Below, piece by piece: positions 1 through 64,000 of a stretch of DNA of 64,000 nucleotides. A program made the position numbers and the translations under genes. How positions within the stretch are numbered: position 1 is the first letter of the stretch; each line of letters begins with the position of its first letter. The stretch is from Escherichia coli (GTDB lineage Bacteria > Pseudomonadota > Gammaproteobacteria > Enterobacterales > Enterobacteriaceae): the NCBI RefSeq assembly GCF_003790525.1, contig NZ_CP033635.1; one strand, 5' to 3'. The notes below the pieces were generated by a model, which had not been told where the DNA came from, ran no database searches, and worked only from the letters and a program-made list of their open reading frames with translations.

Positions 1-1217
1 AAGGCGTTAATCTTCACGCCAGCAGGGGAATGAATGCTTATTCCGACGGGGAGTAGGGCGAGGAATGCCTGCGCCCACTGTGGATTTTTTTCGCGCAGGA
101 CGGCGTGATACCAGGCGCGCAGTAGCGCCTCCTGCCAGTCGGTTTTCCCGGCCCAGCGCAGCAGTTCAACGGGGGTAGCCTGCAGTTGCGTTTGCCACCA
201 GTCGAGCGGAACCGCTGCAACTATCTGATACAGCCACCATGCGCGCTGGCCCAACTTTTCGCCTTTGGGCTTAGTTTCTTCCAGCGCATCGGCCTTCCAC
301 TCTGGTAAGAACGCCTCCGGGGCATCAAGGGCGACGCGCAGCATTTTTTCTTTGCCGGATAAGCCTTTTAGCCTTTCAAGTAAGGTCTCAGGAGCGGGGG
401 ATGAACTGAGCAACGGCGCTAACCGAGACTTCATGCGCGAGATCCAGGCGCTTTCCGGCAGACAACACAGTAACCGTGCCGCAGTTTGCCGCACCTCTTT
501 GCTGCGATCGGATAATGTCTGTTCCAGAAAGGCTTCGTCGTGTTGGGAGATCCCCACTTCCAGCACAGCCAGCAGCTGTGCGCGTTCGCGGGCATCCAGC
601 GAACTCATCTCCTGCGCCAGCCGATCGCGACCCTGTTCCGGGGCGCGAATGCGCATTTGCGTCAGATATTGCAGACGCTGTTCGGACGTGCCGTGCAGCC
701 ACATTTCTTCATCCAGCGGAGCGTCAGTGGAGGCGAGAACATAGCCCCAATCGGCGTTGATTTGCGCCAGCCAGCACCCGCGAGCGCCCAGAACATTGGA
801 CAGGATGCCGCGTAGAGATGGCTTTTGCGCTCCATAATTCAGCAATGCTGGTAACAGCAGGGGCGGAGGAAGAAGTTGACGACGGACCAATAGATCAAGC
901 GCCGACCACAGCAACCGCGGCGGTCCTTCTGACAGCAGCAGATGCAGCAGTCCCGCAAAAGCCGGGTTGTTTATTGGCTCGGCATTTTCTTTATCGATTT
1001 CCGGCAGCGGTGCGGGGTCAATCGCCTGCGGCACCCAGCCAGCCAGATGGCAGAGCGCCAGAACGCCCGCCGAGCGCAGTAGCTGTTGCTCTGCGGATGT
1101 GTTATTCGCCAGTTCAGACAGTAACAGCCCAATCTCACTTTGCGACGCCGACGGTGTAAACGCTTTTTTGTCTGTGCCGAGTAGCGCTGTGCGGGTTAAA
1201 TTTTGCCATTCGTTCAT
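1..1217 (-). CDS. hypothetical protein, partial (>=405 aa, runs off window start); translationally coupled partner of the SWIM gene; not in ORF track
   Basis: Own reverse-strand translation from ATG at 1217..1215, which overlaps the SWIM stop TGA (1216..1214) as ATGA; GGAGG lies 6 nt upstream. Reads MNEWQNLTRTALLGTDKKAFTPSASQSEIGLLLSELANNTSAEQQLLRSAGVLALCHLAGW... with no stop down to position 1. Leu/Ala-rich, helical-looking. Confidence 0.6.
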   Translation of the reverse strand, partial: MNEWQNLTRTALLGTDKKAFTPSASQSEIGLLLSELANNTSAEQQLLRSAGVLALCHLAGWVPQAIDPAPLPEIDKENAEPINNPAFAGLLHLLLSEGPPRLLWSALDLLVRRQLLPPPLLLPALLNYGAQKPSLRGILSNVLGARGCWLAQINADWGYVLASTDAPLDEEMWLHGTSEQRLQYLTQMRIRAPEQGRDRLAQEMSSLDARERAQLLAVLEVGISQHDEAFLEQTLSDRSKEVRQTAARLLCCLPESAWISRMKSRLAPLLSSSPAPETLLERLKGLSGKEKMLRVALDAPEAFLPEWKADALEETKPKGEKLGQRAWWLYQIVAAVPLDWWQTQLQATPVELLRWAGKTDWQEALLRAWYHAVLREKNPQWAQAFLALLPVGISIHSPAGVKINA

Positions 1218-2536
1218 TGTGCGCCTCCGGTTGCCCAAATGACGCTACCGGCAAGCCAGGCGCTACAGGGCGTCAGCTGCTGACCATCCCATTCCCCCAT
1301 TAGCATAAACGGCGCGCCGCCGCTGGCCGCCAGTAACCGCCAACCCTCGTCCGACGACAGGTGCGTCGGTAAGTGCTGGCCCTGTGTCGAGACGAATCGC
1401 CAGCCGCTCTCGTGCGGGTAAATCAATATTTCGCTTACTCGCAGCGGCAGAGGCCATTGCCAGGGATTCGCGCTAAGCCGCTGCGCCATGTCATGCAGCG
1501 CGTCCGGGAGGGGTAATTCTGCAAGCGGGAATCTTTCACCGCGGGTAAACGGCTCCACAACCCGCGCCCGTAGCGGTGATGCGCCAGGGAAAAAGGCAAG
1601 CGCGCCCTGGCAGACTTGCCCGGTGATAAAGTGCTGGGGAAAGTTTTTACTACCGTGTGAATAGTCCAGCAGTAGCGCGGTGCGGTGGCTCTTTTCTCCG
1701 TACAGCCAGACCCGGCGTCGCCACAGATTATTCCCTTCTTGCGCGCTTTGACCTAAGACCTGCCAGTTATCGAGGCAGGTTAATCCGTCAGTGACGTCGT
1801 GTTTATCCGGGGGTATTCCCAATGCCGCATGGAGATCGCTAAGTTGTGCCGGGGATAACATTTGTTGCTGGCGCCAGGCGTCAATAATCAGCTGTAGCTG
1901 CCCCAGTTCTTTGCACAGGCTCGATGGCCATACCTCGGCGGTAGTAAAATGAGTGGTCAGATTGTTCAGGCGAGCGGCAATTCCCGGTAGTTGGGCGTCG
2001 ACCATGCGGGCGGCGATCCCGGCAAAAGGCAACTGTTGTGCAGAGATCTGCGCCAGACCGTGGCGGATCAGGTCGTGCATCCACTGTTCGAGGAAATCCA
2101 GCCCCGCCGTCATTTTTTGGTTGCGTGCCGCTTCCCGTTTGGCGGCAGCCTGCGGGTCGGCAGCTTTTGCCTCAGCCTGCTCTTTCTTCTCTTCTTTGCG
2201 AACCGCCCGCTGCTGGCGCGAGGTTAGCCACTCGCTTACCCATTCCGGCGGCTCGCCAGCGGTGAAACTTGCGGTGTGTTGCACCTGGAGAAAAAGCAAC
2301 GCAAGGCTATGTTTACAGGGGAATTTACGGCTGGGGCAGGAACATTTACAGGCCAGATCCTGTCTGTCGATTCGTACCTGATAAGGGCGGGAGCCGCTAC
2401 CTTTACACTCTCCCCAGAAGGCAGCCTCGCTATATCCGAGCGTCGGCCATTTTGCGGGAGCAACCAGGCCACGAGCCGCTTTAACCGAGGCGTCATCGGG
2501 CGCCAGGGCTTGCACTGATTCAACGGTCAGTTCCAT
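1214..2536 (-). CDS. SWIM zinc-finger domain protein, 440 aa, function unknown
   Basis: ORF-track protein carries a CxCxnCxH motif (CKCSCPSRKFPCKHSLALLF) typical of SWIM zinc fingers, followed by a charged linker (RKEEKKEQAEAKAADPQAAAKREAARNQ); no resemblance to GltF; GC-rich. Confidence 0.75.
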   Translation of the reverse strand: MELTVESVQALAPDDASVKAARGLVAPAKWPTLGYSEAAFWGECKGSGSRPYQVRIDRQDLACKCSCPSRKFPCKHSLALLFLQVQHTASFTAGEPPEWVSEWLTSRQQRAVRKEEKKEQAEAKAADPQAAAKREAARNQKMTAGLDFLEQWMHDLIRHGLAQISAQQLPFAGIAARMVDAQLPGIAARLNNLTTHFTTAEVWPSSLCKELGQLQLIIDAWRQQQMLSPAQLSDLHAALGIPPDKHDVTDGLTCLDNWQVLGQSAQEGNNLWRRRVWLYGEKSHRTALLLDYSHGSKNFPQHFITGQVCQGALAFFPGASPLRARVVEPFTRGERFPLAELPLPDALHDMAQRLSANPWQWPLPLRVSEILIYPHESGWRFVSTQGQHLPTHLSSDEGWRLLAASGGAPFMLMGEWDGQQLTPCSAWLAGSVIWATGGAQ

Positions 2537-2649
2537 TACAATTCTCTATTGGCGTGGGGAAATCGATGGGGTCAAGGAGGCGTTAAGCAAAGCAGGAGGA
2601 GACTGTTTTCCGTAACAGCGTATTGCGCGTCCATCGCAAATTTGTAGTG

Positions 2650-2679
2650 AGTATAGCGGGCGGTAAATTCAGGAAACAA
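2650..2679 (-). promoter_or_regulatory. candidate sigma70 promoter for the SWIM operon (-35 TTGTTT, 18-nt spacer, -10 TATACT on minus strand)
   Basis: Hexamers read on the reverse strand about 115 nt upstream of the SWIM start codon; motif match only. Confidence 0.3.
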
Positions 2680-2725
2680 TGGCGGATAGCGGAAAGTGTA
2701 GTTTTTCGGAAAAAGATAACTTTAT

Positions 2726-2758
2726 CCCGTGTAACCCGTTTTAAGCGGGCTACACGGG
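2726..2758 (-). terminator. hairpin immediately 3' of gltD (13-bp stem, one mismatch, 7-nt loop), followed on the transcript by a U-containing stretch
   Basis: Inverted repeat cccgtgtaacccg / cgggctacacggg 11 nt after the gltD stop; the U tract is interrupted. Confidence 0.4.
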
Positions 2759-2768
2759 AGGCTGCAAT

Positions 2769-4199
<1,431 letters not shown>

Positions 4200-7100
4200 T
4201 TACTGCGCCTGCACGCGCAACTCTGCTGCGCTACGACTACGGTGACCCAGCAGTGCTTTTACATCACTGGACTTCGGTTTAACCAGCGCGAATTTCGTGG
4301 CGAAGGTTGACCAGTTCGCCAGAATCTCTTCACCGCGCTGGGAACCGGTATGCTGCACATGCTCGGTGATAAGACCACGCAGATGCTCTTCATGGATCGC
4401 CAAATCGTCAACGCTTAAGACCTCGACCAGTTCCGGGTTAACGCGTTTGCGGAAATCGCCGCTTTCATCGAGAACGTAAGCGAAGCCACCGGTCATGCCC
4501 GCGCCGAAGTTAACGCCGGTTTTACCCAGAATACAGACAATACCGCCCGTCATATATTCACAGCCGTTGTCGCCAATGCCTTCTACCACGGTGATAGCAC
4601 CGGAGTTACGTACGCCGAAACGTTCACCCGCGCGGCCTGCGGCATACAGACGACCTCCGGTCGCGCCATACAGGCAGGTGTTGCCGATAATGCTTGCTTC
4701 ATGGCTGCGGAAGGCTGAGCCAACCGGAGGACGAATGGCAATTAAGCCGCCCGCCATGCCTTTACCGACATAGTCGTTAGCATCGCCGGTCAGATACAGT
4801 TCCACGCCGCCCGCGTTCCACACACCGAAGCTCTGGCCTGCGGTGCCGTTGAAGTATGCTTTGATCGGATCGGCAGCCAGCCCCTGATCGCCGTGCGTCT
4901 GGGCGATATAGCCTGAAAGCGACGCGCCGACAGAACGATCGGTGTTGCGGATATCGAACCAGAAGGTTTTGCTCTGGCGTTCATCGACAAACGGTTTTGC
5001 CTGTTGCAGCAACTGCGCGTTCAGTAGGCCGTTATCAAACGGCGGGTTGTTTTCGGTGCAGTAGAGTGCCTTACCTGCATTTGGCTCGGCAGTTTCCAGC
5101 AGCTTCGACAGCGCCAGTTTCTGCTGTTTGGCGGTGAAACCGTCCAGCTCTTTCAGCAGGTCGGTGCGACCAATCAGATCCACCAGACGCGTTACCCCCA
5201 GCTGTGCCATCAGCTCGCGGGTTTCACGGGCGATAAACTCAAAGTAATTAGTCACTTTGAACGGCAGGCCGTGATAGTGATTCTTACGCAGTTTGTCATC
5301 CTGAGTTGCTACACCCGTGGCGCAGTTGTTCAGGTGGCAAATTCGCAGATATTTACAGCCAAGCGCTACCATCGGGCCAGTGCCGAAGCCGAAGCTTTCT
5401 GCGCCGAGAATCGCCGCTTTGATGATATCAACGCCGGTTTTCAGGCCGCCATCAACCTGCAAACGGATCTTGTGACGCAAGCCGTTGGCAACCAGCGCCT
5501 GTTGGGTTTCAACAAGCCCCAGCTCCCACGGACAGCCTGCGTATTTCACCGATGAAAGCGGACTTGCGCCGGTGCCGCCGTCATAGCCTGCGATGGTGAT
5601 TAAATCGGCATAAGCTTTTGCCACGCCAGTCGCGATGGTGCCTACGCCCGGTTCGGAAACCAGCTTCACGGAGATCATCGCTTTTGGATTGACCTGCTTG
5701 AGGTCGAAAATCAGCTGCGCTAAATCCTCAATAGAGTAGATATCGTGGTGCGGCGGCGGGGAGATCAGCGTCACGCCCGGCACCGAATAGCGCAGTTTGG
5801 CAATGTAAGGAGTGACTTTATCACCCGGTAACTGACCACCTTCACCCGGCTTCGCGCCCTGGGCGACTTTTATCTGAATGACGTCGGCATTGACCAGGTA
5901 CGCCGGAGTAACGCCGAAGCGACCGGACGCCACCTGCTTGATGCGCGACACTTTGTTAGTGCCATAGCGCGCCGGGTCTTCACCGCCTTCGCCGGAGTTT
6001 GAGTTACCGCCGATGCTGTTCATCGCTTCCGCCAGCGCCTCGTGGGCTTCCGGGCTTAACGCGCCGATAGACATCGCGGCGGTATCGAAGCGTTTAAACA
6101 GTTCGCTTGCCGGTTCAACATCGGCAATGTTGACTGCGTTTTCACCCGGCGTAATTGCCAGCAGATCGCGCAGCGTGGTTGCCGGACGCTCATTAACCAG
6201 CTTCGCGTATTCCTGATAGTCGCTATACTCGCCGCTCTGTACCGCCTGTTGCAGCGTGCGCACCACGTCCGGGTTGTAGGCGTGGTATTCGCCGCCGTGC
6301 ACGTATTTCAGCAGGCCGCCCTGGCTGATGGGCTTACGCGCCAGCCAGGCACGTTTCGACAGATTCAGCAGATCCTGCTGGAAGTCTTCAAAGCTAGCCC
6401 CCCCAATGCGGCTAACCGCCCCCTGGAAGCACAGGCCCACGACATCATCGTGCAGACCGACCGCTTCAAACAGTTTCGAGCAGCGGTAAGAGGCGATGGT
6501 GGAGATGCCCATTTTGGACATGATTTTGTACAAGCCTTTGTTGATGCCGTTACGATAGTTGAGCATCACGGTACGATAATCTTTGGCAATCGCGTGGGTG
6601 TCTACCAGACGGCCCAGCGTTTCATAGGCAAGGTACGGATAAATAGCCGTCGCGCCGAAACCCAGCAACACGGCGAAGTGGTGCGGATCACGGGCGCTGG
6701 CGGTTTCGACGATGATGTTGGCATCGCAACGCAGGCTTTGATCGACCAGACGGGTCTGGATCGCGCCAACCGCCATCGGAGCCGGAACCGGCAGGCGATC
6801 TTTAGCGATATTCCGGTCGGAGAGCACCAGCAGTACGGTGCCGCTACGTACCATTTTTTCGGCTTTGTCGCACAGTTCTTTCACCGTCGCTTCGAGCGTG
6901 GTTTTAGTGACGTCAAAGGTGATATCCAGCGTATCTGCGCGGTAGTGATCCTCTTTCATCGTCGTGAGCTGTTTGAAATCGGAATAGAGCAGAATCGGCG
7001 ATTTAAAGCTTAAACGGTGCGCCTGGCCTTCTGCTTCGCAGAAGACGTTCATTTCGCGGCCAATGCTGGTGGCGAGCGACATAACATGCGCTTCACGCAG

Positions 7101-8660
7101 CGGGTCGATTGGCGGGTTAGTCACCTGGGCAAATTGCTGGCGGAAGTAGTCGTAAATAATGCGCGGCTGACTGGAGAGCACGGCGAATGGGGTGTCGTCG
7201 CCCATCGAACCGACCGCTTCCTGACCGTTTTCACCCAGTACGCGGATCACCGAATCCAGCTCTTCCGCGCTGTAGTTAAATTGTTTCTGGTAGCTGGCAA
7301 GCGTGTCGTCGTCCAGTTCGCGGCTACCCACTTCTTCATCGGGCAGATCTTCAAACGGTACCAGACGGCGGACGTTTTTCTCCATCCACTCTTTATAAGG
7401 GTGGCGGCTTTTCAGATCGTCATCGGTTTCTGCCGAGTGCAGAATACGCCCACTGCGGGTGTCGATCACCATCAGTTCGCCTGGCCCCACGCGGCCTTTT
7501 TCGACCACTTCGTCAGGCTGATAATCCCAGATACCGACTTCAGAGGCGCAGGTAATGAGCTTATCTTTGGTGATGACATAGCGTGCCGGACGCAGACCGT
7601 TACGGTCGAGGTTACAGGCGGCAAAACGACCGTCAGACATCACGATGCCTGCCGGGCCATCCCACGGCTCCATATGCATGGAGTTAAAGTCAAAGAAGGC
7701 ACGCAGTTCCGGGTCCATATCCGGGTTGTTCTGCCAGGCGGGTGGCACTAACAGACGCATGGCGCGGATGATATCCATCCCGCCTGCCAGCAGCAGTTCC
7801 AGCATGTTATCCATGGAACTGGAGTCAGAGCCGGTTTCGTTGACGAACGGCGCGGCGTCGTGCAGGTCAGGGATCAGCGGCGTCTGGAATTTATAGGTAC
7901 GCGCACGCGCCCATTGGCGGTTACCAGTGATGGTGTTGATTTCACCGTTATGCGCGAGGTAGCGGAACGGCTGTGCCAGCGGCCAGCGCGGTACGGTGTT
8001 AGTGGAAAAGCGCTGGTGGAACAGGCAAATGGCCGATTCCAGACGCAGGTCCGCAAGATCCAGATAAAAGCGCGGCAGATCCGCCGGCATACACAGACCT
8101 TTATAGATGTTCACCAGATTCGACAGGCTACAGACGTAGAAGTCTTTGTCGGCTTCGAGACGCTTTTCAATGCGGCGGCGGGCGATAAACAGACGGCGCT
8201 CCATATCGCGTGGACGCCAGCCTGCCGGGGCGTTCACAAAAATTTGCTCAATGCGTGGCAGAGAGGAGAGGGCGATTTCACCCAGCACGCCTTCGTTAGT
8301 GGGGACATCACGCCAGCCCACAATCGACAATGTTTCGCGTTGCAGCTCTTCTTCAACGATGCGGCGTGCGGCAGCGGCGAGTTCAGGATCTTTATTCAGG
8401 AAGAGCATCCCGACAGCGTAGTTTTTTGCTAAACGCCAGCCGCGCTCCTGCGCAACGATGCGAAAAAAGCGATCCGGTTTTTGTAACAGCAAGCCGCAAC
8501 CGTCACCGGTTTTACCATCGGCGAGAATCGCGCCACGGTGCTGCATGCGGGCCAGTGCGTGTATTGCAGTACGCACTACCTTGTGGCTAGGTTCGCCTTC
8601 TATGTGGGCGATCAGGCCGAAACCACAGTTATCCCTCTCAAGGGATTTATCGTACAACAT
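4200..8660 (-). CDS. gltB: glutamate synthase large subunit (1486 aa; ORF-track N-terminal extension trimmed by 36 codons)
   Basis: ORF 4200..8768 contains MLYDKSLERDNCGFGLIAHIEGEPSHK..., the GltB N-terminus; the amidotransferase Cys follows the start. Confidence 0.93.
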   Translation of the reverse strand: MLYDKSLERDNCGFGLIAHIEGEPSHKVVRTAIHALARMQHRGAILADGKTGDGCGLLLQKPDRFFRIVAQERGWRLAKNYAVGMLFLNKDPELAAAARRIVEEELQRETLSIVGWRDVPTNEGVLGEIALSSLPRIEQIFVNAPAGWRPRDMERRLFIARRRIEKRLEADKDFYVCSLSNLVNIYKGLCMPADLPRFYLDLADLRLESAICLFHQRFSTNTVPRWPLAQPFRYLAHNGEINTITGNRQWARARTYKFQTPLIPDLHDAAPFVNETGSDSSSMDNMLELLLAGGMDIIRAMRLLVPPAWQNNPDMDPELRAFFDFNSMHMEPWDGPAGIVMSDGRFAACNLDRNGLRPARYVITKDKLITCASEVGIWDYQPDEVVEKGRVGPGELMVIDTRSGRILHSAETDDDLKSRHPYKEWMEKNVRRLVPFEDLPDEEVGSRELDDDTLASYQKQFNYSAEELDSVIRVLGENGQEAVGSMGDDTPFAVLSSQPRIIYDYFRQQFAQVTNPPIDPLREAHVMSLATSIGREMNVFCEAEGQAHRLSFKSPILLYSDFKQLTTMKEDHYRADTLDITFDVTKTTLEATVKELCDKAEKMVRSGTVLLVLSDRNIAKDRLPVPAPMAVGAIQTRLVDQSLRCDANIIVETASARDPHHFAVLLGFGATAIYPYLAYETLGRLVDTHAIAKDYRTVMLNYRNGINKGLYKIMSKMGISTIASYRCSKLFEAVGLHDDVVGLCFQGAVSRIGGASFEDFQQDLLNLSKRAWLARKPISQGGLLKYVHGGEYHAYNPDVVRTLQQAVQSGEYSDYQEYAKLVNERPATTLRDLLAITPGENAVNIADVEPASELFKRFDTAAMSIGALSPEAHEALAEAMNSIGGNSNSGEGGEDPARYGTNKVSRIKQVASGRFGVTPAYLVNADVIQIKVAQGAKPGEGGQLPGDKVTPYIAKLRYSVPGVTLISPPPHHDIYSIEDLAQLIFDLKQVNPKAMISVKLVSEPGVGTIATGVAKAYADLITIAGYDGGTGASPLSSVKYAGCPWELGLVETQQALVANGLRHKIRLQVDGGLKTGVDIIKAAILGAESFGFGTGPMVALGCKYLRICHLNNCATGVATQDDKLRKNHYHGLPFKVTNYFEFIARETRELMAQLGVTRLVDLIGRTDLLKELDGFTAKQQKLALSKLLETAEPNAGKALYCTENNPPFDNGLLNAQLLQQAKPFVDERQSKTFWFDIRNTDRSVGASLSGYIAQTHGDQGLAADPIKAYFNGTAGQSFGVWNAGGVELYLTGDANDYVGKGMAGGLIAIRPPVGSAFRSHEASIIGNTCLYGATGGRLYAAGRAGERFGVRNSGAITVVEGIGDNGCEYMTGGIVCILGKTGVNFGAGMTGGFAYVLDESGDFRKRVNPELVEVLSVDDLAIHEEHLRGLITEHVQHTGSQRGEEILANWSTFATKFALVKPKSSDVKALLGHRSRSAAELRVQAQ

Positions 8661-9333
8661 ATCGTGAACCTCCCCCAGGCTCTGCGGGAACCCCACTTCC
8701 GAACCGCTGCGCACGGGCACAGAAAGAGCGTGGCGACGGGGTTTGCGTGTCATACGCGCACCTCGCATTCGCCCCCTTGTTGTCCTTTTCGCATCGGTTA
8801 ATACGGTGAAGAGGGGATCTCAATTACTGCATAAATATGATGAGCAGGCTGCTCATCCAGAAAGCTTCCAGCGGATTTCCAACTTATCGGGAAAGCTGAT
8901 ACAGGTCAAATGGCAAGCTTATTGGTACAGAAATGTGCTTTAGCGCAAAATTCTTTATTAATTGTCTGAAATTAAAGTGGATTTTCTATTTAAGGCTAAA
9001 AGGGCGTCGTTAGAGAAACAGTCAATTCCTGACTGTCATAAAGGCGTGTTAACCCTTATCCTGCCTTGAACTGACGAGAAAACCAGCATTTTATACTGCC
9101 TTAATTGGTAATAACGTTTCATGCTACTGTTTTTGCCTAAAATCCATAAGGAGATAAAAAAATCTGACACAAGATAAGCAAAAGTGATTTATGTGATTGT
9201 GCATGAAATTTCGGTAATTTTGATTGATTATGCAGTTGATAAAAGCAGGCCGGGACGATTGATCCAGGTCATCGCCGAATTGAGCTAAAAATGGCAGGCT
9301 TTGGCCTCTTTTCAAGGCGCGGTCTATCAGATT
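8661..9333. promoter_or_regulatory. AT-rich divergent gltB / yhcC control region
   Basis: About 670 bp non-coding, AT-rich; known in E. coli to carry the gltBD promoter with Lrp/IHF/CRP sites; individual sites not mapped here. Confidence 0.45.
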
Positions 9334-10263
9334 ATGCAGTTACAGAAATTAGTCAATATGTTTGGTGGTGATCTCACCCGTCGTTATGGGCAAAAGGTGC
9401 ATAAGCTGACGCTGCACGGCGGTTTTAGCTGCCCTAACCGTGACGGTACCATCGGGCGTGGTGGCTGCACATTCTGTAATGTGGCCTCGTTTGCCGATGA
9501 AGCGCAGCAGCATCGTTCCATTGCCGAGCAACTGGCGCACCAGGCGAATTTAGTTAACCGCGCTAAACGCTATCTGGCCTACTTTCAGGCGTATACCAGC
9601 ACCTTTGCGGAAGTTCAGGTGCTGCGTTCTATGTATCAGCAGGCGGTGAGCCAGGCCAATATTGTCGGTTTGTGTGTTGGTACCCGCCCGGACTGCGTGC
9701 CGGATGCGGTGCTGGATCTGCTTTGCGAATATAAGGACCAGGGTTACGAAGTGTGGCTGGAGCTGGGGCTACAAACCGCCCACGACAAAACGCTGCATCG
9801 CATCAATCGCGGTCATGATTTTGCCTGTTATCAGCGCACGACGCAGCTGGCGCGTGAGCGTGGGCTGAAGGTGTGTTCTCACTTAATTGTCGGCCTGCCT
9901 GGCGAAGGGCAGGCTGAATGTTTGCAAACGCTGGAGCGAGTCGTTGAAACTGGCGTGGACGGCATAAAGCTGCATCCGCTGCATATTGTGAAAGGCAGCA
10001 TTATGGCGAAAGCCTGGGAAGCGGGGCGTTTGAACGGTATTGAACTGGAAGATTACACGCTCACTGCCGGAGAAATGATTCGCCATACGCCACCGGAAGT
10101 GATCTACCACCGCATTTCCGCCAGCGCCCGTCGCCCGACGCTGCTTGCTCCTCTGTGGTGCGAAAATCGCTGGACGGGAATGGTCGAGCTGGATCGTTAT
10201 CTGAATGAACATGGCGTACAGGGATCGGCGCTGGGACGTCCGTGGCTACCTCCAACGGCGTAG
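9334..10263 (+). CDS. yhcC: radical SAM family protein YhcC
   Basis: ORF contains MQLQKLVNMFGGDLTRRYGQKVHKLTLHGGFSCPNRDGTIGRGGCTFC (Cys-rich radical-SAM-like motif). Confidence 0.85.
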   Translation: MQLQKLVNMFGGDLTRRYGQKVHKLTLHGGFSCPNRDGTIGRGGCTFCNVASFADEAQQHRSIAEQLAHQANLVNRAKRYLAYFQAYTSTFAEVQVLRSMYQQAVSQANIVGLCVGTRPDCVPDAVLDLLCEYKDQGYEVWLELGLQTAHDKTLHRINRGHDFACYQRTTQLARERGLKVCSHLIVGLPGEGQAECLQTLERVVETGVDGIKLHPLHIVKGSIMAKAWEAGRLNGIELEDYTLTAGEMIRHTPPEVIYHRISASARRPTLLAPLWCENRWTGMVELDRYLNEHGVQGSALGRPWLPPTA

Positions 10264-10358
10264 GCCATTGAGGGGAATTCCGCATTTCTCACACAATTTA
10301 TAACGTAACTGTCAGAATTGGGTATTATTGGGGCAGGTTGTCGTGAAGGAATTCCCTA

Positions 10359-12695
10359 ATGAAGCAAATTCGTCTGCTGGCGCAGTATTATGTTGACCTG
10401 ATGATGAAGTTAGGTCTGGTGCGCTTCTCAATGTTGCTGGCGCTGGCCCTCGTCGTTCTTGCCATTGTGGTACAAATGGCGGTAACCATGGTGCTGCATG
10501 GTCAGGTCGAAAGCATTGATGTTATTCGTTCTATCTTCTTTGGTTTGCTGATTACGCCGTGGGCGGTCTACTTTCTATCGGTGGTCGTCGAGCAACTGGA
10601 GGAGTCACGGCAACGTCTGTCACGACTGGTGCAAAAACTGGAGGAGATGCGCGAGCGCGATTTGAGCCTCAACGTTCAGTTAAAAGATAATATTGCCCAG
10701 CTAAATCAGGAAATCGCCGTTCGTGAAAAAGCGGAAGCAGAACTGCAGGAAACCTTCGGCCAACTGAAAATTGAAATCAAAGAGCGCGAAGAGACACAAA
10801 TTCAGCTCGAGCAGCAATCCTCATTCTTACGTTCCTTCCTTGATGCTTCACCCGACCTGGTTTTTTATCGTAACGAAGATAAAGAGTTTTCCGGCTGTAA
10901 CCGCGCGATGGAGCTGCTGACCGGAAAAAGCGAAAAACAACTGGTTCACCTGAAACCTGCTGATGTTTACTCACCGGAAGCCGCCGCAAAAGTCATTGAA
11001 ACCGATGAAAAAGTGTTCCGTCATAATGTGTCACTGACCTATGAACAGTGGCTGGATTACCCGGACGGGCGCAAAGCCTGCTTTGAAATCCGTAAAGTGC
11101 CGTACTACGACCGCGTGGGTAAACGTCACGGTTTGATGGGCTTTGGTCGCGACATTACCGAGCGTAAGCGGTATCAGGATGCGCTTGAACGGGCCAGCCG
11201 CGACAAAACGACGTTTATCTCCACCATCAGTCACGAATTGCGTACGCCGCTGAATGGTATCGTCGGCCTGAGCCGCATTCTGCTGGATACCGAACTCACC
11301 GCCGAGCAGGAAAAATATCTCAAAACCATCCATGTTTCGGCCGTCACGCTGGGGAATATCTTCAACGATATTATCGACATGGATAAGATGGAACGGCGCA
11401 AGGTCCAGCTTGATAATCAGCCGGTTGATTTCACCAGCTTCCTTGCCGATCTGGAAAATCTCTCCGCCTTGCAGGCGCAACAAAAAGGATTGCGCTTTAA
11501 CCTGGAGCCTACGCTGCCATTACCGCATCAGGTCATTACCGACGGGACGCGTTTACGGCAGATCCTGTGGAACCTCATCAGTAACGCCGTCAAATTCACC
11601 CAGCAAGGCCAGGTTACCGTGCGCGTGCGCTACGATGAAGGCGATATGCTGCATTTTGAAGTGGAAGATTCCGGCATTGGCATTCCGCAGGATGAGCTGG
11701 ATAAAATTTTCGCCATGTATTACCAGGTGAAAGACAGTCATGGCGGTAAACCTGCCACCGGCACCGGTATTGGTCTGGCCGTTTCTCGTCGTCTGGCGAA
11801 AAATATGGGCGGCGATATTACGGTTACCAGCGAACAGGGCAAAGGTTCAACCTTTACGTTGACGATCCACGCACCGTCGGTGGCAGAAGAGGTCGATGAT
11901 GCGTTTGATGAAGACGATATGCCTTTACCGGCGCTGAATGTACTGCTGGTGGAAGACATTGAACTGAACGTGATTGTCGCGCGTTCTGTGCTGGAAAAAT
12001 TAGGTAACAGCGTTGATGTCGCCATGACCGGCAAGGCGGCGCTGGAGATGTTTAAACCGGGCGAATACGACCTGGTATTGCTGGATATTCAGTTGCCAGA
12101 TATGACCGGGCTGGATATCTCTCGTGAACTGACGAAGCGTTATCCGCGCGAGGATTTACCACCGCTGGTGGCCTTAACCGCTAACGTGCTGAAAGACAAA
12201 CAAGAGTACCTCAATGCTGGAATGGATGATGTGCTGAGTAAGCCGCTTTCTGTTCCGGCGCTAACCGCGATGATCAAGAAATTCTGGGATACCCAGGATG
12301 ATGAGGAGAGTACGGTGACGACAGAAGAGAACAGTAAATCAGAAGCATTGCTCGATATTCCCATGCTGGAACAGTATCTCGAACTTGTAGGACCGAAGCT
12401 GATCACCGACGGGTTAGCGGTATTTGAGAAGATGATGCCGGGATATGTTAGCGTGCTGGAGTCGAATCTGACGGCGCAGGATAAAAAAGGCATTGTTGAG
12501 GAAGGACATAAAATTAAAGGTGCGGCGGGGTCAGTGGGGTTACGCCATCTGCAACAGTTGGGTCAGCAAATTCAGTCTCCTGACCTTCCCGCCTGGGAAG
12601 ATAACGTCGGTGAATGGATTGAAGAGATGAAAGAAGAGTGGCGTCACGACGTAGAAGTACTGAAAGCGTGGGTGGCAAAAGCTACTAAAAAATGA
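10359..12695 (+). CDS. arcB: aerobic respiration control sensor histidine kinase ArcB
   Basis: 778-aa ORF with HisKA motif (STISHELRTPLNGI), receiver and HPt domains. Confidence 0.97.
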   Translation: MKQIRLLAQYYVDLMMKLGLVRFSMLLALALVVLAIVVQMAVTMVLHGQVESIDVIRSIFFGLLITPWAVYFLSVVVEQLEESRQRLSRLVQKLEEMRERDLSLNVQLKDNIAQLNQEIAVREKAEAELQETFGQLKIEIKEREETQIQLEQQSSFLRSFLDASPDLVFYRNEDKEFSGCNRAMELLTGKSEKQLVHLKPADVYSPEAAAKVIETDEKVFRHNVSLTYEQWLDYPDGRKACFEIRKVPYYDRVGKRHGLMGFGRDITERKRYQDALERASRDKTTFISTISHELRTPLNGIVGLSRILLDTELTAEQEKYLKTIHVSAVTLGNIFNDIIDMDKMERRKVQLDNQPVDFTSFLADLENLSALQAQQKGLRFNLEPTLPLPHQVITDGTRLRQILWNLISNAVKFTQQGQVTVRVRYDEGDMLHFEVEDSGIGIPQDELDKIFAMYYQVKDSHGGKPATGTGIGLAVSRRLAKNMGGDITVTSEQGKGSTFTLTIHAPSVAEEVDDAFDEDDMPLPALNVLLVEDIELNVIVARSVLEKLGNSVDVAMTGKAALEMFKPGEYDLVLLDIQLPDMTGLDISRELTKRYPREDLPPLVALTANVLKDKQEYLNAGMDDVLSKPLSVPALTAMIKKFWDTQDDEESTVTTEENSKSEALLDIPMLEQYLELVGPKLITDGLAVFEKMMPGYVSVLESNLTAQDKKGIVEEGHKIKGAAGSVGLRHLQQLGQQIQSPDLPAWEDNVGEWIEEMKEEWRHDVEVLKAWVAKATKK

Positions 12696-12807
12696 CCCCG
12701 GCTAGACCGGGGTGCGCGAATACTGCGCCAACACCAGGGAAATCTTGGCTGCGCCGTAAATTATTATGATGAGTTACAAGGGCACAGCACTGTTTTTCAG
12801 GCCGCAC
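12687..12807 (-). ncRNA. arcZ: small RNA ArcZ (RyhA/SraH), 121 nt, overlapping the arcB 3' end
   Basis: Reverse strand reads GTGCGGCCTGAAAAACAGTGCTGTGCCC...CACCCCGGTCTAGCCGGGGTCATTTTTT, matching the ArcZ sequence as I remember it, including its terminator hairpin. Confidence 0.85.
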
Positions 12808-12924
12808 GCAGTTAAGATAGCAAAACTTAAATGATTTGTTACATGAATCAGTTAAATGTGTGATGCGTAGCATTTTTATTAAAAAAATTAATGTGTTTCA
12901 GTCAATTGCGAAAGGATGATCACA

Positions 12925-13578
12925 ATGAAGAAAATTGGCGTAATTCTGAGCGGATGCGGCGTCTATGACGGTTCTGAAATTCATGAAGCGGTGTTGACGT
13001 TGTTAGCTATTTCACGCAGCGGTGCGCAGGCGGTCTGCTTTGCACCGGATAAGCAGCAGGTTGATGTAATCAATCATTTAACTGGCGAAGCGATGCCGGA
13101 AACGCGCAATGTGCTGATTGAAGCGGCACGAATAACGCGTGGTGAGATCCGCCCTCTGGCCCAGGCCGATGCCGCTGAGCTGGATGCGTTGATTGTGCCG
13201 GGGGGGTTTGGTGCGGCGAAGAATTTAAGCAACTTTGCCCGTCTGGGGAGTGAATGCACCGTTGACCGTGAATTAAAGGCGCTGGCACAAGCGATGCATC
13301 AGGCCGGAAAACCGCTTGGTTTTATGTGTATTGCCCCGGCGATGCTGCCGAAAATTTTCGATTTCCCGCTGCGTTTGACCATCGGTACTGATATTGATAC
13401 CGCAGAAGTGCTGGAAGAGATGGGCGCGGAGCATGTGCCGTGTCCTGTCGATGATATCGTGGTTGATGAAGACAATAAGATTGTCACCACCCCTGCATAT
13501 ATGCTGGCGCAGAACATTGCAGAAGCGGCGAGCGGCATTGATAAGCTGGTTTCCCGCGTGCTGGTCCTGGCGGAATGA
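12925..13578 (+). CDS. elbB: DJ-1/PfpI-like protein ElbB
   Basis: [30 protein letters not shown]..., 217 aa. Confidence 0.9.
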
Positions 13579-14303
13579 GTAAAAGCCGCTTAACGGTGTT
13601 TAGTTTCGTTCGCCGTTTTCTTCTGCGGTTAATGGTTGTCCTCGCCGTTTTCTGGGGCGGGGGCATCGCGTTGTTTAGCGTTGCGCCTGTTCCCTTCTCA
13701 GCGGTAATGGTTGAGCGGCAAGTCAGCGCCTGGCTGCATGGCAATTTTCGTTACGTGGCACATTCTGACTGGGTCAGTATGGATCAAATCTCGCCGTGGA
13801 TGGGACTGGCGGTGATTGCCGCAGAAGATCAGAAATTTCCTGAGCACTGGGGCTTTGATGTCGCTTCCATTGAGCAAGCCCTGGCGCACAACGAACGCAA
13901 TGAAAACCGTATTCGCGGTGCGTCAACGATTTCTCAGCAGACAGCCAAAAATCTCTTTTTATGGGATGGGCGCAGCTGGGTTCGAAAAGGGCTGGAAGCC
14001 GGATTAACGCTGGGGATAGAAACGGTCTGGAGCAAAAAGCGTATCCTGACGGTTTACCTGAATATCGCCGAATTTGGCGACGGTGTGTTTGGCGTCGAAG
14101 CTGCGGCACAACGTTATTTCCACAAACCCGCGAGCAAGCTTACCCGGTCGGAAGCTGCATTACTGGCAGCTGTATTACCTAATCCACTTCGTTTCAAAGT
14201 CTCCGCGCCATCGGGCTACGTGCGTAGCCGTCAGGCGTGGATTTTACGGCAGATGTATCAGTTAGGCGGTGAGCCGTTTATGCAACAACACCAGCTTGAT
14301 TAA
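13575..14303 (+). CDS. mtgA: monofunctional peptidoglycan glycosyltransferase
   Basis: 242-aa ORF with transglycosylase motifs ([16 protein letters not shown]); 4-nt overlap with the elbB stop. Confidence 0.93.
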
Positions 14304-14932
14304 GCTTCGCGCGAAGTGAGGGCCAGCGTTTTGCTCTCACGAGGTTGCAGATCTTTCTGCAGGGCAATAGCCAGCGCCGGTTGGGCGATAAATCGTTTCC
14401 ACAACCGCTCTTGCTTACGCAGACAACACCACTTCGACCAGGTCGCCAGTGGAATCAATGTGCTTTCACCAATGTTGTCGCAGACGACGGGGATAACCTC
14501 TGACTCACTGATGCGATGACAAAGGATATTCTGCGGCTTCAGCGACATCGTCACGATACGGTTATCCTGTAAATAACGCTTCAGCTGTTTCAGTAGCTGG
14601 CGCAGTTGTGCAATGTCTTCTTCGTAACGGCATTGTTCAGCAAATTCGGTCAGCGTAATGGAGGGCTTGCCGTCAAAATCTGCAATCACATCGTAGACAT
14701 AACCGGTTCCGCAATCCGTCTCAACGGTACCGTGATAGCGCGGTATTCCACTCCAGTCTTTTAACCGGCGACCAAGATGCGCGTAGTACTTTAACTCACG
14801 GCGGATCTCTTTATCGCCACCATCGCCACGATGGTAGACAATCTTGATACAGCGTTGGGCATCTTCCGGATGCGCATAACATTTCCGATGTCTTCCGGTG
14901 CCCAGGGGACTTTGTTCAGATAAGCGAATCAT
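14300..14932 (-). CDS. yrbL: PhoP-regulated protein YrbL (210 aa; ORF-track start trimmed)
   Basis: ORF contains [28 protein letters not shown]... Confidence 0.85.
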
Positions 14933-14982
14933 GCCATCTCCTGGAAATATTTTCTGACGATCTCCAGTATGGTCGATTAACT

Positions 14983-14999
14983 TAAACAAAACCTAAACA
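14983..14999 (-). promoter_or_regulatory. PhoP box (TGTTTA-N5-TGTTTA direct repeat) upstream of yrbL
   Basis: Reverse strand reads TGTTTAGGTTTTGTTTA about 50 bp upstream of the yrbL start. Confidence 0.55.
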
Positions 15000-15145
15000 A
15001 TGCCTCTTAAGGTTTTCTTAAGGTTCTTCTGAAAGTAAAAAGCGCACAAAATGTACAAATGACGTTGATTGAGAACGATTTCAGTACGTGATTTTCTTAT
15101 TGTCGGGGGGAGTTTGAAGGGAGTTGTATGTCAAAGTGATGAAGA

Positions 15146-15418
15146 TTAATCTTCATCAAAACCAGAATTAAAGAGGGCGATAACGGCGGCCAGTGCTTCC
15201 TCTTCCTGTGGACCGGTCGCTTCAACTTCAATCTGCCGTCCTTTGGCAGAATCCAACATCAGCAGCGCAATAACGCTGTTGGCTTCAGCCTCGGTGCCTT
15301 CGTCATTACGTAACAGCACTTCAGCGTCAAAACCTTGCATTAATTCAAACAGCTTCATTGCAGGCCGGGCATGCATGCCCAGCTTGTTTGTGATTTCAAC
15401 AGTTTGCTTGACGGTCAT
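15146..15418 (-). CDS. npr: phosphocarrier protein NPr
   Basis: 90-aa [29 protein letters not shown]... Confidence 0.93.
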
Positions 15419-16269
15419 GGTTTACGTTTTTCCAGCGTACGATGGCGTGACTGGACGTTTTTACCGCGCGAGCGGAAGTAGTCAGCCAGTTGCTCTGCAA
15501 TATACACCGAACGGTGCTTCCCGCCGGTACAACCAATGGCGACCGTCAGGTAGCTACGGTTGTTGGTTTCCAGCATAGGTAACCATAGCTCAAGATAGCT
15601 TCGCGTCTGGTAGATAAAATTGTGTACTTCTGTGTGGCGGTCGAGGAACGCGGCGACAGGCTTATCCAGACCTGTCATTGGACGCAGTTTCGGATCCCAG
15701 TGCGGGTTCGGCAAGAAGCGCACGTCAAAGACGTAATCTGCATCGATAGGGATACCGTGTTTGAAGCCGAAAGACTCAAAGACCATGGTCAGTTCGCGTT
15801 CACGTTTACCCAGCAGACGGGTACGCAGCATTTCAGCCAGCTCGTGAACGGACATTTCTGAGGTATCGACAATCAGATCCGCTCGCGAACGCAGAGGCTC
15901 CAGCAAATCGCTTTCTTTGTCGATAGCACTTTCCAGCGACAGGTTTTTGCTGGAAAGCGGATGCAGTCGGCGCGTGTCACTGTAACGACGAATTAAGGTA
16001 TTACGGTCGGCATCCAGGAACAGTAGTTGCGGTGAGAAAGCGTCAGGCAGGTTACTCATCGCCTGTTCGAATATTTCTGGTGACTCCGGCATATTACGAA
16101 CATCAATGCTGACGGCGGCAGAAATCTCGCGATCGGCCAGAGTTCGAGCCAGATCGGGTAACAACACTACGGGAAGGTTATCCACGCAGTAAAAACCCAT
16201 ATCTTCCAGCGCACGCAGGGCGACAGATTTACCTGAACCTGAACGTCCGCTGACGATCATCAGTACCAT
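15415..16269 (-). CDS. rapZ: RNase adaptor protein RapZ
   Basis: 284-aa ORF with P-loop GRSGSGKS. Confidence 0.95.
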
Positions 16270-16314
16270 GTACTGTTTCTCCTCACAACGTCTAAAAGAG
16301 ACATTACCGAATAA

Positions 16315-16806
16315 CTACGCTTCATCCGGAGTACCTTCGGTATCCGTAATGATTTGATACAGCTCTTCATCGCTCTGGGCTGCGCGTAAACGGCGGCAGA
16401 TGGTTTTGTCCGCCAGACGTTTCGCCACCAGTGACAGAGTATGCAGGTGCGTTTTAGTTTGGTCTGCCGGCACCAGCAGGGCAAAAAGTAAATCCACCGG
16501 TTGGTTGTCGATGGCATCGAAAGCTATAGGCGTTTCGAGCTGAACGAAAACGCCAACGGCGCGCAGAGTATCTTCTTCCAGTTTGCCATGCGGAATGGCA
16601 ATACCATTGCCGATACCGGTACTGCCCATTTTTTCCCGCGTCAGGATAGCTTCAAAAACCACCTGAGGCGGCAGGCTAAGTTGTTTCGCCGCCAGCTCGC
16701 TGATGATTTCCAGGGCGCGTTTTTTGCTCTGACAGTGGACGCGGCTTCGCGTACATTCCCTGTTAAGAACACTGCTAAGCTGTAGAGTTGTATCATTATT
16801 TGTCAT
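16315..16806 (-). CDS. ptsN: nitrogen-related PTS protein EIIA-Ntr
   Basis: ORF contains MTNNDTTLQLSSVLNRECTRSRVHCQSKK..., 163 aa. Confidence 0.93.
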   Translation of the reverse strand: MTNNDTTLQLSSVLNRECTRSRVHCQSKKRALEIISELAAKQLSLPPQVVFEAILTREKMGSTGIGNGIAIPHGKLEEDTLRAVGVFVQLETPIAFDAIDNQPVDLLFALLVPADQTKTHLHTLSLVAKRLADKTICRRLRAAQSDEELYQIITDTEGTPDEA

Positions 16807-16923
16807 AATTTCACCTAAGAACCTGCCCACTCAAACAGTGGAACAGGCTCGGAGCATTAACCGTACAAATGGCCCGTTGTGCCGCACAACAGGCCGCCAT
16901 GCACATGCTAATTGCCCGGACAA

Positions 16924-17211
16924 TTAGTGTTGTTTCAGTTTATCTTTATGTTTGGTCAACTGGCGTGCCAGCTTATCAATTAAGCCATCAATGGCAGCGT
17001 ACATGTCCTGACCTTCCGCGCTGGCATGAATTTCACCACCGTTTACATGCAGTGTTGCATCTGAGGTGTGGGTGACTTTCTCCACTTTCAGAACAACATA
17101 GACCTGGTTGATTCGGTCAAAATATTGCTCAAGTTTGGCAAATTTGGCTGTAACAAATTCGCGCAGTGCCTCGGTGATCTCGACGTTATTTCCGGTAATG
17201 TTGAGCTGCAT
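16924..17211 (-). CDS. hpf: ribosome hibernation promoting factor
   Basis: ORF contains MQLNITGNNVEITEALREFVTAKFAKLEQYFDRINQVYVVLKVEK..., 95 aa. Confidence 0.93.
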   Translation of the reverse strand: MQLNITGNNVEITEALREFVTAKFAKLEQYFDRINQVYVVLKVEKVTHTSDATLHVNGGEIHASAEGQDMYAAIDGLIDKLARQLTKHKDKLKQH

Positions 17212-17233
17212 AGTGTCTTCCTTATCGGTTGGG

Positions 17234-18667
17234 TCAAACGAGCTGTTTACGCTGGTTTGACGGCGGAATGGATAAAGACTCTCGGTACTTCGCAACAGTG
17301 CGGCGTGCCACCATGATACCTTGTTCCGACAGCAAAGAGGTTAACTTGCTGTCGCTCAACGGTTTCGCTGGGTTTTCCGCCGCGATTAATTTCTTCACCA
17401 GCGCACGAATCGCCGTGGAGGAAGCTTCGCCGCCGCCCTCGGTATTGACGTGACTGGAAAAGAAATACTTCAGTTCAAAAATGCCTCGTGGACTATGCAG
17501 GTATTTTTGCGTGGTCACGCGAGATATCGTCGATTCATGCATTTCGACAGCCTGGGCGATATCGGCCAGTACCATCGGTTTCATATATTCTTCACCTTGC
17601 TCAAAGAAGGCCTGCTGCTGTTCAACGATACAGCGACTCACGCGCAGTAGCGTATCGTTACGGCTTTCCAGACTCTTGATCAACCATTTGGCATCCTGCA
17701 GATTGCTGCGGATAAACTGGCTGTCACCATCGTTGCGCGCGTTATTGCACATCGAGGCGTAGTGCTGGTTGATTTGCAGACGCGGAATGCTGTCACTGTT
17801 GAGTTCTACCGTCCAGTGACCGTTATGCTTACGCACCAGCACATCTGGAATGACATACTCAGGTTCGCCAGTCTGGATCGACTGCCCGGGGCGCGGATCG
17901 AGCGACTGGATCAGATTGACGGCTTCTTTCAGCACATCTTCTTTCAGACGCGTGACGCGCATTAAAGTGCGGAAGTCGTGATTGGCTAACAGATCGAGAT
18001 GATCGCTAATAATCAGTCTGGCCTCTTCCAGCCACGGCGTGGTTTTATCGAATTGGGAGAGTTGGATCAGCAGACAGTCACGCAGATCTTTTGCCGCCAC
18101 ACCGACTGGATCAAACCGTTGGATCCGCTTAAGGACGGCTTCAACTTCGTCGATGTCAATCTCTTCATCGCCCATACTTTCGAGAATATCTTCCAGCGGG
18201 ACAGTCAGATAACCGGTGTCATCAACGGCATCGACGATAGAGGTAGCAATAGCGCGGTCAGTGTCGGAAAACGGTGTCAGCTCGACCTGCCACATCAGGT
18301 AATCCTGCAAGGTCTGCGTCGTTTCGCCCTGATAGACCGGCAGCTCGTCGTCAATGTAGTCACCGCTGGTGCCGGATGGTGTACCAGCGGTGTAAATGGT
18401 GTCCCAACTGGCATCGAGCGGCAGCTCTTCCGGCATCTCTTTTTGTTCGAGCGCGTCGGCGGTGTCCAGCGTTTCACTGTCTTGCGTTTCGCGGGTGTCG
18501 ATTTCTTCATGAGTGTCGATTTGCTCAAGCAGCGGATTACTCTCCAGCGCCTGCTGTAGCTCCTGCTGAAGTTCCAGCGTCGACAACTGCAACAGACGAA
18601 TTGCCTGTTGGAGCTGTGGCGTCATCGCCAGTTGTTGGCTAAGCCTGAGTTGCAAACCTTGCTTCAT
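17234..18667 (-). CDS. rpoN: RNA polymerase sigma-54 factor
   Basis: 477-aa [36 protein letters not shown]... with C-terminal RpoN box ([10 protein letters not shown]). Confidence 0.97.
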
Positions 18668-18714
18668 GTTCAGAATCGTACTCTCCTGCTAAAACGTCGC
18701 AAACTTCTACCCTA

Positions 18715-19440
18715 TCAGAGTCTGAAGTCTTCCCCAAGGTATACACGCTTAACGTGTTCGTCTTGTAAGATTTCTGTAGGCGTGCCGTGGGCGATCAAAT
18801 GCCCCTGACTGACGATATAAGCGCGTTCACAAACCGCCAGTGTTTCACGCACGTTGTGGTCAGTGATCAGTACGCCCAGGCCGCTGTCGCGCAGGTGTTC
18901 AATGATGCGTTTAATGTCGATAACCGAGATCGGGTCAACCCCGGCAAACGGTTCGTCGAGCAGAATAAATTTCGGATTCGCAGCCAGTGCGCGGGCAATT
19001 TCTACACGGCGACGTTCACCCCCGGAGAGTGACTGCCCCATGCTGTCACGCAGGTGCTCAATGTGAAACTCTTCCATCAGCTCGTTCGCGCGGTCTTCAC
19101 GTTGTTCAGCAGACAAGTCGTCACGAATTTGCAGTACCGCCATCAGGTTATCGTAAACGCTGAGGCGACGGAAAATGGAGGCTTCCTGTGGCAGATAGCC
19201 GATACCGCGGCGCGCGCGTGCATGCAGAGGCAGCAGACTGATATCGTCATCATCAATAATGATGTTGCCCGCATCGCGCGGCACAATGCCTACAACCATG
19301 TAGAAAGTGGTGGTCTTACCGGCACCGTTTGGCCCCAGCAGACCGACAATTTCCCCGGAGTTGACGGTCAGGCTGACGTCTTCTACCACGCGACGGCCTT
19401 TATAGGCTTTTGCAAGGTTCTTTGCAGTTAATGTTGCCAT
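18715..19440 (-). CDS. lptB: LPS export ABC transporter ATP-binding protein
   Basis: 241-aa ORF with Walker [10 protein letters not shown] and signature LSGGERRR. Confidence 0.97.
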
Positions 19441-19446
19441 AACGAA

Positions 19447-20004
19447 TTAATTACCCTTCTTCTGTGCCGGGGTCTGGCCTTTGTTGTTTTTGTCCTGCAG
19501 CTGCGACGGCACCAGAACGGTGGTTACGCGCTTACCTTTGTCGCTGAAAGCCTGCATTTTCTGCTCTTTCACCAGGTAAGTGATCTTATCGCCCTTAATG
19601 TTGCTATCGACCTGCTGCAGATAAGCATTACCCGTCAGAACGACAAAATCTTTTGCCAGTTCGTAGTGCATCTGGGAAGCGTGACCTTCAACGGGTTTAC
19701 CATTGTCCTGCATCTGGTAGAACGTTGCCGGTTTACCGTAGCCGTCAATCACTTCTTTACCTTGTTCGCCGCCCGGACGGGTAACGACCACTTTGTCGGC
19801 ATTAATTTTGATGGTGCCCTGGGTGACGATGACATTACCGGTAAAGGTAACCACGTTGCCTTGCATATCAAGAGATTGCTGGTCCGATTCAATGTGGATC
19901 GGCTGATCAGTGTCTCCGGTTACAGCAAATGCCGGAATGCTGGCGGCCAGAAGTGAGCTGGCAAGCACAAGATTAAGGCTGAGTTTGTTTGTTTTGAATT
20001 TCAT
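19447..20004 (-). CDS. lptA: LPS transport periplasmic protein LptA
   Basis: ORF contains MKFKTNKLSLNLVLASSLLAASIPAFA (signal peptide), 185 aa. Confidence 0.92.
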   Translation of the reverse strand: MKFKTNKLSLNLVLASSLLAASIPAFAVTGDTDQPIHIESDQQSLDMQGNVVTFTGNVIVTQGTIKINADKVVVTRPGGEQGKEVIDGYGKPATFYQMQDNGKPVEGHASQMHYELAKDFVVLTGNAYLQQVDSNIKGDKITYLVKEQKMQAFSDKGKRVTTVLVPSQLQDKNNKGQTPAQKKGN

Positions 20005-20548
20005 AGGATGTTCTAACCTTTTCAATCAGCTCGGCGTTCTTGCTGCGTAAGTTGCCGCGCATTTTCAGACCGCTGGAGTTAAATGTTGTTCCGTATAACG
20101 TGACGAGGTCTTCAGAGGTAACATCCTGCGTCACCAGATTGATCTGCGCGTTATCCGTCGTGATTCTGCGAAGTTGAGAGTCCGGCACAAGTGCGTTGAC
20201 TTCAACGTGTCCATATAAATAGAGCATCCGGTCATTGGTCAGCTTGGCTTTATCTGCTTTTACTGACCATGTCGGGATTTTATCCTTATCAAACGTGGTA
20301 AGTACCGGCTGCGTAAACCACGAAACGGCCTGATCGGAATAATATTCAACATGTTGAGCAATCAATCGATAGCTTAGTGCCCCTTCTGGGTTATAGACGA
20401 GCGTGTCCGTATGCTCGCTTTTATAGGTGGGATCATTGTTGTTGACGACCACCTGGGCGGTATCGTCTTTTTCGGCCATATTAATGCCGATCATCACCAG
20501 AACCGCCAGTGATAGCACAATGATAACCCAACGTCTGGCTTTACTCAT
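19973..20548 (-). CDS. lptC: LPS export system protein LptC
   Basis: 191-aa ORF MSKARRWVIIVLSLAVLVMIGINMAEK...; overlaps lptA by 32 nt. Confidence 0.92.
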   Translation of the reverse strand: MSKARRWVIIVLSLAVLVMIGINMAEKDDTAQVVVNNNDPTYKSEHTDTLVYNPEGALSYRLIAQHVEYYSDQAVSWFTQPVLTTFDKDKIPTWSVKADKAKLTNDRMLYLYGHVEVNALVPDSQLRRITTDNAQINLVTQDVTSEDLVTLYGTTFNSSGLKMRGNLRSKNAELIEKVRTSYEIQNKQTQP

Positions 20549-21111
20549 ATCGATTGCCCTTTGGCTTCATCCAGTTTGCCCTGCGCCAGGAGTAATAAGT
20601 CGCAAACTTCTCGCACTGCGCCACGACCGCCAGCAATGCGCGTCACGTAATCGGCGCGCGGGATCAACAGTGGATGCGCATCGGCCACGGCGACGCTTAA
20701 CCCCACTTTTTCCATTACCGGCCAGTCGATGAGATCATCGCCGACATAAGCCACATTTTCCGGGGCAATCGCCAGTTTTTCCAGCAGATCGCTAAAGGCG
20801 ATCAGTTTGTTTGACTGCCCCTGATACAAGTGAGTGATCCCCAATGTGGCACAACGATCTTCTACCAGTTTAGCCTTTCGCCCGGTAATGATAGCGACTT
20901 CAATATCAGAGGTGAGCGCACAACGAATGCCATAACCGTCACGAACATTGAACGCTTTCAGCTCTTCGCCATTATTGCCCATATAAATCAGGCCATCTGA
21001 CAGTACGCCATCGACATCGAGGATCAGCAGACGAATATTCTCTGCTTTTGCCATAACGTCGGCGCTGACAGGGCCGTAACAGGTCGCAAGCGACGCACCT
21101 GCTTTGCTCAT
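20545..21111 (-). CDS. kdsC: KDO 8-phosphate phosphatase
   Basis: 188-aa HAD-type ORF (ILDVDGVLSDG). Confidence 0.93.
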   Translation of the reverse strand: MSKAGASLATCYGPVSADVMAKAENIRLLILDVDGVLSDGLIYMGNNGEELKAFNVRDGYGIRCALTSDIEVAIITGRKAKLVEDRCATLGITHLYQGQSNKLIAFSDLLEKLAIAPENVAYVGDDLIDWPVMEKVGLSVAVADAHPLLIPRADYVTRIAGGRGAVREVCDLLLLAQGKLDEAKGQSI

Positions 21112-21131
21112 TGTTGTTTATCCTTGAATCT

Positions 21132-22118
21132 TTACACTACGCCTGCACGCAGTAAATCATGCATATGTAACACACCGAGTAAATGGTCGCCATCGGCAAC
21201 CATCACGGAGGTGATATGGCGGGACTGCATTAAGTTCAGTGCCTCAACGGCCAGAATGCCAGGGCGCACACGTATTCCCCCCGGCGTCATCACATCGGCA
21301 ATACTTAACTGACGAACATCCACGCCCATATCGAAGACACGGCGTAAATCACCGTCGGTAAAGATGCCTTCAATCATCATATTGTCATCGCAAATGACAG
21401 TCATACCAAGATTTTTGCGGGTAACTTCCAGCAACGCGTCACGCAGACTGGCCGTTTTCTTAACATGCGGGATCTCATCGCCCGTATGCATAATATCGTT
21501 TACGCGCAGCAGAAGTTTACGACCCAGTGCGCCGCCTGGGTGTGAGAGCGCAAAATCTTCAGCAGTAAAGCCGCGTGCTTTTAACAGCGCGACAGCGAGG
21601 GCATCGCCCATAACCAGCGTGGCGGTGGTGCTGCTGGTCGGTGCCAGCCCTAACGGACAGGCTTCTTTCGCTACTTTAACACACAGATGCACATCTGCGG
21701 CGCGCGCCATGCTGCTCTCCGGGCGACCGGTGATGCAGATTAACGGTACGTGAAGACGCTTAAGCACTGGAATTAAGGCCGTGATTTCGCTGGATTCACC
21801 TGAGTTAGAGATAGCAATCACCACATCCTGTGGGGTGACCATGCCTAAATCACCATGCGCGGCTTCACCAGGATGGACGAAAAATGAAGGTGTACCGGTG
21901 CTGGCAAACGTTGCCGCCATTTTGCGCCCGATGTGCCCCGATTTCCCCATCCCCATGACGACAACTTTCCCTTTACACCAGAACATCTTTTCACAGGCAA
22001 GCGTGAAATTCTGATTGATGTATTGATCAAGCTCCGCCAGGCATTCACGTTCAATCGCCAGGACTTCTTTACCTGCTTGCTGAAAGTCAAAACCCGGTTG
22101 TAACTCTACGTGCGACAT
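21132..22118 (-). CDS. kdsD: arabinose 5-phosphate isomerase
   Basis: ORF contains MSHVELQPGFDFQQAGKEVLAIERECL...; SIS plus CBS domains; 328 aa. Confidence 0.93.
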   Translation of the reverse strand: MSHVELQPGFDFQQAGKEVLAIERECLAELDQYINQNFTLACEKMFWCKGKVVVMGMGKSGHIGRKMAATFASTGTPSFFVHPGEAAHGDLGMVTPQDVVIAISNSGESSEITALIPVLKRLHVPLICITGRPESSMARAADVHLCVKVAKEACPLGLAPTSSTTATLVMGDALAVALLKARGFTAEDFALSHPGGALGRKLLLRVNDIMHTGDEIPHVKKTASLRDALLEVTRKNLGMTVICDDNMMIEGIFTDGDLRRVFDMGVDVRQLSIADVMTPGGIRVRPGILAVEALNLMQSRHITSVMVADGDHLLGVLHMHDLLRAGVV

Positions 22119-22131
22119 AATGCGTTTCCAG

Positions 22132-23109
22132 TTATTCAACGAGTATTGGCGATAACCAGTACAACATCGCCAGCCATACGATAAATCCGCCAGTTAATAA
22201 TACCCCTACACCACGGCCCGATTGCGGGGAGCGCCGCCAGCACAGCAACGCAAAAATAATGCTCACCAGCAACATCACGCTGTAGTCACGACTGTACGCC
22301 AGTGGATCAATCTCTCCTGGCGTTATCAGCGCGGGTAAACCCAACACGATGACAATATTAAAGATGTTTGCGCCAATAATATTTCCGACCGCAATGTCGT
22401 TTTCACCTTTGCGAACCCCCGCTATTGCGGTTGCCAGTTCCGGCAGGCTGGTTCCGATAGCAATTGCCGTCAGACCCATCGTCAACTCGCTGATGGCAAA
22501 GTAATTCGCCAGCACCGTGGCGTTATCAACCACCATCCGCGTGGCCACTGGCATGATGATAAGCGCAATGCCGAGCCATAAAAACGCGACGGGCAATCCG
22601 CCGTCACGCGGCAGCTCTGCAAGCTGCTCTCTGGTCAGGCTGTCAGTCCCCTGACGTTCAGCCTGACGTGCAAGTTTAACAATGAACAGCAGCCATAGCA
22701 CAGCCAGAAAGAGGAGAAAGATACCATCGCTGCGACTAAGTTGTCCGTCATAGAGTACGGAACCGGCCACCACGCTGACCAACAACATTAAGGGTAATTC
22801 ACGGCGTAGAACATCGGAATGGACGGTAAAAGGACGAACCAGCGCAGCCAGACCGAGGATCAGCAATATATTGATAATGTTTGAGCCGAGGGCTGTACCA
22901 ACGGCTAAATCGCGTTGTTCGTGCAGAGACGCGGCAAGCGAGACGATGATTTCTGGTAACGATGTACCAATACTGACCACCGTCATGCCGATGATTAGCG
23001 GCGGGATGCCAAAGGTTCGGCAAAGAATAGACGCGGCAAAAACCAGGCGGTCGGCACTGTAAACGACCAAAAGTAAACCAACAATTAACAGTGCCGTAGC
23101 TAAAAGCAT
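22132..23109 (-). CDS. yrbG: putative Na+/Ca2+ antiporter family inner membrane protein
   Basis: 325-aa hydrophobic ORF with duplicated GTSLPE motifs. Confidence 0.88.
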   Translation of the reverse strand: MLLATALLIVGLLLVVYSADRLVFAASILCRTFGIPPLIIGMTVVSIGTSLPEIIVSLAASLHEQRDLAVGTALGSNIINILLILGLAALVRPFTVHSDVLRRELPLMLLVSVVAGSVLYDGQLSRSDGIFLLFLAVLWLLFIVKLARQAERQGTDSLTREQLAELPRDGGLPVAFLWLGIALIIMPVATRMVVDNATVLANYFAISELTMGLTAIAIGTSLPELATAIAGVRKGENDIAVGNIIGANIFNIVIVLGLPALITPGEIDPLAYSRDYSVMLLVSIIFALLCWRRSPQSGRGVGVLLTGGFIVWLAMLYWLSPILVE

Positions 23110-23318
23110 CTAACGTCCTTTCTTCAGGTATACTCGCCGGTCCGCTGAAGATTTTCAGAAAGCCGTAACGGATTCTTAATTTTGACTTTATGCGGCTAAA
23201 AAGTAAAACAAATGCCAGCTTTCGCTAACCACGGCGGGTAATATTCTGTAAATATGTTGGGTTCAAGGTTAAATTGAGCGCCATGCTTAGAAAATCAACG
23301 CAAGACGAAGGGTGAATT

Positions 23319-24918
<1,600 letters not shown>

Positions 24919-24922
24919 GTTC

Positions 24923-25474
24923 ATGCAAACGAAAAAAAATGAAATTTGGGTGGGTATCTTTTTATTAGCAGCACTGCTTGCGGCGCTTTTTGTTTGCCTG
25001 AAGGCAGCGAACGTGACGTCTATACGTACTGAACCGACCTATACGCTTTATGCGACGTTCGATAACATTGGCGGCCTGAAAGCGCGCTCTCCGGTCAGCA
25101 TTGGTGGCGTTGTTGTGGGCCGGGTGGCGGATATTACGCTGGACCCGAAAACCTATCTGCCACGCGTAACGCTGGAAATTGAACAACGTTATAACCACAT
25201 TCCTGATACCAGTTCGCTGAGCATTCGTACTTCCGGCCTGCTGGGGGAACAATATCTGGCATTAAACGTCGGTTTTGAAGACCCGGAACTGGGGACTGCT
25301 ATCCTGAAGGATGGCGATACAATTCAGGACACCAAGTCTGCGATGGTGCTGGAAGATCTCATTGGTCAGTTCCTTTACGGTAGTAAAGGCGATGACAATA
25401 AGAATAGTGGCGATGCGCCTGCTGCTGCGCCAGGTAATAATGAAACCACTGAACCTGTGGGTACAACGAAATAA
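24923..25474 (+). CDS. mlaD: MCE-domain phospholipid-binding protein MlaD
   Basis: ORF contains MQTKKNEIWVGIFLLAALLAALFVCLKAANV..., 183 aa. Confidence 0.9.
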   Translation: MQTKKNEIWVGIFLLAALLAALFVCLKAANVTSIRTEPTYTLYATFDNIGGLKARSPVSIGGVVVGRVADITLDPKTYLPRVTLEIEQRYNHIPDTSSLSIRTSGLLGEQYLALNVGFEDPELGTAILKDGDTIQDTKSAMVLEDLIGQFLYGSKGDDNKNSGDAPAAAPGNNETTEPVGTTK

Positions 25475-26127
<653 letters not shown>

Positions 26128-26128
<1 letters not shown>

Positions 26129-26421
26129 TGAGCGAGTCACTGAGCTGGATGCAGACGGGTGACACGCTGGCGCTATCCGGAGAGCTGGATCAGGACGTTC
26201 TGCTACCGCTTTGGGAAATGCGTGAGGAAGCGGTGAAGGGGATTACCTGCATCGATCTTAGCCGTGTGTCCCGCGTGGATACGGGTGGACTGGCACTGCT
26301 GCTCCATCTTATCGATCTGGCGAAAAAGCAGGGCAACAATGTGACGCTTCAGGGGGTAAACGACAAAGTGTATACCCTCGCGAAATTGTATAATTTGCCT
26401 GCTGATGTTCTGCCTCGTTAA
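26128..26421 (+). CDS. mlaB: STAS-domain protein MlaB
   Basis: ORF contains MSESLSWMQTGDTLALSGELDQDVLLP...; start overlaps the mlaC stop (TAATG). Confidence 0.88.
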
Positions 26422-26580
26422 ATTTTTTCAGGCCGGATATGGCGTTAACCGCCTGTCCGGCAAACCTGCCTGCAAGTCGAGCCTTGTCTGATTTATCAGC
26501 GAGGCTTTTTGCTTATTTATGCCAGCGCAACTTTGCTCTAAGATGTTTCGCTGATTTATTAACTGATGATTGAAGATCCC

Positions 26581-26835
26581 ATGGAAAATAATGAAATTCA
26601 GAGCGTGTTGATGAACGCTCTCTCCCTCCAGGAAGTCCACGTTTCCGGCGATGGCAGCCACTTTCAGGTTATTGCCGTGGGTGAGTTGTTTGACGGCATG
26701 AGTCGGGTTAAAAAACAGCAGACGGTCTATGGCCCGCTGATGGAATATATTGCGGATAACCGCATTCATGCTGTGTCGATCAAAGCGTATACCCCTGCGG
26801 AGTGGGCGCGCGATCGCAAACTGAACGGCTTTTGA
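26581..26835 (+). CDS. ibaG: BolA-family acid stress protein IbaG
   Basis: ORF contains [34 protein letters not shown]..., 84 aa. Confidence 0.88.
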
Positions 26836-26889
26836 GCTATGGGCGATTCGCCGGTAGCGGATATGAATTGTTAACTGAGAACAAACTAA

Positions 26890-28149
<1,260 letters not shown>

Positions 28150-28196
28150 TTGTCTGAGAGCTGGCAGCCCCGTTCGCGGGGCTACCGCCAGACCAC

Positions 28197-28475
28197 TCAT
28201 TTTTTCGGTTTAGTGTAGCTACGCATCAACTGCGTTCTGTCGATAAACTCATGGGTCTGCGGATCATGGTAGCGAGATGGCCAGATAATCCAGGGGTCAG
28301 TTCCCAGGGCTTTCGCAATAATCATCTCTCCTTTCGGCCAGGGGCGCGATAATGCGTTCGCCAGCGTTGAGGAACTCAAACCATTTCTGCGAGATTCCGC
28401 CGCCATTGACGTTCCCTTCTTGCGCAAACCCGCAATGATGTCAGCGGGATGCCAGTCAATGAAATTACTTTCCAT
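28197..28475 (-). CDS. sfsB: Ner-like DNA-binding protein SfsB (Nlp)
   Basis: 92-aa ORF MESNFIDWHPADIIAGLRKKGTSMAAESRRNGLSSSTLANAL... Confidence 0.9.
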   Translation of the reverse strand: MESNFIDWHPADIIAGLRKKGTSMAAESRRNGLSSSTLANALSRPWPKGEMIIAKALGTDPWIIWPSRYHDPQTHEFIDRTQLMRSYTKPKK

Positions 28476-28703
28476 CTTTCCTCACTCCTTAAGTTAGTCG
28501 CTTTCATTCAGAACACTTCTTCTGTCGAGCATCACTATACTCCTGATGGCCTATTGCTCTAAAAAGTTCCTGTAAAGAGTGTGAATATTCAGAATATATA
28601 AAGATACATACACTGGTTTTTCAGGCGTTATTGCGCTGAATAAGTGTTTTTATGGAACTTATTGGAATCATCCCGCGCACTGCGCGGGATGAGGGGGAGG
28701 GGA

Positions 28704-29675
28704 TTAACGATCGCGTTGAACAGCGATGTGCGCGAGGCCGATGAGTGCTTCTCGCCACGGGGTGTCCGGGAGCACCTGTAACGCTGCGATGGCTTTGTCT
28801 GCTTCTTCCTCGGCACGCTGACGCGTCCATTCAAGAGATCCACAAGCGTTCATTGCTTCCAGAACCGGTTCCAGAAGATGGCGACCGTTACCCTGTTCGA
28901 TGGCGGTACGAATCATCTGTGCCTGTTCTGGTGTGCCATGATGCATTGCATGCAGCAGCGGCAGCGTCGGTTTACCTTCGTTCAGATCGTCGCCGATGTT
29001 TTTACCTAACTGTTCGCCATCGGCATTGTAATCGAGTAAATCGTCGATCAACTGGAAAGCAGTGCCGAGATAGCGCCCATAATCCTGCAGGCCTTTCTCC
29101 TCCTCCGGCGTACAGCCAGCCAGAATCCCGGAACACTGCGCGGCAGCCTCAAACAGACGCGCGGTTTTGCTATAGATAACGCGCATGTAGTTTTCTTCAG
29201 TGATGTCCGGATCGTTAACGTTCATCAGTTGCAGAACTTCACCTTCTGCGATGACGTTTACGGCTTCTGACATGACTTCCAGCACTTTGAGCGAGCCGAG
29301 GCTGGTCATCATCTGGAACGCGCGGGTATAAATAAAATCGCCTACCAGCACGCTGGCGGCATTGCCAAATGCGGCGTTGGCGGTAGCTTTACCCCTGCGC
29401 ATATCTGATTCATCCACAACGTCGTCGTGCAGCAGAGTCGCCGTGTGGATAAACTCGATCAGGGCAGCAATGGTGACATGCGCATTTCCCTCATAGCCAA
29501 CAGCTCGTGCAGCCAGTACAGCAATCATCGGACGAATACGTTTACCGCCGCCGCTGACGATGTAATAGCCTAACTGATTGATCAGTTGGACGTCGGAATT
29601 AAGCTGCTCAAGGATTGCCGCATTAACACCCGCCATATCTTGCGCGGTTAACTCATTGATTTTTTCTAAATTCAT
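28704..29675 (-). CDS. ispB: octaprenyl diphosphate synthase
   Basis: 323-aa ORF with DDxxD motifs (LLHDDVVDESD; IDDLLDY). Confidence 0.95.
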   Translation of the reverse strand: MNLEKINELTAQDMAGVNAAILEQLNSDVQLINQLGYYIVSGGGKRIRPMIAVLAARAVGYEGNAHVTIAALIEFIHTATLLHDDVVDESDMRRGKATANAAFGNAASVLVGDFIYTRAFQMMTSLGSLKVLEVMSEAVNVIAEGEVLQLMNVNDPDITEENYMRVIYSKTARLFEAAAQCSGILAGCTPEEEKGLQDYGRYLGTAFQLIDDLLDYNADGEQLGKNIGDDLNEGKPTLPLLHAMHHGTPEQAQMIRTAIEQGNGRHLLEPVLEAMNACGSLEWTRQRAEEEADKAIAALQVLPDTPWREALIGLAHIAVQRDR

Positions 29676-29832
29676 CGCAAAAGCCGGGCTTTTCGCCCCG
29701 ATTACCTTACTGTGAACAAAGGCAACTTAGGGTTTATGGTTAGGAATATAGGGTGATTGTACTGAAAAAATGGCACAGATAAACGTTACCGTACAAGTTG
29801 TGTTTTTTTTCTTCGTGTATTGACTGTAGCAC

Positions 29833-29861
29833 TTGTCAAAGGCGTGCGTTTTGCGTAATAT
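29833..29861 (+). promoter_or_regulatory. candidate sigma70 promoter of rplU-rpmA (TTGTCA, 17-nt spacer, TAATAT)
   Basis: Hexamer match about 70 nt upstream of rplU; motif only. Confidence 0.35.
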
Positions 29862-29897
29862 TCGCGCCCTATTGTGAATATTTATAGCGCACTCTGA

Positions 29898-30523
<626 letters not shown>

Positions 30524-30550
30524 GTTTTTCGCGTCCCGGTAACGGATGAA

Positions 30551-30578
30551 AGCCCCGCAACACGTTGCGGGGCTTTTT
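30551..30578 (+). terminator. intrinsic terminator after rpmA
   Basis: agccccgcaa-cacg-ttgcggggct hairpin followed by TTTTT. Confidence 0.75.
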
Positions 30579-30649
30579 ACATTCGATAACCGGTAAAAAT
30601 GCGCATGGTGCGACGTTAATCCGCAAATGCGCTTTGCAGGGAATACGGT

Positions 30650-31615
30650 ATGAAGCAGCAGGCAGGCATTGGCATTCTTTTGGCGCTCACCACAGCAATT
30701 TGCTGGGGGGCGTTGCCAATCGCAATGAAGCAGGTGCTGGAGGTGATGGAACCTCCGACAATCGTGTTTTACCGTTTCTTGATGGCGAGTATTGGCCTTG
30801 GTGCCATTCTTGCGGTGAAGAAGAGGTTGCCGCCATTACGCGTGTTTCGTAAGCCACGCTGGTTGATTTTGTTGGCAGTGGCGACCGCCGGGCTGTTTGG
30901 GAACTTCATCCTGTTCAGCTCATCCTTGCAATACCTGAGTCCGACCGCTTCGCAGGTGATTGGGCAACTCTCGCCAGTTGGCATGATGGTTGCCAGCGTA
31001 TTTATCCTGAAAGAGAAAATGCGCAGCACTCAGGTTGTAGGGGCATTGATGCTCCTGAGCGGCCTGGTGATGTTTTTTAACACCAGTCTGGTCGAGATAT
31101 TTACCAAGCTCACCGATTACACCTGGGGAGTAATCTTTGGGGTCGGTGCGGCGACGGTGTGGGTGAGTTATGGCGTGGCGCAAAAGGTTTTATTGCGTCG
31201 GCTGGCCTCACCGCAGATCCTGTTTTTACTGTACACTTTATGTACAATTGCGCTCTTCCCTCTGGCAAAGCCTGGAGTGATAGCGCAGCTTAGCCACTGG
31301 CAGCTCGCATGTTTAATTTTTTGCGGACTGAATACATTGGTAGGATATGGCGCCCTGGCGGAAGCGATGGCTCGCTGGCAGGCAGCGCAGGTGAGCGCGA
31401 TCATCACGCTCACCCCACTGTTTACGCTGTTTTTTTCAGATCTTTTATCACTGGCCTGGCCCGATTTCTTCGCCAGACCGATGTTAAACCTTTTAGGTTA
31501 TCTCGGTGCGTTTGTCGTGGTTGCGGGCGCGATGTATTCCGCCATTGGTCATCGTATTTGGGGCGGATTACGTAAGCATACAACGGTGGTATCGCAACCC
31601 CGCGCAGGCGAATGA
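30650..31615 (+). CDS. yhbE: EamA/DMT-family inner membrane transporter YhbE
   Basis: 321-aa polytopic membrane ORF. Confidence 0.88.
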   Translation: MKQQAGIGILLALTTAICWGALPIAMKQVLEVMEPPTIVFYRFLMASIGLGAILAVKKRLPPLRVFRKPRWLILLAVATAGLFGNFILFSSSLQYLSPTASQVIGQLSPVGMMVASVFILKEKMRSTQVVGALMLLSGLVMFFNTSLVEIFTKLTDYTWGVIFGVGAATVWVSYGVAQKVLLRRLASPQILFLLYTLCTIALFPLAKPGVIAQLSHWQLACLIFCGLNTLVGYGALAEAMARWQAAQVSAIITLTPLFTLFFSDLLSLAWPDFFARPMLNLLGYLGAFVVVAGAMYSAIGHRIWGGLRKHTTVVSQPRAGE

Positions 31616-32803
<1,188 letters not shown>

Positions 32804-32808
32804 TCAGC

Positions 32809-32840
32809 AAAACCCCGGCCATGCGCCGGGGTTTCTCTTT
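32809..32840. terminator. bidirectional terminator hairpin between convergent obgE and dacB
   Basis: AAAA-ccccggc-catgc-gccgggg-TTTCTCTTT: 7-bp GC stem flanked by an A run and a T-rich run. Confidence 0.65.
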
Positions 32841-32843
32841 AGA

Positions 32844-34277
32844 CTAATTGTTCTGGTAAATATCTTTATACAAACGGCTTTCAAAACGTACCAACGGAAT
32901 ACGGCGATTACGCTGATCCGCCGGTTCTACTGCATAGCCAGAAAGATATTGTACAAACGCCATTCGTTGCCCGCTCGCCGTGGTAATGAATCCCGCCAGG
33001 TTATATACCCCCTGCAACGAGCCGGTTTTCGCTGAGACTTTGCCATCCACGCCCGCCTGATGCAGACCTGCACGGTACTGCAAAGAGCCGTCATAGCCCG
33101 CCAGCGGCAGCATAGAGATAAAGTTAAGTTCATTGTCGTGTTGGGCTATGTATTGCAGCACCTGCATCATGGTGGCGGGGGCAATCAGGTTATGCCGCGA
33201 AAGCCCTGAACCATCGGCAATAATGGTGTTACCAATATCGACACCGGCTTGCTGGCGCAGGATCTGACGCACGGCGTCCGACCCGGCCCGCCATGTTCCA
33301 GGCACATTGAAGCGCGCATGGCCGATCATGCGGAAAACCGTATCGGCAATCATGTTGTCCGACTTTTTCAGCATAATCTTAAGCAGATCGTGCAGCGGGG
33401 CCGACTGTTTACTGGCAACTACCGTTCCAGGTTCGTTAACTTGAGTCTGGCGCAGCAGTGTTCCGCTCCAGGTGATACCCGCCTGTTTTAACTCATCTTT
33501 CAGAATTGCCCCGGCATAGCTGGCACCATCCTGCACGGCAAAAGCCAACGGGAGCGGCTCAGAACGTTGTGGCAGGCATCCGGTCAGCGTAAAGCGGTTC
33601 AGGTCGCCTGGCACCACATCCAGCTCGCAGTATTGCGCTTCGGCAGAACCACGGGGGAGGGTGCGTACCTGGCTGAACATCGTAACGGGGTAATAAGATG
33701 CCACGCGTATAAAAGCCATATCACCAGGTTTTGGGGCACTATAGAGCGAGACGGAGAAACAGTTGCGGTCAACTATGGCGGCGGCAGGCGGAGCGCTAAA
33801 GCATTGTGTCATGTCATTCCATGGCCAGCCGGGGGCTTTATCGTGGCTGGCGAAAATGGAGGTATCTATCAACACATTGCCATCGATTTGGTTGACGCCA
33901 GATTTTTTCAAAGTCGCGACCATATTGCGAATATCCTGACGTTTTAACGTCGGATCGGCACCAAATCGCGCTACTAAGTCACCCTTAAGTACACCGTTTT
34001 CCACATTACCTTTGGTTTCAAGCGTCGTGGTAAAACGAAAATCGGGGCCGAGTTGAATCAACGCCGCCAGCGCAGTAATCACTTTCTGCGTACTGGCGGG
34101 CAGCGCCATCTGCTGACTGTGGTAATCAATAGCGGGGGCCGACGCGCCGACTTTTTGCACCATCAGGGCAAGGTTGGCACCAGCGGGGAGTTGAGTAATG
34201 TACTCATCAACATTTGCGGCCTGAACACTGAACGCTATACAGCTGGTCAATCCGATGATAAATCTGGAAAATCGCAT
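32844..34277 (-). CDS. dacB: D-alanyl-D-alanine carboxypeptidase/endopeptidase PBP4
   Basis: 477-aa ORF with signal peptide and STQK active-site motif. Confidence 0.96.
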   Translation of the reverse strand: MRFSRFIIGLTSCIAFSVQAANVDEYITQLPAGANLALMVQKVGASAPAIDYHSQQMALPASTQKVITALAALIQLGPDFRFTTTLETKGNVENGVLKGDLVARFGADPTLKRQDIRNMVATLKKSGVNQIDGNVLIDTSIFASHDKAPGWPWNDMTQCFSAPPAAAIVDRNCFSVSLYSAPKPGDMAFIRVASYYPVTMFSQVRTLPRGSAEAQYCELDVVPGDLNRFTLTGCLPQRSEPLPLAFAVQDGASYAGAILKDELKQAGITWSGTLLRQTQVNEPGTVVASKQSAPLHDLLKIMLKKSDNMIADTVFRMIGHARFNVPGTWRAGSDAVRQILRQQAGVDIGNTIIADGSGLSRHNLIAPATMMQVLQYIAQHDNELNFISMLPLAGYDGSLQYRAGLHQAGVDGKVSAKTGSLQGVYNLAGFITTASGQRMAFVQYLSGYAVEPADQRNRRIPLVRFESRLYKDIYQNN

Positions 34278-34396
34278 AATCTCGCGCTAACAACCTGGAA
34301 TCGAGCCGTCATACTACGGCGCAACGCCCTATAAAGTAAACGATGACCCTTCGGGAACTTCAGGGTAAAATGACTATCAAAATGTGAATTGTAGCT

Positions 34397-34431
34397 GACC
34401 TGGGACCTGTACCCGGGTCGGTATTTTTTTT
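34397..34431 (+). terminator. intrinsic terminator/attenuator in the greA leader (GraL-type leader RNA)
   Basis: gaccuggg / cccggguc 8-bp stem with one G-U pair, then 8 T's, about 95 nt upstream of the greA start. Confidence 0.6.
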
Positions 34432-34525
34432 GCTTCTGGTCCCGGTGAGGAGTTATGCCGGGCAGGCCGAACAGCCGGGGTGGGTGAAGACTTGCCCCAT
34501 CAGGAATATTCAAGAGGTATAACAA

Positions 34526-35002
<477 letters not shown>

Positions 35003-35043
35003 GAATTACCCAATACTCAAGATGTTGATGTATTGTAAAGAAA

Positions 35044-35068
35044 GGAAAAAGGCCGCTATGCGGCCTTT
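35044..35068 (+). terminator. intrinsic terminator after greA
   Basis: A run, aggccgc-tat-gcggcct hairpin, then TTTT. Confidence 0.7.
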
Positions 35069-35157
35069 TATCAACGAACAGAGCGTGGCATTTTGCTCTC
35101 CTGCCTGCGGAAAAACCCTCGTTTTACACAGCGAATGTGTGTAACTTTAGGATAATC

Positions 35158-35451
35158 TTAGCGTGGCAGCGAGATTTTACGTTCTTTAGTTGGGCGATAA
35201 AGCACCAGCGTTTTACCGATGACCTGTACATTACAGGCGCCGGTTTCGCGCACGATAGCTTCCACGATCAAGGTTTTAGTTTCGCGATCTTCGGTGGCGA
35301 TTTTCACCTTGATGAGTTCATGGTGCTCTAACGCTTGTTCAATCTCGGCCAGCACCCCTTCGGTCAAACCATTACTGCCAAGCAGAACAACTGGCTTGAG
35401 CGGATGTGCCAGACCTTTCAGGTGCTGTTTTTGTTTAGTACTCAGATTCAT
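35158..35451 (-). CDS. yhbY: RNA-binding protein YhbY (CRS1 domain)
   Basis: 97-aa ORF MNLSTKQKQHLKGLAHPLKPVVLLGSNGLTEGVLAEIEQALEHHELIKVK... Confidence 0.93.
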   Translation of the reverse strand: MNLSTKQKQHLKGLAHPLKPVVLLGSNGLTEGVLAEIEQALEHHELIKVKIATEDRETKTLIVEAIVRETGACNVQVIGKTLVLYRPTKERKISLPR

Positions 35452-35576
35452 CGTATTTTTTGCTTACGTTGGGATTGAAAACGGGTCATTCTACCGCCAT
35501 CTCCCATATATCACCAAATAGGCGCGTAAAAATTTACGCAATTGGTTACGATGAGTTATCCCCATGGGAAAGTTAA

Positions 35577-36206
35577 ATGACAGGTAAGAAGCGTTCTGCC
35601 AGCTCCAGCCGCTGGCTTCAGGAACACTTTAGCGATAAATATGTTCAACAGGCACAGAAAAAGGGGTTACGTTCCCGTGCCTGGTTTAAACTTGATGAAA
35701 TACAGCAAAGTGACAAACTCTTTAAACCGGGAATGACGGTTGTCGACCTTGGTGCTGCGCCAGGTGGTTGGTCACAATATGTGGTCACCCAAATTGGCGG
35801 CAAAGGCCGTATCATCGCTTGCGATCTTTTACCTATGGATCCTATCGTTGGTGTGGACTTTCTTCAGGGCGATTTTCGTGATGAACTGGTGATGAAAGCA
35901 CTGCTGGAGCGCGTAGGCGACAGCAAAGTCCAGGTTGTCATGTCCGATATGGCACCAAACATGAGCGGAACACCGGCGGTGGATATCCCCCGTGCCATGT
36001 ATCTGGTGGAACTGGCGCTAGAAATGTGTCGTGATGTATTAGCGCCAGGTGGCAGTTTTGTAGTGAAGGTGTTCCAGGGCGAAGGTTTCGATGAGTATCT
36101 AAGGGAAATTCGCTCCCTGTTTACGAAGGTCAAAGTTCGTAAGCCGGACTCTTCTCGTGCACGTTCACGGGAAGTGTATATTGTAGCGACCGGGCGTAAA
36201 CCCTAA
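35577..36206 (+). CDS. rlmE: 23S rRNA 2'-O-ribose U2552 methyltransferase
   Basis: 209-aa ORF with SAM-binding motif [13 protein letters not shown]. Confidence 0.96.
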
Positions 36207-36305
36207 CCGGGAGATTTCAGACGAAAGTTTGAAAGATGCTGGATATAGAGTATCCTGACGCTGTTTTTAACACAGTTGTAATAAGAGGTTAATCCCTTGA
36301 GTGAC

Positions 36306-38240
36306 ATGGCGAAAAACCTAATACTCTGGCTGGTCATTGCCGTTGTGCTGATGTCAGTATTCCAGAGCTTTGGGCCCAGCGAGTCTAATGGCCGTAAGGT
36401 GGATTACTCTACCTTCCTACAAGAGGTCAATAACGACCAGGTTCGTGAAGCGCGTATCAACGGACGTGAAATCAACGTTACCAAGAAAGATAGTAACCGT
36501 TATACCACTTACATTCCGGTTCAGGATCCGAAATTACTGGATAACCTGTTGACCAAGAACGTCAAGGTTGTCGGTGAACCGCCTGAAGAACCAAGCCTGC
36601 TGGCTTCTATCTTCATCTCCTGGTTCCCGATGCTGTTGCTGATTGGTGTCTGGATCTTCTTCATGCGTCAAATGCAGGGCGGCGGTGGCAAAGGTGCCAT
36701 GTCGTTTGGTAAGAGCAAAGCGCGCATGCTGACGGAAGATCAGATCAAAACGACCTTTGCTGACGTTGCGGGCTGCGACGAAGCAAAAGAAGAAGTTGCT
36801 GAACTGGTTGAGTATCTGCGCGAGCCGAGCCGCTTCCAGAAACTCGGCGGTAAGATCCCGAAAGGCGTCCTGATGGTCGGTCCTCCGGGTACCGGTAAAA
36901 CGCTGCTGGCGAAAGCGATTGCAGGCGAAGCGAAAGTTCCGTTCTTTACTATCTCCGGTTCTGACTTCGTAGAAATGTTCGTCGGTGTGGGTGCATCCCG
37001 TGTTCGTGACATGTTCGAACAGGCGAAGAAAGCGGCACCGTGCATCATCTTTATCGATGAAATCGACGCCGTAGGCCGCCAGCGTGGCGCAGGTCTGGGC
37101 GGTGGTCACGATGAACGTGAACAGACTTTGAACCAGATGCTGGTTGAGATGGATGGCTTCGAAGGTAACGAAGGTATCATCGTTATCGCCGCGACTAACC
37201 GTCCGGACGTTCTTGACCCGGCCCTGCTGCGTCCTGGCCGTTTCGACCGTCAGGTTGTGGTTGGCTTGCCAGATGTTCGTGGTCGTGAGCAGATCCTGAA
37301 AGTTCACATGCGTCGCGTACCATTGGCACCCGATATCGACGCGGCAATCATTGCCCGTGGTACTCCTGGTTTCTCCGGTGCTGACCTGGCGAACCTGGTG
37401 AACGAAGCGGCACTGTTCGCTGCTCGTGGCAACAAACGCGTTGTGTCGATGGTTGAGTTCGAGAAAGCGAAAGACAAAATCATGATGGGTGCGGAACGTC
37501 GCTCCATGGTGATGACGGAAGCGCAGAAAGAATCGACGGCTTACCACGAAGCGGGTCACGCGATTATCGGTCGCCTGGTGCCGGAACACGATCCGGTGCA
37601 CAAAGTAACGATTATCCCGCGCGGTCGTGCGCTGGGTGTGACCTTCTTCTTGCCTGAGGGCGACGCAATCAGCGCCAGCCGTCAGAAACTGGAAAGCCAG
37701 ATTTCTACGCTGTACGGTGGTCGTCTGGCAGAAGAGATCATCTACGGGCCGGAACATGTTTCTACCGGTGCGTCCAACGATATTAAAGTTGCGACCAACC
37801 TGGCACGTAACATGGTGACTCAGTGGGGTTTCTCTGAGAAACTCGGTCCGCTGCTGTATGCGGAAGAAGAAGGTGAAGTGTTCCTCGGCCGTAGCGTAGC
37901 GAAAGCGAAACATATGTCCGATGAAACTGCACGTATCATCGACCAGGAAGTGAAAGCACTGATTGAGCGTAACTATAATCGTGCGCGTCAGCTTCTGACC
38001 GACAATATGGATATTCTGCATGCGATGAAAGATGCTCTCATGAAATATGAGACTATCGACGCACCGCAGATTGATGACCTGATGGCACGTCGCGATGTAC
38101 GTCCGCCAGCGGGCTGGGAAGAACCAGTCGCTTCTAACAATTCTGGCGACAATGGTAGTCCAAAGGCTCCACGTCCGGTTGATGAACCGCGTACGCCGAA
38201 CCCGGGTAACACCATGTCAGAGCAGTTAGGCGACAAGTAA
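36306..38240 (+). CDS. ftsH: ATP-dependent zinc metalloprotease FtsH
   Basis: ORF contains [22 protein letters not shown]...; Walker A GPPGTGKT; HEAGH zinc motif. Confidence 0.97.
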
Positions 38241-38273
38241 GTTCCCGCATCAGATGACTGTATTTGTACCGAA

Positions 38274-38301
38274 AACCCCGGGGCGTGCTCCGGGGTTTTT
38301 T
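38274..38301 (+). terminator. hairpin plus T-run after ftsH (partial terminator within the operon)
   Basis: aaccccgg...ccggggtt 8-bp stem followed by TTTTTT. Confidence 0.65.
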
Positions 38302-38329
38302 CTTATCAATTCATACCAGGGATAACACC

Positions 38330-39178
38330 ATGAAACTCTTTGCCCAGGGCACTTCACTGGACCTTAGCCATCCTCACGTAATGGGGATCCTCAACGTCAC
38401 GCCTGATTCCTTTTCGGATGGCGGCACGCATAACTCGCTGATAGATGCCGTGAAACATGCGAATCTGATGATCAACGCTGGCGCGACGATCATTGACGTT
38501 GGTGGCGAGTCCACGCGCCCAGGAGCGGCGGAAGTTAGCGTTGAAGAAGAGTTGCAACGTGTTATTCCTGTGGTTGAGGCAATTGCTCAACGCTTCGAAG
38601 TCTGGATCTCGGTAGATACATCCAAACCAGAAGTCATCCGTGAGTCAGCGAAAGTTGGCGCTCACATTATTAACGATATCCGCTCCCTTTCCGAACCTGG
38701 CGCTCTGGAGGCGGCTGCAGAAACCGGTTTACCGGTTTGTCTGATGCATATGCAGGGAAATCCAAAAACCATGCAGGAAGCGCCGAAGTATGACGATGTC
38801 TTTGCAGAAGTGAATCGCTACTTTATTGAGCAAATAGCACGTTGCGAGCAGGCGGGTATCGCAAAAGAGAAATTGTTGCTCGACCCCGGATTCGGTTTCG
38901 GTAAAAATCTCTCCCATAACTATTCATTACTGGCGCGCCTGGCTGAATTTCACCATTTCAACCTGCCGCTGTTGGTGGGTATGTCACGAAAATCGATGAT
39001 TGGGCAACTGCTGAACGTGGGGCCGTCCGAGCGCCTGAGCGGTAGTCTGGCCTGTGCGGTTATTGCCGCAATGCAAGGCGCGCACATCATTCGTGTTCAT
39101 GACGTCAAAGAAACCGTAGAAGCGATGCGGGTGGTGGAAGCCACTCTGTCTGCAAAGGAAAACAAACGCTATGAGTAA
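38330..39178 (+). CDS. folP: dihydropteroate synthase
   Basis: ORF contains [32 protein letters not shown]..., 282 aa. Confidence 0.96.
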
Positions 39179-40508
39179 TCGTAAATATTTCGGTACCGAT
39201 GGGATTCGTGGTCGTGTAGGGGATGCGCCGATCACACCTGATTTTGTGCTTAAGCTGGGTTGGGCAGCGGGTAAAGTGCTGGCGCGCCACGGCTCCCGTA
39301 AGATCATTATTGGTAAAGACACGCGTATTTCTGGCTATATGCTGGAGTCAGCACTGGAAGCGGGTCTGGCGGCTGCCGGTCTTTCCGCACTCTTCACTGG
39401 CCCGATGCCAACACCGGCCGTGGCTTATCTGACGCGTACCTTCCGCGCAGAGGCCGGAATTGTGATATCTGCATCGCATAACCCGTTCTACGATAATGGC
39501 ATTAAATTTTTCTCTATCGACGGCACCAAACTACCGGATGCAGTTGAAGAAGCCATCGAAGCGGAAATGGAAAAAGAGATCAGCTGTGTTGATTCGGCAG
39601 AACTGGGTAAAGCCAGCCGTATCGTTGATGCTGCGGGTCGCTATATCGAGTTTTGCAAAGCCACGTTCCCGAACGAACTTAGCCTCAGTGAACTGAAGAT
39701 TGTGGTGGATTGTGCAAACGGTGCGACTTACCACATCGCGCCGAACGTGCTGCGTGAACTGGGGGCGAACGTTATCGCTATCGGTTGTGAGCCGAACGGT
39801 GTAAATATCAATGCCGAAGTGGGGGCTACCGACGTTCGCGCGCTCCAGGCTCGTGTGCTGGCTGAAAAAGCGGATCTCGGTATTGCCTTCGACGGCGACG
39901 GCGATCGCGTGATTATGGTTGACCATGAAGGCAATAAAGTCGATGGCGATCAGATCATGTATATCATCGCGCGTGAAGGTCTTCGTCAGGGCCAGCTGCG
40001 TGGTGGCGCTGTGGGTACATTGATGAGCAACATGGGGCTTGAACTGGCGCTGAAACAGTTAGGAATTCCATTTGCGCGCGCGAAAGTGGGTGACCGCTAC
40101 GTACTGGAAAAAATGCAGGAGAAAGGCTGGCGTATCGGTGCAGAGAACTCCGGTCATGTGATCCTGCTGGATAAAACCACTACCGGTGACGGCATCGTTG
40201 CTGGCTTGCAGGTGCTGGCGGCGATGGCACGTAACCATATGAGCCTGCACGACCTTTGCAGCGGCATGAAAATGTTCCCGCAAATCCTGGTAAACGTGCG
40301 TTACACCGCAGGTAGCGGCGATCCGCTGGAGCATGAATCAGTCAAAGCTGTGACCGCAGAAGTTGAAGCGGCGCTGGGTAGCCGTGGACGTGTGCTGTTG
40401 CGTAAATCCGGCACCGAACCGTTAATTCGCGTGATGGTGGAAGGCGAAGACGAAGCGCAGGTGACTGAATTTGCACACCGCATCGCCGATGCAGTAAAAG
40501 CCGTTTAA
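39171..40508 (+). CDS. glmM: phosphoglucosamine mutase
   Basis: 445-aa ORF with active-site motif SASHNP; overlaps the folP end by 8 nt. Confidence 0.97.
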
Positions 40509-40526
40509 AGCGTTAGATAACTGGCT

Positions 40527-40553
40527 AAAAAGGCGGCGATTGTCGCCTTTTTT
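40527..40553 (+). terminator. intrinsic terminator after glmM
   Basis: aggcggc-gatt-gtcgcct hairpin followed by TTTTTT. Confidence 0.7.
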
Positions 40554-40735
40554 CTCAGCGAACACATCGGTTTTGCTGTTTTTTTCCGCAGTTGATACAA
40601 TGCGATAAAATTGCCCTTGCGAAGGTCATTCGCTTTGGTTAGTATTCACACCCGCTTCAGTGGGAAAGATTAAAAACTCCCGCTTTATTGGTTGAAGCAT
40701 TGGTACGCGGCAACTCCGCAAGGAACAGGTTGATT

Positions 40736-41068
40736 ATGTACGAAGCTCTTTTAGTAGTTTTCCTTATTGTGGCAATTGGCCTTGTTGGTCTGATCATGCT
40801 GCAGCAAGGTAAAGGCGCTGATATGGGAGCCTCCTTCGGAGCAGGCGCTTCCGCTACGCTGTTTGGTTCAAGTGGTTCTGGTAACTTCATGACCCGCATG
40901 ACGGCGCTGCTGGCAACGTTATTCTTCATCATCAGTCTGGTGCTGGGTAACATCAATAGCAATAAAACCAATAAAGGTAGCGAATGGGAAAACCTGAGTG
41001 CGCCGGCGAAAACCGAACAAACTCAGTCAGCTGCTCCGGCTAAGCCGACCAGCGATATCCCGAACTAA
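40736..41068 (+). CDS. secG: preprotein translocase subunit SecG
   Basis: ORF contains MYEALLVVFLIVAIGLVGLIMLQQGKGADMGASFG..., 110 aa. Confidence 0.95.
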   Translation: MYEALLVVFLIVAIGLVGLIMLQQGKGADMGASFGAGASATLFGSSGSGNFMTRMTALLATLFFIISLVLGNINSNKTNKGSEWENLSAPAKTEQTQSAAPAKPTSDIPN

Positions 41069-41082
41069 AAAGTAGTATCCGT

Positions 41083-41169
41083 GCCGAGGTGGTGGAATTG
41101 GTAGACACGCTACCTTGAGGTGGTAGTGCCCAATAGGGCTTACGGGTTCAAGTCCCGTCCTCGGTACCA
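41083..41169 (+). tRNA. leuU: tRNA-Leu (anticodon GAG), 87 nt with encoded CCA
   Basis: GCCGAGGTGGTGGAATTGGTAGACACGCTACCTTGAGGTGGTAGTG...GGTTCAAGTCCCGTCCTCGGTACCA; long variable arm, cloverleaf foldable by eye. Confidence 0.93.
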
Positions 41170-41182
41170 AATTCCAGAAAAG

Positions 41183-41210
41183 AGACGCTGAAAAGCGTCT
41201 TTTTTCGTTT
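41183..41210 (+). terminator. intrinsic terminator after leuU
   Basis: agacgct-gaa-agcgtct hairpin followed by TTTTTCGTTTT. Confidence 0.75.
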
Positions 41211-41627
41211 TGGTCCTGGTCTGAGGAATGGTTGTCAGGTATCTGTATCTCGTCCAGTTGCTTTACTCGTAGCTGGTACCTTGAAACGATGGTGCCGGTA
41301 CGCCTTAGTTATAAACTTTTCCCTTCTGCTGACATAATTGGCACTTTATTGTGTCAACTCCAGTTCCGGTACGAATACGGATATGTTTACTTCTCGATAA
41401 ACCATCCTGCTCCTGTCAGTATAACTACTGATGGCTACGTTCTGCGTAATGTTTAGAGACGCATTGATAATGTTATTTAATTACTGAGAACGCAATGGTC
41501 GCATCATTTAAAAAGAAAAAACTAACAGTGTTTCGGTCTGATATGGATCAGAGTTGAAAAACATGTCTGATATAAAATTGAACATTGTTGATAATTGTTT
41601 ATATTGGTTGTGAACCTGGATTTCTGG

Positions 41628-43253
41628 ATGACAGTATTCAACAAATTTGCTAGAAGTTTTAAATCTCATTGGTTGTTGTATCTTTGTGTTATTGTTTTTG
41701 GTATTACGAACTTAGTCGCCTCTTCCGGAGCGCATATGGTTCAGCGATTGCTGTTCTTCGTCCTGACCATCCTGGTTGTTAAACGTATATCATCCCTTCC
41801 GCTTCGCCTGCTTGTTGCCGCACCATTTGTGTTACTGACTGCGGCAGACATGAGTATTAGCCTCTATTCATGGTGTACCTTTGGTACAACTTTCAATGAT
41901 GGATTTGCGATTAGTGTGCTGCAGAGTGATCCGGATGAAGTTGTGAAAATGTTGGGGATGTATATCCCTTATCTATGTGCTTTTGCTTTTTTATCCCTTC
42001 TTTTTTTGGCAGTAATAATAAAATATGATGTTTCCTTGCCGACAAAAAAAGTGACAGGAATATTATTGCTGATTGTCATTTCGGGCAGTTTATTTTCAGC
42101 TTGTCAATTTGCTTATAAAGATGCAAAAAATAAAAAAGCGTTCAGTCCATATATACTAGCGTCTCGATTTGCTACCTATACACCGTTTTTCAATCTCAAT
42201 TATTTTGCTTTAGCAGCGAAAGAGCATCAAAGATTACTCTCAATTGCAAACACGGTGCCGTATTTTCAATTATCAGTCAGGGATACAGGTATTGATACCT
42301 ACGTGTTGATTGTGGGGGAGTCTGTACGTGTCGACAATATGTCTTTGTATGGATACACACGCTCTACGACACCGCAAGTCGAAGCACAAAGAAAACAGAT
42401 CAAACTGTTTAATCAAGCAATAAGCGGTGCACCTTACACTGCGCTGTCGGTTCCCCTTTCTTTAACTGCTGATTCTGTTTTGAGTCATGACATTCATAAT
42501 TACCCGGACAACATTATTAATATGGCTAATCAAGCAGGATTTCAGACTTTCTGGCTAAGCTCGCAATCCGCTTTTCGGCAGAATGGTACAGCAGTTACCA
42601 GTATCGCCATGCGCGCCATGGAAACAGTCTATGTCAGAGGATTTGATGAATTGTTGTTGCCGCATTTATCGCAAGCGTTACAGCAAAAGACGCAGCAAAA
42701 GAAACTGATTGTTCTTCATTTAAATGGAAGCCATGAACCGGCTTGTAGCGCCTATCCGCAATCCAGCGCCGTGTTTCAACCGCAGGACGATCAGGATGCC
42801 TGCTATGACAACTCCATTCATTACACAGATAGTTTGCTAGGTCAGGTTTTTGAATTATTAAAAGATCGCCGCGCCTCGGTCATGTATTTTGCCGACCACG
42901 GCCTGGAACGCGACCCTACGAAGAAGAACGTCTATTTTCATGGAGGCAGGGAGGCCAGCCAGCAGGCATATCATGTCCCGATGTTTATCTGGTATAGCCC
43001 CGTTCTTGGGGATGGCGTGGATCGCACAACGGAAAACGATATCTTTTCCACTGCGTACAATAATTACCTTATTAATGCGTGGATGGGGGTAACAAAGCCG
43101 GAACAGCCGCAAACGCTGGAGGAAGTGATTGCACACTATAAAGGAGACTCACGGGTTGTAGATGCAAACCATGATGTTTTCGATTTTGTGATGCTAAGAA
43201 AGGAGTTTACTGAGGATAAGCAAGGTAACCCCACCCCTGAAGGGCAGGGTTGA
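41628..43253 (+). CDS. yhbX: putative phosphoethanolamine transferase (sulfatase/EptA-like inner membrane protein) YhbX
   Basis: ORF contains MTVFNKFARSFKSHWLLYLCVIVFGITNLVASSG...; membrane N-terminus then sulfatase-like domain; AT-rich 5' half. Confidence 0.85.
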   Translation: MTVFNKFARSFKSHWLLYLCVIVFGITNLVASSGAHMVQRLLFFVLTILVVKRISSLPLRLLVAAPFVLLTAADMSISLYSWCTFGTTFNDGFAISVLQSDPDEVVKMLGMYIPYLCAFAFLSLLFLAVIIKYDVSLPTKKVTGILLLIVISGSLFSACQFAYKDAKNKKAFSPYILASRFATYTPFFNLNYFALAAKEHQRLLSIANTVPYFQLSVRDTGIDTYVLIVGESVRVDNMSLYGYTRSTTPQVEAQRKQIKLFNQAISGAPYTALSVPLSLTADSVLSHDIHNYPDNIINMANQAGFQTFWLSSQSAFRQNGTAVTSIAMRAMETVYVRGFDELLLPHLSQALQQKTQQKKLIVLHLNGSHEPACSAYPQSSAVFQPQDDQDACYDNSIHYTDSLLGQVFELLKDRRASVMYFADHGLERDPTKKNVYFHGGREASQQAYHVPMFIWYSPVLGDGVDRTTENDIFSTAYNNYLINAWMGVTKPEQPQTLEEVIAHYKGDSRVVDANHDVFDFVMLRKEFTEDKQGNPTPEGQG

Positions 43254-43260
43254 TGTCGAA

Positions 43261-44619
<1,359 letters not shown>

Positions 44620-44655
44620 TTAATTAACTGATGATGAGCCTGGATTTCCGCTCTC

Positions 44656-44693
44656 ACTGAATTTTTATGCAAAATAAATGAGTTTTCATTTAA
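44656..44693. promoter_or_regulatory. candidate pair of ARG boxes (ArgR operators) upstream of argG
   Basis: actGAATttttATgCAaa and aATGAgttttCATTt resemble the TGAAT-N4-ATTCA ARG-box palindrome, 50 to 90 bp upstream of the argG start. Confidence 0.45.
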
Positions 44694-44829
44694 TCATCTT
44701 TTATCGGAGACAGGAAGAGTTTAGTGTGTTTTTTGTAAAATAATGCGCTTAAGGGAGAGCAGGAGAAGGCAAAAGTATTCAACAAATGAAAGTGAACTGG
44801 ATATTCATTCACGTGATTAGCAATAAACG

Positions 44830-44859
44830 TTGACAAAATGTGGCATGGATCACTATAAT
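44830..44859 (+). promoter_or_regulatory. consensus-perfect sigma70 promoter (TTGACA, 18-nt spacer, TATAAT) upstream of metY
   Basis: cgTTGACAaaatgtggcatggatcacTATAATgcc read directly on the plus strand. Confidence 0.55.
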
Positions 44860-44907
44860 GCCTGCAGATTTTACGTCCCGTCTCGGTACACCAAATCCCA
44901 GCAGTAT

Positions 44908-44936
44908 TTGCATTTTTTACCCAAAACGAGTAGAAT
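44908..44936 (+). promoter_or_regulatory. metY proximal promoter (TTGCAT, 17-nt spacer, TAGAAT)
   Basis: -10 hexamer ends 15 nt before the mature tRNA 5' end. Confidence 0.55.
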
Positions 44937-44951
44937 TTGCCACGTTTCAGG

Positions 44952-45028
<77 letters not shown>

Positions 45029-45150
45029 CTTTCCCTTAGAGTCCTTTTTCAAATATACTGTGAAGACTTCGGCCTTCGTAGTGGGATTTGAAAAAATCCT
45101 TCTGGAAAGTGCTCCAGACCGCAGTTGCGGTTATAGGGTTCAGTTATATA

Positions 45151-45175
45151 AAGCCCCGATTTATCGGGGTTTTTT
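45151..45175 (+). terminator. hairpin plus T-run between metY and rimP (partial terminator/processing site)
   Basis: aagccccga-ttta-tcggggtt followed by TTTTT; a second weaker hairpin plus T7 lies at about 45199..45217. Confidence 0.6.
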
Positions 45176-45234
45176 GTTATCTGACTACAGAATAACTGGG
45201 CTTTAGGCCCTTTTTTTATGTCTTGGGGGTGGGC

Positions 45235-45687
45235 TTGTCCACATTAGAGCAAAAATTAACAGAGATGATTACTGCGCCAGTTGAGGCCCTGGGTTTTGAA
45301 CTGGTTGGCATCGAATTTATTCGCGGTCGCACATCCACACTGCGCATCTATATTGATAGTGAAGATGGCATCAATGTTGATGATTGTGCTGATGTGAGCC
45401 ACCAGGTAAGTGCTGTGCTGGATGTTGAAGATCCCATCACCGTTGCTTATAACCTGGAAGTCTCCTCACCGGGTCTCGATCGCCCACTGTTCACGGCTGA
45501 ACACTACGCCCGTTTCGTCGGAGAAGAGGTGACTCTGGTTCTCCGCATGGCGGTACAAAACCGTCGTAAATGGCAGGGCGTTATCAAAGCGGTAGACGGT
45601 GAAATGATCACAGTTACCGTCGAAGGTAAAGATGAAGTGTTCGCGCTGAGTAATATCCAGAAGGCGAACCTGGTTCCCCACTTTTAA
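45235..45687 (+). CDS. rimP: ribosome maturation factor RimP (probable TTG start)
   Basis: ORF contains (L)[31 protein letters not shown]..., 150 aa; start codon choice uncertain (TTG at 45223/45235 or GTG at 45229). Confidence 0.88.
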
Positions 45688-45714
45688 TAGTCTGGATGAG
45701 GTGAAAAGCCCGCG

Positions 45715-47202
<1,488 letters not shown>

Positions 47203-47226
47203 TAAACTGTAGCAGGAAGGAACAGC

Positions 47227-49899
47227 ATGACAGATGTAACGATTAAAACGCTGGCCGCAGAGCGACAGACCTCCGTGGAACGCCTGGTACAGCAATTTGC
47301 TGATGCAGGTATCCGGAAGTCTGCTGACGACTCTGTGTCTGCACAAGAGAAACAGACTTTGATTGACCACCTGAATCAGAAAAATTCAGGCCCGGACAAA
47401 TTGACGCTGCAACGTAAAACACGCAGCACCCTTAACATTCCTGGTACCGGTGGAAAAAGCAAATCGGTACAAATCGAAGTCCGCAAGAAACGCACCTTTG
47501 TGAAACGCGATCCGCAAGAGGCTGAACGCCTTGCTGCGGAAGAGCAAGCGCAGCGTGAAGCGGAAGAGCAAGCCCGTCGTGAGGCAGAAGAATCGGCCAA
47601 ACGTGAGGCGCAACAAAAAGCTGAACGTGAGGCCGCAGAACAAGCTAAGCGTGAAGCTGCTGAACAAGCGAAACGTGAAGCTGCGGAAAAAGACAAAGTG
47701 AGCAATCAACAAGACGATATGACTAAAAACGCCCAGGCTGAAAAAGCCCGCCGTGAGCAGGAAGCTGCAGAGCTCAAGCGTAAAGCCGAAGAAGAAGCGC
47801 GTCGTAAACTCGAAGAAGAAGCACGTCGCGTTGCTGAAGAAGCACGTCGTATGGCGGAAGAAAACAAATGGACTGATAACGCGGAACCGACTGAAGATTC
47901 CAGCGATTATCACGTCACTACTTCTCAACATGCTCGCCAGGCAGAAGACGAAAGCGATCGTGAAGTCGAAGGCGGCCGTGGCCGTGGTCGTAACGCGAAA
48001 GCTGCGCGTCCGAAGAAAGGCAACAAACACGCTGAATCAAAAGCTGATCGTGAAGAAGCACGCGCAGCAGTACGTGGCGGTAAAGGCGGAAAACGTAAAG
48101 GTTCTTCGCTGCAGCAAGGCTTCCAGAAGCCTGCTCAGGCCGTTAACCGTGACGTTGTGATCGGTGAAACCATCACCGTTGGCGAACTGGCGAACAAGAT
48201 GGCGGTTAAAGGCTCTCAGGTCATCAAAGCGATGATGAAACTGGGCGCAATGGCAACCATCAACCAGGTTATCGATCAGGAAACCGCACAGCTGGTTGCT
48301 GAAGAGATGGGCCACAAAGTTATCCTGCGTCGTGAAAACGAGCTGGAAGAAGCGGTAATGAGCGACCGTGACACGGGTGCAGCGGCTGAACCGCGCGCGC
48401 CGGTTGTGACCATCATGGGTCACGTTGACCACGGTAAAACCTCTCTGCTGGACTACATTCGTTCAACGAAAGTGGCCTCTGGCGAAGCGGGCGGCATTAC
48501 CCAGCACATTGGTGCATACCACGTTGAAACTGAAAACGGCATGATCACCTTCCTGGACACCCCGGGGCACGCCGCGTTTACTTCAATGCGTGCTCGTGGT
48601 GCGCAGGCAACGGACATCGTAGTCCTGGTTGTTGCTGCCGACGACGGCGTAATGCCGCAGACCATCGAAGCAATCCAGCACGCGAAAGCGGCGCAGGTTC
48701 CGGTGGTCGTTGCAGTGAACAAGATCGATAAACCAGAAGCCGATCCGGATCGCGTTAAGAACGAACTCTCCCAGTACGGCATCCTGCCGGAAGAGTGGGG
48801 CGGTGAAAGCCAGTTCGTACATGTGTCTGCGAAAGCGGGTACTGGTATCGATGAGCTGCTGGACGCTATCCTGCTGCAGGCGGAAGTTCTGGAACTGAAA
48901 GCGGTACGTAAAGGCATGGCGAGCGGTGCGGTTATCGAATCCTTCCTCGATAAAGGTCGTGGTCCGGTTGCTACCGTTCTGGTACGTGAAGGTACTCTGC
49001 ACAAGGGCGATATCGTTCTGTGTGGCTTCGAATACGGTCGTGTTCGTGCTATGCGTAACGAACTGGGTCGGGAAGTGCTGGAAGCGGGTCCGTCCATTCC
49101 GGTGGAAATCCTCGGCCTGTCCGGCGTTCCGGCTGCGGGTGATGAAGTTACCGTTGTACGTGACGAGAAGAAAGCGCGTGAAGTTGCACTCTATCGTCAG
49201 GGTAAATTCCGCGAAGTTAAACTGGCGCGTCAGCAGAAATCTAAACTCGAGAACATGTTCGCCAACATGACCGAAGGCGAAGTTCACGAAGTGAATATCG
49301 TCCTGAAGGCAGACGTACAGGGTTCTGTGGAAGCTATCTCCGACTCCTTGCTGAAACTGTCTACTGACGAAGTTAAAGTGAAGATCATCGGTTCTGGCGT
49401 AGGTGGTATCACCGAAACCGACGCTACCCTGGCTGCGGCGTCCAACGCCATCCTGGTTGGCTTCAACGTACGTGCTGATGCCTCTGCACGTAAAGTAATT
49501 GAAGCGGAAAGCCTGGATCTGCGTTACTACTCCGTCATCTATAACCTGATCGACGAAGTGAAAGCGGCAATGAGCGGTATGCTGTCTCCGGAACTGAAAC
49601 AACAGATTATCGGTCTGGCGGAAGTTCGTGACGTATTCAAATCACCGAAATTTGGTGCCATCGCAGGTTGTATGGTTACCGAAGGTGTGGTTAAACGTCA
49701 CAACCCGATCCGCGTTCTGCGCGACAACGTGGTTATCTACGAAGGCGAGCTGGAGTCCCTGCGCCGCTTCAAAGATGACGTTAACGAAGTCCGTAACGGT
49801 ATGGAATGTGGTATCGGCGTTAAGAACTACAACGACGTCCGCACTGGCGATGTGATCGAAGTATTCGAAATCATCGAAATCCAACGTACCATCGCTTAA
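47227..49899 (+). CDS. infB: translation initiation factor IF-2 (alpha form, 890 aa)
   Basis: G-domain motifs [18 protein letters not shown]; in-frame internal starts GTG 47698 and ATG 47719. Confidence 0.97.
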
Positions 49900-49916
49900 G
49901 GTTTTTAGGGTTCCAT

Positions 49917-49986
49917 GCGGGATAAGGCGTTTACGCCGCATCCGGCATGGATTGCCTGATGCGACGCTGGCGCGTCTTATCAGGCC
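49917..49986. repeat. REP/BIME element (two inverted REP units) in the infB-rbfA spacer
   Basis: gcgggataaggcgtttacgccgcatccggca followed by gcctgatgcgacgctggcgcgtcttatcaggcc, both classic E. coli REP consensus sequences. Confidence 0.85.
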
Positions 49987-50020
49987 AACGTGAACAGCCC
50001 TTCCACCTGAAATTAATTTT

Positions 50021-50046
50021 AAAAAGGGGCTAACAGCCCCTTTTTT
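50021..50046 (+). terminator. hairpin with A-run and T-run flanks between infB and rbfA
   Basis: AAAAA-ggggc-taaca-gcccc-TTTTTT directly upstream of the rbfA ribosome-binding site. Confidence 0.55.
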
Positions 50047-50062
50047 GTCAGGAGAATTTATT

Positions 50063-50464
50063 ATGGCGAAAGAATTTGGTCGCCCGCAGCGCGTAGCGCA
50101 GGAAATGCAAAAAGAGATCGCTCTCATCCTGCAGCGTGAAATTAAAGATCCTCGTCTGGGCATGATGACCACCGTTTCCGGTGTCGAAATGTCTCGTGAC
50201 CTGGCGTATGCCAAAGTATATGTGACGTTCCTCAACGACAAAGATGAAGACGCGGTTAAAGCGGGCATCAAAGCGTTGCAGGAAGCTTCTGGTTTCATCC
50301 GCAGCCTGCTGGGGAAAGCGATGCGCCTGCGTATCGTGCCGGAACTGACCTTCTTCTACGACAACTCGCTGGTTGAAGGGATGCGCATGTCAAACCTGGT
50401 GACCAGCGTGGTCAAACATGACGAAGAACGTCGTGTTAACCCGGACGACAGCAAGGAGGACTAA
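50063..50464 (+). CDS. rbfA: ribosome-binding factor A
   Basis: ORF contains [34 protein letters not shown]..., 133 aa. Confidence 0.95.
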
Positions 50465-51408
50465 TGAGTCGTCCTCGTCGTCGCGGTCGCGACATTAACG
50501 GCGTTTTGTTGCTGGATAAACCGCAGGGGATGTCCAGCAACGATGCGCTGCAAAAAGTGAAACGGATTTATAACGCCAACCGTGCCGGGCATACCGGTGC
50601 GCTGGACCCGCTGGCGACCGGCATGTTGCCGATTTGCCTCGGGGAAGCGACGAAGTTTTCCCAGTATCTGCTGGACTCCGACAAACGCTATCGGGTCATT
50701 GCGCGTCTTGGACAGCGTACCGATACGTCTGATGCCGACGGACAAATCGTTGAAGAACGTCCGGTAACCTTTAGTGCAGAGCAACTGGCGGCGGCACTGG
50801 ATACTTTCCGTGGCGATATCGAACAGATCCCTTCGATGTATTCAGCACTGAAATACCAGGGCAAAAAACTGTACGAATATGCGCGTCAGGGCATTGAAGT
50901 TCCGCGTGAAGCGCGCCCGATTACCGTTTATGAATTGCTGTTTATTCGCCACGAAGGCAATGAGCTGGAGCTGGAAATTCACTGCTCAAAAGGCACTTAT
51001 ATCCGCACCATCATTGATGACCTGGGTGAAAAACTCGGTTGTGGCGCGCATGTTATTTACCTGCGTCGTCTGGCGGTAAGTAAATATCCGGTTGAACGGA
51101 TGGTGACCCTGGAACATCTGCGTGAACTGGTTGAACAAGCCGAACAGCAGGATATTCCAGCCGCGGAGTTACTTGATCCATTACTGATGCCAATGGACAG
51201 TCCAGCTTCGGACTACCCGGTGGTGAATCTTCCGTTAACGTCTTCTGTTTACTTCAAAAATGGTAACCCGGTTCGTACATCCGGTGCGCCGCTGGAAGGA
51301 CTGGTTCGCGTTACAGAAGGTGAGAACGGCAAGTTTATCGGTATGGGCGAAATTGACGATGAAGGCCGCGTCGCGCCTCGTCGCCTGGTGGTTGAATACC
51401 CGGCGTAA
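50464..51408 (+). CDS. truB: tRNA pseudouridine-55 synthase
   Basis: 314-aa ORF with catalytic motif [12 protein letters not shown]. Confidence 0.96.
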
Positions 51409-51419
51409 TGTTAACCGTC

Positions 51420-51448
51420 TTGCGATAACAGGTCGCTACGAGTAGAAT
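51420..51448 (+). promoter_or_regulatory. rpsO promoter (TTGCGA, 17-nt spacer, TAGAAT)
   Basis: Hexamer match about 110 nt upstream of the rpsO start. Confidence 0.5.
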
Positions 51449-51460
51449 ACTGCCGCTTAA

Positions 51461-51826
<366 letters not shown>

Positions 51827-51842
51827 TTCTTGCGAGTTTCAG

Positions 51843-51870
51843 AAAAGGGGGCCTGAGTGGCCCCTTTTTT
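51843..51870 (+). terminator. rpsO intrinsic terminator
   Basis: aaaa-ggggcc-tgagt-ggcccc followed by TTTTTT. Confidence 0.8.
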
Positions 51871-51920
51871 CAAGCTGACGGCAGCAATTCACTGGAAACT
51901 AATGTATTGTTGCTATGAAT

Positions 51921-52017
51921 GATCTTCCGTTGCAGAGGTTCGCGCGGCTAATGAGAGGCTTTACCCACATTGGGCTGGGTTAGGGTTGTCATTAGTCGCG
52001 AGGATGCGCAGAAGATC
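51921..52017 (+). promoter_or_regulatory. long imperfect stem in the pnp 5' leader (RNase III autoregulatory processing hairpin)
   Basis: gatcttc (51921..51927) pairs with gaagatc (52011..52017) closing an about 95-nt structured leader; function assigned from knowledge of E. coli pnp. Confidence 0.45.
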
Positions 52018-52072
52018 GGGTATTAACACCAGTGCCGTAAGGTACTGTCTAAGAAAGAGAAAGGATATTACA

Positions 52073-54208
52073 TTGCTTAATCCGATCGTTCGTAAATTCC
52101 AGTACGGCCAACACACCGTGACTCTGGAAACCGGCATGATGGCTCGTCAGGCTACTGCCGCTGTTATGGTTAGCATGGATGACACCGCGGTATTCGTTAC
52201 CGTTGTTGGCCAGAAAAAAGCCAAACCAGGTCAGGACTTCTTCCCACTGACCGTTAACTATCAGGAGCGTACCTACGCTGCTGGTCGTATCCCGGGTAGC
52301 TTCTTCCGTCGTGAAGGCCGCCCAAGCGAAGGCGAAACCCTGATCGCGCGTCTGATTGACCGCCCGATTCGCCCGCTGTTCCCGGAAGGCTTCGTCAACG
52401 AAGTTCAGGTTATCGCCACCGTGGTTTCTGTTAACCCGCAAGTTAACCCGGATATCGTCGCGATGATTGGTGCTTCCGCAGCACTGTCTCTGTCTGGTAT
52501 TCCGTTCAATGGTCCGATTGGTGCTGCCCGCGTAGGTTACATCAATGACCAGTACGTACTGAACCCGACTCAGGACGAGCTGAAAGAGAGCAAACTGGAT
52601 CTGGTTGTTGCGGGTACTGAAGCCGCTGTACTGATGGTTGAATCTGAAGCTGAACTGCTGAGCGAAGACCAGATGTTGGGCGCAGTAGTGTTTGGTCATG
52701 AACAACAGCAGGTTGTCATTCAGAACATCAATGAACTGGTGAAAGAAGCCGGTAAACCGCGTTGGGACTGGCAGCCGGAGCCGGTAAACGAAGCGCTGAA
52801 CGCGCGCGTTGCTGCACTGGCTGAAGCTCGTCTGAGCGATGCTTACCGCATCACCGACAAACAAGAGCGTTATGCGCAGGTTGATGTCATCAAATCTGAA
52901 ACCATCGCGACGCTGCTTGCTGAAGATGAAACCCTGGACGAAAACGAACTGGGTGAAATTCTGCACGCTATCGAGAAAAACGTTGTTCGTAGCCGCGTAC
53001 TGGCAGGCGAACCGCGTATCGACGGTCGTGAAAAAGATATGATTCGTGGTCTGGATGTGCGTACTGGCGTGCTGCCGCGTACTCACGGTTCTGCGCTGTT
53101 CACCCGTGGTGAAACTCAGGCGCTGGTTACCGCAACGCTGGGTACTGCACGTGACGCGCAGGTTCTTGATGAACTGATGGGCGAACGTACTGACACCTTC
53201 CTGTTCCACTACAACTTCCCTCCGTACTCCGTAGGCGAAACCGGCATGGTCGGTTCTCCGAAGCGTCGTGAAATTGGTCACGGTCGTCTGGCGAAGCGCG
53301 GCGTGCTGGCAGTCATGCCGGATATGGACAAATTCCCGTACACCGTACGTGTGGTGTCTGAAATCACCGAATCCAACGGTTCTTCTTCTATGGCTTCCGT
53401 GTGCGGCGCGTCTCTGGCGCTGATGGACGCAGGTGTGCCAATCAAAGCTGCCGTTGCGGGTATCGCAATGGGTCTGGTGAAAGAAGGCGACAACTACGTT
53501 GTACTGTCTGACATTTTGGGCGACGAAGATCACCTGGGCGATATGGACTTCAAAGTTGCGGGTTCCCGCGACGGTATCTCTGCATTGCAGATGGATATCA
53601 AAATTGAAGGTATCACCAAAGAGATCATGCAGGTTGCACTGAACCAAGCTAAAGGTGCGCGTCTGCATATCCTGGGCGTAATGGAACAGGCGATCAACGC
53701 GCCGCGCGGCGATATCTCTGAGTTCGCTCCGCGTATCCATACCATCAAGATCAACCCGGACAAGATCAAAGACGTTATCGGTAAAGGCGGTTCTGTTATC
53801 CGTGCTCTGACCGAAGAAACTGGCACCACCATCGAAATCGAAGATGACGGTACTGTGAAAATCGCAGCGACCGACGGCGAGAAAGCGAAACATGCTATTC
53901 GTCGTATCGAAGAGATCACAGCAGAAATCGAAGTGGGCCGCGTCTACAATGGTAAAGTGACCCGTATCGTTGACTTTGGCGCATTTGTTGCCATCGGCGG
54001 CGGTAAAGAAGGTCTGGTACACATCTCTCAGATCGCTGACAAACGCGTTGAGAAAGTGACCGATTACCTGCAGATGGGTCAGGAAGTACCGGTGAAAGTT
54101 CTGGAAGTTGATCGCCAGGGCCGTATCCGTCTGAGCATTAAAGAAGCGACTGAGCAGTCTCAACCTGCTGCAGCACCGGAAGCTCCGGCTGCTGAACAGG
54201 GCGAGTAA
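52073..54208 (+). CDS. pnp: polynucleotide phosphorylase (711 aa, UUG start)
   Basis: ORF contains (M)[30 protein letters not shown]...; the start is TTG at 52073, in frame with track ORF 51986..54208. Confidence 0.95.
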
Positions 54209-54219
54209 GGTTGCCATTT

Positions 54220-54245
54220 GCCCTCCGCTGCGGCGGGGGGCTTTT
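54220..54245 (+). terminator. pnp terminator hairpin
   Basis: gccctccgc...gcggggggc stem followed by TTTT. Confidence 0.55.
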
Positions 54246-54316
54246 AACCGGGCAGGACGCCTTGTTAGCAACCGGGAACAGGACGTTCATTCAACCGTGG
54301 TCTTCGGGAGTGGGAA

Positions 54317-55201
54317 ATGAAGCCTTTTTTGCGCTGGTGTTTCGTTGCGACAGCACTTACGCTTGCAGGATGCAGTAATACTTCCTGGCGTAAAAGTGAA
54401 GTCCTCGCGGTACCATTGCAACCGACTTTACAGCAGGAAGTGATTCTGGCACGTATGGAACAAATCCTTGCCAGTCGGGCTTTAACCGATGACGAACGCG
54501 CACAGCTTTTATATGAGCGCGGAGTGTTGTATGATAGTCTCGGTCTGAGGGCATTAGCGCGTAACGATTTTTCGCAAGCGCTGGCAATCCGACCGGATAT
54601 GCCTGAAGTATTCAATTACTTAGGCATATATTTAACGCAGGCAGGCAATTTTGATGCTGCCTATGAAGCGTTTGATTCTGTACTTGAGCTTGATCCAACT
54701 TACAACTACGCGCACTTGAATCGCGGGATCGCATTATATTACGGCGGTCGTGACAAGTTAGCGCAAGATGATCTGCTGGCGTTTTATCAAGACGATCCTA
54801 ATGATCCTTTCCGTAGTCTGTGGCTTTATCTCGCCGAGCAGAAGCTCGATGAGAAGCAGGCTAAAGAAGTGTTGAAACAGCACTTCGAAAAATCGGATAA
54901 GGAACAGTGGGGATGGAACATTGTCGAGTTCTACCTGGGCAACATTAGCGAACAAACGTTAATGGAAAGGCTCAAGGCGGACGCAACGGATAACACCTCG
55001 CTCGCTGAGCATCTCAGTGAAACCAACTTCTATTTAGGTAAGTACTACCTAAGTCTGGGGGATTTGGACAGCGCCACGGCACTGTTCAAACTGGCGGTTG
55101 CCAACAACGTTCATAACTTTGTTGAGCACCGATACGCATTGTTGGAATTATCGCTCCTGGGCCAGGACCAAGATGACCTGGCAGAATCGGACCAGCAATA
55201 G
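54317..55201 (+). CDS. nlpI: TPR-repeat lipoprotein NlpI
   Basis: 294-aa ORF with lipobox LTLAGC. Confidence 0.95.
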
Positions 55202-55380
55202 CTGACGTACACATCAGCCCGTAATCTTTTTTGATTGCCATCACCTTAACGGGTGAGGGCGTTGTTGTTCGTTAATACACCTACTTTGAGCCGGTTCACA
55301 CTTTTCAATGAAAATTGCTGATCAATTTCATGATGAGTTATGTAGACTGGCCGCCATTAATTTTGAGGCACACGTACTAC

Positions 55381-57270
55381 ATGGCTGAATTCGAAACCAC
55401 TTTTGCAGATCTGGGCCTGAAGGCTCCTATCCTTGAAGCCCTTAACGATCTGGGTTACGAAAAACCATCTCCAATTCAGGCAGAGTGTATTCCACATCTG
55501 CTGAATGGCCGCGACGTTCTGGGTATGGCCCAGACGGGGAGCGGAAAAACTGCAGCATTCTCTTTACCTCTGCTGCAGAATCTTGATCCTGAGCTGAAAG
55601 CACCACAGATTCTGGTGCTGGCACCGACCCGCGAACTGGCGGTACAGGTTGCTGAGGCAATGACGGATTTCTCTAAACACATGCGCGGCGTAAACGTGGT
55701 TGCCCTGTACGGCGGCCAGCGTTATGACGTGCAATTACGTGCCCTGCGTCAGGGGCCGCAGATCGTTGTCGGTACTCCGGGCCGTCTGCTGGATCACCTG
55801 AAACGTGGCACTCTGGACCTTTCTAAACTGAGCGGTCTGGTTCTGGATGAAGCTGACGAAATGCTGCGCATGGGCTTCATCGAAGACGTTGAAACTATTA
55901 TGGCGCAGATCCCGGAAGGTCATCAGACCGCTCTGTTCTCTGCAACCATGCCGGAAGCGATTCGTCGCATTACCCGCCGCTTTATGAAAGAGCCGCAGGA
56001 AGTGCGCATTCAGTCCAGCGTGACTACCCGTCCTGACATCAGCCAGAGCTACTGGACTGTCTGGGGTATGCGTAAAAACGAAGCACTGGTACGTTTCCTG
56101 GAAGCGGAAGATTTTGATGCGGCGATTATCTTCGTTCGTACCAAAAACGCGACTCTGGAAGTGGCAGAAGCCCTTGAGCGTAACGGCTACAACAGCGCCG
56201 CGCTGAACGGTGACATGAACCAGGCGCTGCGTGAGCAGACACTGGAACGACTGAAAGATGGTCGTCTGGACATCCTGATTGCGACCGACGTTGCGGCCCG
56301 TGGCCTGGACGTTGAGCGTATCAGCCTGGTAGTTAACTACGATATCCCGATGGATTCTGAGTCTTACGTTCACCGTATCGGTCGTACTGGTCGTGCGGGC
56401 CGTGCTGGCCGTGCGCTGCTGTTCGTTGAGAACCGTGAGCGTCGTCTGCTGCGTAACATTGAACGCACCATGAAGCTGACCATTCCGGAAGTTGAACTGC
56501 CGAACGCAGAACTGCTGGGCAAACGTCGTCTGGAAAAATTCGCCGCTAAAGTACAGCAGCAGCTGGAAAGCAGCGATCTGGATCAATACCGTGCACTGCT
56601 GAGCAAAATTCAGCCGACGGCAGAAGGTGAAGAGCTGGATCTCGAAACTCTGGCCGCCGCACTGCTGAAAATGGCACAGGGTGAACGTACTCTGATTGTT
56701 CCGCCAGATGCGCCGATGCGTCCGAAACGTGAATTCCGTGACCGTGATGACCGTGGTCCGCGCGATCGTAACGACCGTGGCCCGCGTGGTGACCGTGAAG
56801 ATCGTCCGCGTCGTGAACGTCGTGATGTTGGCGATATGCAGCTGTACCGCATTGAAGTGGGCCGCGATGATGGTGTTGAAGTTCGTCATATCGTTGGTGC
56901 GATTGCTAACGAAGGCGACATCAGCAGCCGTTACATCGGTAACATCAAGCTGTTTGCTTCTCACTCCACCATCGAACTGCCGAAAGGTATGCCGGGTGAA
57001 GTGCTGCAACACTTTACGCGTACTCGCATTCTCAACAAGCCGATGAATATGCAGTTACTGGGCGATGCACAGCCGCATACTGGCGGTGAGCGTCGTGGCG
57101 GTGGTCGTGGTTTCGGTGGCGAACGTCGTGAAGGCGGTCGTAACTTCAGCGGTGAACGCCGTGAAGGTGGCCGTGGTGATGGTCGTCGTTTTAGCGGCGA
57201 ACGTCGTGAAGGCCGCGCACCGCGTCGTGATGACTCTACCGGTCGTCGTCGTTTCGGTGGCGATGCGTAA
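55381..57270 (+). CDS. deaD: DEAD-box ATP-dependent RNA helicase DeaD/CsdA
   Basis: ORF contains [21 protein letters not shown]...; motifs [26 protein letters not shown]; Arg/Gly-rich C-terminal tail. Confidence 0.96.
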
Positions 57271-57312
57271 TCATCGCTGAACAGCGAATACAGTCTGTAA
57301 AATAATATATAC

Positions 57313-57343
57313 AGCCCCGATTTTAATAATCGGGGCTTTTTTT
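57313..57343 (+). terminator. intrinsic terminator after deaD
   Basis: agccccgatt-ttaat-aatcggggct followed by TTTTTTT. Confidence 0.8.
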
Positions 57344-57423
57344 CTGTCTTTTGTACTCATGTACTGGTACAGTGCAATGCATAACAACGCAGTCGCACTA
57401 TTTTTCACTGGAGAGAAGCCCTC

Positions 57424-58668
57424 ATGGCAACACTAACCACCACCCAAACGTCACCGTCGCTGCTTGGCGGCGTGGTGATTATCGGCGGCACCATTATTGG
57501 CGCAGGGATGTTTTCTCTGCCAGTGGTCATGTCCGGGGCGTGGTTCTTCTGGTCAATGGCGGCGCTGATCTTTACCTGGTTCTGTATGCTGCATTCCGGC
57601 TTGATGATTCTGGAAGCTAACCTGAATTATCGAATCGGTTCGAGCTTTGACACCATCACCAAAGACCTGCTCGGCAAAGGCTGGAACGTAGTCAACGGCA
57701 TTTCCATTGCCTTTGTGCTCTATATCCTGACTTACGCCTATATTTCTGCCAGCGGTTCGATTCTGCATCACACCTTCGCGGAGATGTCGCTGAACGTCCC
57801 TGCACGGGCAGCTGGATTTGGTTTTGCACTACTGGTGGCGTTTGTGGTGTGGTTGAGCACCAAAGCGGTCAGCCGGATGACGGCGATTGTGCTGGGGGCG
57901 AAAGTCATTACGTTTTTCCTCACCTTCGGTAGCCTGCTGGGACATGTGCAGCCAACGACCTTGTTCAACGTTGCCGAAAGCAATGCGTCTTATGCGCCGT
58001 ATCTGCTGATGACACTGCCATTCTGTCTGGCATCTTTTGGTTATCACGGTAACGTGCCGAGCCTGATGAAGTATTACGGCAAAGATCCGAAAACCATCGT
58101 GAAATGCCTGGTGTACGGTACGCTGATGGCGCTGGCGCTGTATACCATCTGGTTGCTGGCGACGATGGGCAACATCCCTCGTCCGGAGTTTATCGGCATC
58201 GCCGAGAAGGGCGGTAATATTGATGTGCTGGTACAGGCGTTAAGCGGCGTGCTGAACAGCCGTAGCCTGGATCTGCTGCTGGTTGTGTTCTCAAACTTTG
58301 CGGTAGCGAGTTCGTTCCTCGGCGTTACGCTGGGTTTGTTTGACTATCTGGCAGATCTGTTTGGTTTCGATGACTCGGCTATGGGCCGCTTGAAAACAGC
58401 GTTGCTGACCTTTGCCCCGCCTGTTGTGGGTGGCCTGCTGTTTCCTAACGGATTCCTGTACGCCATTGGTTATGCTGGCTTAGCGGCTACCATCTGGGCG
58501 GCAATTGTTCCGGCGCTGTTGGCCCGCGCATCGCGTAAACGCTTTGGTAGCCCGAAATTCCGCGTCTGGGGCGGCAAGCCGATGATTATGCTGATTCTGG
58601 TATTTGGCGTTGGCAACGCACTGGTCCATATCTTATCGAGCTTTAATTTGCTGCCGGTGTATCAGTAA
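57424..58668 (+). CDS. mtr: tryptophan-specific permease Mtr
   Basis: 414-aa polytopic [37 protein letters not shown]... Confidence 0.95.
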
Positions 58669-58676
58669 TCAGCGGT

Positions 58677-58768
58677 GCCTTATCCGACATTTCTGCTGCC
58701 TACACAATGCCTGATGCGCTTCGCTTATCAGGAATTGTGTAGGACAGCGTTGCCATCTCGGATAAGGC
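58677..58768. repeat. REP-type nested palindromic element downstream of mtr
   Basis: gccttatccga...tcggataaggc outer arms enclosing cctacacaat-gcctgatgcgcttcgcttatcagg-aattgtgtagg. Confidence 0.7.
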
Positions 58769-58786
58769 TTCCTACGTTAAAACACA

Positions 58787-59794
58787 CTACCCCAATAATT
58801 CTTCCTTCACATCCATCACCAGCTCAAACGAATGCAGGCGCGCCTGGTGGTCGAAAATCTGCCCGTTAACCATAATTTCATCGGCGTCGGTTTCGCGCAG
58901 GATCGACTGCAAGCCATGACGCACTTTCGCTTTATCGCCCACCAGCGACATACTCAGCGCCTGCTGCACACCATACTGTTCGGACGGCGACCAGAACTGA
59001 TCCATATTTTGAATCGGTGGCGGCAGTTGCCCGGTTTCGCCGCGGCGCAGCTTCACAAAGGCTTGCTGCATTGAGGTAAACAGGAATTCGGCATCGCGGT
59101 TGCTGTCGGCGGCGATAATATTGATGCACACCATCGCATACGGTTTCTCCAACCGTGCCGACGGTTTGAAGTTGCTGCGATAAAGATGCAGCGCCTGGAA
59201 CAACATATCCGGCGCGAAGTGTGAGGCAAACGCAAACGGCAGACCAAGCTGCGCCGCCAGTTGCGCGCTGTAAAGGCTGGAGCCTAACAACCACACGGGG
59301 ATTTTCTCGCCATAGCCTGGTACCGGGCGCACATGCGGATTGGGATCGCGGGCGTCAAACCAGTCCACCAGTTCCGCGACATCGCGGGGGAAATTATCAA
59401 TATCGCCGCTCATATGACGACGCAGCGCCATCATGGTTCGCTGATCGCTACCCGGCGCGCGGCCCAGCCCCAAATCGATTCGCCCCGGATAGAGCGTATT
59501 GAGCGTGCCGAATTGTTCGGCGATCACCAACGGTGAGTGGTTAGGCAACATCACGCCGCCAGACCCCAGATGCAGCGTGGTGGTATTCGCCGCCAGATAG
59601 CCAATTAACACCGACGTTGCAGCACTGGCAATACCGGTCATATTGTGGTGTTCTGCCAGCCAGTAGCGATGATAGCCGTGCTTTTCAGCCAGACGGGCGA
59701 GATCGAGAGAGTGGGAGAACGCTTCTCGCGCTGAAGAGCCTTCGGGGATGGGGGCCAGATCGAGTAGCGAAAACGCAATGGTTTTATCAGTCAT
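58787..59794 (-). CDS. yhbW: luciferase-like (FMN-dependent) monooxygenase family protein YhbW
   Basis: 335-aa [54 protein letters not shown]... Confidence 0.9.
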
Positions 59795-59797
59795 AAC

Positions 59798-59868
59798 AGC
59801 TCACTTTGTTACCGATTAATCTTTAATACTGCATTAAAGAGTAGTTAAAGTTGTTAACAAAGTGAGCT
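59798..59868. repeat. nested inverted repeats between the ubiV stop and yhbW start (14-bp outer arms, 8-bp inner arms)
   Basis: agctcactttgtta (59798..59811) vs taacaaagtgagct (59855..59868); inner tctttaat (59820..59827) vs attaaaga (59833..59840). Confidence 0.6.
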
Positions 59869-59874
59869 ATATAC

Positions 59875-60753
59875 TTACGCTTGCAGCTCCAGCCCGGCCA
59901 GCCGCCGCCAGTAGCCGTTACAATCGCTGTTTGCCGTCAACGGCAGTGGTGCAGCGCCATTTTCATTGGCGCGGAAGGCGTCGAGCATTGCGAAAGTGTC
60001 AGTACCCTGCGGTGACAGGCGGACCACATCGACCAGCCCCTGCATGGATGTCAGCTCGTTACCGAGGTTGTAAACGTAGCCGCTCATGGTCTGAATGCCA
60101 TTGAGTACAAACACTTGTTGGTTTTCCTGCGATAGCACGTTGCGCCCGTTCGGATACTTAATGCAGCAGGTTTCACACTCATCTTTCGGGCGGTCTTCCG
60201 AACGCGCGGTAAAGCAGCGGGCGGAGTAGGCCAGCGGCAGATGACCGTAGCTCAGGACTTCCACTTCAAACTGGTTGCGAATGCCCAGCTCATCGCACTG
60301 ATTAAGCAGATTCACCAACCAGTCGCGGGAAAGCTCCACCGGCATACACCAGCGCATCATGCCCTGTTTGAGCAATATTTTCAGCGTCACCGCGTTGTAG
60401 CAGTTCAGCGCGTGCCCGGCGACGAACGGCAGTTTGCGTTCAGCGCACATATTCACCACGCCGAGATCGCTGGCTTCAATCAGAAACTCACCGTTCTCAA
60501 CATAGCGTTTCAGTTCGCCCAGTTCGGAGGATGCCTGCACCAGTGCCAGCGTGGAGAGCACAATCTGCTTGCCACTTCCGGCGAGCGATTTTGCCATCTC
60601 CAGCCAGTCGCCAACTTTGGTTGCCCGGCGTTTGCTACAGACCGCTTCACCAAGATAAATCACGTCGGCGCTGCTGGCGGCGGCCTGCTGATAAAATTCT
60701 TCCAGCGTCTCTTTTGGCCAGTACCACAGCACTGGCCCTAAGGAATATTTCAT
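59875..60753 (-). CDS. ubiV: U32-peptidase-family protein for O2-independent ubiquinone biosynthesis
   Basis: ORF contains MKYSLGPVLWYWPKETLEEFYQQAAASSADVIYLGEAVCSKRR..., 292 aa (formerly yhbV). Confidence 0.88.
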   Translation of the reverse strand: MKYSLGPVLWYWPKETLEEFYQQAAASSADVIYLGEAVCSKRRATKVGDWLEMAKSLAGSGKQIVLSTLALVQASSELGELKRYVENGEFLIEASDLGVVNMCAERKLPFVAGHALNCYNAVTLKILLKQGMMRWCMPVELSRDWLVNLLNQCDELGIRNQFEVEVLSYGHLPLAYSARCFTARSEDRPKDECETCCIKYPNGRNVLSQENQQVFVLNGIQTMSGYVYNLGNELTSMQGLVDVVRLSPQGTDTFAMLDAFRANENGAAPLPLTANSDCNGYWRRLAGLELQA

Positions 60754-60761
60754 TGCTTTTC

Positions 60762-61757
60762 TCACTGCCATTTACGGTGATACGCGCCAAGGGTGGTCTG
60801 CGTGCCTTCGGACATCGACCCGAGCGTCTCCATCCACGCGCTTTGCGGTATGAAGTTTTGCGGATCGGCCTTACAACGGTCGATAGCCTGACGCCAGACT
60901 TTCGCCACCTGGCTGACATACGCCGGGCTACGCTGGCGGCCTTCAATTTTCACCGAAGCAATATTCGCTGCCATTAACTCCGGCAGCAGTTCCAGGGTAT
61001 TGAGACTGGTGGGTTCTTCCAGCGCGTGATAGCGCTCGCCGTCCACCAGATAACGCCCTTTACACAGCGTCGGATAACCTGCGTTTTCGCCGTCCTGATA
61101 ACGGTCGATCAGCACTTCGTTCAGGCGGGATTCCAGCCCCTGCGGCGTTTGTTGCCAGCGCACGAAACGGGCCGGAGAACACGCACCCACAGTGTTGGGC
61201 GACTCACCCGTCAGATACGACGACAGATAGCAACGACCTTCCGACATAATGCACAGGCTGCCGAAAGCAAAGACTTCCAGTGGTACAGGTGTGACCCGTG
61301 CCAGTTGTTTCACCTGATGAATCGACAACACGCGCGGCAGCACCACGCGGGCAACGTCAAAATGGCGATGATAAAAGTTAATCGCCTCTTCATTGGTCGC
61401 CGAAGCCTGCACTGACACATGACGCTCAATATGCGGGTAACGCTCGGCGGCGTACTCCAGCATGGCGAGGTCGGCGAGGATCAGCGCGTCGGCACCCAGC
61501 TGCGCCGCCATATCCACGGCGCGCTGCCAGCGGGCGTAACCGTCCGGATGCGCAAAAGTGTTAATCGCGATGTGAAGTTTGCGGCGATGTTGATGGACAA
61601 AACTCACCGCTTCCTGCAATTTTTTCTCGGTAAAGTTAAGGCCGGCGAAGTGACGGGCATTGGTATCATCTTTTAGCCCGATATAAACAGCATCTGCGCC
61701 GTTTTCGATGGCCGCCTTAAGCGCCGGGAGATTTCCGGCAGGGCAGAGCAGCTCCAT
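60762..61757 (-). CDS. ubiU: U32-peptidase-family protein for O2-independent ubiquinone biosynthesis
   Basis: ORF contains MELLCPAGNLPALKAAIENGADAVYIGLKDDTNARHF..., 331 aa (formerly yhbU). Confidence 0.88.
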   Translation of the reverse strand: MELLCPAGNLPALKAAIENGADAVYIGLKDDTNARHFAGLNFTEKKLQEAVSFVHQHRRKLHIAINTFAHPDGYARWQRAVDMAAQLGADALILADLAMLEYAAERYPHIERHVSVQASATNEEAINFYHRHFDVARVVLPRVLSIHQVKQLARVTPVPLEVFAFGSLCIMSEGRCYLSSYLTGESPNTVGACSPARFVRWQQTPQGLESRLNEVLIDRYQDGENAGYPTLCKGRYLVDGERYHALEEPTSLNTLELLPELMAANIASVKIEGRQRSPAYVSQVAKVWRQAIDRCKADPQNFIPQSAWMETLGSMSEGTQTTLGAYHRKWQ

Positions 61758-61965
61758 AATTTTTCCTGAAGGTTGCGCTATCAAAGCGCAAAAATGTTAA
61801 CGAACTGGGATTTTAGTTAACCTTGCTGCGACAATTTTTGATTTAAGGCAGTTAAAGTTGTATTGGTGGTAGCAGCAATTTCATATGGAATTGTTGATTT
61901 ATACCGCTATGTTATTTTTCTGATATGGCAAAATAGGATGATTGTTGAAACAGGGAGTAAAACTC

Positions 61966-62490
61966 GTGTTGGATAAACTGCGTTCCCGTATTGTGCATTT
62001 GGGGCCATCTCTGTTGAGTGTACCGGTAAAACTGACGCCATTTGCGCTAAAACGCCAGGTTCTTGAGCAGGTCTTAAGCTGGCAATTCCGCCAGGCGTTG
62101 GATGATGGCGAGCTGGAGTTTCTTGAAGGCCGCTGGTTAAGTATTCATGTGCGTGATATTGACCTGCAATGGTTTACCTCGGTGGTGAATGGCAAACTGG
62201 TCGTTAGCCAGAACGCGCAAGCTGATGTGAGTTTTAGTGCCGACGCCAGCGATCTGCTGATGATTGCGGCGCGTAAACAAGATCCGGATACGCTCTTCTT
62301 CCAACGTCGGCTGGTGATTGAAGGCGATACGGAGCTGGGGTTATATGTGAAAAACCTGATGGACGCCATTGAACTGGAGCAAATGCCGAAAGCCTTACGC
62401 ATGATGCTGCTGCAACTGGCGGATTTTGTTGAGGCGGGAATGAAAACCGCGCCTGAAACCAAACAGACATCGGTAGGTGAACCATGCTAA
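61966..62490 (+). CDS. ubiT: SCP2-domain ubiquinone biosynthesis accessory protein (probable GTG start)
   Basis: ORF contains (V)LDKLRSRIVHLGPSLLSVPVKLTPFALKRQVLEQVLSWQF..., 174 aa (formerly yhbT). Confidence 0.85.
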   Translation: MLDKLRSRIVHLGPSLLSVPVKLTPFALKRQVLEQVLSWQFRQALDDGELEFLEGRWLSIHVRDIDLQWFTSVVNGKLVVSQNAQADVSFSADASDLLMIAARKQDPDTLFFQRRLVIEGDTELGLYVKNLMDAIELEQMPKALRMMLLQLADFVEAGMKTAPETKQTSVGEPC

Positions 62491-62987
62491 TTCGAGTAGA
62501 AATTCCCATTGATGCGCCGGGTATTGATGCCCTGCTGCGTCGTTCATTCGAAAGTGATGCGGAAGCGAAGCTGGTTCACGATCTGCGTGAAGATGGCTTT
62601 CTGACGCTGGGGCTGGTGGCGACAGATGACGAAGGTCAGGTCATTGGCTATGTGGCATTTAGTCCGGTTGATGTGCAGGGCGAAGACCTGCAATGGGTCG
62701 GCATGGCACCGCTGGCGGTAGATGAAAAATACCGTGGACAGGGGCTGGCACGCCAACTGGTCTATGAAGGACTCGATTCGCTTAATGAGTTCGGCTATGC
62801 CGCAGTGGTGACGCTGGGCGATCCGGCGCTGTACAGCCGTTTCGGCTTTGAACTGGCGGCACATCACGATCTGCGTTGCCGCTGGCCGGGCACTGAAAGT
62901 GCCTTCCAGGTACATCGTTTAGCGGATGACGCGCTGAACGGTGTAACTGGTCTGGTTGAGTATCACGAGCACTTCAATCGCTTTTAA
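62484..62987 (+). CDS. yhbS: GNAT-family N-acetyltransferase YhbS
   Basis: 167-aa [41 protein letters not shown]... Confidence 0.9.
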
Positions 62988-63276
62988 TCTTTGGGGTTTG
63001 CAGGCTGCTCAACAGTTCTGCAAACCCTGCGCCTTCCGCTACCAGACGCTCTTTTTGCCGTTTGGTCAGTTGCTTAACGCGATATTCCGCCCGTAGTGCC
63101 AGCGAACGATCGCCCACTGGCGCGGAAAACGCCAGCGTCAGTTCTCCTTTCCCGCGCAGTGCTTTCGCCCCTTTGCCGCTTTGGTGCTGCTGATAGCGGC
63201 GTTCGACATCTGTGGTGATCCCGGTATAAAGCTTATTGTCGGCGGTACGGATCAAGTAAAGAAACCAGGGTGTCAT
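62974..63276 (-). CDS. yhbQ: GIY-YIG nuclease-superfamily protein YhbQ
   Basis: 100-aa [43 protein letters not shown]... Confidence 0.9.
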
Positions 63277-63326
63277 CGTCTGCGTCGCATGTTAAGGTCA
63301 GGCCCACAGTATAAAAGAGAACAGCA

Positions 63327-63770
63327 ATGGAAACACTCACCGCCATCAGCCGTTGGCTGGCAAAACAACATGTTGTCACCTGGTGTGTGCAGCAGGAAGG
63401 GGAACTGTGGTGCGCTAATGCCTTTTATCTTTTTGATGCGCAGAAAGTCGCCTTCTACATTTTGACGGAAGAAAAAACGCGCCACGCGCAGATGAGTGGG
63501 CCGCAGGCGGCAGTTGCCGGAACGGTAAACGGTCAGCCGAAAACGGTAGCGTTAATTCGCGGCGTGCAATTTAAAGGCGAGATCCGCAGGCTTGAAGGTG
63601 AGGAAAGCGAGCGTGCGCGCCAGGCGTACAATCGTCGCTTTCCGGTTGCCAGAATGCTGTCGGCACCGGTGTGGGAAATCCGGCTTGATGAAATCAAATT
63701 CACCGACAACACGCTGGGCTTTGGTAAAAAAATGATCTGGCTACGTAACTCAGGCACCGAGCAGGCGTAA
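63327..63770 (+). CDS. yhbP: pyridoxamine-5'-phosphate-oxidase-like protein YhbP
   Basis: 147-aa [40 protein letters not shown]... Confidence 0.88.
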
Positions 63771-64000
63771 TGCCTCGCGGTTAAACGCTGGCAGATCGTC
63801 CGGTGTACGGCTGGTAACCAGCTGATCTTTATCGACCACCACTTCCTGATCGTAAAATTCCGCGCCCGCGTTTTTAACATCAATAATGATCGGTTTAACG
63901 GCAGTCAGTTTGCGCCCCCGAATCACATCGGCGCTGATCAGCAGCTGCGGACCGTGACAGATGGCGAAAACAGGTTTGCCGCTATTCACAAAATCGCGGG
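63750..64000 (-). CDS. yhbO: DJ-1/PfpI-family stress protein YhbO, 3' portion only (gene continues past window end)
   Basis: Reverse frame reads ...[74 protein letters not shown]; the track's Met at 63989 is internal. Confidence 0.85.

What the first reader, a model, noticed from the sequence alone, without database searches (positions are those of the whole stretch)
1..2768. Uncharacterised SWIM zinc-finger two-gene module downstream of gltD, where gltF is expected
In the E. coli K-12 map the gene after gltD is gltF (a small periplasmic protein). Here, 233 bp after the gltD stop, a 440-aa ORF with a textbook SWIM motif (CKCSCPSRKFPCKHSLALLF) begins. Its stop overlaps the ATG of a second ORF of at least 405 aa as ATGA, so the two are translationally coupled. 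Neither protein resembles anything I can assign a function to. From memory, SWIM-domain proteins in bacteria often sit beside MoxR-type AAA ATPase and VWA-domain genes (the E. coli yehLMPQ neighbourhood is one such relative), so this may be the 5' part of a larger operon that continues beyond position 1. Only two genes are visible and one is truncated.
Basis: partly seen in the sequence, partly recalled or inferred. Interest (0 to 1): 0.8.

Follow-up and report, generated by a model that had tools for sequence, protein, structure and literature searches.

The report
Accessory five-gene SWIM/MoxR/VWA operon after gltD
Next to the glutamate synthase genes, this rare E. coli lineage has swapped a fimbrial-type gene cluster for a conserved five-gene operon of unknown function, a distant second copy of the K-12 yehLMPQ genes that probably builds an ATP-driven protein-remodelling machine.

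Summary
The window is the reverse complement of E. coli SMS-3-5. After gltD come a 440-aa SWIM zinc-finger gene and, overlapping it as ATGA, a DUF5691 gene cut off at position 1.

In the full genome these open a tightly packed five-gene operon: SWIM, DUF5691 (HEAT-like solenoid), MoxR-type AAA+ ATPase, DUF5682, and a CoxE-type VWA protein.

- **Relation to K-12:** three products are paralogues of YehL (40.6%), YehM (27.5%) and YehP (38%). The SWIM and DUF5691 proteins have no detectable counterpart there.
- **Distribution in E. coli:** the module is in 33 of 5426 complete genomes, always after gltD, replacing gltF-yhcADEF. yehLMPQ itself is in 5352.
- **Distribution elsewhere:** the same gene order recurs across at least four phyla without conserved neighbours. 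In Hymenobacter, SWIM and DUF5691 are fused.
- **Selection:** all five genes are under purifying selection.
- **Defence link:** there are no PADLOC matches, no defence-island context, and almost no presence on phages.

The most likely mechanism is a cytoplasmic MoxR/VWA remodelling machine with a SWIM-HEAT adaptor and DUF5682 as client or effector. The biological role remains unknown. I rate it a new variant of a known but uncharacterised kind, of moderate interest.

The parts
2769..4187 (-). gltD (glutamate synthase small subunit). This is the upstream neighbour, not part of the module. It marks the left edge of the replaced region.
   Evidence: Homology to K-12 (96.4%) ends exactly at its stop codon.
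2725..2759 (-). A 14-bp hairpin immediately after the gltD stop, with a T-rich stretch about 10 nt downstream. It is a likely gltBD terminator and lies on the module side of the K-12 breakpoint.
   Evidence: RNA fold gives dG -26.7 kcal/mol, z = -4.9, with 0 of 200 shuffles as stable. The simple terminator scan did not call it.
2537..2768 (-). A 232-nt intergenic region (47% GC) that must hold the operon's own promoter if it has one. No convincing sigma-70 site and no Rfam element were found.
   Evidence: It is 99.6% identical between E. coli lineages whose gltD genes differ by 4.3%.
1214..2536 (-). Gene 1: a 440-aa SWIM zinc-finger protein. It has an N-terminal SWIM domain, a long helical bundle, and two beta-rich C-terminal domains.
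2309..2344 (-). Codons for the zinc ligands, CxCx6CxH (C65, C67, C74, H76).
   Evidence: All four residues are invariant in the 35-sequence alignment A1.
1214..1217 (-). ATGA stop/start overlap between gene 1 and gene 2, consistent with translational coupling.
   Evidence: The same 4-nt overlap appears in many distant loci, e.g. L008, L010 and L015.
1..1217 (-). Gene 2, 5' part: 405 of the 534 codons of a DUF5691 protein, an all-alpha HEAT/ARM-like solenoid. The gene continues beyond window position 1.

Best explanation
Window 1-2768 holds the start of a five-gene, translationally coupled operon: SWIM protein, DUF5691, MoxR-type AAA+ ATPase, DUF5682, and a CoxE-type VWA protein. In a minority of E. 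coli lineages this operon occupies the place of the gltF-yhcADEF fimbrial-type cluster between gltD and yhcG. It is an accessory, divergent paralogue of the near-universal yehLMPQ cluster, and one copy of a self-contained cassette found in many bacterial phyla.

The most likely mechanism has three parts, each at a different level of support.

1. **Motor and adaptor (by analogy).** The AAA+ protein forms a hexameric motor. The VWA protein docks on it and uses its intact MIDAS site to grip an acidic residue of a client. ATP hydrolysis then remodels or releases that client. This is how the studied MoxR/VWA pairs NorQ/NorD, CbbQ/CbbO, RavA/ViaA and midasin work.
2. **Recognition or scaffold unit (inferred).** The SWIM protein and the HEAT-like DUF5691 protein act as one unit. 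They are always adjacent, are fused in one lineage, and evolve faster than the motor.
3. **Client or effector (conjectural).** The large DUF5682 protein is the dedicated client or effector. It carries an invariant His/Glu/Arg motif set, possibly a TIKI/TraB-like metallohydrolase site, and a hypervariable acidic loop that could be what the MIDAS site or the AAA pore engages.

The biological process served is not known. All five proteins look cytoplasmic.
For: **Operon anatomy.** The five genes and their overlaps are shown. Pfam assigns SWIM, DUF5691, AAA_5, DUF5682 and VWA_CoxE with E-values from 2.4e-6 to about 1e-267.

**Relation to known proteins.**
- The products are paralogous to YehL, YehM and YehP.
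- The AAA protein matches midasin (1e-15) and NorQ (5e-6) among solved structures.

**Catalytic motifs.**
- Walker A, sensor 1 and the Arg motif are at least 95% conserved in 75 sequences.
- The MIDAS motif DxSxS...T...D is at least 95% conserved in 64 sequences.

**Conservation of the cassette.**
- The order SWIM-DUF5691-AAA-DUF5682-VWA, all on one strand, is complete in 59 of 81 loci. Most of the others are cut by contig ends. The loci span Proteobacteria, Verrucomicrobia, Cyanobacteria and Chloroflexi.
- No flanking gene family is conserved.
- SWIM and DUF5691 are fused into one 1009-aa protein in Hymenobacter.

**Selection within E. coli.**

| Gene | dN/dS |
|---|---|
| AAA, VWA | 0.05-0.08 |
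| SWIM | about 0.2 |
| DUF5691 | 0.26 |

**DUF5682 features.**
- Invariant residues are G10-I-R-H13-H14, E37, R186-E187 and C209-G-x-x-H213.
- An acidic loop of 15-186 residues has 24% D+E, against 13% for the whole protein.

**General mechanism.** The MoxR/VWA mechanism is taken from PMC9976466. The YehL subfamily classification is from PMC3893208.
Against: - No experiment bears on this operon or on yehLMPQ in the searchable literature.
- The Walker B position reads EE rather than the canonical DE throughout the subfamily, so ATPase competence is assumed, not shown.
- The TIKI/TraB-like reading of DUF5682 has no statistical support. hhalign probability is 0.1-0.2%, and there is no Pfam, NCBIfam or PDB sequence hit.
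- No client outside the operon is identified. The roles assigned to SWIM/DUF5691 and DUF5682 rest on gene order, one fusion and evolutionary rates only.
Confidence: 0.6

Rival explanations
1. It is an anti-phage or other conflict (immune) system. The MoxR/VWA pair would act as an ATP-dependent threshold switch. On sensing an invader through the SWIM/HEAT module, it would license a toxic effector (DUF5682). This follows the MoxR-vWA ternary systems proposed by Kaur et al. 2020.
For: - The module is accessory and patchy in E. coli, at 33 of 5426 genomes, and is a self-contained cassette with variable neighbours.
- Mobile defence-type genes occasionally sit inside or beside the operon: a PIN toxin (L008), a Dcm methyltransferase plus restriction enzyme (L028), and Uma2 (L059).
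- On the Methylosinus plasmid the neighbours are VapBC, a recombinase, IS elements and Imm26.
- A YhcG-type PDDEXK nuclease lies next to the operon in three unrelated taxa.
- The putative sensor genes evolve faster than the motor.
- The K-12 paralogues yehL and yehM are H-NS-repressed (PMC3686432).
- Kaur et al. derive conflict-system MoxR-vWA pairs from CoxD/CoxE-type ancestors (PMC7159879).
Against: - None of the five proteins has a significant PADLOC v2 match. The only hit is IetA at E=1e-3, with no passing domain.
- 0 of 20 immediate neighbours in 20 diverse genomes match PADLOC. Those that can be named are housekeeping genes such as gyrB, mazG, sanA, creB and oxidoreductases.
- The system is nearly absent from phages (1 of 50,697 records) and rare on plasmids (44 of 72,556, mostly megaplasmids).
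- The paralogous yehLMPQ is core in E. coli, at 5352 of 5426 genomes, which is unusual for a defence system.
- No recognised toxin or effector domain is present.
- dN/dS is well below 1 throughout.
- SWIM and YehL are not mentioned in Kaur et al..
Confidence: 0.2
2. It is a dedicated metal-centre or cofactor insertion (maturation) chaperone for a specific enzyme. This would resemble CoxD/CoxE for CO dehydrogenase, or NorQ/NorD for nitric oxide reductase.
For: - The VWA protein matches the CoxE-type family strongly (VWA_CoxE, E=3.5e-51).
- The AAA protein matches NorQ among solved structures, and GvpN/MadB weakly in NCBIfam.
- MoxR systems characterised so far mostly mature enzyme complexes (PMC3893208, PMC9976466).
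- The neighbours are housekeeping or metabolic genes.
Against: - No client enzyme gene is conserved next to the operon in 80 loci.
- The partners that are conserved (SWIM, DUF5691, DUF5682) belong to no known cofactor pathway.
- E. coli carries a second copy with different adaptors, which is hard to explain by a single housekeeping client.
Confidence: 0.15
3. It is a remnant or cargo of a mobile DNA element, with the SWIM domain acting in DNA binding or transposition, as in MULE/FAR1 transposase-derived proteins.
For: - SWIM domains occur in MuDR-type transposases (general knowledge).
- The module replaced resident genes cleanly at gene boundaries.
- Its GC content is 55-59% against 40-47% in the adjacent non-coding and downstream DNA.
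Against: - No transposase, integrase or nuclease domain occurs in any of the five proteins.
- The locus is the same in all 33 E. coli carriers, with one copy each.
- Its dS is no higher than that of the flanking core genes, indicating long residence.
- No conserved recombinase neighbour was found.
- The closest fold match of the SWIM region is the protein-binding ZSWIM8, not a transposase.
Confidence: 0.03

Closest known systems
E. coli K-12 yehLMPQ cluster (YehL subfamily of MoxR AAA+ ATPases; Snider & Houry classification as cited in PMC3893208)
   Same: It shares three homologous components: the MoxR-type AAA_5 ATPase (40.6% identity to YehL), the DUF5682 protein (27.5% to YehM), and the CoxE-type VWA protein (38% to YehP). 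Both systems also encode a SWIM zinc-finger protein, both are cytoplasmic, and both are of unknown function.
   Different: - The gene order differs: SWIM-DUF5691-AAA-DUF5682-VWA here, against AAA-DUF5682-VWA-SWIM in yehLMPQ.
- The SWIM protein here is 440 aa with one SWIM motif. Beyond that motif it shows no detectable similarity to the 614-aa, two-motif YehQ.
- There is an extra HEAT-like DUF5691 protein with no counterpart in YehQ or YehI.
- yehLMPQ is core (5352 of 5426 genomes), while this module is rare (33 of 5426).
NorQ/NorD, CbbQ/CbbO, CoxD/CoxE and RavA/ViaA MoxR-VWA chaperone pairs
   Same: It has an AAA+ MoxR-class ATPase encoded next to a VWA protein with an intact MIDAS motif. The VWA protein is of the CoxE type. 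The expected mode of action is an ATP-driven pull on a client held through an acidic residue (PMC9976466).
   Different: Those pairs sit beside their client enzyme genes. Here no client enzyme is conserved nearby, and three additional dedicated proteins (SWIM, DUF5691, DUF5682) are always present. The Walker B position is EE rather than DE.
Midasin/Rea1 (eukaryotic AAA_5 ring plus MIDAS domain)
   Different: Midasin is a single 4,700-4,900-residue protein with six fused AAA modules that acts on pre-ribosomes. Nothing here links the bacterial operon to ribosome assembly, and the HEAT matches are generic.
MoxR-vWA ternary conflict systems (Kaur, Burroughs, Iyer, Aravind 2020; PMC7159879)
   Same: It has a CoxD/CoxE-derived MoxR-vWA pair plus further dedicated components in one operon, and a patchy, horizontally mobile distribution.
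   Different: The defining third components (VMAP, iSTAND, beta-propeller, FtsH) and the effector domains fused to the vWA protein are absent. There is only a weak partial bpMoxR match (E=9.7e-4, residues 593-641 of the concatenated query). SWIM, DUF5691 and DUF5682 are not described there.
ZSWIM8 (eukaryotic SWIM-domain substrate receptor of a cullin-RING ligase)
   Different: Identity is 10%. The operon has no cullin, RING or ubiquitin components. The C-terminal beta-rich domains have no counterpart in the match.

Membership tests
SWIM zinc finger (Pfam PF04434) | CxCxnCxH zinc-ligand signature and a significant profile match | tested here: met
   PF04434 matches residues 59-81 at E=2.4e-6. 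C65, C67, C74 and H76 are invariant in 35 homologues.
MoxR AAA+ ATPases, YehL subfamily | AAA_5 (dynein-related) module with Walker A, Walker B, sensor 1 and arginine motifs | tested here: met
   AAA_5 matches at E=7.9e-38. GVPGTAKS, ATANN and KRRF are at least 95% conserved. The Walker B position is EE, not DE, in all members including YehL.
MoxR AAA+ ATPases, YehL subfamily | Closest characterised or named relative is YehL, rather than RavA or another subfamily | tested here: inconclusive
   Identity to K-12 YehL is 40.6% over 350 residues, E=2e-77. Other solved MoxR proteins are far weaker (NorQ, E=5e-6). No phylogeny against all seven subfamilies was built.
MoxR AAA+ ATPases, YehL subfamily | Adjacent VWA-domain partner gene | tested here: met
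   A VWA_CoxE gene lies two genes downstream in the same operon and is conserved in 59 of 81 loci.
MoxR AAA+ ATPases, YehL subfamily | Hexamer formation and ATPase activity stimulated by the VWA partner | not testable with these tools
   This needs purified proteins.
yehLMPQ-type cluster (as in K-12) | Homologues of YehL, YehM (DUF5682) and YehP (VWA) | tested here: met
   Identities are 40.6%, 27.5% and 38%. DUF5682 matches Pfam at E about 1e-267.
yehLMPQ-type cluster (as in K-12) | YehQ-type SWIM protein (614 aa, two SWIM motifs) encoded last, with gene order L-M-P-Q | tested here: not met
   The SWIM gene comes first, encodes 440 aa and has one motif. BLAST and hhalign find no significant similarity to YehQ. 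An extra DUF5691 gene is present.
VWA domain with MIDAS | DxSxS ... T ... D metal-ion-dependent adhesion site | tested here: met
   The motif elements are DQSGS, GGGTD and SDL, each at least 95% conserved in 64 sequences.
CoxD/CoxE- or NorQ/NorD-type cofactor-maturation systems | Client metalloenzyme genes in the same gene neighbourhood | tested here: not met
   No flanking family is shared by more than 12 of 80 loci. That largest cluster's representative is an N-terminal response-regulator receiver-domain protein, not an enzyme. Named neighbours are unrelated housekeeping genes.
Known or candidate anti-phage defence systems (PADLOC-DB v2) | Significant match of the component proteins to a defence-system model | tested here: not met
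   Four of the five proteins have no family. The AAA protein has only IetA at E=1e-3, with no domain passing.
Known or candidate anti-phage defence systems (PADLOC-DB v2) | Residence in defence islands or on mobile elements | tested here: not met
   0 of 20 immediate neighbours in 20 genera match PADLOC. DUF5682 is found in 1 of 50,697 phage records and 44 of 72,556 plasmid records. The sample is small.
MoxR-vWA ternary conflict systems (Kaur et al. 2020) | Third component of VMAP, iSTAND, beta-propeller or FtsH type, and effector domains on the vWA protein | tested here: not met
   Pfam shows none of these. nSTAND and bpMoxR hits are weak and cover only the P-loop region. The vWA protein has no extra C-terminal domain.
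TIKI/TraB/PrgY/GumN hydrolase superfamily (for the DUF5682 N-terminal domain) | Two GxxH motifs plus a conserved Glu and Arg in the right order (recalled from Bazan et al. 2013 and Sanchez-Pulido & Ponting 2013) | tested here: inconclusive
   G10-x-x-H13, E37, R186 and G210-x-x-H213 are invariant. They align colinearly with the YbaP/TraB motifs. This is motif-level evidence only.
TIKI/TraB/PrgY/GumN hydrolase superfamily (for the DUF5682 N-terminal domain) | Statistically significant profile or fold similarity | tested here: not met
   hhalign probability is 0.1-0.2%. PF01963 does not hit any of 22 members. There are no PDB or NCBIfam hits. The fold was not tested because no prediction quota remained.
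HEAT/ARM alpha-solenoid (for DUF5691) | Stacked helical-hairpin repeat fold | tested here: met

The most novel reading that the evidence does not exclude
The SWIM-DUF5691-MoxR-DUF5682-VWA cassette, with yehLMPQ as its sister, is an undescribed class of ATP-gated machine. In it, a MoxR/VWA switch controls a TIKI/TraB-like metallohydrolase (DUF5682) that a SWIM-HEAT receptor directs to specific targets. That would make it a bacterial regulated-proteolysis or immune-type system with no characterised relative. E. coli would keep two versions with different receptors.
Probability: 0.15. Interest if true: 0.75.

Novelty: new variant of a known kind. Interest (0 to 1): 0.45.

Why it matters
yehLMPQ is one of the larger blocks of K-12 genes still without a function, and YehL is the least understood of the seven MoxR subfamilies. 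This finding shows three things:

- Some E. coli carry a second, divergent copy with a different adaptor set.
- This five-gene form is a conserved, self-contained cassette across many phyla.
- SWIM and DUF5691 act as one unit, as shown by a gene fusion.

That gives a natural comparison for experiments: two systems in one species with the same motor and different adaptors. It also narrows the hypotheses to a MoxR/VWA remodelling machine with its own client, rather than a classical enzyme-maturation factor or a catalogued defence system.

The finding also documents that the textbook gltBDF arrangement is not universal in E. coli. In these strains gltF and the yhc fimbrial genes are replaced outright.

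Tried and rejected
1. **Defence system.** PADLOC on all five proteins plus the downstream hypothetical protein gave nothing significant. PADLOC on 20 neighbours gave nothing. PHROGs gave only two function-unknown families plus generic ATPase hits.
2. **TraB/TIKI homology of DUF5682.**
   - A single-sequence and a 22-sequence profile search against PDB found nothing.
   - Pfam on 22 members found only DUF5682.
   - NCBIfam on five N-terminal domains at E up to 10 found only noise.
   - hhalign against YbaP, alone and as a family, gave probability 0.1-0.2%.
   - The last homologue search, on YbaP, returned only close relatives (at least 59% identity among those listed), so the TraB profile was shallow. 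That call was poorly spent.
3. **Homology of the non-core proteins to the yeh cluster.** I compared SWIM with YehQ, and DUF5691 with YehQ and YehI. Nothing was found.
4. **Conserved neighbours as a clue to the client.** None were found. Genes inserted inside the operon in some taxa are heterogeneous passengers.
5. **RNA elements and promoter.** Rfam found nothing. The sigma-70 scan found no site upstream of the SWIM gene on the coding strand. By eye there are only weak candidates, so none is claimed.
6. **Literature.** DUF5682, DUF5691 and DUF4132 do not occur in the library. The yeh gene names give almost only author-name noise.
7. **Transposon-like origin.** I rejected this for lack of any recombinase and because the module sits at one fixed locus.


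Full report
**What is in the window**

On the minus strand, gltD ends at window 2769. After a 232-nt spacer, a 440-aa ORF runs from 2536 to 1214. Its stop overlaps, as ATGA (1214-1217), the start of a second ORF that leaves the window at position 1 after 405 codons. The first ORF carries CKCSCPSRKFPCKH. Pfam SWIM (PF04434) matches residues 59-81 at E=2.4e-6, and the four zinc ligands are invariant in 35 homologues.

**Where it comes from and what follows**

The 2768 bases are 100% identical to E. coli SMS-3-5 (NC_010498.1), and to 22 further complete genomes listed at 100%. The window is its reverse complement (1 mismatch in 22,768 bases).

In the genome the two ORFs open a five-gene operon:

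| Gene | Length | Pfam family | E-value |
|---|---|---|---|
| SWIM | 440 aa | PF04434 | 2.4e-6 |
| DUF5691 | 534 aa | PF18944 | 7e-122 |
| AAA+ ATPase | 364 aa | AAA_5, PF07728 | 8e-38 |
| DUF5682 | 749 aa | PF18934 | about 1e-267 |
| VWA | 389 aa | VWA_CoxE, PF05762 | 3.5e-51 |

The junctions are a 4-nt overlap, a 4-nt overlap, a 17-nt gap and an 11-nt overlap.

**Relation to K-12**

The AAA, DUF5682 and VWA proteins are 40.6%, 27.5% and 38% identical to YehL, YehM and YehP. YehL names one of the seven MoxR subfamilies (PMC3893208).

The SWIM protein shares only the motif with YehQ, which is 614 aa and has two SWIM motifs. DUF5691 matches neither YehQ nor the neighbouring DUF4132 protein YehI, whether by BLAST or by profile comparison. 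The gene order also differs.

yehLMPQ itself is present in 5352 of 5426 complete E. coli genomes. The gltD-linked module is therefore a second, accessory system and not a relocated yeh cluster.

**The locus in E. coli**

- Only 33 of 5426 genomes carry the module, always once and always on the chromosome.
- Similarity to K-12 ends exactly at the gltD stop and resumes at the nanQ stop. A 126-bp remnant of yhcG lies just after the VWA gene.
- In two more divergent carriers the operon sits between gltD and an intact yhcG. So the module replaces exactly gltF-yhcA-yhcD-yhcE-yhcF. The SMS-3-5 lineage later exchanged yhcG for two small low-GC ORFs.
- Between carriers, synonymous divergence of the operon genes (dS 0.01-0.16) does not exceed that of gltBD (0.16-0.20), and it is mosaic. 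dN/dS is 0.05-0.08 for AAA and VWA, about 0.2 for SWIM and 0.26 for DUF5691.

The genes are therefore functional and long resident in the species. The putative adaptor genes evolve fastest.

**Distribution beyond E. coli**

- The SWIM protein has 4191 scored homologues and more than 870 AFDB50 structural clusters, all annotated only as SWIM proteins.
- DUF5691 occurs in Proteobacteria, Cyanobacteria, Bacteroidota and Actinobacteria.
- DUF5682 has 4447 clusters at 50% identity.
- A scan of one genome per species found 294 loci. Of 81 loci examined, 59 show the complete order SWIM-DUF5691-AAA-DUF5682-VWA on one strand. Most of the others are cut by contig ends.
- No flanking gene family is conserved. 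Named neighbours are housekeeping genes such as gyrB, mazG, sanA, creB and oxidoreductases.
- Some taxa carry unrelated passenger genes inside the operon, including a PIN toxin, a methyltransferase plus restriction enzyme, and Uma2.
- In Hymenobacter sp. HDW8 the SWIM and DUF5691 proteins are fused into one 1009-aa polypeptide. This is strong evidence that they work as one unit.
- The system is rare on plasmids (44 of 72,556 records, mostly megaplasmids) and virtually absent from phages (1 of 50,697).

**Structure and motifs**

- **DUF5691.** The model (pLDDT 90.8) is an all-alpha solenoid whose best matches are HEAT/ARM proteins.
- **AAA protein.** It matches midasin and NorQ among solved structures. 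It keeps Walker A, sensor 1 and the arginine motif, with EE at the Walker B position throughout the subfamily.
- **VWA protein.** It keeps a complete MIDAS motif.
- **DUF5682.** It has no detectable relative of known structure. It does carry invariant GxxH, E, RE and GxxH residues in its first 215 residues. It also has a hypervariable acidic loop of 15-186 residues with 24% D+E. The motif pattern recalls the TIKI/TraB/PrgY/GumN hydrolases, and it aligns colinearly with YbaP. The comparison is not statistically significant, so I keep it as a conjecture.

**How it most likely works**

By analogy with NorQ/NorD and other MoxR/VWA pairs (PMC9976466), the AAA hexamer and the VWA protein form an ATP-driven device. 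It holds a client through a MIDAS-acidic residue contact and remodels or releases it.

I infer that the SWIM-DUF5691 unit supplies recognition or scaffolding. I infer that DUF5682 is the dedicated client or effector, and its acidic loop is a plausible handle. Only the domain content, motif conservation, operon conservation, the fusion and the selection pattern are shown. The interactions and the activity are inferred.

**Rival roles**

- **Conflict or immune system (0.2).** This reading fits the patchy, cassette-like distribution and the occasional defence-type passengers. It is weakened by the lack of PADLOC matches, 0 of 20 defence-type neighbours, near-absence from phages and small plasmids, and the core status of yehLMPQ.
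- **Cofactor-maturation role (0.15).** This fits the CoxE-type VWA protein but lacks any conserved client enzyme.
- **Transposon-related origin (0.03).** No recombinase is present and the locus is fixed, so this is unlikely.

**Novelty and score**

No paper in the searchable library mentions DUF5682, DUF5691 or DUF4132. The MoxR-vWA conflict-system survey does not mention SWIM or YehL. For the K-12 paralogues I found only H-NS repression (PMC3686432).

All five proteins are already in named families and annotated in RefSeq, and the system clearly belongs to the MoxR/VWA world. I therefore call it a new variant of a known, uncharacterised kind, with interest 0.45. The finding is solid and testable, but not startling.

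Noticed in passing
L001 27678-28582 (SMS-3-5, just beyond window position 1; outside the window): After the VWA gene comes a 126-bp remnant of yhcG (78% identity to K-12). Two small minus-strand ORFs follow, of 48 and 190 aa and 40% GC. The 190-aa ORF has no Pfam, NCBIfam or PADLOC match. Other carriers keep an intact yhcG here, so this is a second, later replacement specific to the SMS-3-5 lineage.
   Followed up: partly
L086 4204-7233 (Hymenobacter sp. HDW8 plasmid): SWIM and DUF5691 are fused into a single 1009-aa protein. A small predicted membrane protein (203 aa) is inserted between the AAA and DUF5682 genes.
   Followed up: partly
L086 12489-13541; L051 7323-8477; L087 16872-17984: A YhcG-type (DUF1016) PDDEXK nuclease gene lies directly next to the operon in three unrelated taxa: Hymenobacter, Roseateles oligotrophus and E. 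coli. This could be chance, or a sign that both favour the same variable regions.
   Followed up: partly
L028 12954-14971; L008 12906-13358; L059 9249-10004: Passenger genes sit inside the operon in some genomes. Allochromatium warmingii has a cytosine methyltransferase plus a putative restriction enzyme between the AAA and DUF5682 genes. A Competibacteraceae MAG has a PIN-domain toxin. Another MAG has a Uma2-family endonuclease. Verrucomicrobia carry lineage-specific 250-310-aa proteins at the same positions.
   Followed up: partly
L001 23153-24247 (AAA gene; outside the window): The Walker B position reads A-R-x-E-E-L-T-R rather than the canonical hhhhDE. This holds in all 75 sequences examined, including K-12 YehL. 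It may be a subfamily signature with consequences for ATP hydrolysis.
   Followed up: no
L087 vs L001 (E. coli 2017-02-2CC vs SMS-3-5): Divergence within the module is mosaic. DUF5682 and the gltD-SWIM spacer are 99.4-99.6% identical while DUF5691 is 93.3% and gltD 95.7%. This suggests recombination between carrier lineages inside the operon.
   Followed up: partly
window 2725-2759 (-): A very stable 14-bp hairpin (dG -26.7 kcal/mol) lies immediately after the gltD stop, on the module side of the K-12 breakpoint. The gltBD terminator therefore appears to have arrived with the inserted DNA.
   Followed up: partly
L002 1475-8912 (K-12 yehF, yehH, yehI upstream of yehLMPQ): The core yeh cluster is preceded by a WGR-domain protein (YehF, PF05406) and by the DUF4132 proteins YehH (a pseudogene) and YehI. 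The gltD-linked module has no such neighbours. Whether these genes belong functionally to yehLMPQ is unknown.
   Followed up: no
K-12 yehP (literature): A 2009 paper on +1 ribosomal frameshift prediction (FSscan, PMC2790909) mentions yehP 36 times. I did not read it.
   Followed up: no

Follow-up and report, generated by a model that had tools for sequence, protein, structure and literature searches.

A DUF5691-family gene at the left edge of an Escherichia coli sequence window is the second gene of a widespread, uncharacterised five-gene MoxR-VWA cassette

Midasin (Rea1) is one giant eukaryotic polypeptide in which six AAA modules of the AAA_5 type are combined with a MIDAS/VWA domain and long helical elements, and which pulls factors off its substrate. 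In the bacterial pairs NorQ/NorD, CoxD/CoxE, CbbQ/CbbO and RavA/ViaA the gene of an AAA_5/MoxR ATPase lies beside that of a MIDAS-bearing VWA protein; these pairs are two-component systems encoded beside the genes of their client enzymes, and each of the characterised MoxR-VWA pairs treated in PMC3893208 acts in the maturation of a specific complex. The YehL subfamily of MoxR is defined in literature cited in the same article, and the papers found to name the yehL, yehM, yehP or yehQ genes of E. coli K-12 only list them. MoxR ATPases and vWA proteins are further combined with extra dedicated partners in the vWA-MoxR-VMAP ternary conflict systems, whose vWA proteins often carry HEAT/TPR-type repeats (Kaur, Burroughs, Iyer and Aravind 2020, PMC7159879); the text of that paper mentions neither SWIM (0 occurrences) nor YehL or YehP. 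HEAT and other alpha-solenoid scaffolds (PP2A A subunit, AP-1 beta, CpcE/F, E. coli YibA) are also among the known systems closest to the locus described here.

The window analysed here is a stretch of 64,000 nucleotides of E. coli, 100% identical to the genome of E. coli SMS-3-5. According to the SMS-3-5 annotation its left edge cuts through a cassette which encodes, in order, a SWIM zinc-finger protein (440 aa), a DUF5691 protein (534 aa), a YehL-type MoxR AAA+ ATPase (364 aa), a DUF5682 protein (749 aa) and a CoxE-type VWA protein with a MIDAS motif (389 aa), with successive intergenic gaps of -4, -4, +17 and -11 nt. The gene cut by the edge is the second, that of DUF5691; the MoxR ATPase, DUF5682 and VWA genes lie past the left edge. 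Literature searches on DUF5691, DUF5682, PF18944 and PF18934 found no papers, and none was found on this conserved five-gene MoxR-VWA cassette, which is hereby brought to notice. Taken as a whole, the locus is very probably best explained as a real, annotated DUF5691 gene within a five-gene cassette, whose product would probably serve as a scaffold or adaptor for a MoxR-VWA machine.

The original prediction held that the reverse strand at the left edge forms one unbroken frame of 405 codons, with five shorter plus-strand ORFs over the same DNA as mere shadow frames (Table 1). Re-translation returned 405 sense codons with zero stops from the same start (MNEWQNLTRTALLGTDKK), and each of the remaining five frames contains 6-18 stops over this interval. 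The only frame of the six with a positive codon log-likelihood was minus frame 1 (+0.07 per codon), as against -0.49 to -0.63 in the three plus frames. Differences between E. coli alleles in the window part of the gene (24/17/45 and 23/18/39 by codon position) reach their maximum at the third position of minus frame 1, and the fragment matches the Pfam family PF18944 (DUF5691) with an E-value of 1e-105 and 355.5 bits (residues 7-388 against model positions 2-362 of 491). That the open minus frame is a chance event and the real genes are to be found among the plus-strand ORFs, of which the longest encodes 159 aa, is so improbable as to be negligible: these ORFs do exist and most of them remain open in two further E. 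coli alleles, but chance would leave 405 minus-strand codons open with a probability of only about 1e-8 given the base composition, thousands of homologues match the minus frame, one plus-strand start (GTG to GTA) and two plus-strand stops are not conserved between the alleles, and RefSeq annotates no plus-strand gene at 265..1242. On the codon scores, the substitution pattern, the Pfam match and the RefSeq annotation the plus-strand ORFs were rejected as genes, and both parts of the original prediction were upheld.

The frame at the edge is thus a bona fide protein-coding gene of the DUF5691 family that is already annotated in RefSeq, where ECSMS35_RS17720 (WP_001007101.1, "DUF5691 domain-containing protein", 534 aa) has the same start. 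Its 3' part, 129 codons and the stop, lies within the 388 nt past the left edge of the window (13613..14000 of L001, the locus with flanking DNA added). The frame was missing from the ORF list because the list drops ORFs that run off either end of the source; with the flanking DNA included, ORF calling lists the long minus-strand frame at L001 13613..15238, corresponding to window positions -387..1238. The warning that the track alone would miss the second gene of the module was therefore correct for the ORF track and for the rank of the gene, but the gap does not extend to public annotation, and the module comprises five genes and not two. Since RefSeq and Pfam already carry the gene and its family, the call is not new. 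It is also an ordinary one; the cassette in which the gene lies is widespread and uncharacterised. The blind spot at the window edges is systematic: as ORFs touching an end are dropped, the outermost gene on either side of every window can vanish and shadow ORFs appear in its place, which can be cured by accepting partial ORFs at the edges.

Table 1. Features at the left edge of the window (positions in the window).
Feature	Position	Strand	Basis
DUF5691-family gene, 5' 76% (codons 1-405 of 534)	1..1217	-	No stops, PF18944, RefSeq, dN/dS, homologues
Overlapping plus-strand ORFs (five), shadow frames of the DUF5691 gene	265..744, 476..760, 540..815, 818..1159, 967..1242	+	ORF list
ATGA overlap of DUF5691 start and SWIM stop	1214..1217	-	Sequence; 4-nt overlap from annotation
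SWIM zinc-finger protein gene, first of the cassette (440 aa, WP_000424192.1)	1214..2536	-	ORF list; Pfam SWIM
GGAGG, Shine-Dalgarno-like, inside the 3' end of the SWIM gene	1224..1228	-	Sequence; 6-nt spacer (1223..1218) to the ATG
Cassette-specific intergenic region, gltD stop to SWIM start	2537..2768	.	Found in 33/5,426 genomes, all cassette-bearing, at >=99% identity
Hairpin just downstream of gltD, 14-bp stem, 7-nt loop, T-run at a distance	2726..2758	-	RNA fold

At the 5' end of the gene the ATG (1217..1215) shares two nucleotides with the TGA of the SWIM gene (1216..1214), and the GGAGG which had been reported 6 nt upstream, within the end of the SWIM gene, is indeed present in the sequence. 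An in-frame TTG lies further upstream at position 1238, the closest in-frame stop being at 1247..1245. The ATG is preferred because the GGAGG lies between the two candidate starts, RefSeq uses the ATG, and the homologues align from residue 1. The ATGA is also found at the SWIM/DUF5691 junction in Klebsiella, Bilophila and Trichocoleus, the corresponding junction in Hymenobacter reads TAATG, and overlaps of 4 nt occur in loci L012-L014 too; the homologues of Klebsiella, Bilophila and Streptomyces have a GGAGG or GGAG in the equivalent position. This arrangement of start and stop suggests that the SWIM and DUF5691 genes are translationally coupled.

DUF5691 proteins form a large family. At least 120 homologues among the matches listed carry PF18944, many of them at 96-100% query coverage and from several phyla, and a profile built from 58 homologues matched 6,270 representatives of 50%-identity clusters at E<=1e-3, of which 3,653 at E<=1e-30; most of these proteins are 500-550 aa long and collinear from end to end. 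The family on its own thus comprises thousands of sequence clusters in at least five phyla. Ten columns of the 58-sequence alignment are invariant (L126, W149, L150, W157, R181, R189, D227, R243, P300 and W341), and all ten residues are present in the E. coli protein, inside the fragment contained in the window. The predicted fold (pLDDT 89.8) is an all-alpha, HEAT-like alpha-solenoid in which antiparallel helix pairs are stacked in the manner that defines HEAT repeats; the HEAT profile PF02985 gave a single weak match (E=0.4, residues 230-251). No recognisable catalytic domain or other sign of an enzyme was seen in the predicted fold, PDB sequence searches returned no match for DUF5691, and neither DUF5691 nor the SWIM protein has a family in NCBIfam or a match in PHROGs. 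DUF5691 is probably a non-enzymatic scaffold or adaptor.

Between E. coli alleles the DUF5691 gene is the most divergent of the cassette, at 6.7-7.1% compared with 0.6-2.6% for the other genes. Its dN/dS of 0.26-0.29 exceeds that of the ATPase and VWA genes and indicates purifying selection. Synonymous sites share in the elevated divergence (dS 0.16), an indication of recombination and not of diversifying selection. It is very unlikely that the frame is a decaying pseudogene, left open but non-functional as the remnant of a horizontally acquired island. Such a reading could draw on the rarity of the cassette in E. coli, the shrinkage of the neighbouring yhcG to a 123-nt remnant in SMS-3-5, a truncated E. 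coli DUF5691 entry of 303 aa in the protein database (P0006) and the dN/dS above that of the two other genes. It is contradicted by the purifying selection, by the retention of every invariant family residue, by the intactness of all five cassette genes and by the alleles themselves, which in 3/3 cases examined are full length with identical start and stop despite about 7% nucleotide difference; on these grounds the pseudogene reading was rejected.

The cassette was inspected in 10 loci, from E. coli, Klebsiella huaxiensis, the enterobacterial assembly GCA_048266505.1, Bilophila wadsworthia, Pelomonas, Nocardioides, a metagenome contig, Trichocoleus, Streptomyces and Hymenobacter, and hence occurs beyond E. 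coli in Klebsiella, Bilophila, a betaproteobacterium, cyanobacteria and actinobacteria. The SWIM gene lies directly upstream of the DUF5691 gene in all 10, and nine loci contain all five genes, eight of them in the same order and the one of Streptomyces split into two divergent units; the Hymenobacter cassette has insertions (SUKH/SMI1_KNR4 genes) and no VWA gene within the flank. Within E. coli the cassette is found between gltD and nanQ in 33/5,426 complete genomes. Carried by an E. coli strain amenable to genetics and lacking in most others, it offers a natural presence/absence comparison for the function of YehL-class MoxR proteins. The cassette does not stand out as foreign by its base composition, its GC content of about 57-58% being similar to that of the flanking gltBD and nan genes. 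In some strains the PDDEXK nuclease gene yhcG adjoins the cassette.

Of the partner proteins, the SWIM protein matches Pfam SWIM at residues 59-81 (E=2.4e-6, motif CKCSCPSRKFPCKH), and its orthologues directly upstream of DUF5691 in five other lineages are 31-68% identical to it. Over 350 residues the ATPase shares 41% identity with YehL; it contains the Walker A motif GVPGTAKS together with an atypical Walker B (VEE); the VWA protein is 38% identical to YehP over 363 residues and contains the MIDAS motif DQSGS, and the VWA proteins of homologous loci match VWA_CoxE/VWA_2 only. By sequence, the two are members of the YehL-subfamily MoxR-VWA systems, with ATP hydrolysis and contact between ATPase and VWA protein as putative properties. 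The DUF5682 protein is 58% identical to its Bilophila counterpart. Its N-terminal alpha/beta domain may be TraB/TIKI-like and its C-terminal half a helical repeat; members of the TIKI/TraB/ChaN/erythromycin-esterase superfamily have a parallel beta-sheet core with flanking helices and conserved His/Glu catalytic residues (PMC6254334). Since a Foldseek search of the DUF5682 model against the PDB gave no significant match, the TraB/TIKI idea stays a lead. PDB sequence searches likewise gave no match for the SWIM protein, the VWA protein or the DUF5682 profile, and in PHROGs DUF5682 and the VWA protein matched unknown-function phrogs only.

Among the described systems, the yehL-yehM-yehP-yehQ cluster of K-12 also consists of a MoxR ATPase, a large protein of the DUF5682 type, a VWA protein and a SWIM protein. 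DUF5682 is 27% identical to YehM over about 560 residues, and the unusual VEE/FEE Walker B is common to both. The SWIM gene is, however, last in the yeh cluster and first in the cassette, and YehQ (614 aa, two weak SWIM motifs) has no BLAST similarity to the SWIM protein of 440 aa; a counterpart of DUF5691 was not found in K-12 YehQ or YehI by BLAST or by hhalign (probability below 1%). Midasin is the best match of the cassette ATPase among solved structures (E=1e-15), but the cassette encodes separate bacterial proteins and has no link to ribosome assembly.

If DUF5691 acts as an adaptor, translational coupling would link its synthesis to that of the SWIM protein, to which it would bind, and within a MoxR-VWA remodelling machine the pair could be the arm that recognises the target or substrate. 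The chances that DUF5691 pairs directly with the SWIM protein are about even; in favour are the ATGA overlap, which recurs in several phyla, and three database proteins of 965-1048 aa in which the two are fused and the SWIM part is 37-41% identical. The AAA+ ring would provide ATP-driven force, the VWA/MIDAS protein would bridge the ring to its partners, and DUF5682 would form the large body of the complex and may carry a catalytic activity. The target of such a machine could be either an endogenous client or an invader.

An invader as target would make the cassette an anti-phage or other conflict system, in which SWIM/DUF5691 senses an invader component and the MoxR-VWA motor activates a DUF5682 hydrolase. 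Such a function is compatible with the patchy distribution of the cassette as an accessory segment within E. coli, the nuclease gene beside it in some strains, the divergence of DUF5691 between alleles, the SUKH/SMI1_KNR4 genes in Hymenobacter, the possible TraB/TIKI-like domain and the precedent of the ternary conflict systems (PMC7159879), with which the cassette shares the MoxR ATPase, the vWA protein and the additional dedicated partners, although its own VWA protein is short (389 aa) with no recognised fused effector. We nevertheless consider it unlikely. No model in PADLOC-DB 2.0 was matched by the SWIM, DUF5691, DUF5682 or VWA proteins, the ATPase alone giving marginal matches to IetA (E about 1e-3) in which no single domain scored above threshold by itself. 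The search of mobile elements gave only five distant plasmid matches (chromid or megaplasmid), and in the phage collection no match to DUF5691 and one to DUF5682, on an unannotated metagenomic "Bacteriophage sp." contig. The flanks of the inspected loci hold largely housekeeping or regulatory genes and no evident defence island, the chromosomal site is identical in Klebsiella and E. coli, conservation of the core proteins is high even between phyla, and the divergence of DUF5691 points, as described above, to recombination.

A broader possibility, which we hold with little confidence, is that the cassette is a self-contained molecular machine of an undescribed kind, either a new regulated protease/quality-control system or a defence system; here the SWIM/HEAT-like pair would recognise a specific target and guide to it both the MoxR-VWA motor and a TraB/TIKI-like hydrolase, with DUF5691 as the fast-evolving specificity subunit.

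An endogenous client would make the cassette a maturation or assembly chaperone like NorQ/NorD, CoxD/CoxE, CbbQ/CbbO and RavA/ViaA, and the client might then be glutamate synthase. This too is doubtful. In its favour are the maturation role of each of the characterised pairs, the CoxE type of the VWA protein, the place of NorQ (E=5e-6) among the closest solved relatives of the ATPase and the position of the cassette next to gltBD in E. coli and Klebsiella. Apart from the gltD/nan site, which is common to the three enterobacterial loci, the flanking genes differ among loci; since the neighbours outside the Enterobacteriaceae are unrelated, no client gene travels with the cassette, and in this it departs from the known chaperone pairs, as it does in its SWIM, DUF5691 and DUF5682 proteins, which have no counterpart in them. 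Most E. coli strains, moreover, make glutamate synthase without the cassette, and a hairpin and a cassette-specific spacer (Table 1) separate it from gltBD.

This spacer presumably holds the cassette's own promoter and marks the gltD-side edge of the accessory segment; the promoter is an inferred one because a scan for the sigma-70 consensus upstream of the SWIM gene found no promoter-like site. A terminator scan made no call at the hairpin because its T-run is not adjacent to the stem. The hairpin may act as the terminator of gltBD and so divide gltBD from the cassette; it folds at -26.7 kcal/mol (z = -5.1), and 0/200 shuffled sequences were as stable.

Re-translation of window positions 1..1217 on the minus strand gave 405 codons with no in-frame stop and the same peptide as in the original prediction, which had described this unbroken frame from the ATG at 1217 and a GGAGG motif 6 nt upstream of it; both features were found in the sequence (see table). 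In the six-frame count over the same interval minus frame 1 contained 0 stops and each other frame 6-18, and the probability of an open stretch of 405 codons arising by chance was approximately 1e-8 as calculated from the base composition. The ORF table indeed holds all five plus-strand ORFs noted before and lacks the long minus frame, because ORFs running off either end are left out. When flanking DNA was added (L001, the locus of E. coli SMS-3-5), the same ORF caller recovered the frame at L001 13613..15238, with its start at an upstream TTG (window 1238). The ATG at 1217 is preferred as the start since the GGAGG is situated between both candidate starts, the closest in-frame stop 5' of them is at 1247..1245, the RefSeq start is the ATG, and alignments of family members begin at residue 1. 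Another reminder that ORF-track starts are not gene starts comes from gltB (window 4200-8768, minus), which has 1,522 aa in the mechanical ORF list; RefSeq places the start 36 codons further in, at window 8660, which gives 1,486 aa, and the alignment to the NCBIfam model begins at residue 35.

Minus frame 1 is a real gene, as three independent tests agree (codon usage, substitution pattern, and homology). Scored against a codon table derived from the gltB and gltD genes of the same window, this frame alone came out positive (+0.07 per codon), with the five other frames, all plus frames included, at -0.49 to -0.77. In comparisons with two further E. coli alleles of equal length, differences in the window part were distributed over the three codon positions as 24/17/45 and 23/18/39, and dN/dS over the whole gene was 0.26 and 0.29. 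The fragment matched Pfam DUF5691 (E=1e-105), 127 word-sharing homologues were found, and a profile built from 58 homologues retrieved 6,270 cluster representatives (50% identity) at E<=1e-3 and 3,653 at E<=1e-30. The five plus-strand ORFs were rejected as genes and are shadow frames, as originally proposed, because one start and two stops vary between E. coli alleles and none of the five is present in the RefSeq annotation.

E. coli SMS-3-5 (NC_010498.1) matches window positions 1..3000 at 100% identity, as do several other strains. RefSeq lists the frame as ECSMS35_RS17720 (WP_001007101.1, "DUF5691 domain-containing protein"; 534 aa), so that codons 1-405 fall inside the window and the last 129 past its edge. 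The observation is confirmed and its earlier interpretation supported; what it exposes is a blind spot in the ORF track and no gap in public annotation. The gene call is unremarkable and was known before from RefSeq and Pfam. Its value lies in the practical lesson about ORFs cut by a window edge and in drawing attention to a widespread MoxR-VWA cassette, as yet unstudied, that a tractable E. coli strain carries.

Features of the DUF5691 start region and of the cassette (gene order and protein lengths from the SMS-3-5 annotation)
Feature	Window position	Strand	Length	Remark
DUF5691 start codon ATG	1217..1215	minus		from sequence
GGAGG	1228..1224	minus		6-nt spacer to ATG
Gene 1, SWIM zinc-finger protein (upstream ORF)	1214..2536	minus	440 aa	TGA at 1216..1214
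Gene 2, DUF5691		minus	534 aa	
Gene 3, ATP-binding (MoxR-type) protein		minus	364 aa	
Gene 4, DUF5682		minus	749 aa	
Gene 5, VWA protein		minus	389 aa	
gltD-SWIM spacer	2537-2768		232 nt	in the 33 cassette genomes only, >=99% identity
Strong hairpin directly 3' of gltD stop	2726-2758	minus		-26.7 kcal/mol, z = -5.1

The DUF5691 family gene is the second of five in a conserved, tightly packed minus-strand cassette centred on a MoxR ATPase of the YehL type and on a VWA/MIDAS protein. Spacings in cassette order are -4, -4, +17, and -11 nt, the SWIM TGA and the DUF5691 ATG overlapping as ATGA; a Pfam match (E=2.4e-6) with the motif CKCSCPSRKFPCKH supports the SWIM assignment. The cassette, located between gltD and nanQ, was found in 33 of 5,426 complete E. 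coli genomes, always on the chromosome. Because the gltD-SWIM spacer is restricted to these genomes, the accessory segment starts directly after gltD; a scan of the spacer detected no sigma-70-like promoter. Cassette GC (~57-58%) does not contrast with the flanks, and the remaining window is core E. coli genome (gltBD to yhbO). The far cassette end in SMS-3-5 (L001 8187-9090, outside the window) adjoins a stretch of low GC (44-45%) with a 123-nt yhcG remnant (DUF1016/PDDEXK nuclease) and two short hypothetical genes encoding 190 and 48 aa; the 190-aa protein had no PADLOC or PHROG match. Strain 2017-02-2CC carries an intact PDDEXK nuclease gene at this end instead.

The cassette ATPase (gene at L001 12522-13616, outside the window) shares 41% identity with K-12 YehL and has the Walker A motif GVPGTAKS; its closest solved relatives are midasin and NorQ. 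Its Walker B is an unusual VEE (usually hhhhDE), kept in 6/6 cassette homologues examined, and that of YehL is FEE; the deviation is a family trait of YehL-type ATPases. In the VWA protein, which shares 38% identity with YehP, a MIDAS motif (DQSGS) is present. The closest relative of the cassette is the uncharacterised K-12 yehLMPQ cluster, which has the ATPase, DUF5682/YehM, VWA, and SWIM proteins in common with it but differs in gene order and lacks a detectable DUF5691 counterpart. The characterised MoxR-VWA pairs NorQD, CoxDE, CbbQO, and RavA-ViaA have no more than the two-protein core in common with it. Conflict systems of the vWA-MoxR-VMAP type, unlike the cassette, have no SWIM protein (PMC7159879). 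A role of the cassette itself in conflict or defence is considered unlikely, since it has no PADLOC match, is not on mobile elements (searches of plasmid and phage collections found almost no trace of it), has strongly conserved core proteins, and occupies a stable chromosomal site in two genera.

Ten DUF5691 loci were inspected. Gene order is unchanged, with all five genes at the same gltD/nanQ site, in Klebsiella huaxiensis and the enterobacterial assembly GCA_048266505.1 (57% identity to E. coli for DUF5691, 68% for SWIM, 76-77% for DUF5682), which suggests that the cassette either has long resided there and was lost from most E. coli, or has been exchanged repeatedly via the conserved flanks. 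The same order was found in Bilophila wadsworthia, Pelomonas, Nocardioides, a metagenome contig, and the cyanobacterium Trichocoleus; in Streptomyces the genes are split over two divergent units. In Hymenobacter (L004 11953-17806) four small genes, two of them SMI1_KNR4/SUKH-type (immunity-protein-like), lie between MoxR and DUF5682, and no VWA gene was seen within the 10-kb flank. Apart from the gltD/nan site of the three enterobacterial loci, flanking genes vary and are mostly housekeeping or regulatory. A dedicated maturation chaperone is likewise a doubtful role; for gltBD in particular, the different neighbours outside Enterobacteriaceae and the absence of the cassette from most E. coli strains speak against it. 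The rest of the probability goes to some other role.

The SWIM proteins are orthologous across loci (31-68% identity), and the SWIM/DUF5691 junction (ATGA or TAATG) is kept in five lineages. Three metagenome or genome cluster representatives (P0291, P0351, and P0375; 965-1048 aa) combine a complete SWIM protein (37-41% identity to that of E. coli) with a complete DUF5691 domain; these may be natural fusions, which would support a physical partnership, or may have arisen from artefactual frameshifts at the ATGA junction. DUF5691, with a predicted alpha-solenoid fold, would probably be a non-catalytic scaffold or adaptor; it has about an even chance of pairing with the SWIM protein, and might link a target to the MoxR-VWA motor. 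DUF5682 would form the bulk of the complex and might be a hydrolase. Literature searches found no paper naming DUF5691 or DUF5682.

Between E. coli cassette alleles (L001 13,900-15,100 vs. the allele loci L007 and L008) divergence of the DUF5691 gene amounts to 6.7-7.1% (dS 0.16), against only 0.6-2.6% for the SWIM, MoxR, DUF5682, and VWA genes. The DUF5691 differences are concentrated in the in-window part of the gene (window 1-1100), with zero across the SWIM/DUF5691 junction, a pattern suggestive of mosaic recombination or of a subunit that evolves fast.

Follow-up and report, generated by a model that had tools for sequence, protein, structure and literature searches.

Organization of the locus

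The window, a stretch of 64,000 nt of Escherichia coli DNA, begins inside an operon of five genes (7.4 kb). The genes are arranged in the order SWIM–DUF5691–MoxR AAA+–DUF5682–VWA, and the operon extends past the left window edge. Positions 1-2536 represent the promoter-proximal third of this cassette, with the SWIM gene and the 3' part of the DUF5691 gene. Gene coordinates were taken from the RefSeq annotation of E. coli SMS-3-5, to which the window shows one mismatch. The features are:

1..1217, minus strand: DUF5691 gene, 3' two-thirds, second gene of the cassette (RefSeq annotation; Pfam PF18944, E 1e-122)
1214..2536, minus strand: SWIM zinc-finger gene (440 aa), first gene of the operon
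2537..2768, minus strand: cassette-specific leader of 232 nt that separates the SWIM start from the gltD stop and closes the variable segment on the right
2725..2759, minus strand: strong hairpin (RNA fold with a 14-bp stem, -27 kcal/mol, z -5.0 versus shuffles)
2769..4187, minus strand: gltD, core flank (annotation; GC 56.3%, GC3 0.653)
4200..8660, minus strand: gltB, core flank (annotation; GC 56.6%, GC3 0.649)

The full-length DUF5691 protein comprises 534 aa. The first 388 nt of its gene lie outside the window, to the left, and the gene overlaps the SWIM stop by 4 nt. Homology to E. coli K-12 extends to the gltD stop codon (window 2769) and no further. The leader is unrelated to the intergenic sequence of sites without the cassette. 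Its sequence recurs unchanged (100% identity) in E. coli H17 and with 97.8% identity in the locus of a cryptic Escherichia clade. Scans of the 232 nt for a sigma-70-like promoter and for Rfam families gave no match. The hairpin starts 10 nt past the gltD stop and is terminator-like, with a clean U tract absent; a consensus terminator scan did not call it.

Base composition

The region 1-2536 had been singled out as markedly GC-rich, and a horizontally acquired segment was proposed. Both G+C counts behind this proposal, 38/60 (1261-1320) and 41/60 (1321-1380), were exact on recount. The region has a GC content of 58.7%, the SWIM gene of about 59.1-59.2% and the whole cassette of 57.7%. The baseline is 52.3% in the whole window, 51.5% beyond gltB (8769-64000) and 52.0% in the local core. 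About 71 kb of surrounding local core served as compositional reference; its segments of 2,536 nt peak at 57.2% GC and none reaches 58.7%. The dinucleotide distance delta*, uncorrected for amino-acid composition and taken against the 71-kb reference, is 93 for the part inside the window (top 3% of local segments of the same size); the cassette as a whole has 57 (top 7% of the local null).

The GC-rich block is wider than the cassette. Every 1-kb bin from position 1 to 8000 has 55.8-59.0% GC, and the core neighbours on the other side of the cassette are GC-rich as well, namely nanE (58.1%) and nanK (57.6%). That the region exceeds the neighbouring core genes in GC is thus true by a small margin, gltD, gltB, nanE and nanK all being close. 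In bulk GC it resembles a recent island, yet it lies only 1-3 points over the adjacent gltBD.

These values may be read as the trace of a recently acquired island from a GC-rich donor, with donor composition and codon usage retained. The reading agrees with the GC content, unequalled in core segments of this size, with the mildly elevated dinucleotide distance and with the rarity of the cassette in E. coli. Many homologues, among the matches listed, occur in GC-rich Betaproteobacteria. Codon choice, divergence and the composition of related cassettes argue against it, as detailed below.

Codon choice and amino-acid composition

Third codon positions dominated by G/C had been regarded as an anomaly. 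With GC3 values of 0.628 (SWIM) and 0.617 (DUF5691), both genes remain under several core genes, including gltD, gltB, ubiV (0.683) and yhbW (0.664), and the anomaly is not borne out. The atypical codon usage or GC3 expected of a recent island is absent from both. The position that differs is the second one: GC2 is 0.49 in SWIM and 0.405 in the pooled core, an excess due to amino-acid composition. The GC excess of SWIM and DUF5691 is located at codon positions 1 and 2.

An expected GC content was obtained by re-encoding each protein sequence with the codon frequencies of the local core; for core genes, observed minus expected GC has a standard deviation of 1.7 points. Expected and observed values were 58.4% and 59.2% for SWIM, 57.0% and 57.3% for DUF5691, 55.0% and 55.6% for the AAA gene, 57.3% and 59.5% for DUF5682 and 55.1% and 55.5% for VWA. 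The differences for SWIM and DUF5691 are +0.8 and +0.3 points. Since re-encoding alone predicts nearly the full GC content of SWIM, its excess results from amino-acid composition and not from codon use. In the cassette proteins, Leu, Ala, Trp, Pro and Gln are frequent, and Ile, Lys, Val, Gly, Tyr, Phe and Asn are scarce. A CAI calibrated on 12 highly expressed local genes falls inside the core range, as does the codon bias B(g|core). The synonymous codon choice of the cassette matches the local E. coli core.

The re-encoding flagged truly atypical genes instead, yhbX (-6.9 points) and a hypothetical gene of 40% GC left of the window (-7.2 points). It offers a cheap separation of foreign codon usage from an unusual protein. 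The core flanks gltB and gltD deviate by +3.1 and +3.8 points. They belong to the same GC-rich block for a different cause, codon choice. In DUF5682, GC3 exceeds expectation by 7.6 points, a real excess beyond what amino-acid composition accounts for.

The original prediction took GC and codon usage to be distinguishable from the flanking core. Codon usage is like that of the core and GC nearly so. The region is still not wholly indistinguishable from core, as bulk GC and dinucleotide distance stand out. The case is a warning for genome scanning: the accessory segment has a 6-point GC surplus that mimicked a transfer signature and is almost wholly amino-acid composition.

The surplus is not restricted to E. 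coli. Among 52 genomes of many phyla, the homologous cassette exceeds its own flanks in GC in 50 (sign test, p 6e-13). The mean surplus over the local flanks is +3.5 GC points at these 52 loci, with flank GC ranging from 41 to 72%. The paralogue yehLMPQ, which 5,352 of 5,426 complete E. coli genomes (98.6%) carry and which is hence core, has 55.0% GC between flanks of 50-51.5%. The GC surplus belongs to the gene family, whatever the genomic GC of the host.

GC-biased gene conversion at a recombination hot spot could have produced the whole 8-kb block, cassette and gltBD together, independently of gene content. The extent of the block over window positions 1-8000 fits this, as do the gltBD and nan flanks, which are unusually polymorphic and mosaic within E. 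coli, and the GC3 excess of +7.6 to +10.4 points in gltB, gltD and DUF5682. The GC3 excess of SWIM and DUF5691, however, is only +1.2 to +2.8 points (core standard deviation 4.4); their surplus sits at the first two codon positions, and the same surplus marks the cassette in other phyla as well as the unrelated yeh locus. Gene conversion is therefore an improbable cause.

Distribution and the gltD–yhcG/nanQ slot

The cassette is carried by 33 of 5,426 complete E. coli genomes (0.6%), in copies of 95.7-100% nucleotide identity. This is the patchy within-species distribution of a genomic island. The slot between gltD and yhcG/nanQ is multi-allelic, being empty or otherwise filled in the remaining E. 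coli. One other filling is the gltF-yhc fimbrial cassette of K-12; it was considered as the majority state in E. coli and rejected, occurring in 1,293 of the 5,426 genomes. In Escherichia albertii, Salmonella and Klebsiella pneumoniae the slot is empty. A cryptic clade of unclassified Escherichia and Klebsiella huaxiensis carry the same five genes there. Clustering of the sampled ATPase and VWA proteins at 90% identity grouped with the E. coli proteins only those of unclassified Escherichia, K. huaxiensis and two Klebsiella strains. A single-protein scan of species genomes found no relative, and an alignment-based scan had no enterobacterial representative among the best 80 loci.

Hallmarks of mobility were not observed. 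No integrase or transposase is annotated at the cassette, a tRNA search at the cassette found none, and a repeat search yielded chance-level repeats only, none of them at the cassette borders. The cassette is rare on plasmids, and nearly absent from small plasmids and phage records; the phage collection contained one match, a 14-kb phage-labelled fecal contig. Intergenic sequences of empty sites share only the yhcG-proximal 128 nt with occupied sites. Cassette relics, which would have proved loss, were not found in empty sites.

Like the classical tRNA/integrase islands of E. coli, the cassette is strain-specific, lies in a hot spot between core genes and deviates from the genome mean in GC. 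In contrast to them, it lacks integrase, transposase, tRNA and direct repeats, its codon usage is native, and its GC lies above the genome mean, not below. It is bordered by a stop codon on one side and by shared intergenic sequence on the other, as for homologous replacement. Because the slot is empty in outgroups and in most E. coli, a gain of the cassette is probable, at whatever time. The segment lies outside the universal E. coli backbone, which makes its acquisition at some stage plausible.

Divergence and residence history

Between SMS-3-5 and the cryptic Escherichia clade, dS is 0.175-0.28 in the cassette and 0.26-0.39 in the flanks. Towards K. huaxiensis, dS is 1.0-1.33 in the cassette and 0.82-2.7 in the flanks; the Klebsiella values are saturated and have no dating value. 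Within E. coli, the cassette shows 0.01-0.16 and yhcC 0.07. A divergence much lower than that of the flanks, as left by a recent transfer, is not seen. With similar dS, vertical descent and an old transfer together with the flanks are not separable. All cassette comparisons give dN/dS below 0.3. DUF5691 shares 57% aa identity with its K. huaxiensis counterpart and has a dN/dS of about 0.27 within E. coli. SWIM and DUF5691 evolve several-fold faster than the ATPase and the VWA protein. Co-import of the gltD 3' end with the cassette from the cryptic clade or Klebsiella was considered and rejected, the sequence closest to gltD of SMS-3-5 being that of an E. coli with an empty slot (98.1%). The carriers have no common gltD haplotype.

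These data bear on the recently acquired island. Its cassette should carry foreign codons, and the codon choice is native, with GC3 under the adjacent gltBD. The cassette diverges in step with its flanks in E. coli, the cryptic clade and Klebsiella; the closest non-enterobacterial SWIM homologues, among the matches listed, are only 50-55% identical; mobility genes, tRNA and border repeats are missing; and the same GC surplus appears in unrelated hosts and in the core paralogue. The recent island is largely refuted and is the least probable of the explanations weighed here. The GC-rich stretch is real and is not evidence for recent foreign import. Of the proposed horizontal acquisition, the position outside the universal backbone is retained, with a slot that is empty elsewhere; composition as its proof and a recent or foreign origin are not.

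Alternatively, the cassette could be ancestral: Escherichia and Klebsiella would have inherited it vertically from a common ancestor that already had it between gltD and nanQ, and most lineages would have lost it independently. Slot, gene order and orientation are common to E. coli, the cryptic clade and K. huaxiensis. Gene by gene, amino-acid identities track the flanks (AAA 93.7%, GltD 93.6%, GltB 94.5%), dS is comparable and codon usage is native. Against this stand the many independent losses needed, in E. albertii, Salmonella, K. pneumoniae and about 99% of E. coli, the empty sites free of relics, the narrow ATPase and VWA clusters and the saturated Klebsiella dS, which cannot date the event. 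Strict ancestry is a possible but rather doubtful history.

The cassette is accessory and, judged from sequence comparison, appears old, in part demonstrably and in part presumably resident in Escherichia at least since the split of the cryptic clade. We infer that movement of the cassette, if any, proceeded by homologous recombination in the conserved flanks. The most convincing explanation, which we consider likely, is an old resident cassette that would encode a MoxR–VWA remodelling machine and whose GC content is a by-product of protein composition.

Proteins and proposed mechanism

The ATPase (PF07728, E 1e-38) shares 41% identity with YehL (E 2e-78). Its Walker A motif GxPGTxK is conserved in 40 sequences, and Walker B has E-E in place of D-E. 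Midasin and NorQ are its closest relatives of solved structure, NorQ matching at only E 5e-6. Across phyla, the ATPase is 67-88% identical. The VWA protein is of the CoxE type (PF05762, E 3e-52) with 38% identity to YehP. Its MIDAS motif DQSGSM / GGGTDI / DLxEGG is conserved in 40 sequences. The DUF5682 protein (PF18934, E 2e-268) is 27% identical to YehM. Invariant residues of its N-terminal domain are G-x-R-H (positions 10-13), E (37) and G-x-x-H (210-213). The C-terminal part forms a HEAT-like alpha-solenoid of about 450 residues. Weak Pfam matches to ChaN/Tiki occur in 2 of 37 family members. DUF5682 gave no significant sequence match to the Tiki/TraB superfamily, and the Foldseek E-value was 0.085; Foldseek against the PDB returned nothing at E <= 0.001. 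PDB sequence searches with DUF5682, SWIM and VWA gave no match, and an NCBIfam search of the cassette proteins none of use.

The gene order is fixed across roughly ten bacterial phyla. In Nocardia anaemiae, SWIM and DUF5691 form a single ORF of 952 aa, a fusion suggesting that both proteins work together. DUF5691 has no similarity to YehQ in BLASTP. No linked gene for a client enzyme was present in about 60 loci across phyla. Literature searches found no paper on DUF5682 or DUF5691 and no functional study of YehL, YehM, YehP or YehQ.

A mechanism can be proposed by analogy with the general MoxR/VWA mechanism (PMC9976466; PMC7159879). The MoxR hexamer and its MIDAS-bearing VWA partner would act as an ATP-driven remodelling switch, like NorQ/NorD and CoxD/CoxE. 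DUF5682 is the likely catalytic output, with a putative hydrolase domain of the Tiki/TraB/ChaN superfamily at the N-terminus, carried on the solenoid. The fast-evolving SWIM and DUF5691 proteins may serve as target-recognition or adaptor module. We infer a remodelling machine of the YehL MoxR–VWA type that works together with a Tiki/TraB-like hydrolase and the SWIM–DUF5691 pair. A bolder version has the cassette encode a functionally new, self-contained ATP-gated machine, in which SWIM-DUF5691 would choose the targets and MoxR/VWA would license a Tiki/TraB-like protease or esterase to act on them. This version is put forward tentatively, as somewhat unlikely in full. If it were true, the role might be conflict or regulated proteolysis, and E. 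coli would have a core version of the machine (yehLMPQ) and a rare second one.

Comparison with known systems

The closest relative is yehLMPQ of E. coli K-12, the YehL subfamily of MoxR AAA+ ATPases (PMC3893208). Its yehLM genes are silenced by H-NS (PMC3686432). Both systems comprise the same four protein types, a MoxR ATPase, DUF5682/YehM, a CoxE-type VWA protein/YehP and a SWIM protein; both exceed their own flanks in GC. The order in yehLMPQ is AAA-DUF5682-VWA-SWIM and DUF5691 is absent, whereas the cassette reads SWIM-DUF5691-AAA-DUF5682-VWA. YehQ and the cassette SWIM protein have only the finger in common. The two systems also differ in frequency, near universal for yehLMPQ and rare for the cassette. 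Among the traits of the YehL subfamily, the cassette has the ATPase, the adjacent VWA gene, a YehM-like DUF5682 and SWIM; it does not have the four-gene order yehL-M-P-Q. E. coli thus has, besides yehLMPQ, another YehL-type MoxR system that is rare in the species.

In NorQ/NorD, CoxD/CoxE, CbbQ/CbbO and RavA/ViaA, as in the cassette, an AAA_5/MoxR ATPase adjoins a MIDAS-bearing VWA protein of the CoxE type. The structure expected of MoxR–VWA couples is a hexamer whose pore is plugged by the VWA domain (PMC9976466). The client of NorQ/NorD-type couples is known; the cassette pair is instead always accompanied by SWIM, DUF5691 and DUF5682. The G-x-R-H, E and G-x-x-H motifs of the DUF5682 N-domain may correspond to those of the Tiki/TraB/PrgY/ChaN/erythromycin-esterase superfamily, a candidate relative. 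Known members of this superfamily differ in lacking the C-terminal alpha-solenoid.

MoxR-vWA ternary conflict systems combine a MoxR-vWA core with large conserved components (Kaur, Burroughs, Iyer and Aravind 2020, PMC7159879). The cassette has the same layout and a patchy spread that includes cyanobacteria, actinobacteria, planctomycetes and chloroflexi among the matches listed. It differs by its rigid architecture without variable effector domains. With Pfam, a VMAP, iSTAND, FtsH or beta-propeller third component was not detected in the cassette; bpMoxR (21.6 bits, cut-off 27) and nSTAND6 (17 bits, cut-off 27.7) scored below threshold. An anti-phage or conflict system of the ternary type would use the ATPase-VWA pair as threshold switch, SWIM-DUF5691 as sensor of the invader and DUF5682 as effector. 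Such a role suits the patchy distribution in a variable slot, a self-contained operon that across phyla has no conserved client gene beside it, the faster evolution of SWIM and DUF5691 and the MoxR-vWA precedent. It is at odds with an ATPase unusually static for immunity genes, with the low dN/dS throughout, with a paralogue that is core in E. coli and with the near absence from phage records and small plasmids. PADLOC-DB 2.0 yielded only a marginal match of the ATPase to the IetA P-loop (E 1e-3, 30 residues) and none for the other four proteins. A conflict function is accordingly considered unlikely, though clearly less so than the recent island or gene conversion.

The findings on the old resident cassette do not overturn current understanding. 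They provide leads for the YehL-type system: the putative Tiki/TraB-like catalytic domain in DUF5682/YehM, the fusion of SWIM and DUF5691, and the very static ATPase/VWA core beside fast-evolving SWIM and DUF5691 proteins.

Location and gene layout

The window is the reverse complement of positions 3525997-3589996 of E. coli SMS-3-5 (NC_010498.1). The sole base differing from that RefSeq record is window position 9235, in the gltB/yhcC intergenic region. Positions 1-2768 are 100% identical to SMS-3-5 and to a handful of further strains. The SMS-3-5 annotation places the following genes at the left edge:

1-1217, minus strand: DUF5691 gene, 3' part
1214-2536, minus strand: SWIM zinc-finger gene, 440 aa
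2769-4187, minus strand: gltD
4200-8660, minus strand: gltB

The SWIM and DUF5691 genes are the first two of a tightly packed five-gene operon, here termed the cassette, which leaves the window at the left (SMS-3-5 record around the cassette, L001). It encodes, in this order, the SWIM protein, the DUF5691 protein, an AAA_5/MoxR-type ATPase, a DUF5682 protein and a CoxE-type VWA protein. Leftwards follow what is left of yhcG (123 nt), two hypothetical genes of 40-46% GC, and nanQ. A hairpin is located at 2725-2759 (minus strand; 14-bp stem, -27 kcal/mol, z -5.0), 10 nt past the gltD stop codon in the cassette-specific leader. Since it carries no clean U tract and a promoter scan found no sigma-70-like promoter upstream of the SWIM gene, the cassette may be transcribed in part by read-through from gltBD.

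Base composition

The raised GC content of region 1-2536 is real and modest. The counts of 38/60 and 41/60 G+C in two 60-nt lines of the SWIM gene, on which the original prediction was based, are exact. The region has 58.7% GC and the SWIM gene 59.1%, versus 52.3% for the window and 51.5% past gltB. In 71 kb of neighbouring core, the highest value of any 2,536-nt segment is 57.2%. The richness had been ascribed to the SWIM module, but it extends further: all 1-kb bins from 1 to 8000 have 55.8-59.0% GC, gltD has 56.3% and gltB 56.6%, and on the other side nanE has 58.1% and nanK 57.6%. Third codon positions dominated by G/C had been read as an anomaly. They are ordinary (GC3 0.628 in SWIM, 0.617 in DUF5691), with higher values in gltD (0.653), gltB (0.649), ubiV (0.683) and yhbW (0.664). 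The outlier is the second codon position, with a GC2 of 0.49 in SWIM versus 0.405 in the pooled core. Measured against the local core, Karlin-type codon bias is 0.28-0.34; the codon adaptation index, for which 12 genes of the region with high expression served as calibration, is 0.39-0.48. Neither falls outside what ordinary core genes of weak expression show. The dinucleotide distance is mildly raised, with a delta* of 93 for the part in the window (top 3% among core segments of that size) and of 57 for the whole cassette (top 7%).

All proteins of the 80-kb neighbourhood were re-encoded with local core synonymous codon frequencies, and the expected GC was compared with the observed GC. The standard deviation of observed minus expected GC is 1.7 points (53 core genes).

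Expected and observed GC of the cassette genes
Gene; expected; observed; observed minus expected
SWIM; 58.4%; 59.2%; +0.8 points
DUF5691; 57.0%; 57.3%; +0.3 points
AAA ATPase; 55.0%; 55.6%; +0.6 points
DUF5682; 57.3%; 59.5%; +2.3 points
VWA; 55.1%; 55.5%; +0.4 points

Genes of foreign codon usage deviate clearly, namely yhbX (-6.9 points) and the hypothetical gene adjoining nanQ (-7.2 points). The GC of gltB (+3.1 points) and gltD (+3.8 points) is owed to codon choice. Cassette proteins contain more Leu, Ala, Trp, Pro and Gln, and less Ile, Lys, Val, Gly, Tyr, Phe and Asn. Near-zero differences together with this skewed amino-acid content identify the surplus in the flagged region as essentially an effect of amino-acid composition, encoded with native codon preferences.

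The family was compared at 52 homologous loci from species-representative genomes, each with at least 5 kb of flank (flank GC 41 to 72%) and including proteobacteria, cyanobacteria, planctomycetes, chloroflexi, bacteroidetes, actinobacteria and verrucomicrobia. Cassette GC exceeds that of its own flanks at 50 of the 52 loci, by 3.5 points on average (sign test, p 6e-13). The SMS-3-5 cassette, about 4.7 points over its immediate flanks, is unremarkable within the family. The distant E. coli paralogue yehLMPQ, which is core as it is found in 5,352 of 5,426 complete genomes, is likewise GC-rich (55.0%, flanks 50-51.5%; positions 8597-14945 of its K-12 locus, L004). The surplus thus travels with the gene family and says nothing on origin. 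With native codon use and a family-wide surplus, composition is not a valid signature of horizontal transfer.

Distribution and history of the cassette

The cassette is accessory by distribution, occurring in 33 of the 5,426 complete E. coli genomes, in all of them on the chromosome and with 95.7-100% nucleotide identity. Homology to K-12 breaks off precisely with the gltD stop codon (window 2769) and restarts one base past the nanQ stop. This gltD-nanQ interval (left of window 2769; 10059-18768 in L001, 6618-15013 in locus L003) is a multi-allelic hot spot. K-12-type gltF-yhcADE fimbrial genes (43% GC) occupy the slot in 1,293/5,426 genomes. It contains yhcG alone in strain UTME-6 and IS1 in strain AR_0085, is wholly empty in strain AZ 187, and holds the cassette followed by an intact yhcG in H17 and H20, the more divergent carriers. 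The two hypothetical genes (L001 10187-10874, 5.1-5.8 kb left of the window start) substitute most of yhcG in SMS-3-5 and its close relatives. Their codon use is strongly atypical (-7.2 points for the larger one), and Pfam and PADLOC yielded no match. Neither the cassette nor the K-12 fimbrial genes are present in the slot of E. albertii, Salmonella enterica or K. pneumoniae; codBA-like genes were found there in Salmonella, and a yhcG remnant alone in E. albertii.

As these three species have no cassette in the slot, parsimony points to a slot that was probably empty in the ancestor and received the cassette at some point. Strictly vertical inheritance with numerous losses is a live though unlikely alternative. 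The junctions cannot distinguish gain from loss, since no cassette relic was found in empty sites and the gltD-proximal border stands in for the final 55 nt of the intergenic region at empty sites. The five genes also lie between gltD and nanQ in a cryptic clade contig, whose core proteins are assigned to 'unclassified Escherichia', and in Klebsiella huaxiensis. Synonymous divergence was compared with that of neighbouring genes; as a scale, SMS-3-5 and K-12 differ by 0.4-2% of nucleotides over most of the window.

Synonymous divergence (dS) of cassette and reference genes
Comparison; cassette; reference genes
SMS-3-5 vs cryptic clade; 0.175-0.28, length-weighted about 0.22; 0.26-0.39 (yhcC, gltB, gltD, nanQ, nanK, nanE)
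SMS-3-5 vs K. huaxiensis; 1.0-1.33; 0.82-2.7, saturated (flank/core)
Within E. coli; 0.01-0.16; 0.07 (yhcC)

Annotation, tRNA and repeat searches revealed no integrase, transposase, tRNA or border repeats in the cassette region. Among 72,556 plasmid records, just 44 carry DUF5682 homologues; most of these plasmids are megaplasmids, and every homologue is below 60% identity. The phage collection gave one match only, a 14-kb phage-labelled fecal contig. Beyond these enterics, the closest SWIM homologues among the matches listed are 50-55% identical (a metagenome contig, Bilophila, Rhodocyclaceae, Rheinheimera). The cassette is not a recent gain, nor did it come from a donor of foreign composition; that a GC-rich donor supplied it recently is very improbable. 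Of the proposal of a horizontally acquired, non-ancestral segment, the accessory nature and a probable gain hold, and a recent or compositionally foreign origin does not. In our reading of the sequences, this is an old accessory cassette that would have been kept or exchanged among enterics via homologous recombination in the conserved flanks.

Protein families and proposed function

The composition finding is ordinary; the five-gene system is of some interest in its own right. It is an uncharacterised variant of the YehL-type MoxR operon. The ATPase, an AAA_5/MoxR protein, shares 41% identity with YehL, the VWA protein 38% with YehP, and the DUF5682 protein 27% with YehM, whereas YehQ and the SWIM protein have the zinc finger alone in common. 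YehL defines one of seven MoxR subfamilies and is without known function (PMC3893208). In K-12, H-NS represses yehL and yehM (PMC3686432). No mention of DUF5682 or DUF5691 was found in the searchable literature. WGR (yehF) and DUF4132 (yehH/yehI) genes neighbour yehLMPQ in K-12 and may be further components of that system.

The gene order is kept across about ten phyla. At these loci (L008-L088), identity with the E. coli protein is 67-88% for the ATPase, 57-84% for VWA, 41-67% for DUF5682, 33-55% for SWIM and 24-40% for DUF5691; the MoxR ATPase is by far the most conserved of the five. The gradient within enterics matches, with 94% (AAA) and 57% (DUF5691) identity between E. coli and K. huaxiensis. 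SWIM and DUF5691 have dN/dS ratios of about 0.2-0.3, compared with about 0.02-0.1 in AAA, VWA and DUF5682. The Walker A of the ATPase and the MIDAS residues of the VWA protein are conserved; the Walker B position has an invariant Glu-Glu, not the usual Asp-Glu. Among ATPases of solved structure, midasin AAA domains and NorQ come closest. Nocardia anaemiae has SWIM and DUF5691 fused in one 952-aa ORF (L054 9986-12844), a Rosetta-stone hint which argues that the two work together.

The proposed mechanism is based on MoxR/VWA couples, including NorQ/NorD (PMC9976466, PMC7159879). By analogy, the VWA protein would engage the pore of a hexamer formed by the ATPase, and hydrolysis of ATP would drive the remodelling of a bound partner. 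No client gene is linked at any locus and three further proteins accompany ATPase and VWA at all loci; the partner is therefore proposed to be internal to the system. The output would be DUF5682, a putative Tiki/TraB-like hydrolase, while the fast-evolving SWIM-DUF5691 pair would choose the target or sense the trigger. The cassette might be a conflict system rather than serve housekeeping remodelling; its patchy distribution, its hot-spot location and the rapid evolution of that pair favour the conflict role. However, the cassette proteins have no PADLOC matches beyond a marginal P-loop hit of the ATPase, a Pfam search detected no VMAP, iSTAND, FtsH or beta-propeller component, the ATPase is extremely conserved, and the yehLMPQ paralogue is core in E. 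coli.

Other variation in the window

The gltB-gltD stretch (2769-8660) is unusually polymorphic in E. coli, with 94-98% pairwise nucleotide identity among eight strains. SMS-3-5 and K-12 diverge by 3.4-4.3% in gltBD, versus 0.4-2% over most of the window, and the last 632 nt of gltD are just 90-95% identical to SMS-3-5 in 3,358 of 5,415 genomes. The gltBD haplotypes are mosaic and do not correspond with the adjoining slot content. A simple co-imported gltD flank was ruled out, as cassette carriers have no common gltD haplotype. Within the window, codon usage deviates most clearly in the phosphoethanolamine transferase gene yhbX (41628-43253, plus strand; 43% GC, GC3 0.42), which K-12 has too. 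SMS-3-5 and K-12 also diverge more strongly (3.6-5.7%) at 56001-59241, to where the comparison reaches. This second stretch, unrelated to the cassette, takes in mtr, yhbW and the margin of ubiV.

Follow-up and report, generated by a model that had tools for sequence, protein, structure and literature searches.

The window analysed here, a 64,000-nt stretch of DNA, is a 100% match to E. coli SMS-3-5 (NC_010498.1) by genome comparison. The features that concern us all lie on the minus strand, and the genes around the 3ʹ end of gltD are arranged as follows:

4200-8768, minus strand: gltB
2769-4187, minus strand: gltD
2771-2769, minus strand: the TAA stop codon of gltD, exactly where homology to K-12-type and “empty-site” E. 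coli stops
2537-2768, minus strand: the 232-nt spacer between gltD and the SWIM gene
1214-2536, minus strand: a SWIM zinc-finger gene, the first gene of a five-gene module, with an identical start in RefSeq

A DUF5691 gene follows the SWIM gene and extends beyond the left end of the window, as does the rest of the module. In the annotated SMS-3-5 genome the gltD-nanQ interval is taken up by the module, and Pfam matches and RefSeq names give the gene order as SWIM, DUF5691, AAA_5 ATPase, DUF5682 and VWA. The same interval in K-12 contains gltF-yhcA-yhcD-yhcE-yhcF-yhcG.

The boundary between shared and haplotype-specific DNA is sharp. The gltD end of our query is matched in 5404 of 5426 complete E. 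coli genomes, and the match spans the spacer in only 33, the genomes that carry a module of this type. In the other 5371, alignment is found only from query position 370, equivalent to window position 2769, where the stop codon ends. When the spacer was used by itself in a sensitive search, the 33 spacer-bearing genomes were recovered again, each with an identity of at least 99.6%, and no others among the 5426. The first-pass annotation had proposed aligning this spacer with the K-12 gltD-gltF spacer as a way to place the replacement breakpoint. That alignment has no homology from the first base past the stop, and the whole spacer belongs to the SWIM-module haplotype. The K-12 spacer is 559 nt long, AT-rich and unrelated to that of SMS-3-5; in a direct comparison with K-12, the only homologous parts were gltD and what lies beyond it, nanQ, and a 126-nt remnant of yhcG. 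In strain WP4-S17-ESBL-03, nanQ and gltD are convergent and only 67 nt apart, and those 67 nt retain the K-12-type hairpin described below. Since this hairpin is found also in the empty state, we assign it to the gltD 3ʹ end that is common in E. coli; the hairpin of SMS-3-5 is a property of the module haplotype. Hence, the gltD-nanQ interval has at least three states in E. coli: empty, occupied by the gltF-yhc fimbrial genes, or occupied by the SWIM module. Apart from nanQ and the yhcG remnant, the module haplotype has no sequence in common with the K-12 haplotype downstream of the gltD stop codon.

PADLOC assigned no significant family to the five module proteins, and a literature search with DUF5691/DUF5682 and with SWIM+MoxR+VWA found no papers. 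No integrase or transposase is annotated beside it. The only other E. coli match to the module ATPase gene is yehL (68.5% over 165 nt).

The order gltB-gltD-module-nanQ is also found in two further Escherichia lineages, here called L003 and L006, and in Klebsiella huaxiensis. These relatives were found by protein search, contig look-ups and one metagenome match. The SWIM protein of L003 is 90% identical to that of SMS-3-5, and the DNA of the two lineages is uniformly 92.5% identical over the 17.6 kb from the module to arcB. K. huaxiensis is more distant (SWIM protein 68% and gltD DNA 84.8% identical to SMS-3-5), and its gltD-SWIM spacer is 784 nt long and includes a yhcG pseudogene. A metagenome search with a conserved 29-mer at the coding start returned one contig, whose spacer is identical to the L003 type. 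The accessible data thus contain four distinct spacers. An initial contig search with a single SWIM protein found no relatives. An alignment-based contig search found 80 loci, all with at most 53% identity, none enterobacterial and none adjoining gltD; for these reasons they could not be used for spacer alignment. The contexts of distant modules (at most 55% identity) are unrelated: some follow DUF1871 and DUF218 genes, for instance, and their upstream DNA is unrelated too. By eye, the regions upstream of two modules with 54–55% identity (L007 and L009) have no similarity to the leader described below. Because its distant homologues sit in unrelated contexts, the module does not depend on gltBD as such.

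The spacer is far less diverged than its surroundings. Among the three Escherichia lineages it differs by 2.2–4.7%, compared with 13–16% at third codon positions of the SWIM gene and 21% at those of gltD. The deficit is seen in all three pairwise comparisons, with P from 4e-6 to 1e-11, and between SMS-3-5 and L003 there are no differences at all in 2537-2644. From the contrast between 2–5% in the spacer and 13–21% at flanking third codon positions we conclude that the spacer is under constraint. Part of the low divergence could instead reflect recombination, a point to which we return.

The half of the spacer nearest gltD contains a very stable stem-loop, followed by RNA of unusual composition:

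2725-2759, minus strand: stem-loop of 14 bp with a 7-nt loop and no U tract, the proposed 3ʹ-end structure of the gltBD mRNA
2638-2715, minus strand: C-rich, G-poor sense RNA (25 C and 7 G in 78 nt), a candidate Rho loading region
2548-2625, minus strand: a second C-rich, G-poor stretch (29 C and 11 G in 78 nt), just 5ʹ of the SWIM start

The stem begins 10 nt after the gltD stop codon. Its arms, CCCGUGUAGCCCG (2758-2746) and CGGGUUACACGGG (2738-2726), enclose the loop CUUAAAA and form 13 pairs, one of them a G.U on the gltD-sense strand; the flanking pair U2759-A2725 brings the stem to 14 bp, nine of which are G-C. An earlier description of this element as a 13-bp hairpin at 2726-2758, after the gltD stop, thus had the coordinates right and lacked only the flanking U-A pair. 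The predicted folding energy in a 40-nt window is -26.7 kcal/mol. For comparison, the 63,960 windows of this size that cover the 64 kb on both strands average -7.4 (sd 3.6); the hairpin ties for the most stable 40-nt fold in the window and is far beyond chance. Folding is better on the gltD-sense strand than on the antisense strand (-26.7 vs -24.5), and the hairpin dominates the centroid structure of the entire spacer. Two short open reading frames in this region are basic-rich, as judged from their translations: one of 49 aa on the plus strand (2623-2772), which overlaps the hairpin, and one of 81 aa on the minus strand (2722-2967), which overlaps gltD out of frame.

Canonical intrinsic termination requires a U tract. 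We defined an intrinsic terminator as a GC-rich stem-loop just 3ʹ of a stop codon followed by at least 5 U in 8 nt, beginning 0–2 nt past the stem. The stem-loop is GC-rich and correctly placed. However, there is no U tract directly 3ʹ of the stem, where the tail reads AUAAAGUUAUCUUUUUCC, nor anywhere within 9 nt of it (AUAAAGUUA): only 3 of the first 9 tail nucleotides are U. The nearest run of five U lies 13 nt past the stem and is broken in L003 and L006. A terminator scan of both strands did not call the hairpin. Since it lacks a U tract, the hairpin is not a canonical intrinsic terminator, and the term “terminator-like”, used in the first-pass annotation, is only partly supported: it suits the stem but not the class, and is better replaced by “stable 3ʹ-end hairpin without a U tract”. 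Conservation of the stem is pronounced. All 35 hairpin positions are the same in SMS-3-5 and L003, where ~5–7 changes would be expected at the third-codon-position rate (20.9% differences in gltD and 15.6% in SWIM; P = 0.003). The single change in L006, U to C at 2734 on the sense strand, converts the G.U pair to G-C.

Other gltD genes are followed by hairpins of their own. That of K-12, GAATTCGCCAGAC-TGT-GTCTGGCGAATC, has a folding energy of -17.9 kcal/mol, and that of K. huaxiensis has a 9-bp outer stem and a folding energy of -27.3 kcal/mol. Both lie 10–13 nt past the gltD stop and lack a U tract, and they are unrelated in sequence. Published Term-seq data for K-12 place a “primary” gltD 3ʹ end at 3360660 (Adams et al. 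2021, eLife, PMC7815308, supplementary file 1), on one tab only, which from its place in the file appears to be that for M63-glucose; going by the printed sequence, this end is 1–3 nt after the K-12 stem. The same study reports a bicyclomycin-sensitive Rho region with its peak at 3361307 in early gltF, ~40 nt into the gene (score 4.1, p = 2e-16; PMC7815308, supplementary file 2). Because the K-12 and K. huaxiensis hairpins occupy the same spot, and because the K-12 hairpin coincides with a Term-seq end, we consider that the SMS-3-5 hairpin is most likely the 3ʹ-end structure of the gltBD mRNA. The occurrence of unrelated hairpins at the same position after the stop codon in different haplotypes is consistent with selection for a defined gltBD 3ʹ end.

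A gltBDF operon is a textbook premise, and gltF had been described as normally co-expressed with gltBD by read-through. The K-12 data temper this premise: the main gltD end precedes gltF, a Rho region lies within gltF, and gltF has its own promoter-like site, matching consensus at 10 of 12 positions. Co-expression by read-through is thus a weaker proposition than it was made out to be.

The RNA beyond the SMS-3-5 hairpin resembles a Rho substrate. When every 78-nt window on either strand of the 64-kb window is ranked by its excess of C over G, both C-rich stretches fall at the 99.8th percentile. The first stretch may act as a Rho loading region on gltBD transcripts that read through the hairpin. 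With so much C and so little G past the hairpin, transcription may read through into the SWIM gene but probably does so only to a limited extent. The junction has two traits of the 3ʹ-protective hairpin of an mRNA that is terminated by Rho or processed, namely a stable stem near the stop codon without a U tract, and rut-like RNA downstream.

What, then, would transcribe the module? The spacer contains one candidate promoter directed towards the SWIM gene:

2703-2711, minus strand: TTCCGAAAA block, invariant between Escherichia and K. huaxiensis, at about -60 to -68 from the predicted start
2674-2679, minus strand: candidate -35, TTGTTT (3/6), not conserved in K. huaxiensis (TTACCG)
2650-2655, minus strand: candidate -10, TATACT (5/6, with A at -11 and T at -7), within the conserved block CCGnTATACTC
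2640-2646, minus strand: predicted transcription start zone, with A 2643 lying 7 nt past the -10 and a leader of ~107 nt, placed from the position of the -10 only

The hexamers are 18 nt apart and together match consensus at 8 of 12 positions, which is below the threshold of a promoter-scanning tool, so that the site was not listed. The -10 is close to TATAAT and has the A at position 2 and the T at position 6 that are expected for σ70; the -35 falls short of the four matches to TTGACA that we required at a spacing of 16–18 nt, and there is no TGn extended -10. Scored with a position-weight matrix built from published base frequencies, the site reaches 10.6 bits and is the best in the spacer; only 21 of 639,720 combinations of position and spacing in the 64-kb window score as high. 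The spacer is T- and C-rich, and 11.4% of 2000 dinucleotide shuffles of it reach the same score (p ~0.11). Hence, the promoter is plausible but, by this measure, not beyond chance.

Comparison between lineages adds to this picture. The site is the highest-scoring in all three Escherichia spacer variants, and the homologous position is second best in K. huaxiensis. None of the 13 variable sites in the Escherichia spacers is within either hexamer. Between Escherichia and K. huaxiensis, CCGnTATACTC is invariant, whereas the -35 region is at random identity (5/20). The upstream limit of the homology between these spacers is TTCCGAAAA, a possible site for an activator or of UP type. The base at -13 is C in Escherichia, giving CTATACT, the form of -10 preferred by σS, and A in K. 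huaxiensis. The proposal of a plausible σ70 promoter at these coordinates (TTGTTT at 2679-2674, 18 nt, TATACT at 2655-2650) therefore holds in its positions and in its -10, which is good and conserved across genera, but is weakened by the poor, unconserved -35 and by the shuffles. Given a good -10 and a poor -35, the promoter is probably weak or dependent on an activator, and the conserved TATACT, upstream block and leader fit a real promoter that is weak or factor-dependent. We put a transcription start at 2640-2646 at about even odds. A stronger promoter-like site in K. huaxiensis, TTGACC-16-TATTAT (10/12), is located ~620 nt upstream of the SWIM start, before the yhcG pseudogene, and could feed the module there instead. 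By eye, no convincing or conserved motif for σ54, σE or σ28 was found in the spacer, and the same is true of other -10/-35 pairs in the conserved leader block and of ArgR-type half sites. A Nac-type ATA-N9-TAT at 2710-2724 occurs in L003 and L006, but SMS-3-5 has ATA-N9-TTT and K. huaxiensis lacks the motif; we regard it as a chance match.

Downstream of the predicted start, conservation is concentrated in a few elements:

2572-2634, minus strand: an upstream ORF of 20 codons that starts at the conserved ATGGA block (2634-2630)
2582-2616, minus strand: an imperfect inverted repeat, GTTACGGAAAACAG-N7-CTGCTTTGCTTAAC, the most conserved block of the leader, with conserved arms and a variable centre
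2534-2547, minus strand: a weak Shine-Dalgarno-like AGAGAA (2547-2542) and the SWIM start codon, ATG (2536-2534)
2447-2536, minus strand: SWIM codons 1–30, with low divergence at third codon positions

For this comparison, the 270 nt of the K. huaxiensis spacer closest to SWIM were aligned with the spacers from Escherichia. Identity between the Escherichia and K. huaxiensis leaders is 57% overall and is concentrated in blocks. The 35-nt repeat (2616-2582), which can also be written GTTAYGGAAAACAG-N7-CTGCTTTGnnTAAC, has 15–16 of 20 positions identical in each window relative to K. huaxiensis. It could be an RNA hairpin with a GGA near the loop, or a DNA operator. Three GGA motifs are conserved, by eye: at 2630-2632, at 2609-2611 and at 2533-2531, the last adjoining the start codon. 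K. huaxiensis has a 16-codon ORF that begins at the same ATG as the upstream ORF of SMS-3-5 and is read in a different frame; the peptide is therefore not conserved. No Shine-Dalgarno sequence precedes the upstream ORF at 2572-2634. Conservation across genera is also seen for CAAYAGAGAAWTGYAATG, which runs into the SWIM coding sequence. Third-position divergence between SMS-3-5 and K. huaxiensis is only 16.7% in the first 30 SWIM codons and 42–48% further in. Because this divergence is unusually low, we propose that constraint at the RNA level continues from the leader into the first 30 codons.

The leader folds no more stably than its shuffles (z = +0.47 and -0.60), and for this reason we do not claim a riboswitch-like element; single-sequence folds also disagree on the closing helix. 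RNAalifold predicts a leader structure in which all pairs form in 4/4 sequences, with three compensatory pairs, although the four sequences represent effectively two lineages. Shuffle and slide controls favour this structure, using the same four sequences as the prediction itself. A scan of 2300-3000 against Rfam 15, with E up to 10, gave two chance-level hits outside the spacer (E = 1.3 and 4). A covariance model of the leader, searched over 86 loci, had hits only on SWIM start codons, due to homology of the coding sequences. Overall, the -10, the central leader and the start of translation are the most constrained parts of the spacer, and the -35 is not constrained.

The functional steps that we infer from this arrangement form a simple sequence. 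The hairpin at 2725-2759 would set and protect the 3ʹ end of the gltBD mRNA, as a partial terminator and/or as a structure that protects against exonucleases. Polymerase that passes the hairpin would make untranslated, C-rich and G-poor RNA onto which Rho could load. Since Rho can load there, little gltBD transcription would be expected to reach the SWIM gene. The region from 2537 to ~2711 would then be the module's own upstream region, with a promoter of σ70/σS type starting near 2643, and the ~107-nt leader and first 30 codons, which are constrained in sequence, would probably carry post-transcriptional or operator control. That the hairpin defines or protects the gltBD 3ʹ end with Rho acting downstream, and that the module also has its own conserved promoter and leader region, is a joint proposal to which we give an even chance of being correct in full.

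An alternative is that the spacer has no active promoter, and the module is simply the distal part of the gltBD transcript. The hairpin would be a partial terminator or processing site, and the conserved leader blocks would be used for RNA processing and for translation initiation of SWIM. Retention of the gltD-SWIM linkage in three Escherichia lineages and in K. huaxiensis is consistent with this, a hairpin without a U tract may be leaky, and the promoter match is not significant alone and has an unconserved -35. Nonetheless, in K. huaxiensis such a transcript would have to cross 784 nt of untranslated RNA, including the yhcG pseudogene, between gltD and SWIM. Moreover, the RNA past the hairpin is strongly C-rich and G-poor, and Rho cuts the equivalent read-through in K-12; conservation of the -10 block across genera and the location of distant relatives of the module away from gltD also argue against exclusive read-through, which we consider unlikely. 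Conversely, the hairpin might be an efficient intrinsic terminator of non-canonical type, giving full insulation without Rho or 3ʹ-end trimming. A very stable GC-rich stem right after the stop codon, the recurrence of a hairpin at this position in three unrelated sequences, and a K-12 3ʹ end 1–3 nt from the stem would all be expected of such a terminator. Against this, the first 9 nt past the stem contain no U tract of the kind that canonical termination needs, the U5 run 13 nt downstream is lost in L003 and L006, and bicyclomycin-sensitive read-through is detected downstream in K-12; we consider a self-sufficient terminator quite unlikely.

Two further alternatives concern the origin of the spacer rather than its function. 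Low divergence could mark a recent recombination tract among Escherichia lineages, in which case the promoter-like and leader motifs would be due to chance. E. coli genomes are mosaic around variable loci, which counts in favour of this explanation, and SMS-3-5 and L003 are more alike than elsewhere (96.6–99.1% identity) across a single unbroken stretch, 2795-2448, that runs into both coding regions; gltBD is also more diverged from K-12 than are arcB and yhcC. However, the same deficit is found in all three pairwise comparisons of Escherichia, the only change in the hairpin preserves pairing, and the distant K. huaxiensis has independently kept the -10 block, the central leader block and the first 30 codons. 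We regard recombination as an improbable explanation for the pattern as a whole. The position of the hairpin, exactly at the border of haplotype-specific DNA, would also suit the end of a mobile or repeated element (REP-like, an integration site or a terminal inverted repeat) that delivered the module. This is very improbable: the hairpin is single-copy, occurring at one place per genome in 33 genomes and nowhere else among the 5426 E. coli genomes; by eye, the other end of the module has no matching repeat; at this locus K. huaxiensis carries the module but not the SMS-3-5 hairpin; and no integrase or transposase is annotated beside the module.

We also considered a more elaborate version of the favoured reading, in which the ~170 nt from 2537 to 2711 and the first 30 SWIM codons are a previously undescribed cis-regulatory unit, and the hairpins after gltD are selected as insulators. 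A weak promoter, dependent on an activator or on σS, would feed the leader, where the inverted repeat or hairpin, the GGA motifs, the upstream ORF and the C-rich tract would gate expression after initiation, for example by CsrA-type binding or by Rho-dependent attenuation. The differing hairpins after gltD would be kept because they insulate the nitrogen-regulated gltBD genes from the cargo of the gltD-nanQ hotspot. Taken jointly, these proposals are speculative and quite unlikely to hold in every part.

For the most part, we regard the junction as an ordinary operon boundary, and in that sense routine. Its value lies in providing a testable expression map for an uncharacterised yehLMPQ-like module, with a predicted gltBD 3ʹ end near 2722-2726, a predicted start near 2643, and a leader that is under constraint.

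How does the junction compare with known systems? The hairpin shares with canonical intrinsic terminators a GC-rich stem-loop right after a stop codon, but is without the U tract that defines the class. The K-12 gltD hairpin is closer, with the same position, a stable stem without a U tract, and a long untranslated spacer after it; the two differ in that the sequences are unrelated and SMS-3-5 has a longer stem, which is also much more stable (-26.7 vs -17.9 kcal/mol). The Term-seq end and the Rho-dependent region belong to the K-12 hairpin and are carried to SMS-3-5 by analogy only. In its stability, its nearness to the stop codon, its lack of a U tract and the C-rich, G-poor RNA that comes after it, the SMS-3-5 hairpin also resembles the stem-loops that stabilise Rho-dependent 3ʹ ends (Dar and Sorek 2018, NAR, PMC6061677); membership of that class would imply dependence on Rho and exonucleolytic trimming, and the SMS-3-5 hairpin is likened to it by its sequence features. 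The candidate promoter has the TATACT and the allowed 18-nt spacing of σ70/σS promoters with a good -10 and a degenerate -35, and the conserved block upstream lies where class I activators bind, near -64. It differs in having a -35 that is only 3/6 and unconserved, and the σS reading is not kept in K. huaxiensis. The module itself has the domain set of yehLMPQ in K-12 (AAA, DUF5682, vWA and SWIM; yehM, yehP and yehQ are annotated as DUF5682, vWA and SWIM, respectively), but the order AAA-DUF5682-VWA-SWIM is replaced by SWIM-DUF5691-AAA-DUF5682-VWA, the chromosomal site is different, and a separate DUF5691 gene is found in the SMS-3-5 module and not in yehLMPQ. Judged by this domain content, the module is evidently a permuted paralogue of yehLMPQ.

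In E. coli, the interval between gltD and nanQ is found in at least three states:

L097 (E. coli with nothing inserted), 8934-9000: empty state of 67 nt; nanQ and gltD are convergent, and a K-12-type hairpin is common to both.
L002 (K-12), 604-9000: K-12 state, gltF-yhcADEF-yhcG.
L001 (SMS-3-5), 7660-16369: SWIM-module state; the gltD-proximal end is window 1-2768.

The SWIM-module state is present in 33 of 5426 E. coli genomes, and the module occupies the same gltD-nanQ site in K. huaxiensis and in an Escherichia lineage of ~92.5% identity. From window 2769 to about 8100, which covers gltD and the greater part of gltB, identity to K-12 is 94-97%; across the 5ʹ end of gltB, yhcC and arcB (about 8170-11700) it is mostly 98-100%. 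Judged by these values, the gltD-gltB stretch resembles a divergent haplotype block of older origin adjoining the variable locus.

Loci carrying the module also retain pieces of yhcG, whose product is a DUF1016/PDDEXK nuclease. All of these remnants lie outside the window, as do two extra hypothetical ORFs in SMS-3-5:

L091 (K. huaxiensis), about 9382-9720, gltD orientation: C-terminal two-thirds of yhcG, between gltD and the SWIM gene.
L093 (a further Escherichia locus), about 17490-17711, and L001, about 8567-8692, gltD orientation: N-terminal piece of yhcG, after the VWA gene.
L001, 7788-8475, strand opposite gltD: ORFs of 190 and 48 aa, between nanQ and the yhcG remnant.

The remnant layout is the “wrong” way round for a simple insertion, and this suggests either two flanking copies of yhcG or independent events. 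The extra ORFs end in a canonical terminator (GGCCCGCCGCAGCGGG, with an A run before it on the gltD-sense strand). They apparently have no counterpart in the L093 lineage, where the gap between the VWA gene and nanQ is only ~320 nt.

How firmly is gltF itself attached to gltBD in K-12? A promoter-like site matching at 10 of 12 positions (TTTACA-16-TATACT; L002 8493-8520) lies ~50 nt upstream of the gltF start, and Rho-dependent termination peaks just within gltF, at genome coordinate 3361307 (PMC7815308). Together, these observations indicate that gltF may be less tightly tied to the gltBDF operon than the name implies.

Further features of the window concern the spacer, the start of the SWIM gene and a distant hairpin:

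Window 2710-2724, minus strand: ATA-N9-TTT in SMS-3-5, directly 3ʹ of the gltD hairpin.
Window 2572-2634, minus strand: upstream ORF of 20 codons, MDAQYAVTENSLLLLCLTPP, with a conserved ATG.
Window 31344-31422, minus strand: hairpin of -26.7 kcal/mol with a 17-bp stem, GGGGTGAGCGTGAT...ATCGCGCTCACC, and no U tract.

The distant hairpin equals the gltD hairpin in stability, both being -26.7 kcal/mol. At the first site, L003 and L006, two other Escherichia loci carrying the module, have ATA-N9-TAT, the Nac-type consensus; K. huaxiensis has no equivalent, and the match is probably due to chance. No Shine-Dalgarno sequence is visible for the 20-codon ORF, and in K. huaxiensis the same ATG opens a 16-codon ORF in another frame. 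Between SMS-3-5 and K. huaxiensis, third-position divergence is 16.7% in SWIM codons 1-30 (window 2447-2536) versus 42-48% in the remaining gene, and the opening 30 nt are identical (30/30); this combination points to RNA-level constraint at the SWIM translation start.

Elsewhere, the SMS-3-5 module has a permuted paralogue in yehLMPQ (AAA, DUF5682, vWA and SWIM; L098 6789-13293). Upstream of yehLMPQ lie yehK and two DUF4132 genes of very large size, yehI and a yehH-like gene.

Follow-up and report, generated by a model that had tools for sequence, protein, structure and literature searches.

The question raised by this locus is how the sensor-kinase gene arcB and the small RNA gene arcZ, which are transcribed towards each other, divide the DNA at their common end: which bases belong to both genes, how far the two RNAs would overlap, and whether the open reading frame lying over the sRNA encodes a protein. 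We addressed it in a 64,000-nt stretch of Escherichia coli DNA (contig NZ_CP033635.1 of assembly GCF_003790525.1), hereafter the window, whose positions are used throughout, and in related loci across Enterobacterales. The features under discussion are collected in Table 1.

Table 1. Features at the arcB-arcZ junction, in window coordinates
Feature	Position	Strand	Basis
arcB, hybrid sensor kinase of the ArcAB system, 778 aa	10359..12695	+	ORF list, Pfam, RefSeq
arcZ (sraH/ryhA) primary transcript, 121 nt	12687..12807	-	Rfam RF00081 and K-12 identity
Conserved ArcZ 3' part, positions 66-121	12687..12742	-	36-nt core match; position computed
Putative arcZ promoter	12808..12842	-	Read by eye relative to the annotated transcription start
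ArcZ intrinsic terminator stem-loop, (A)CCCCGG-UCUAG-CCGGGG(U)	12695..12713	-	Terminator scan, RNA fold, unique palindrome
Shared 9 bp	12687..12695	both	Sequence; K-12 overlap 3350689..3350697
Spurious 62-codon ORF	12685..12873	-	ORF list; not a gene

Identity and extent of arcZ

The minus-strand RNA is almost certainly E. coli ArcZ, the Hfq-dependent sRNA encoded between arcB and elbB and convergent with arcB. The Rfam covariance model RF00081 matches 12700..12807 of the minus strand over its complete length (model positions 1-106 of 106) with 120.8 bits and an E-value of 4e-27, the gathering score being 66 bits, and the whole 121-nt transcript aligns base for base, at 100% identity, with arcZ of K-12 (b4450, 3350577..3350697; arcB, b3210, occupies 3350689..3353025 in the same genome). 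The initial annotation had called the RNA as ArcZ convergent with arcB, proposing a search for the ArcZ family in Rfam and a comparison with an annotated arcZ as checks; both comparisons bear the call out, as they do its coordinates (the arcB stop at 12693..12695 and ArcZ at 12687-12807). Its remark that the arrangement is known for E. coli is likewise correct, as seen from the K-12 annotation and the literature: the overlap of ArcZ and arcB is an already described phenomenon and textbook E. coli biology. The RNA starts with the G at 12807; the K-12 annotation ends it at 12687, whereas Term-seq ends it at 12688, the fifth U and K-12 position 3350696 (Adams et al., 2021, supplementary file 1).

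The neighborhood shows the synteny described for ArcZ (PMC11331407): arcB on the plus strand, arcZ on the minus strand, and elbB on the plus strand from 12925. The product of the first of these carries the name ArcB in RefSeq and shows, in order, the Pfam domains HKR_ArcB_TM, PAS, HisKA, HATPase_c, Response_reg and Hpt, six of six being above their cut-offs. The locus agrees with that of K-12 ArcZ (SraH/RyhA, b4450, RF00081) in the 121-nt sequence, position, orientation, terminator and the 9-nt overlap with the arcB coding sequence; there is no difference inside the RNA, and the differences are confined to the flanks, where two substitutions are found, one in the promoter region and one, synonymous, in arcB codon 775. 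The segment 12400..13000 is 100% identical to E. coli SMS-3-5, and of 5426 complete E. coli genomes 5416 carry the arcZ locus at an identity of at least 95%. In RefSeq, arcZ is left unannotated for the matching strain SMS-3-5; it should be added in records like this one, where automated annotation omits it.

Within the RNA, a 36-nt core (12707..12742) that is identical to K-12 also recurs without a mismatch in at least 120 species of Enterobacterales. The conserved 3' part that begins with this core appears to correspond to the active form of about 56 nt described for ArcZ (PMC11331407), which is produced by RNase E, bound by Hfq and contains the seed for target pairing. A putative promoter can be read by eye upstream of the RNA, with a -35 element GTAACA (12842..12837), a 17-bp spacer and an extended -10 element TGcTATCTT (12822..12814); a consensus promoter scan returned no sigma-70 site for arcZ, the by-eye promoter scoring 8/12, below its threshold. 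An ArcA box in this promoter was considered and set aside, because a genome-wide ArcA ChIP study has no ArcA site upstream of arcZ (PMC3798270).

The terminator and the base pairs shared with arcB

The 3' end of ArcZ reads ACCCCGG-UCUAG-CCGGGG-UCA-UUUUUU. A terminator scan gave a single candidate here, confined to the minus strand, with its stem at 12713..12695 and the tail CAUUUUUU; the GC-rich hairpin itself occupies 12696..12712 and is followed by UCAUUUUUU, with an optional closing A-U pair formed by 12713 and 12695. The hairpin is clear and stable in an RNA fold, and the window contains the palindrome CCCCGG-N5-CCGGGG a single time, as against none in 100 shuffles. Minus-strand transcription starting at 12807 ends at this intrinsic terminator.

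The nine shared base pairs read on the plus strand as AAA AAA TGA, i.e. Lys777, Lys778 and the arcB stop, and on the minus strand as UCA UUUUUU, i.e. the spacer and U-tail with which ArcZ terminates. The stop codon is complementary to UCA (12695..12693), and the last two lysine codons to the U6 (12692..12687). Thus, the template for the ArcZ spacer and U-tail is the arcB stop together with these two codons, so that the same 9 bp serve two genes at once. The initial annotation had put the stop codon inside the terminator stem and U-tail. Its location at the terminator stands, but the finer placement needs amendment: on the minus strand its complement UCA is a spacer between the stem (12696..12712) and the U6 (12687..12692), and at most the A at 12695 enters the stem, as part of the closing A-U pair.

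As to the length of the overlap between ArcZ and the arcB coding sequence, the K-12 annotation gives 9 nt, Term-seq gives 8 nt, and a 2024 review that describes the Rho-independent terminator gives 'ten bases' (PMC11331407). The Rfam match by itself ends at 12700, 5 nt short of arcB, and the model covers neither the U-tail nor the 3' arm of the stem; hence, the overlap rests on the K-12 annotation and Term-seq rather than on the Rfam match. The figure of 9 nt in the initial annotation accordingly holds for the annotated genes, the overlap in K-12 being the same. It had, however, been given as the complementarity between the 3' ends of the sRNA and of the arcB mRNA, and this does not follow, since the 9 nt are an overlap between ArcZ and the arcB coding sequence and the plus strand has neither a U-run nor a terminator at this point.

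On the plus strand the stem is followed by UGCGCGAAUACUG, which contains no U-run, and the scan found no plus-strand terminator-like site before 14065; the first such match, at 14065, lies inside mtgA and is no better than chance. Judged by its sequence, then, the hairpin is a one-way terminator. As there is no U-run and no terminator on its strand, the arcB mRNA is not expected to end at the stop codon and would extend into arcZ, where its predicted 3' UTR would be perfectly complementary to ArcZ. The predicted overlap of the two transcripts would be about 27 nt if the arcB mRNA were shortened as far as the hairpin and as much as 121 nt if transcription read through towards elbB. Pairing of ArcZ with the arcB 3' UTR and with 6 nt of coding sequence upstream of the stop has been described (PMC4281340).

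An alternative is that the hairpin terminates both transcripts, as a bidirectional intrinsic terminator, in which case the RNAs would overlap by only about 9-27 nt, comprising the hairpin and tail, an outcome implied by the initial annotation. The perfect palindrome can form on both strands, an A-run precedes it on the plus strand, and E. coli convergent gene pairs often share terminators, at least as the work of Ju et al. (2019) is cited in PMC7815308. The bidirectional terminators of that work, as cited there, resemble the present case in having a palindromic GC-rich hairpin between convergent units and an A-run, which is here one-sided; they differ in that the U-run here follows the hairpin on the ArcZ strand only, making it one-way by sequence, in line with the restriction of the scan match to the minus strand. 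Moreover, the plus-strand sequence downstream of the hairpin is the complement of the invariant ArcZ core, which leaves no U-run in any of the sampled species among the matches listed. The Term-seq tables (supplements of Adams et al., 2021) give a 3' end for ArcZ and a Rho region in antisense, but no arcB 3' end, which also speaks against termination of arcB at the hairpin. A literature search returned nothing specific to this locus, either on termination in both directions or on co-transcription of arcB with elbB. We consider a shared terminator improbable.

From the literature, the primary 121-nt ArcZ would be cut by RNase E to yield the 3' fragment of about 56 nt, which together with Hfq would pair in trans with rpoS, flhDC and other mRNAs; ArcZ is described as activating translation of rpoS and repressing other targets. 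ArcA-P is described as repressing arcZ, against which stands the ArcA ChIP result given above; further, ArcZ would lower the arcB mRNA and the arcB mRNA would lower ArcZ, giving a mutual-inhibition loop. ArcZ has been presented as a cis 3'-end antisense RNA in mutual negative regulation with arcB (PMC4152358), and mutual repression of the two RNAs has been reported elsewhere (PMC10948607; PMC11331407), with one review calling the arcB-on-ArcZ direction speculative (PMC11331407). In the cis effect, ArcZ would probably base-pair to the stop region and 3' UTR of the arcB mRNA, with degradation as the consequence.

The mutual repression might instead be due mainly to RNA polymerases that collide as they converge on the shared region, and less to RNA-RNA pairing. 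The two genes face each other and overlap, no plus-strand terminator intervenes before arcB transcription crosses arcZ and its promoter, and published BCM data show minus-strand transcription that extends about 760 nt into arcB, antisense to the gene, before Rho terminates it (Adams et al., 2021, supplementary file 2). Secondary sources, on the other hand, state that ArcZ destabilizes the arcB mRNA and acts as an antisense RNA (PMC4152358; PMC4281340). Polymerase collision as the main cause thus seems to us rather unlikely, though less so than a shared terminator. Antisense pairing with decay and interference between convergent polymerases could both contribute, as they are not mutually exclusive, and the sequence cannot separate the two.

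Precedents for the antisense geometry are presented by GadY/gadX and McaS/abgR, where, as with ArcZ, the sRNA lies opposite the 3' end or 3' UTR of its neighbor and is perfectly complementary to it (PMC4281340). The reported outcomes differ: GadY stabilizes its target and McaS is without effect on abgR, whereas ArcZ destabilizes the arcB mRNA (PMC4281340). ArcZ is further distinguished from RNAs of the GadY/McaS type in that it is known mainly for functions in trans (on rpoS, flhDC and others) and in that the overlap takes in part of the coding sequence.

The reading frame across arcZ

A minus-strand frame of 62 codons lies over arcZ, which the initial annotation described as covering exactly the sRNA while advising that it should not be called as a protein. 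The extent is not exact: the frame opens at an ATG in the promoter region, 66 nt before the first base of ArcZ, and the last two bases of its TAG stop (12687..12685) fall past the 3' end of the RNA. Consequently, ArcZ contains neither the start codon of the ORF nor a complete stop. The advice itself is sound. Among the matches listed, the 62-aa ORF with its ATG was recovered in only 2 of the 117 loci with complete flanks, both from E. coli; an in-frame ATG is absent in 94 of these 117, and in other genera the stops fall at varying positions. Even close relatives depart from it, with E. albertii retaining a 40-codon GTG remnant and E. whittamii no start at all, and the sole peptide common to the loci is the translation of the fixed search pattern. 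A Pfam search with the ORF gave no match, a collection of some 15 billion proteins contains none of three E. coli variants of it, and the ORF is annotated neither in the RefSeq record of the matching SMS-3-5 genome nor in that of K-12.

These observations bear directly on whether the ORF might be a real small protein, or ArcZ a dual-function RNA with an in-frame 40-codon GUG ORF starting from +1. Dual-function sRNAs do exist, SgrS/SgrT being an example that lends the reading a precedent, and in E. coli the frame runs for 70 codons without a stop. Against it stand the ATG in the promoter, the incomplete stop in the ArcZ transcript, the restriction of the intact ATG ORF to E. coli and the empty Pfam, protein-collection and RefSeq searches: what would mark a dual-function sRNA, a start and a stop inside the transcript that are conserved in relatives, is not found here. 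We give a coding role practically no credence. The 62-aa ORF is hence ruled out as a gene by its start and stop outside the transcript, its non-conservation and the lack of Pfam or database matches, and it must not be called in annotation.

Conservation of the junction across Enterobacterales

For the comparison we took one genome per species with an exact match to the 36-nt ArcZ core, giving at least 120 loci, among the matches listed, from Escherichia, Salmonella, Citrobacter, Enterobacter, Kosakonia, Cedecea, Yersinia, Rahnella, Erwinia, Pantoea, Mixta and other genera, again among the matches listed. In every locus among the 120 matches listed TCA or TTA comes next after the stem, with 5-9 T behind it, in a sample that is biased by its selection on the core, as it holds exact-core loci only and the 5' arm of the terminator was fixed by the search pattern, which leaves no room for covariation between the two arms. 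The arcB stop was called as the triplet that is the in-frame stop of the ORF best matching the ArcB C-terminus; so defined, it is TGA or TAA and directly abuts the ArcZ stem in 96 of the 120 species among the matches listed. The arrangement of arcB stop and ArcZ terminator is thus conserved across Enterobacterales.

In those 96 species ArcB always ends in Lys-Lys, and every one of the 192 codons concerned is AAA, as against a share of 68% for AAA among lysine codons elsewhere in the 3' part of arcB; the naive probability of such a pattern, 2e-33, ignores shared ancestry and is not to be taken literally. ArcB residues -3 and -5, by comparison, vary freely across the 96 species, and the Pfam Hpt match ends at residue 760, leaving the KK tail outside the Hpt domain. 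The invariance of AAA AAA, the variability at -3 and -5 and the location of the tail beyond Hpt together lead us to infer that the AAA AAA end of ArcB is held by selection on the ArcZ U-tail, in its roles in termination and Hfq binding, rather than by selection on the protein.

In the remaining species, about 24 of the 120 among the matches listed, the arcB stop is shifted by +6 to +68 nt or the frame reads through the hairpin, with one outlier (locus L014) where the stop lies at +207 and the ArcB-like match is weak. Displacement is concentrated in Pantoea, Mixta, Pluralibacter and Chimaeribacter, and is also seen in Ca. Erwinia dacicola, Serratia sp. M24T3 and Enterobacter sichuanensis. It apparently stems from a one-base change of length in a homopolymer run, and some of the cases may be assembly errors. 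These species nevertheless retain the UCA or UUA spacer and the U-run; since the spacer is kept where the stop is displaced, the stop codon is not what maintains it. A review describes the overlap as usual but not universal (PMC11331407), and the displaced stops fit this description.

These patterns can be extended to a tentative proposal, to which we give a low to modest probability: the last 9 bp of arcB would be governed by ArcZ, changes of homopolymer length would repeatedly have re-set the C-terminus of ArcB (in about 20% of species), and a ribosome terminating at the foot of the hairpin could gate the access of ArcZ to the arcB 3' end, thereby coupling translation of arcB to its ArcZ-mediated decay. 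The selective cause and the coupling are both speculation.

The locus is thus a compact and already studied case of one stretch of DNA used by two convergent genes. To it the codon bias and the stop positions are a newly added comparative result, in itself a minor footnote, that suggests, in quantitative terms, how an sRNA terminator could fix the C-terminal codons of a protein. In the wider physiology of the organism, it is through the mutual-inhibition loop between ArcZ and arcB that the ArcAB redox sensor would be linked to the RpoS stress response.

Annotation and occurrence of the arcB-arcZ-elbB junction

In the K-12 record arcZ is annotated as the ncRNA b4450; the RefSeq annotation of E. 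coli SMS-3-5 (NC_010498.1), the strain matching the window, has no arcZ feature in the arcB-elbB interval, as checked for window 12687..12807 (-). At ≥95% identity, the junction matches 5418 places in complete E. coli genomes. One of these places is plasmid-borne, and in at least one genome the junction is present twice; 10 of the 5426 genomes searched at this threshold have no match.

Among the listed matches to the exact 36-nt ArcZ core, one genome per species, the triplet adjoining the ArcZ terminator stem does not serve as the arcB stop in about 24 of 120 species (loci L014, L016, L022, L024, L026, L031, L033, L041, L045, L047, L050, L055, L068, L072, L073, L090, L091, L100, L102, L105, L108, L110, L111 and L113). 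The displaced stops lie 6-68 nt beyond that triplet, apart from a displacement of 207 nt in L014, which has a weak ArcB-like match; in L016, L072, L091 and L108 the arcB frame continues through the hairpin. All of these species nevertheless retain the TCA/TTA spacer and T-run. One-base changes in the homopolymer run are probably the cause, and some cases may stem from sequencing errors.

Further RNA elements in the window

RNA family matches above threshold in an Rfam search
Element	Position	Strand
greA leader	34308..34429	+
tRNA	41083..41166	+
tRNA	44952..45025	+
rimP leader	45117..45217	+
naRNA4	49916..49986	+
S15 leader	51499..51613	+
SraG	51843..52014	-

Transcription on both strands around arcZ

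Reviews assert that ArcA-P binds the arcZ promoter (PMC11331407); in contrast, a genome-wide ArcA ChIP study has no ArcA site upstream of arcZ (PMC3798270). A consensus scan of window 12808..12925 found no sigma-70 promoter. On the ArcZ strand, bicyclomycin data place a strong Rho-dependent termination region at window ~11923 (-), equivalent to K-12 3351461 (+), i.e. ~760 nt beyond the ArcZ 3' end, within and antisense to arcB; the drug raises the reads downstream from 20 to 418 (Rho score 15.2; Adams 2021, supplementary file 2). Such a bicyclomycin-responsive antisense region suggests that transcription either passes through the ArcZ terminator or starts from an antisense promoter within arcB.

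On the opposite (+) strand, a terminator scan of the window detected no terminator-like site from 12696, the first base after arcB, to 14065, the first being a weak match (14065..14080) inside mtgA. Since arcB, elbB and mtgA also share one orientation, it is possible, judging from the sequence, that arcB transcription runs on into elbB-mtgA.

Follow-up and report, generated by a model that had tools for sequence, protein, structure and literature searches.

The gene yrbL lies, in the 64,000-nt stretch of Escherichia coli DNA studied here (the window), within a cluster of housekeeping genes, and just before it the sequence carries a short tandem repeat resembling a PhoP-binding site. The question raised by the locus is whether this repeat is a genuine operator that places yrbL under PhoP control and, with an open reading frame of the gene extending into the repeat, where the gene begins. 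A sequence-only reading of the window had proposed that the repeat is a canonical PhoP box, that yrbL is regulated by Mg2+ and PhoPQ, and that the extended reading frame is unlikely to be real. yrbL is a textbook case of a gene in the ancestral PhoP regulon, and the E. coli gene was reportedly assigned to the regulon by Minagawa in 2003 and Zwir in 2005. We are highly confident that 14983-14999 on the reverse strand is where PhoP binds the yrbL promoter of E. coli, in a circuit that is activated by PhoP and repressed by PmrA/BasR.

The earlier description of yrbL as sitting amid the rpoN/npr-mtgA housekeeping genes agrees with the annotated gene order, which is ptsN–rapZ–npr–yrbL with mtgA and elbB convergent: npr (15146-15418, reverse strand) is upstream of yrbL, with rapZ, ptsN, hpf and rpoN beyond it, and mtgA (13575-14303, forward strand) converges from the downstream side. 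The 1.2-kb region is 100% identical to that of E. coli SMS-3-5 and is found in 5,425 of 5,426 complete E. coli genomes. The yrbL coding sequence occupies 14300-14932 on the reverse strand (210 aa and a stop), the ATG at 14932 being the start that RefSeq gives in SMS-3-5 and K-12, and the CATGAT around it is invariant across species in the alignment. In RefSeq the product is called "PhoP regulatory network protein YrbL". Its match to Pfam PF10707 (YrbL-PhoP_reg) scores 226.9 bits, above the gathering threshold of 31.5 (E = 2e-67), and spans residues 2-185 of the 210. Compared with K-12 MG1655, the npr–yrbL intergenic region of the window differs at one base, outside every conserved element, so that data from K-12 are applicable to the window; the K-12 RefSeq record itself lists no regulatory features at the yrbL locus.

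Three side observations concern the gene and its surroundings. The 3′ ends of yrbL and mtgA, on opposite strands, overlap by 4 nt (14300-14303), which leaves no room between them for terminators of their own. The ArcZ sRNA (Rfam RF00081) is present at 12700-12807 on the reverse strand, between arcB and elbB (120.8 bits, E = 2.6e-28), where it is expected in E. coli. Finally, a protein 99% identical to E. coli yrbL is encoded on a 420-bp contig labelled 'Tannerella forsythia ATCC 43037' (NZ_JUET01000135.1), which is almost certainly E. coli contamination of a Bacteroidota assembly.

The repeat and the core promoter

Read on the reverse strand from 14999 to 14983, the site is TGTTTAGGTTTTGTTTA: two identical TGTTTA hexamers, the distal at 14994-14999 and the proximal at 14983-14988, separated by the 5-nt spacer GGTTT. 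The perfect direct repeat with 5-nt spacing is thus as the sequence-only reading described it, and so is the distance of about 50 bp to yrbL, the box ending 50 nt upstream of the annotated ATG and being oriented the same way as the gene. The half-sites have the sequence of the PhoP consensus and not of PmrA, RstA, OmpR or CpxR. When both strands of the 64-kb window were searched for the exact pattern (T/G)GTTTA-N5-(T/G)GTTTA, a single match without mismatches was found, at 14999 to 14983, against a chance expectation of 0.03 from 100 dinucleotide shuffles. With up to two mismatches allowed, there were 13 matches where 12.4 were expected; relaxed matches thus occur at the chance rate, and only the site at 14983-14999 stands out. 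The next-best match, at 23074-23090 with one mismatch, lies inside a 325-aa coding ORF and was dropped.

The placement of the repeat is that of a promoter element. A −10 hexamer, CATACT, is found at 14966-14971 on the reverse strand, 11 nt downstream of the box; it is conserved among relatives and matches the Salmonella −10. Relative to the inferred transcription start, the box covers about −36 to −20 and overlaps the −35 position, and these features (right orientation, 11 nt to CATACT, overlap with −35, architecture I) bear out the earlier designation of the site as canonical. A consensus scan of 14200-15500 returned no consensus sigma-70 −35/−10 pair, as is expected where an activator site replaces the −35. 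By homology with the S1 mapping in Salmonella, the PhoP-dependent start would be near A14963 on the reverse strand, and we give it as a range (14957-14963) since the Salmonella −10-to-+1 distance of 2 nt is unusually short. By the same analogy, we infer a leader of roughly 31 nt for E. coli yrbL, the distance from the −10 to the ATG being 33 nt in E. coli as against 34 nt in S. arizonae. A Shine-Dalgarno sequence, AGGAG, can be read at 14938-14942 (reverse strand), 5 nt before the ATG, and the segment containing it, CCAGGAGAT, is conserved in Escherichia and Citrobacter.

Conservation of the promoter

For the phylogenetic comparison, loci were retrieved by similarity of the YrbL protein, which makes the sample unbiased by promoter sequence. 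The initial set comprised 11 loci from Escherichia clades, E. albertii, Citrobacter and S. arizonae; further orthologs were added through protein search and exact-sequence look-ups, among them six syntenic loci (npr–yrbL–mtgA) from S. enterica, Siccibacter, Superficieibacter, Pluralibacter, Erwinia sp. CPCC 100877 and Cedecea. In an alignment of 12 sequences, invariant columns are concentrated in the PhoP half-sites, a PmrA box, the CATACT hexamer, the ribosome-binding site and start codon and one block farther upstream, and the stretches separating these elements diverge. The gap between the PhoP box and the −10 is 11 nt in all 12 close relatives and equally in all of 17 promoters drawn from seven genera (Escherichia, Citrobacter, Salmonella, Siccibacter, Superficieibacter, Erwinia sp. 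and a non-syntenic copy in Enterobacter). When these 17 were stacked without gaps and anchored on the −10, the half-sites shared columns in every one of them; majority identity was 0.87 and 0.85 in the half-sites and 0.99 in the −10, against 0.48-0.63 in the spacers, with CATACT in 16 promoters and CATAAT in the one from Enterobacter. Pluralibacter and Cedecea have a degenerate box. Taken as a whole, the pattern of conservation is the one that would be expected of a functional operator whose helical phase relative to the −10 is fixed.

The Enterobacter copy is a case of its own. The E. hormaechei assembly GCA_030868155.1 contains a 192-aa YrbL homolog, 60% identical and outside the npr–mtgA context, and no long ORFs were found within about 1.3-1.5 kb on either side of it. 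Its upstream region keeps the conserved block and, 11 nt apart, a PhoP box (TGTTTAatgtcCATTTA) and the CATAAT −10; judging from these sequences, yrbL and its promoter module seem to move together.

The promoter also varies within the species. Across 5,409 complete E. coli genomes, the 66-nt promoter core (14960-15025) is identical in 3,123, and one to three positions are changed in 2,282 (about 42%). In two sampled variants the changes fall at window positions 14988, 14992 and 15004 and turn the proximal half-site from TGTTTA into CGTTTA, besides altering a base of the spacer and a base between the boxes. The 'perfect' PhoP box is a K-12-type allele and not universal; the first position of the half-site had already been described as variable, C, T or G, by Zwir et al. 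(PMC3335776).

Two further elements upstream of the PhoP box

The first of these is a PmrA/BasR box, CTTAAG-AAAAC-CTTAAG, on the same strand at 15006-15022 (about −59 to −43), with 6 nt between it and the PhoP box. It fits YTTAAK-N5-YTTAAK perfectly, as no other site in the window does (0.13 expected by chance), and it had been missed by the sequence-only reading; with this adjacent box, the yrbL promoter has two inputs, not one. The region of the box, TTAAGAAAACCTTAA, is nearly invariant among relatives, the box is conserved across genera, and the 6-nt gap to the PhoP box is kept in 11 of 12 close relatives. Two papers (PMC3335776, PMC2681069), both citing Zwir 2005, report that PmrA binds and represses E. 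coli yrbL, and the first of them describes the repression as direct. For a repressor, a site at −59 to −43, farther from the gene than the PhoP box, is unusual. In E. coli B adapted to iron, the BasSR regulon (eptA, arn, basR) was strongly up-regulated and yrbL was among the most down-regulated genes (PMC13405929); the drop comes from correlative RNA-seq and is consistent with BasR repression through 15006-15022.

The CTTAAG half-site is itself palindromic, so the orientation of the box is set by its spacer only. At the loci of Erwinia sp. CPCC 100877 and Cedecea colo, the spacer is inverted, giving CTTAAG-GTTTT-(A/C)TTAAG, and the box thus stands in reverse-complement orientation relative to that of E. 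coli. A natural deletion is found in the E. coli ST131 strain 4993 (NZ_CP103557.1), where 11 bp at about 15006-15016 are missing; the PmrA box thereby loses precisely one of its repeat units and a single CTTAAG is left. Four of the 5,409 records fall in the identity band of this strain, and the predicted effect of the deletion is to relieve yrbL of repression by BasR.

The third element is a 20-nt block, TTGTACATTTnGTGCkCTTT, at 15039-15058 on the reverse strand (about −95 to −76), upstream of the PmrA box by some 35 nt. None of the 12 Escherichia, Citrobacter and Salmonella sequences departs from it, and Superficieibacter, Pluralibacter and the non-syntenic Enterobacter copy retain its core, TGTAC-N5-GTGC, as does Siccibacter with TCTAC in place of TGTAC. 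An npr terminator can be clearly seen upstream of the block in C. amalonaticus, Siccibacter and Pluralibacter, which assigns the block to yrbL, and its presence at the Enterobacter copy indicates that it travelled with the gene. The block is probably part of the yrbL control region.

Several identities for the block were considered and set aside. A search of 12000-16000 against Rfam at E ≤ 1 returned nothing besides ArcZ, and the npr–yrbL spacer folds no better than shuffled sequences (z = 0.45); with no Rfam match and no stable fold, an RNA element or an npr terminator was rejected. Among 19 consensus motifs for known regulators, the best was that of Fis, matched at 10 of 11 positions, a score reached by chance in 0.3-0.9% of 20-mers and not significant after 19 trials; a sigma-54-like site matched at 7 of 11 positions with the essential GG missing, and RstA, OmpR, the marbox, CRP and the other tested sites scored poorly. 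Searching the accessible literature for the block sequence on both strands returned no papers. A tentative suggestion from its conservation, which we would not call probable, is that the block may bind a third, undescribed regulator of yrbL, here called X. If it does, yrbL would be a three-input promoter, controlled by PhoP, PmrA/BasR and X, and the third input could account for the behaviour of yrbL in single-cell work, where it is noisier and less PhoP-proportional than any other member of the regulon.

Regulation of yrbL and competing readings

The claim that yrbL is regulated by Mg2+ and PhoPQ is upheld by published work on Shigella, Salmonella and E. coli and is reflected in the name of the gene product. 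In Salmonella, Zwir et al. 2012 (PMC3335776) included yrbL among 23 PhoP-activated promoters that were DNase-footprinted and S1-mapped: the box is TCGTTTAGGTTTTGTTTAA, the CATACT −10 follows at 11 nt, the leader has 32 nt, the −10-to-+1 distance is 2, and the −35 was scored with 4 mismatches. The single start gave an S1 signal only in the wild type at 10 µM Mg2+, and the promoter was assigned to 'architecture I' together with mgtA, phoP, slyB, pmrD and orgB, with class II activation predicted (PMC3335776). For Shigella flexneri, Lin et al. 2018 (PMC5775216) give the yrbL site as the 19-mer tTGTTTAggtttTGTTTAa, identical to the site in the window; they report that phospho-PhoP shifts the yrbL fragment dose-dependently in EMSA, that lacZ fusions respond, and that expression of yrbL in ΔphoPQ falls to 0.02 on microarrays and 0.07 in qRT-PCR. 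In E. coli, the signal of a yrbL-GFP reporter increases with PhoP under optogenetic control, yrbL being the least PhoP-sensitive and noisiest among the reporters followed at the single-cell level (PMC13215669, 2026), and hyperosmotic stimulation of PhoQ induces the gene (PMC5740661). The PhoP site of yrbL and its regulation have, then, been known and experimentally documented for some twenty years; the PhoP dependence of expression that the sequence-only reading named as its check is in print, and the finding is ordinary. Its value is that of a positive control, in which a reading of the raw sequence located a validated operator and rejected a spurious ORF extension; what goes beyond that reading is a promoter with at least two inputs, PhoP activating and PmrA/BasR repressing, and a third, deeply conserved element upstream.

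These data are best explained by a class II-type, activator-dependent sigma-70 promoter. When Mg2+ is low, or in response to cationic peptides, acid pH or an osmotic upshift, PhoQ phosphorylates PhoP, a dimer of which binds the tandem TGTTTA half-sites that stand in for the −35 hexamer. The bound PhoP would recruit RNA polymerase to the weak CATACT −10, 11 nt downstream, and transcription would begin a few bases past it, giving a leader of about 31 nt that leads through AGGAG to the ATG at 14932. PmrA/BasR on CTTAAG-N5-CTTAAG, 6 nt upstream, represses the promoter and, as PhoP can activate PmrA via PmrD, yrbL sits in an incoherent two-input circuit. The sequence of the site, its uniqueness, geometry and conservation and the start codon are observed directly in the DNA; PhoP binding, the dependence on PhoP and Mg2+ and the repression by PmrA rest on the literature. 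The class II contact we infer for yrbL by analogy, such a contact being demonstrated only for mgtA (PMC3335776).

Three competing readings have to be weighed against this promoter. The most direct concerns the mechanical 229-aa ORF opened by a TTG at 14987-14989 on the reverse strand: were that ORF the true gene, the repeat would be coding sequence and not a promoter element. As the earlier reading had noticed, the start of the ORF track at 14989 does fall inside the box, within its proximal half-site, and the in-frame stretch from the TTG to the ATG is uninterrupted in E. coli and four close Escherichia lineages. The would-be extension is nevertheless broken by in-frame stops at −48 in E. albertii, −48 in C. 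amalonaticus and −15 in S. arizonae, with no upstream in-frame start in any of the three, and the Citrobacter and Salmonella leaders carry 1-nt indels in the alignment. The TTG is, moreover, upstream of both the −10 hexamer and the mapped start, and with transcription beginning near A14963 it would be absent from the PhoP-dependent mRNA, a conclusion that is independent of the exact start base within 14957-14963. The RefSeq start at 14932 with AGGAG 5 nt before it and a Pfam domain that starts at residue 2 of the 210-aa form argue the same way. The doubt cast earlier on the extended ORF was well placed: the TTG is a false start codon, the extension of yrbL to 14989 is not real, and we give a coding role for the repeat virtually no credence.

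A chance origin of the direct repeat in a T-rich intergenic region, with no regulatory role, is just as improbable. Three of the 100 window shuffles did yield a perfect match and imperfect matches are found at the chance rate, but chance does not account for half-sites and an 11-nt register that are kept across seven genera while the spacers diverge, nor for the published EMSA, footprinting and phoP-dependent expression at identical or orthologous sites; published PhoP binding and the phylogenetic footprint have already refuted this reading. Somewhat less remote, yet still very unlikely, is the idea that the site is real and mainly used by another regulator of the OmpR family, or that PhoP has a minor role next to PmrA/BasR and a factor acting at the upstream block. 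The low PhoP sensitivity of yrbL among the single-cell reporters (PMC13215669) speaks for it, as do the strong swings of yrbL with the state of BasSR (PMC13405929) and the existence of the third conserved element. It is contradicted by Shigella, whose promoter sequence is the same and where the yrbL ΔphoPQ microarray ratio is by far the lowest among the genes in the available part of the table (PMC5775216), by the direct binding of phosphorylated PhoP to the yrbL fragment described there, and by half-sites that fit PhoP and none of the four other consensus sequences compared. The evidence is thus best read as a PhoP operator that drives yrbL and is joined by a repressing PmrA/BasR box.

Hints about the function of YrbL come from outside the promoter. 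On two metagenome contigs, YrbL homologs of about 50% identity are encoded directly after dnaE and beside LPS/LOS genes, these neighbours being a Wzy_C O-antigen ligase-like protein and GT25 and GT2 glycosyltransferases; one of the contigs carries a second YrbL paralog. PF10707 is placed in the protein-kinase-like clan, as are WaaY and the Kdo kinases, and the YrbL substitutions E42G and V149L arise in selections for antimicrobial-peptide resistance (PMC11842939). Together, the LPS/LOS neighbours, the kinase-like clan and the peptide-resistance mutations hint at an envelope or LPS-related kinase.

Placed beside known systems, the promoter in the window is the same locus as the yrbL promoters of K-12, Shigella flexneri and Salmonella Typhimurium, and nothing of substance is different; the Salmonella promoter departs from it in a CGTTTA distal half-site and a leader that is 1 nt longer. 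Like the architecture I promoters of mgtA, phoP, slyB, pmrD and orgB, it has a single direct box about one helical turn before the −10 that replaces the −35, and it is distinguished from them by a distance of 11 nt from box to −10, where theirs is 12 nt, and by the adjacent, repressing PmrA box. A 2009 analysis described the PhoP and PmrA boxes of yrbL, about 24 bp apart, as a 'bi-fan' motif (PMC2681069). The closest parallel is pmrD, whose promoter is likewise activated by PhoP and repressed by PmrA and has a PmrA box near the PhoP box (PMC2681069); the two promoters differ in the spacing of the box centres, which is 23 bp for yrbL in the window and about 24 bp in the Salmonella figures, as against about 38 bp for Salmonella pmrD (PMC2681069).
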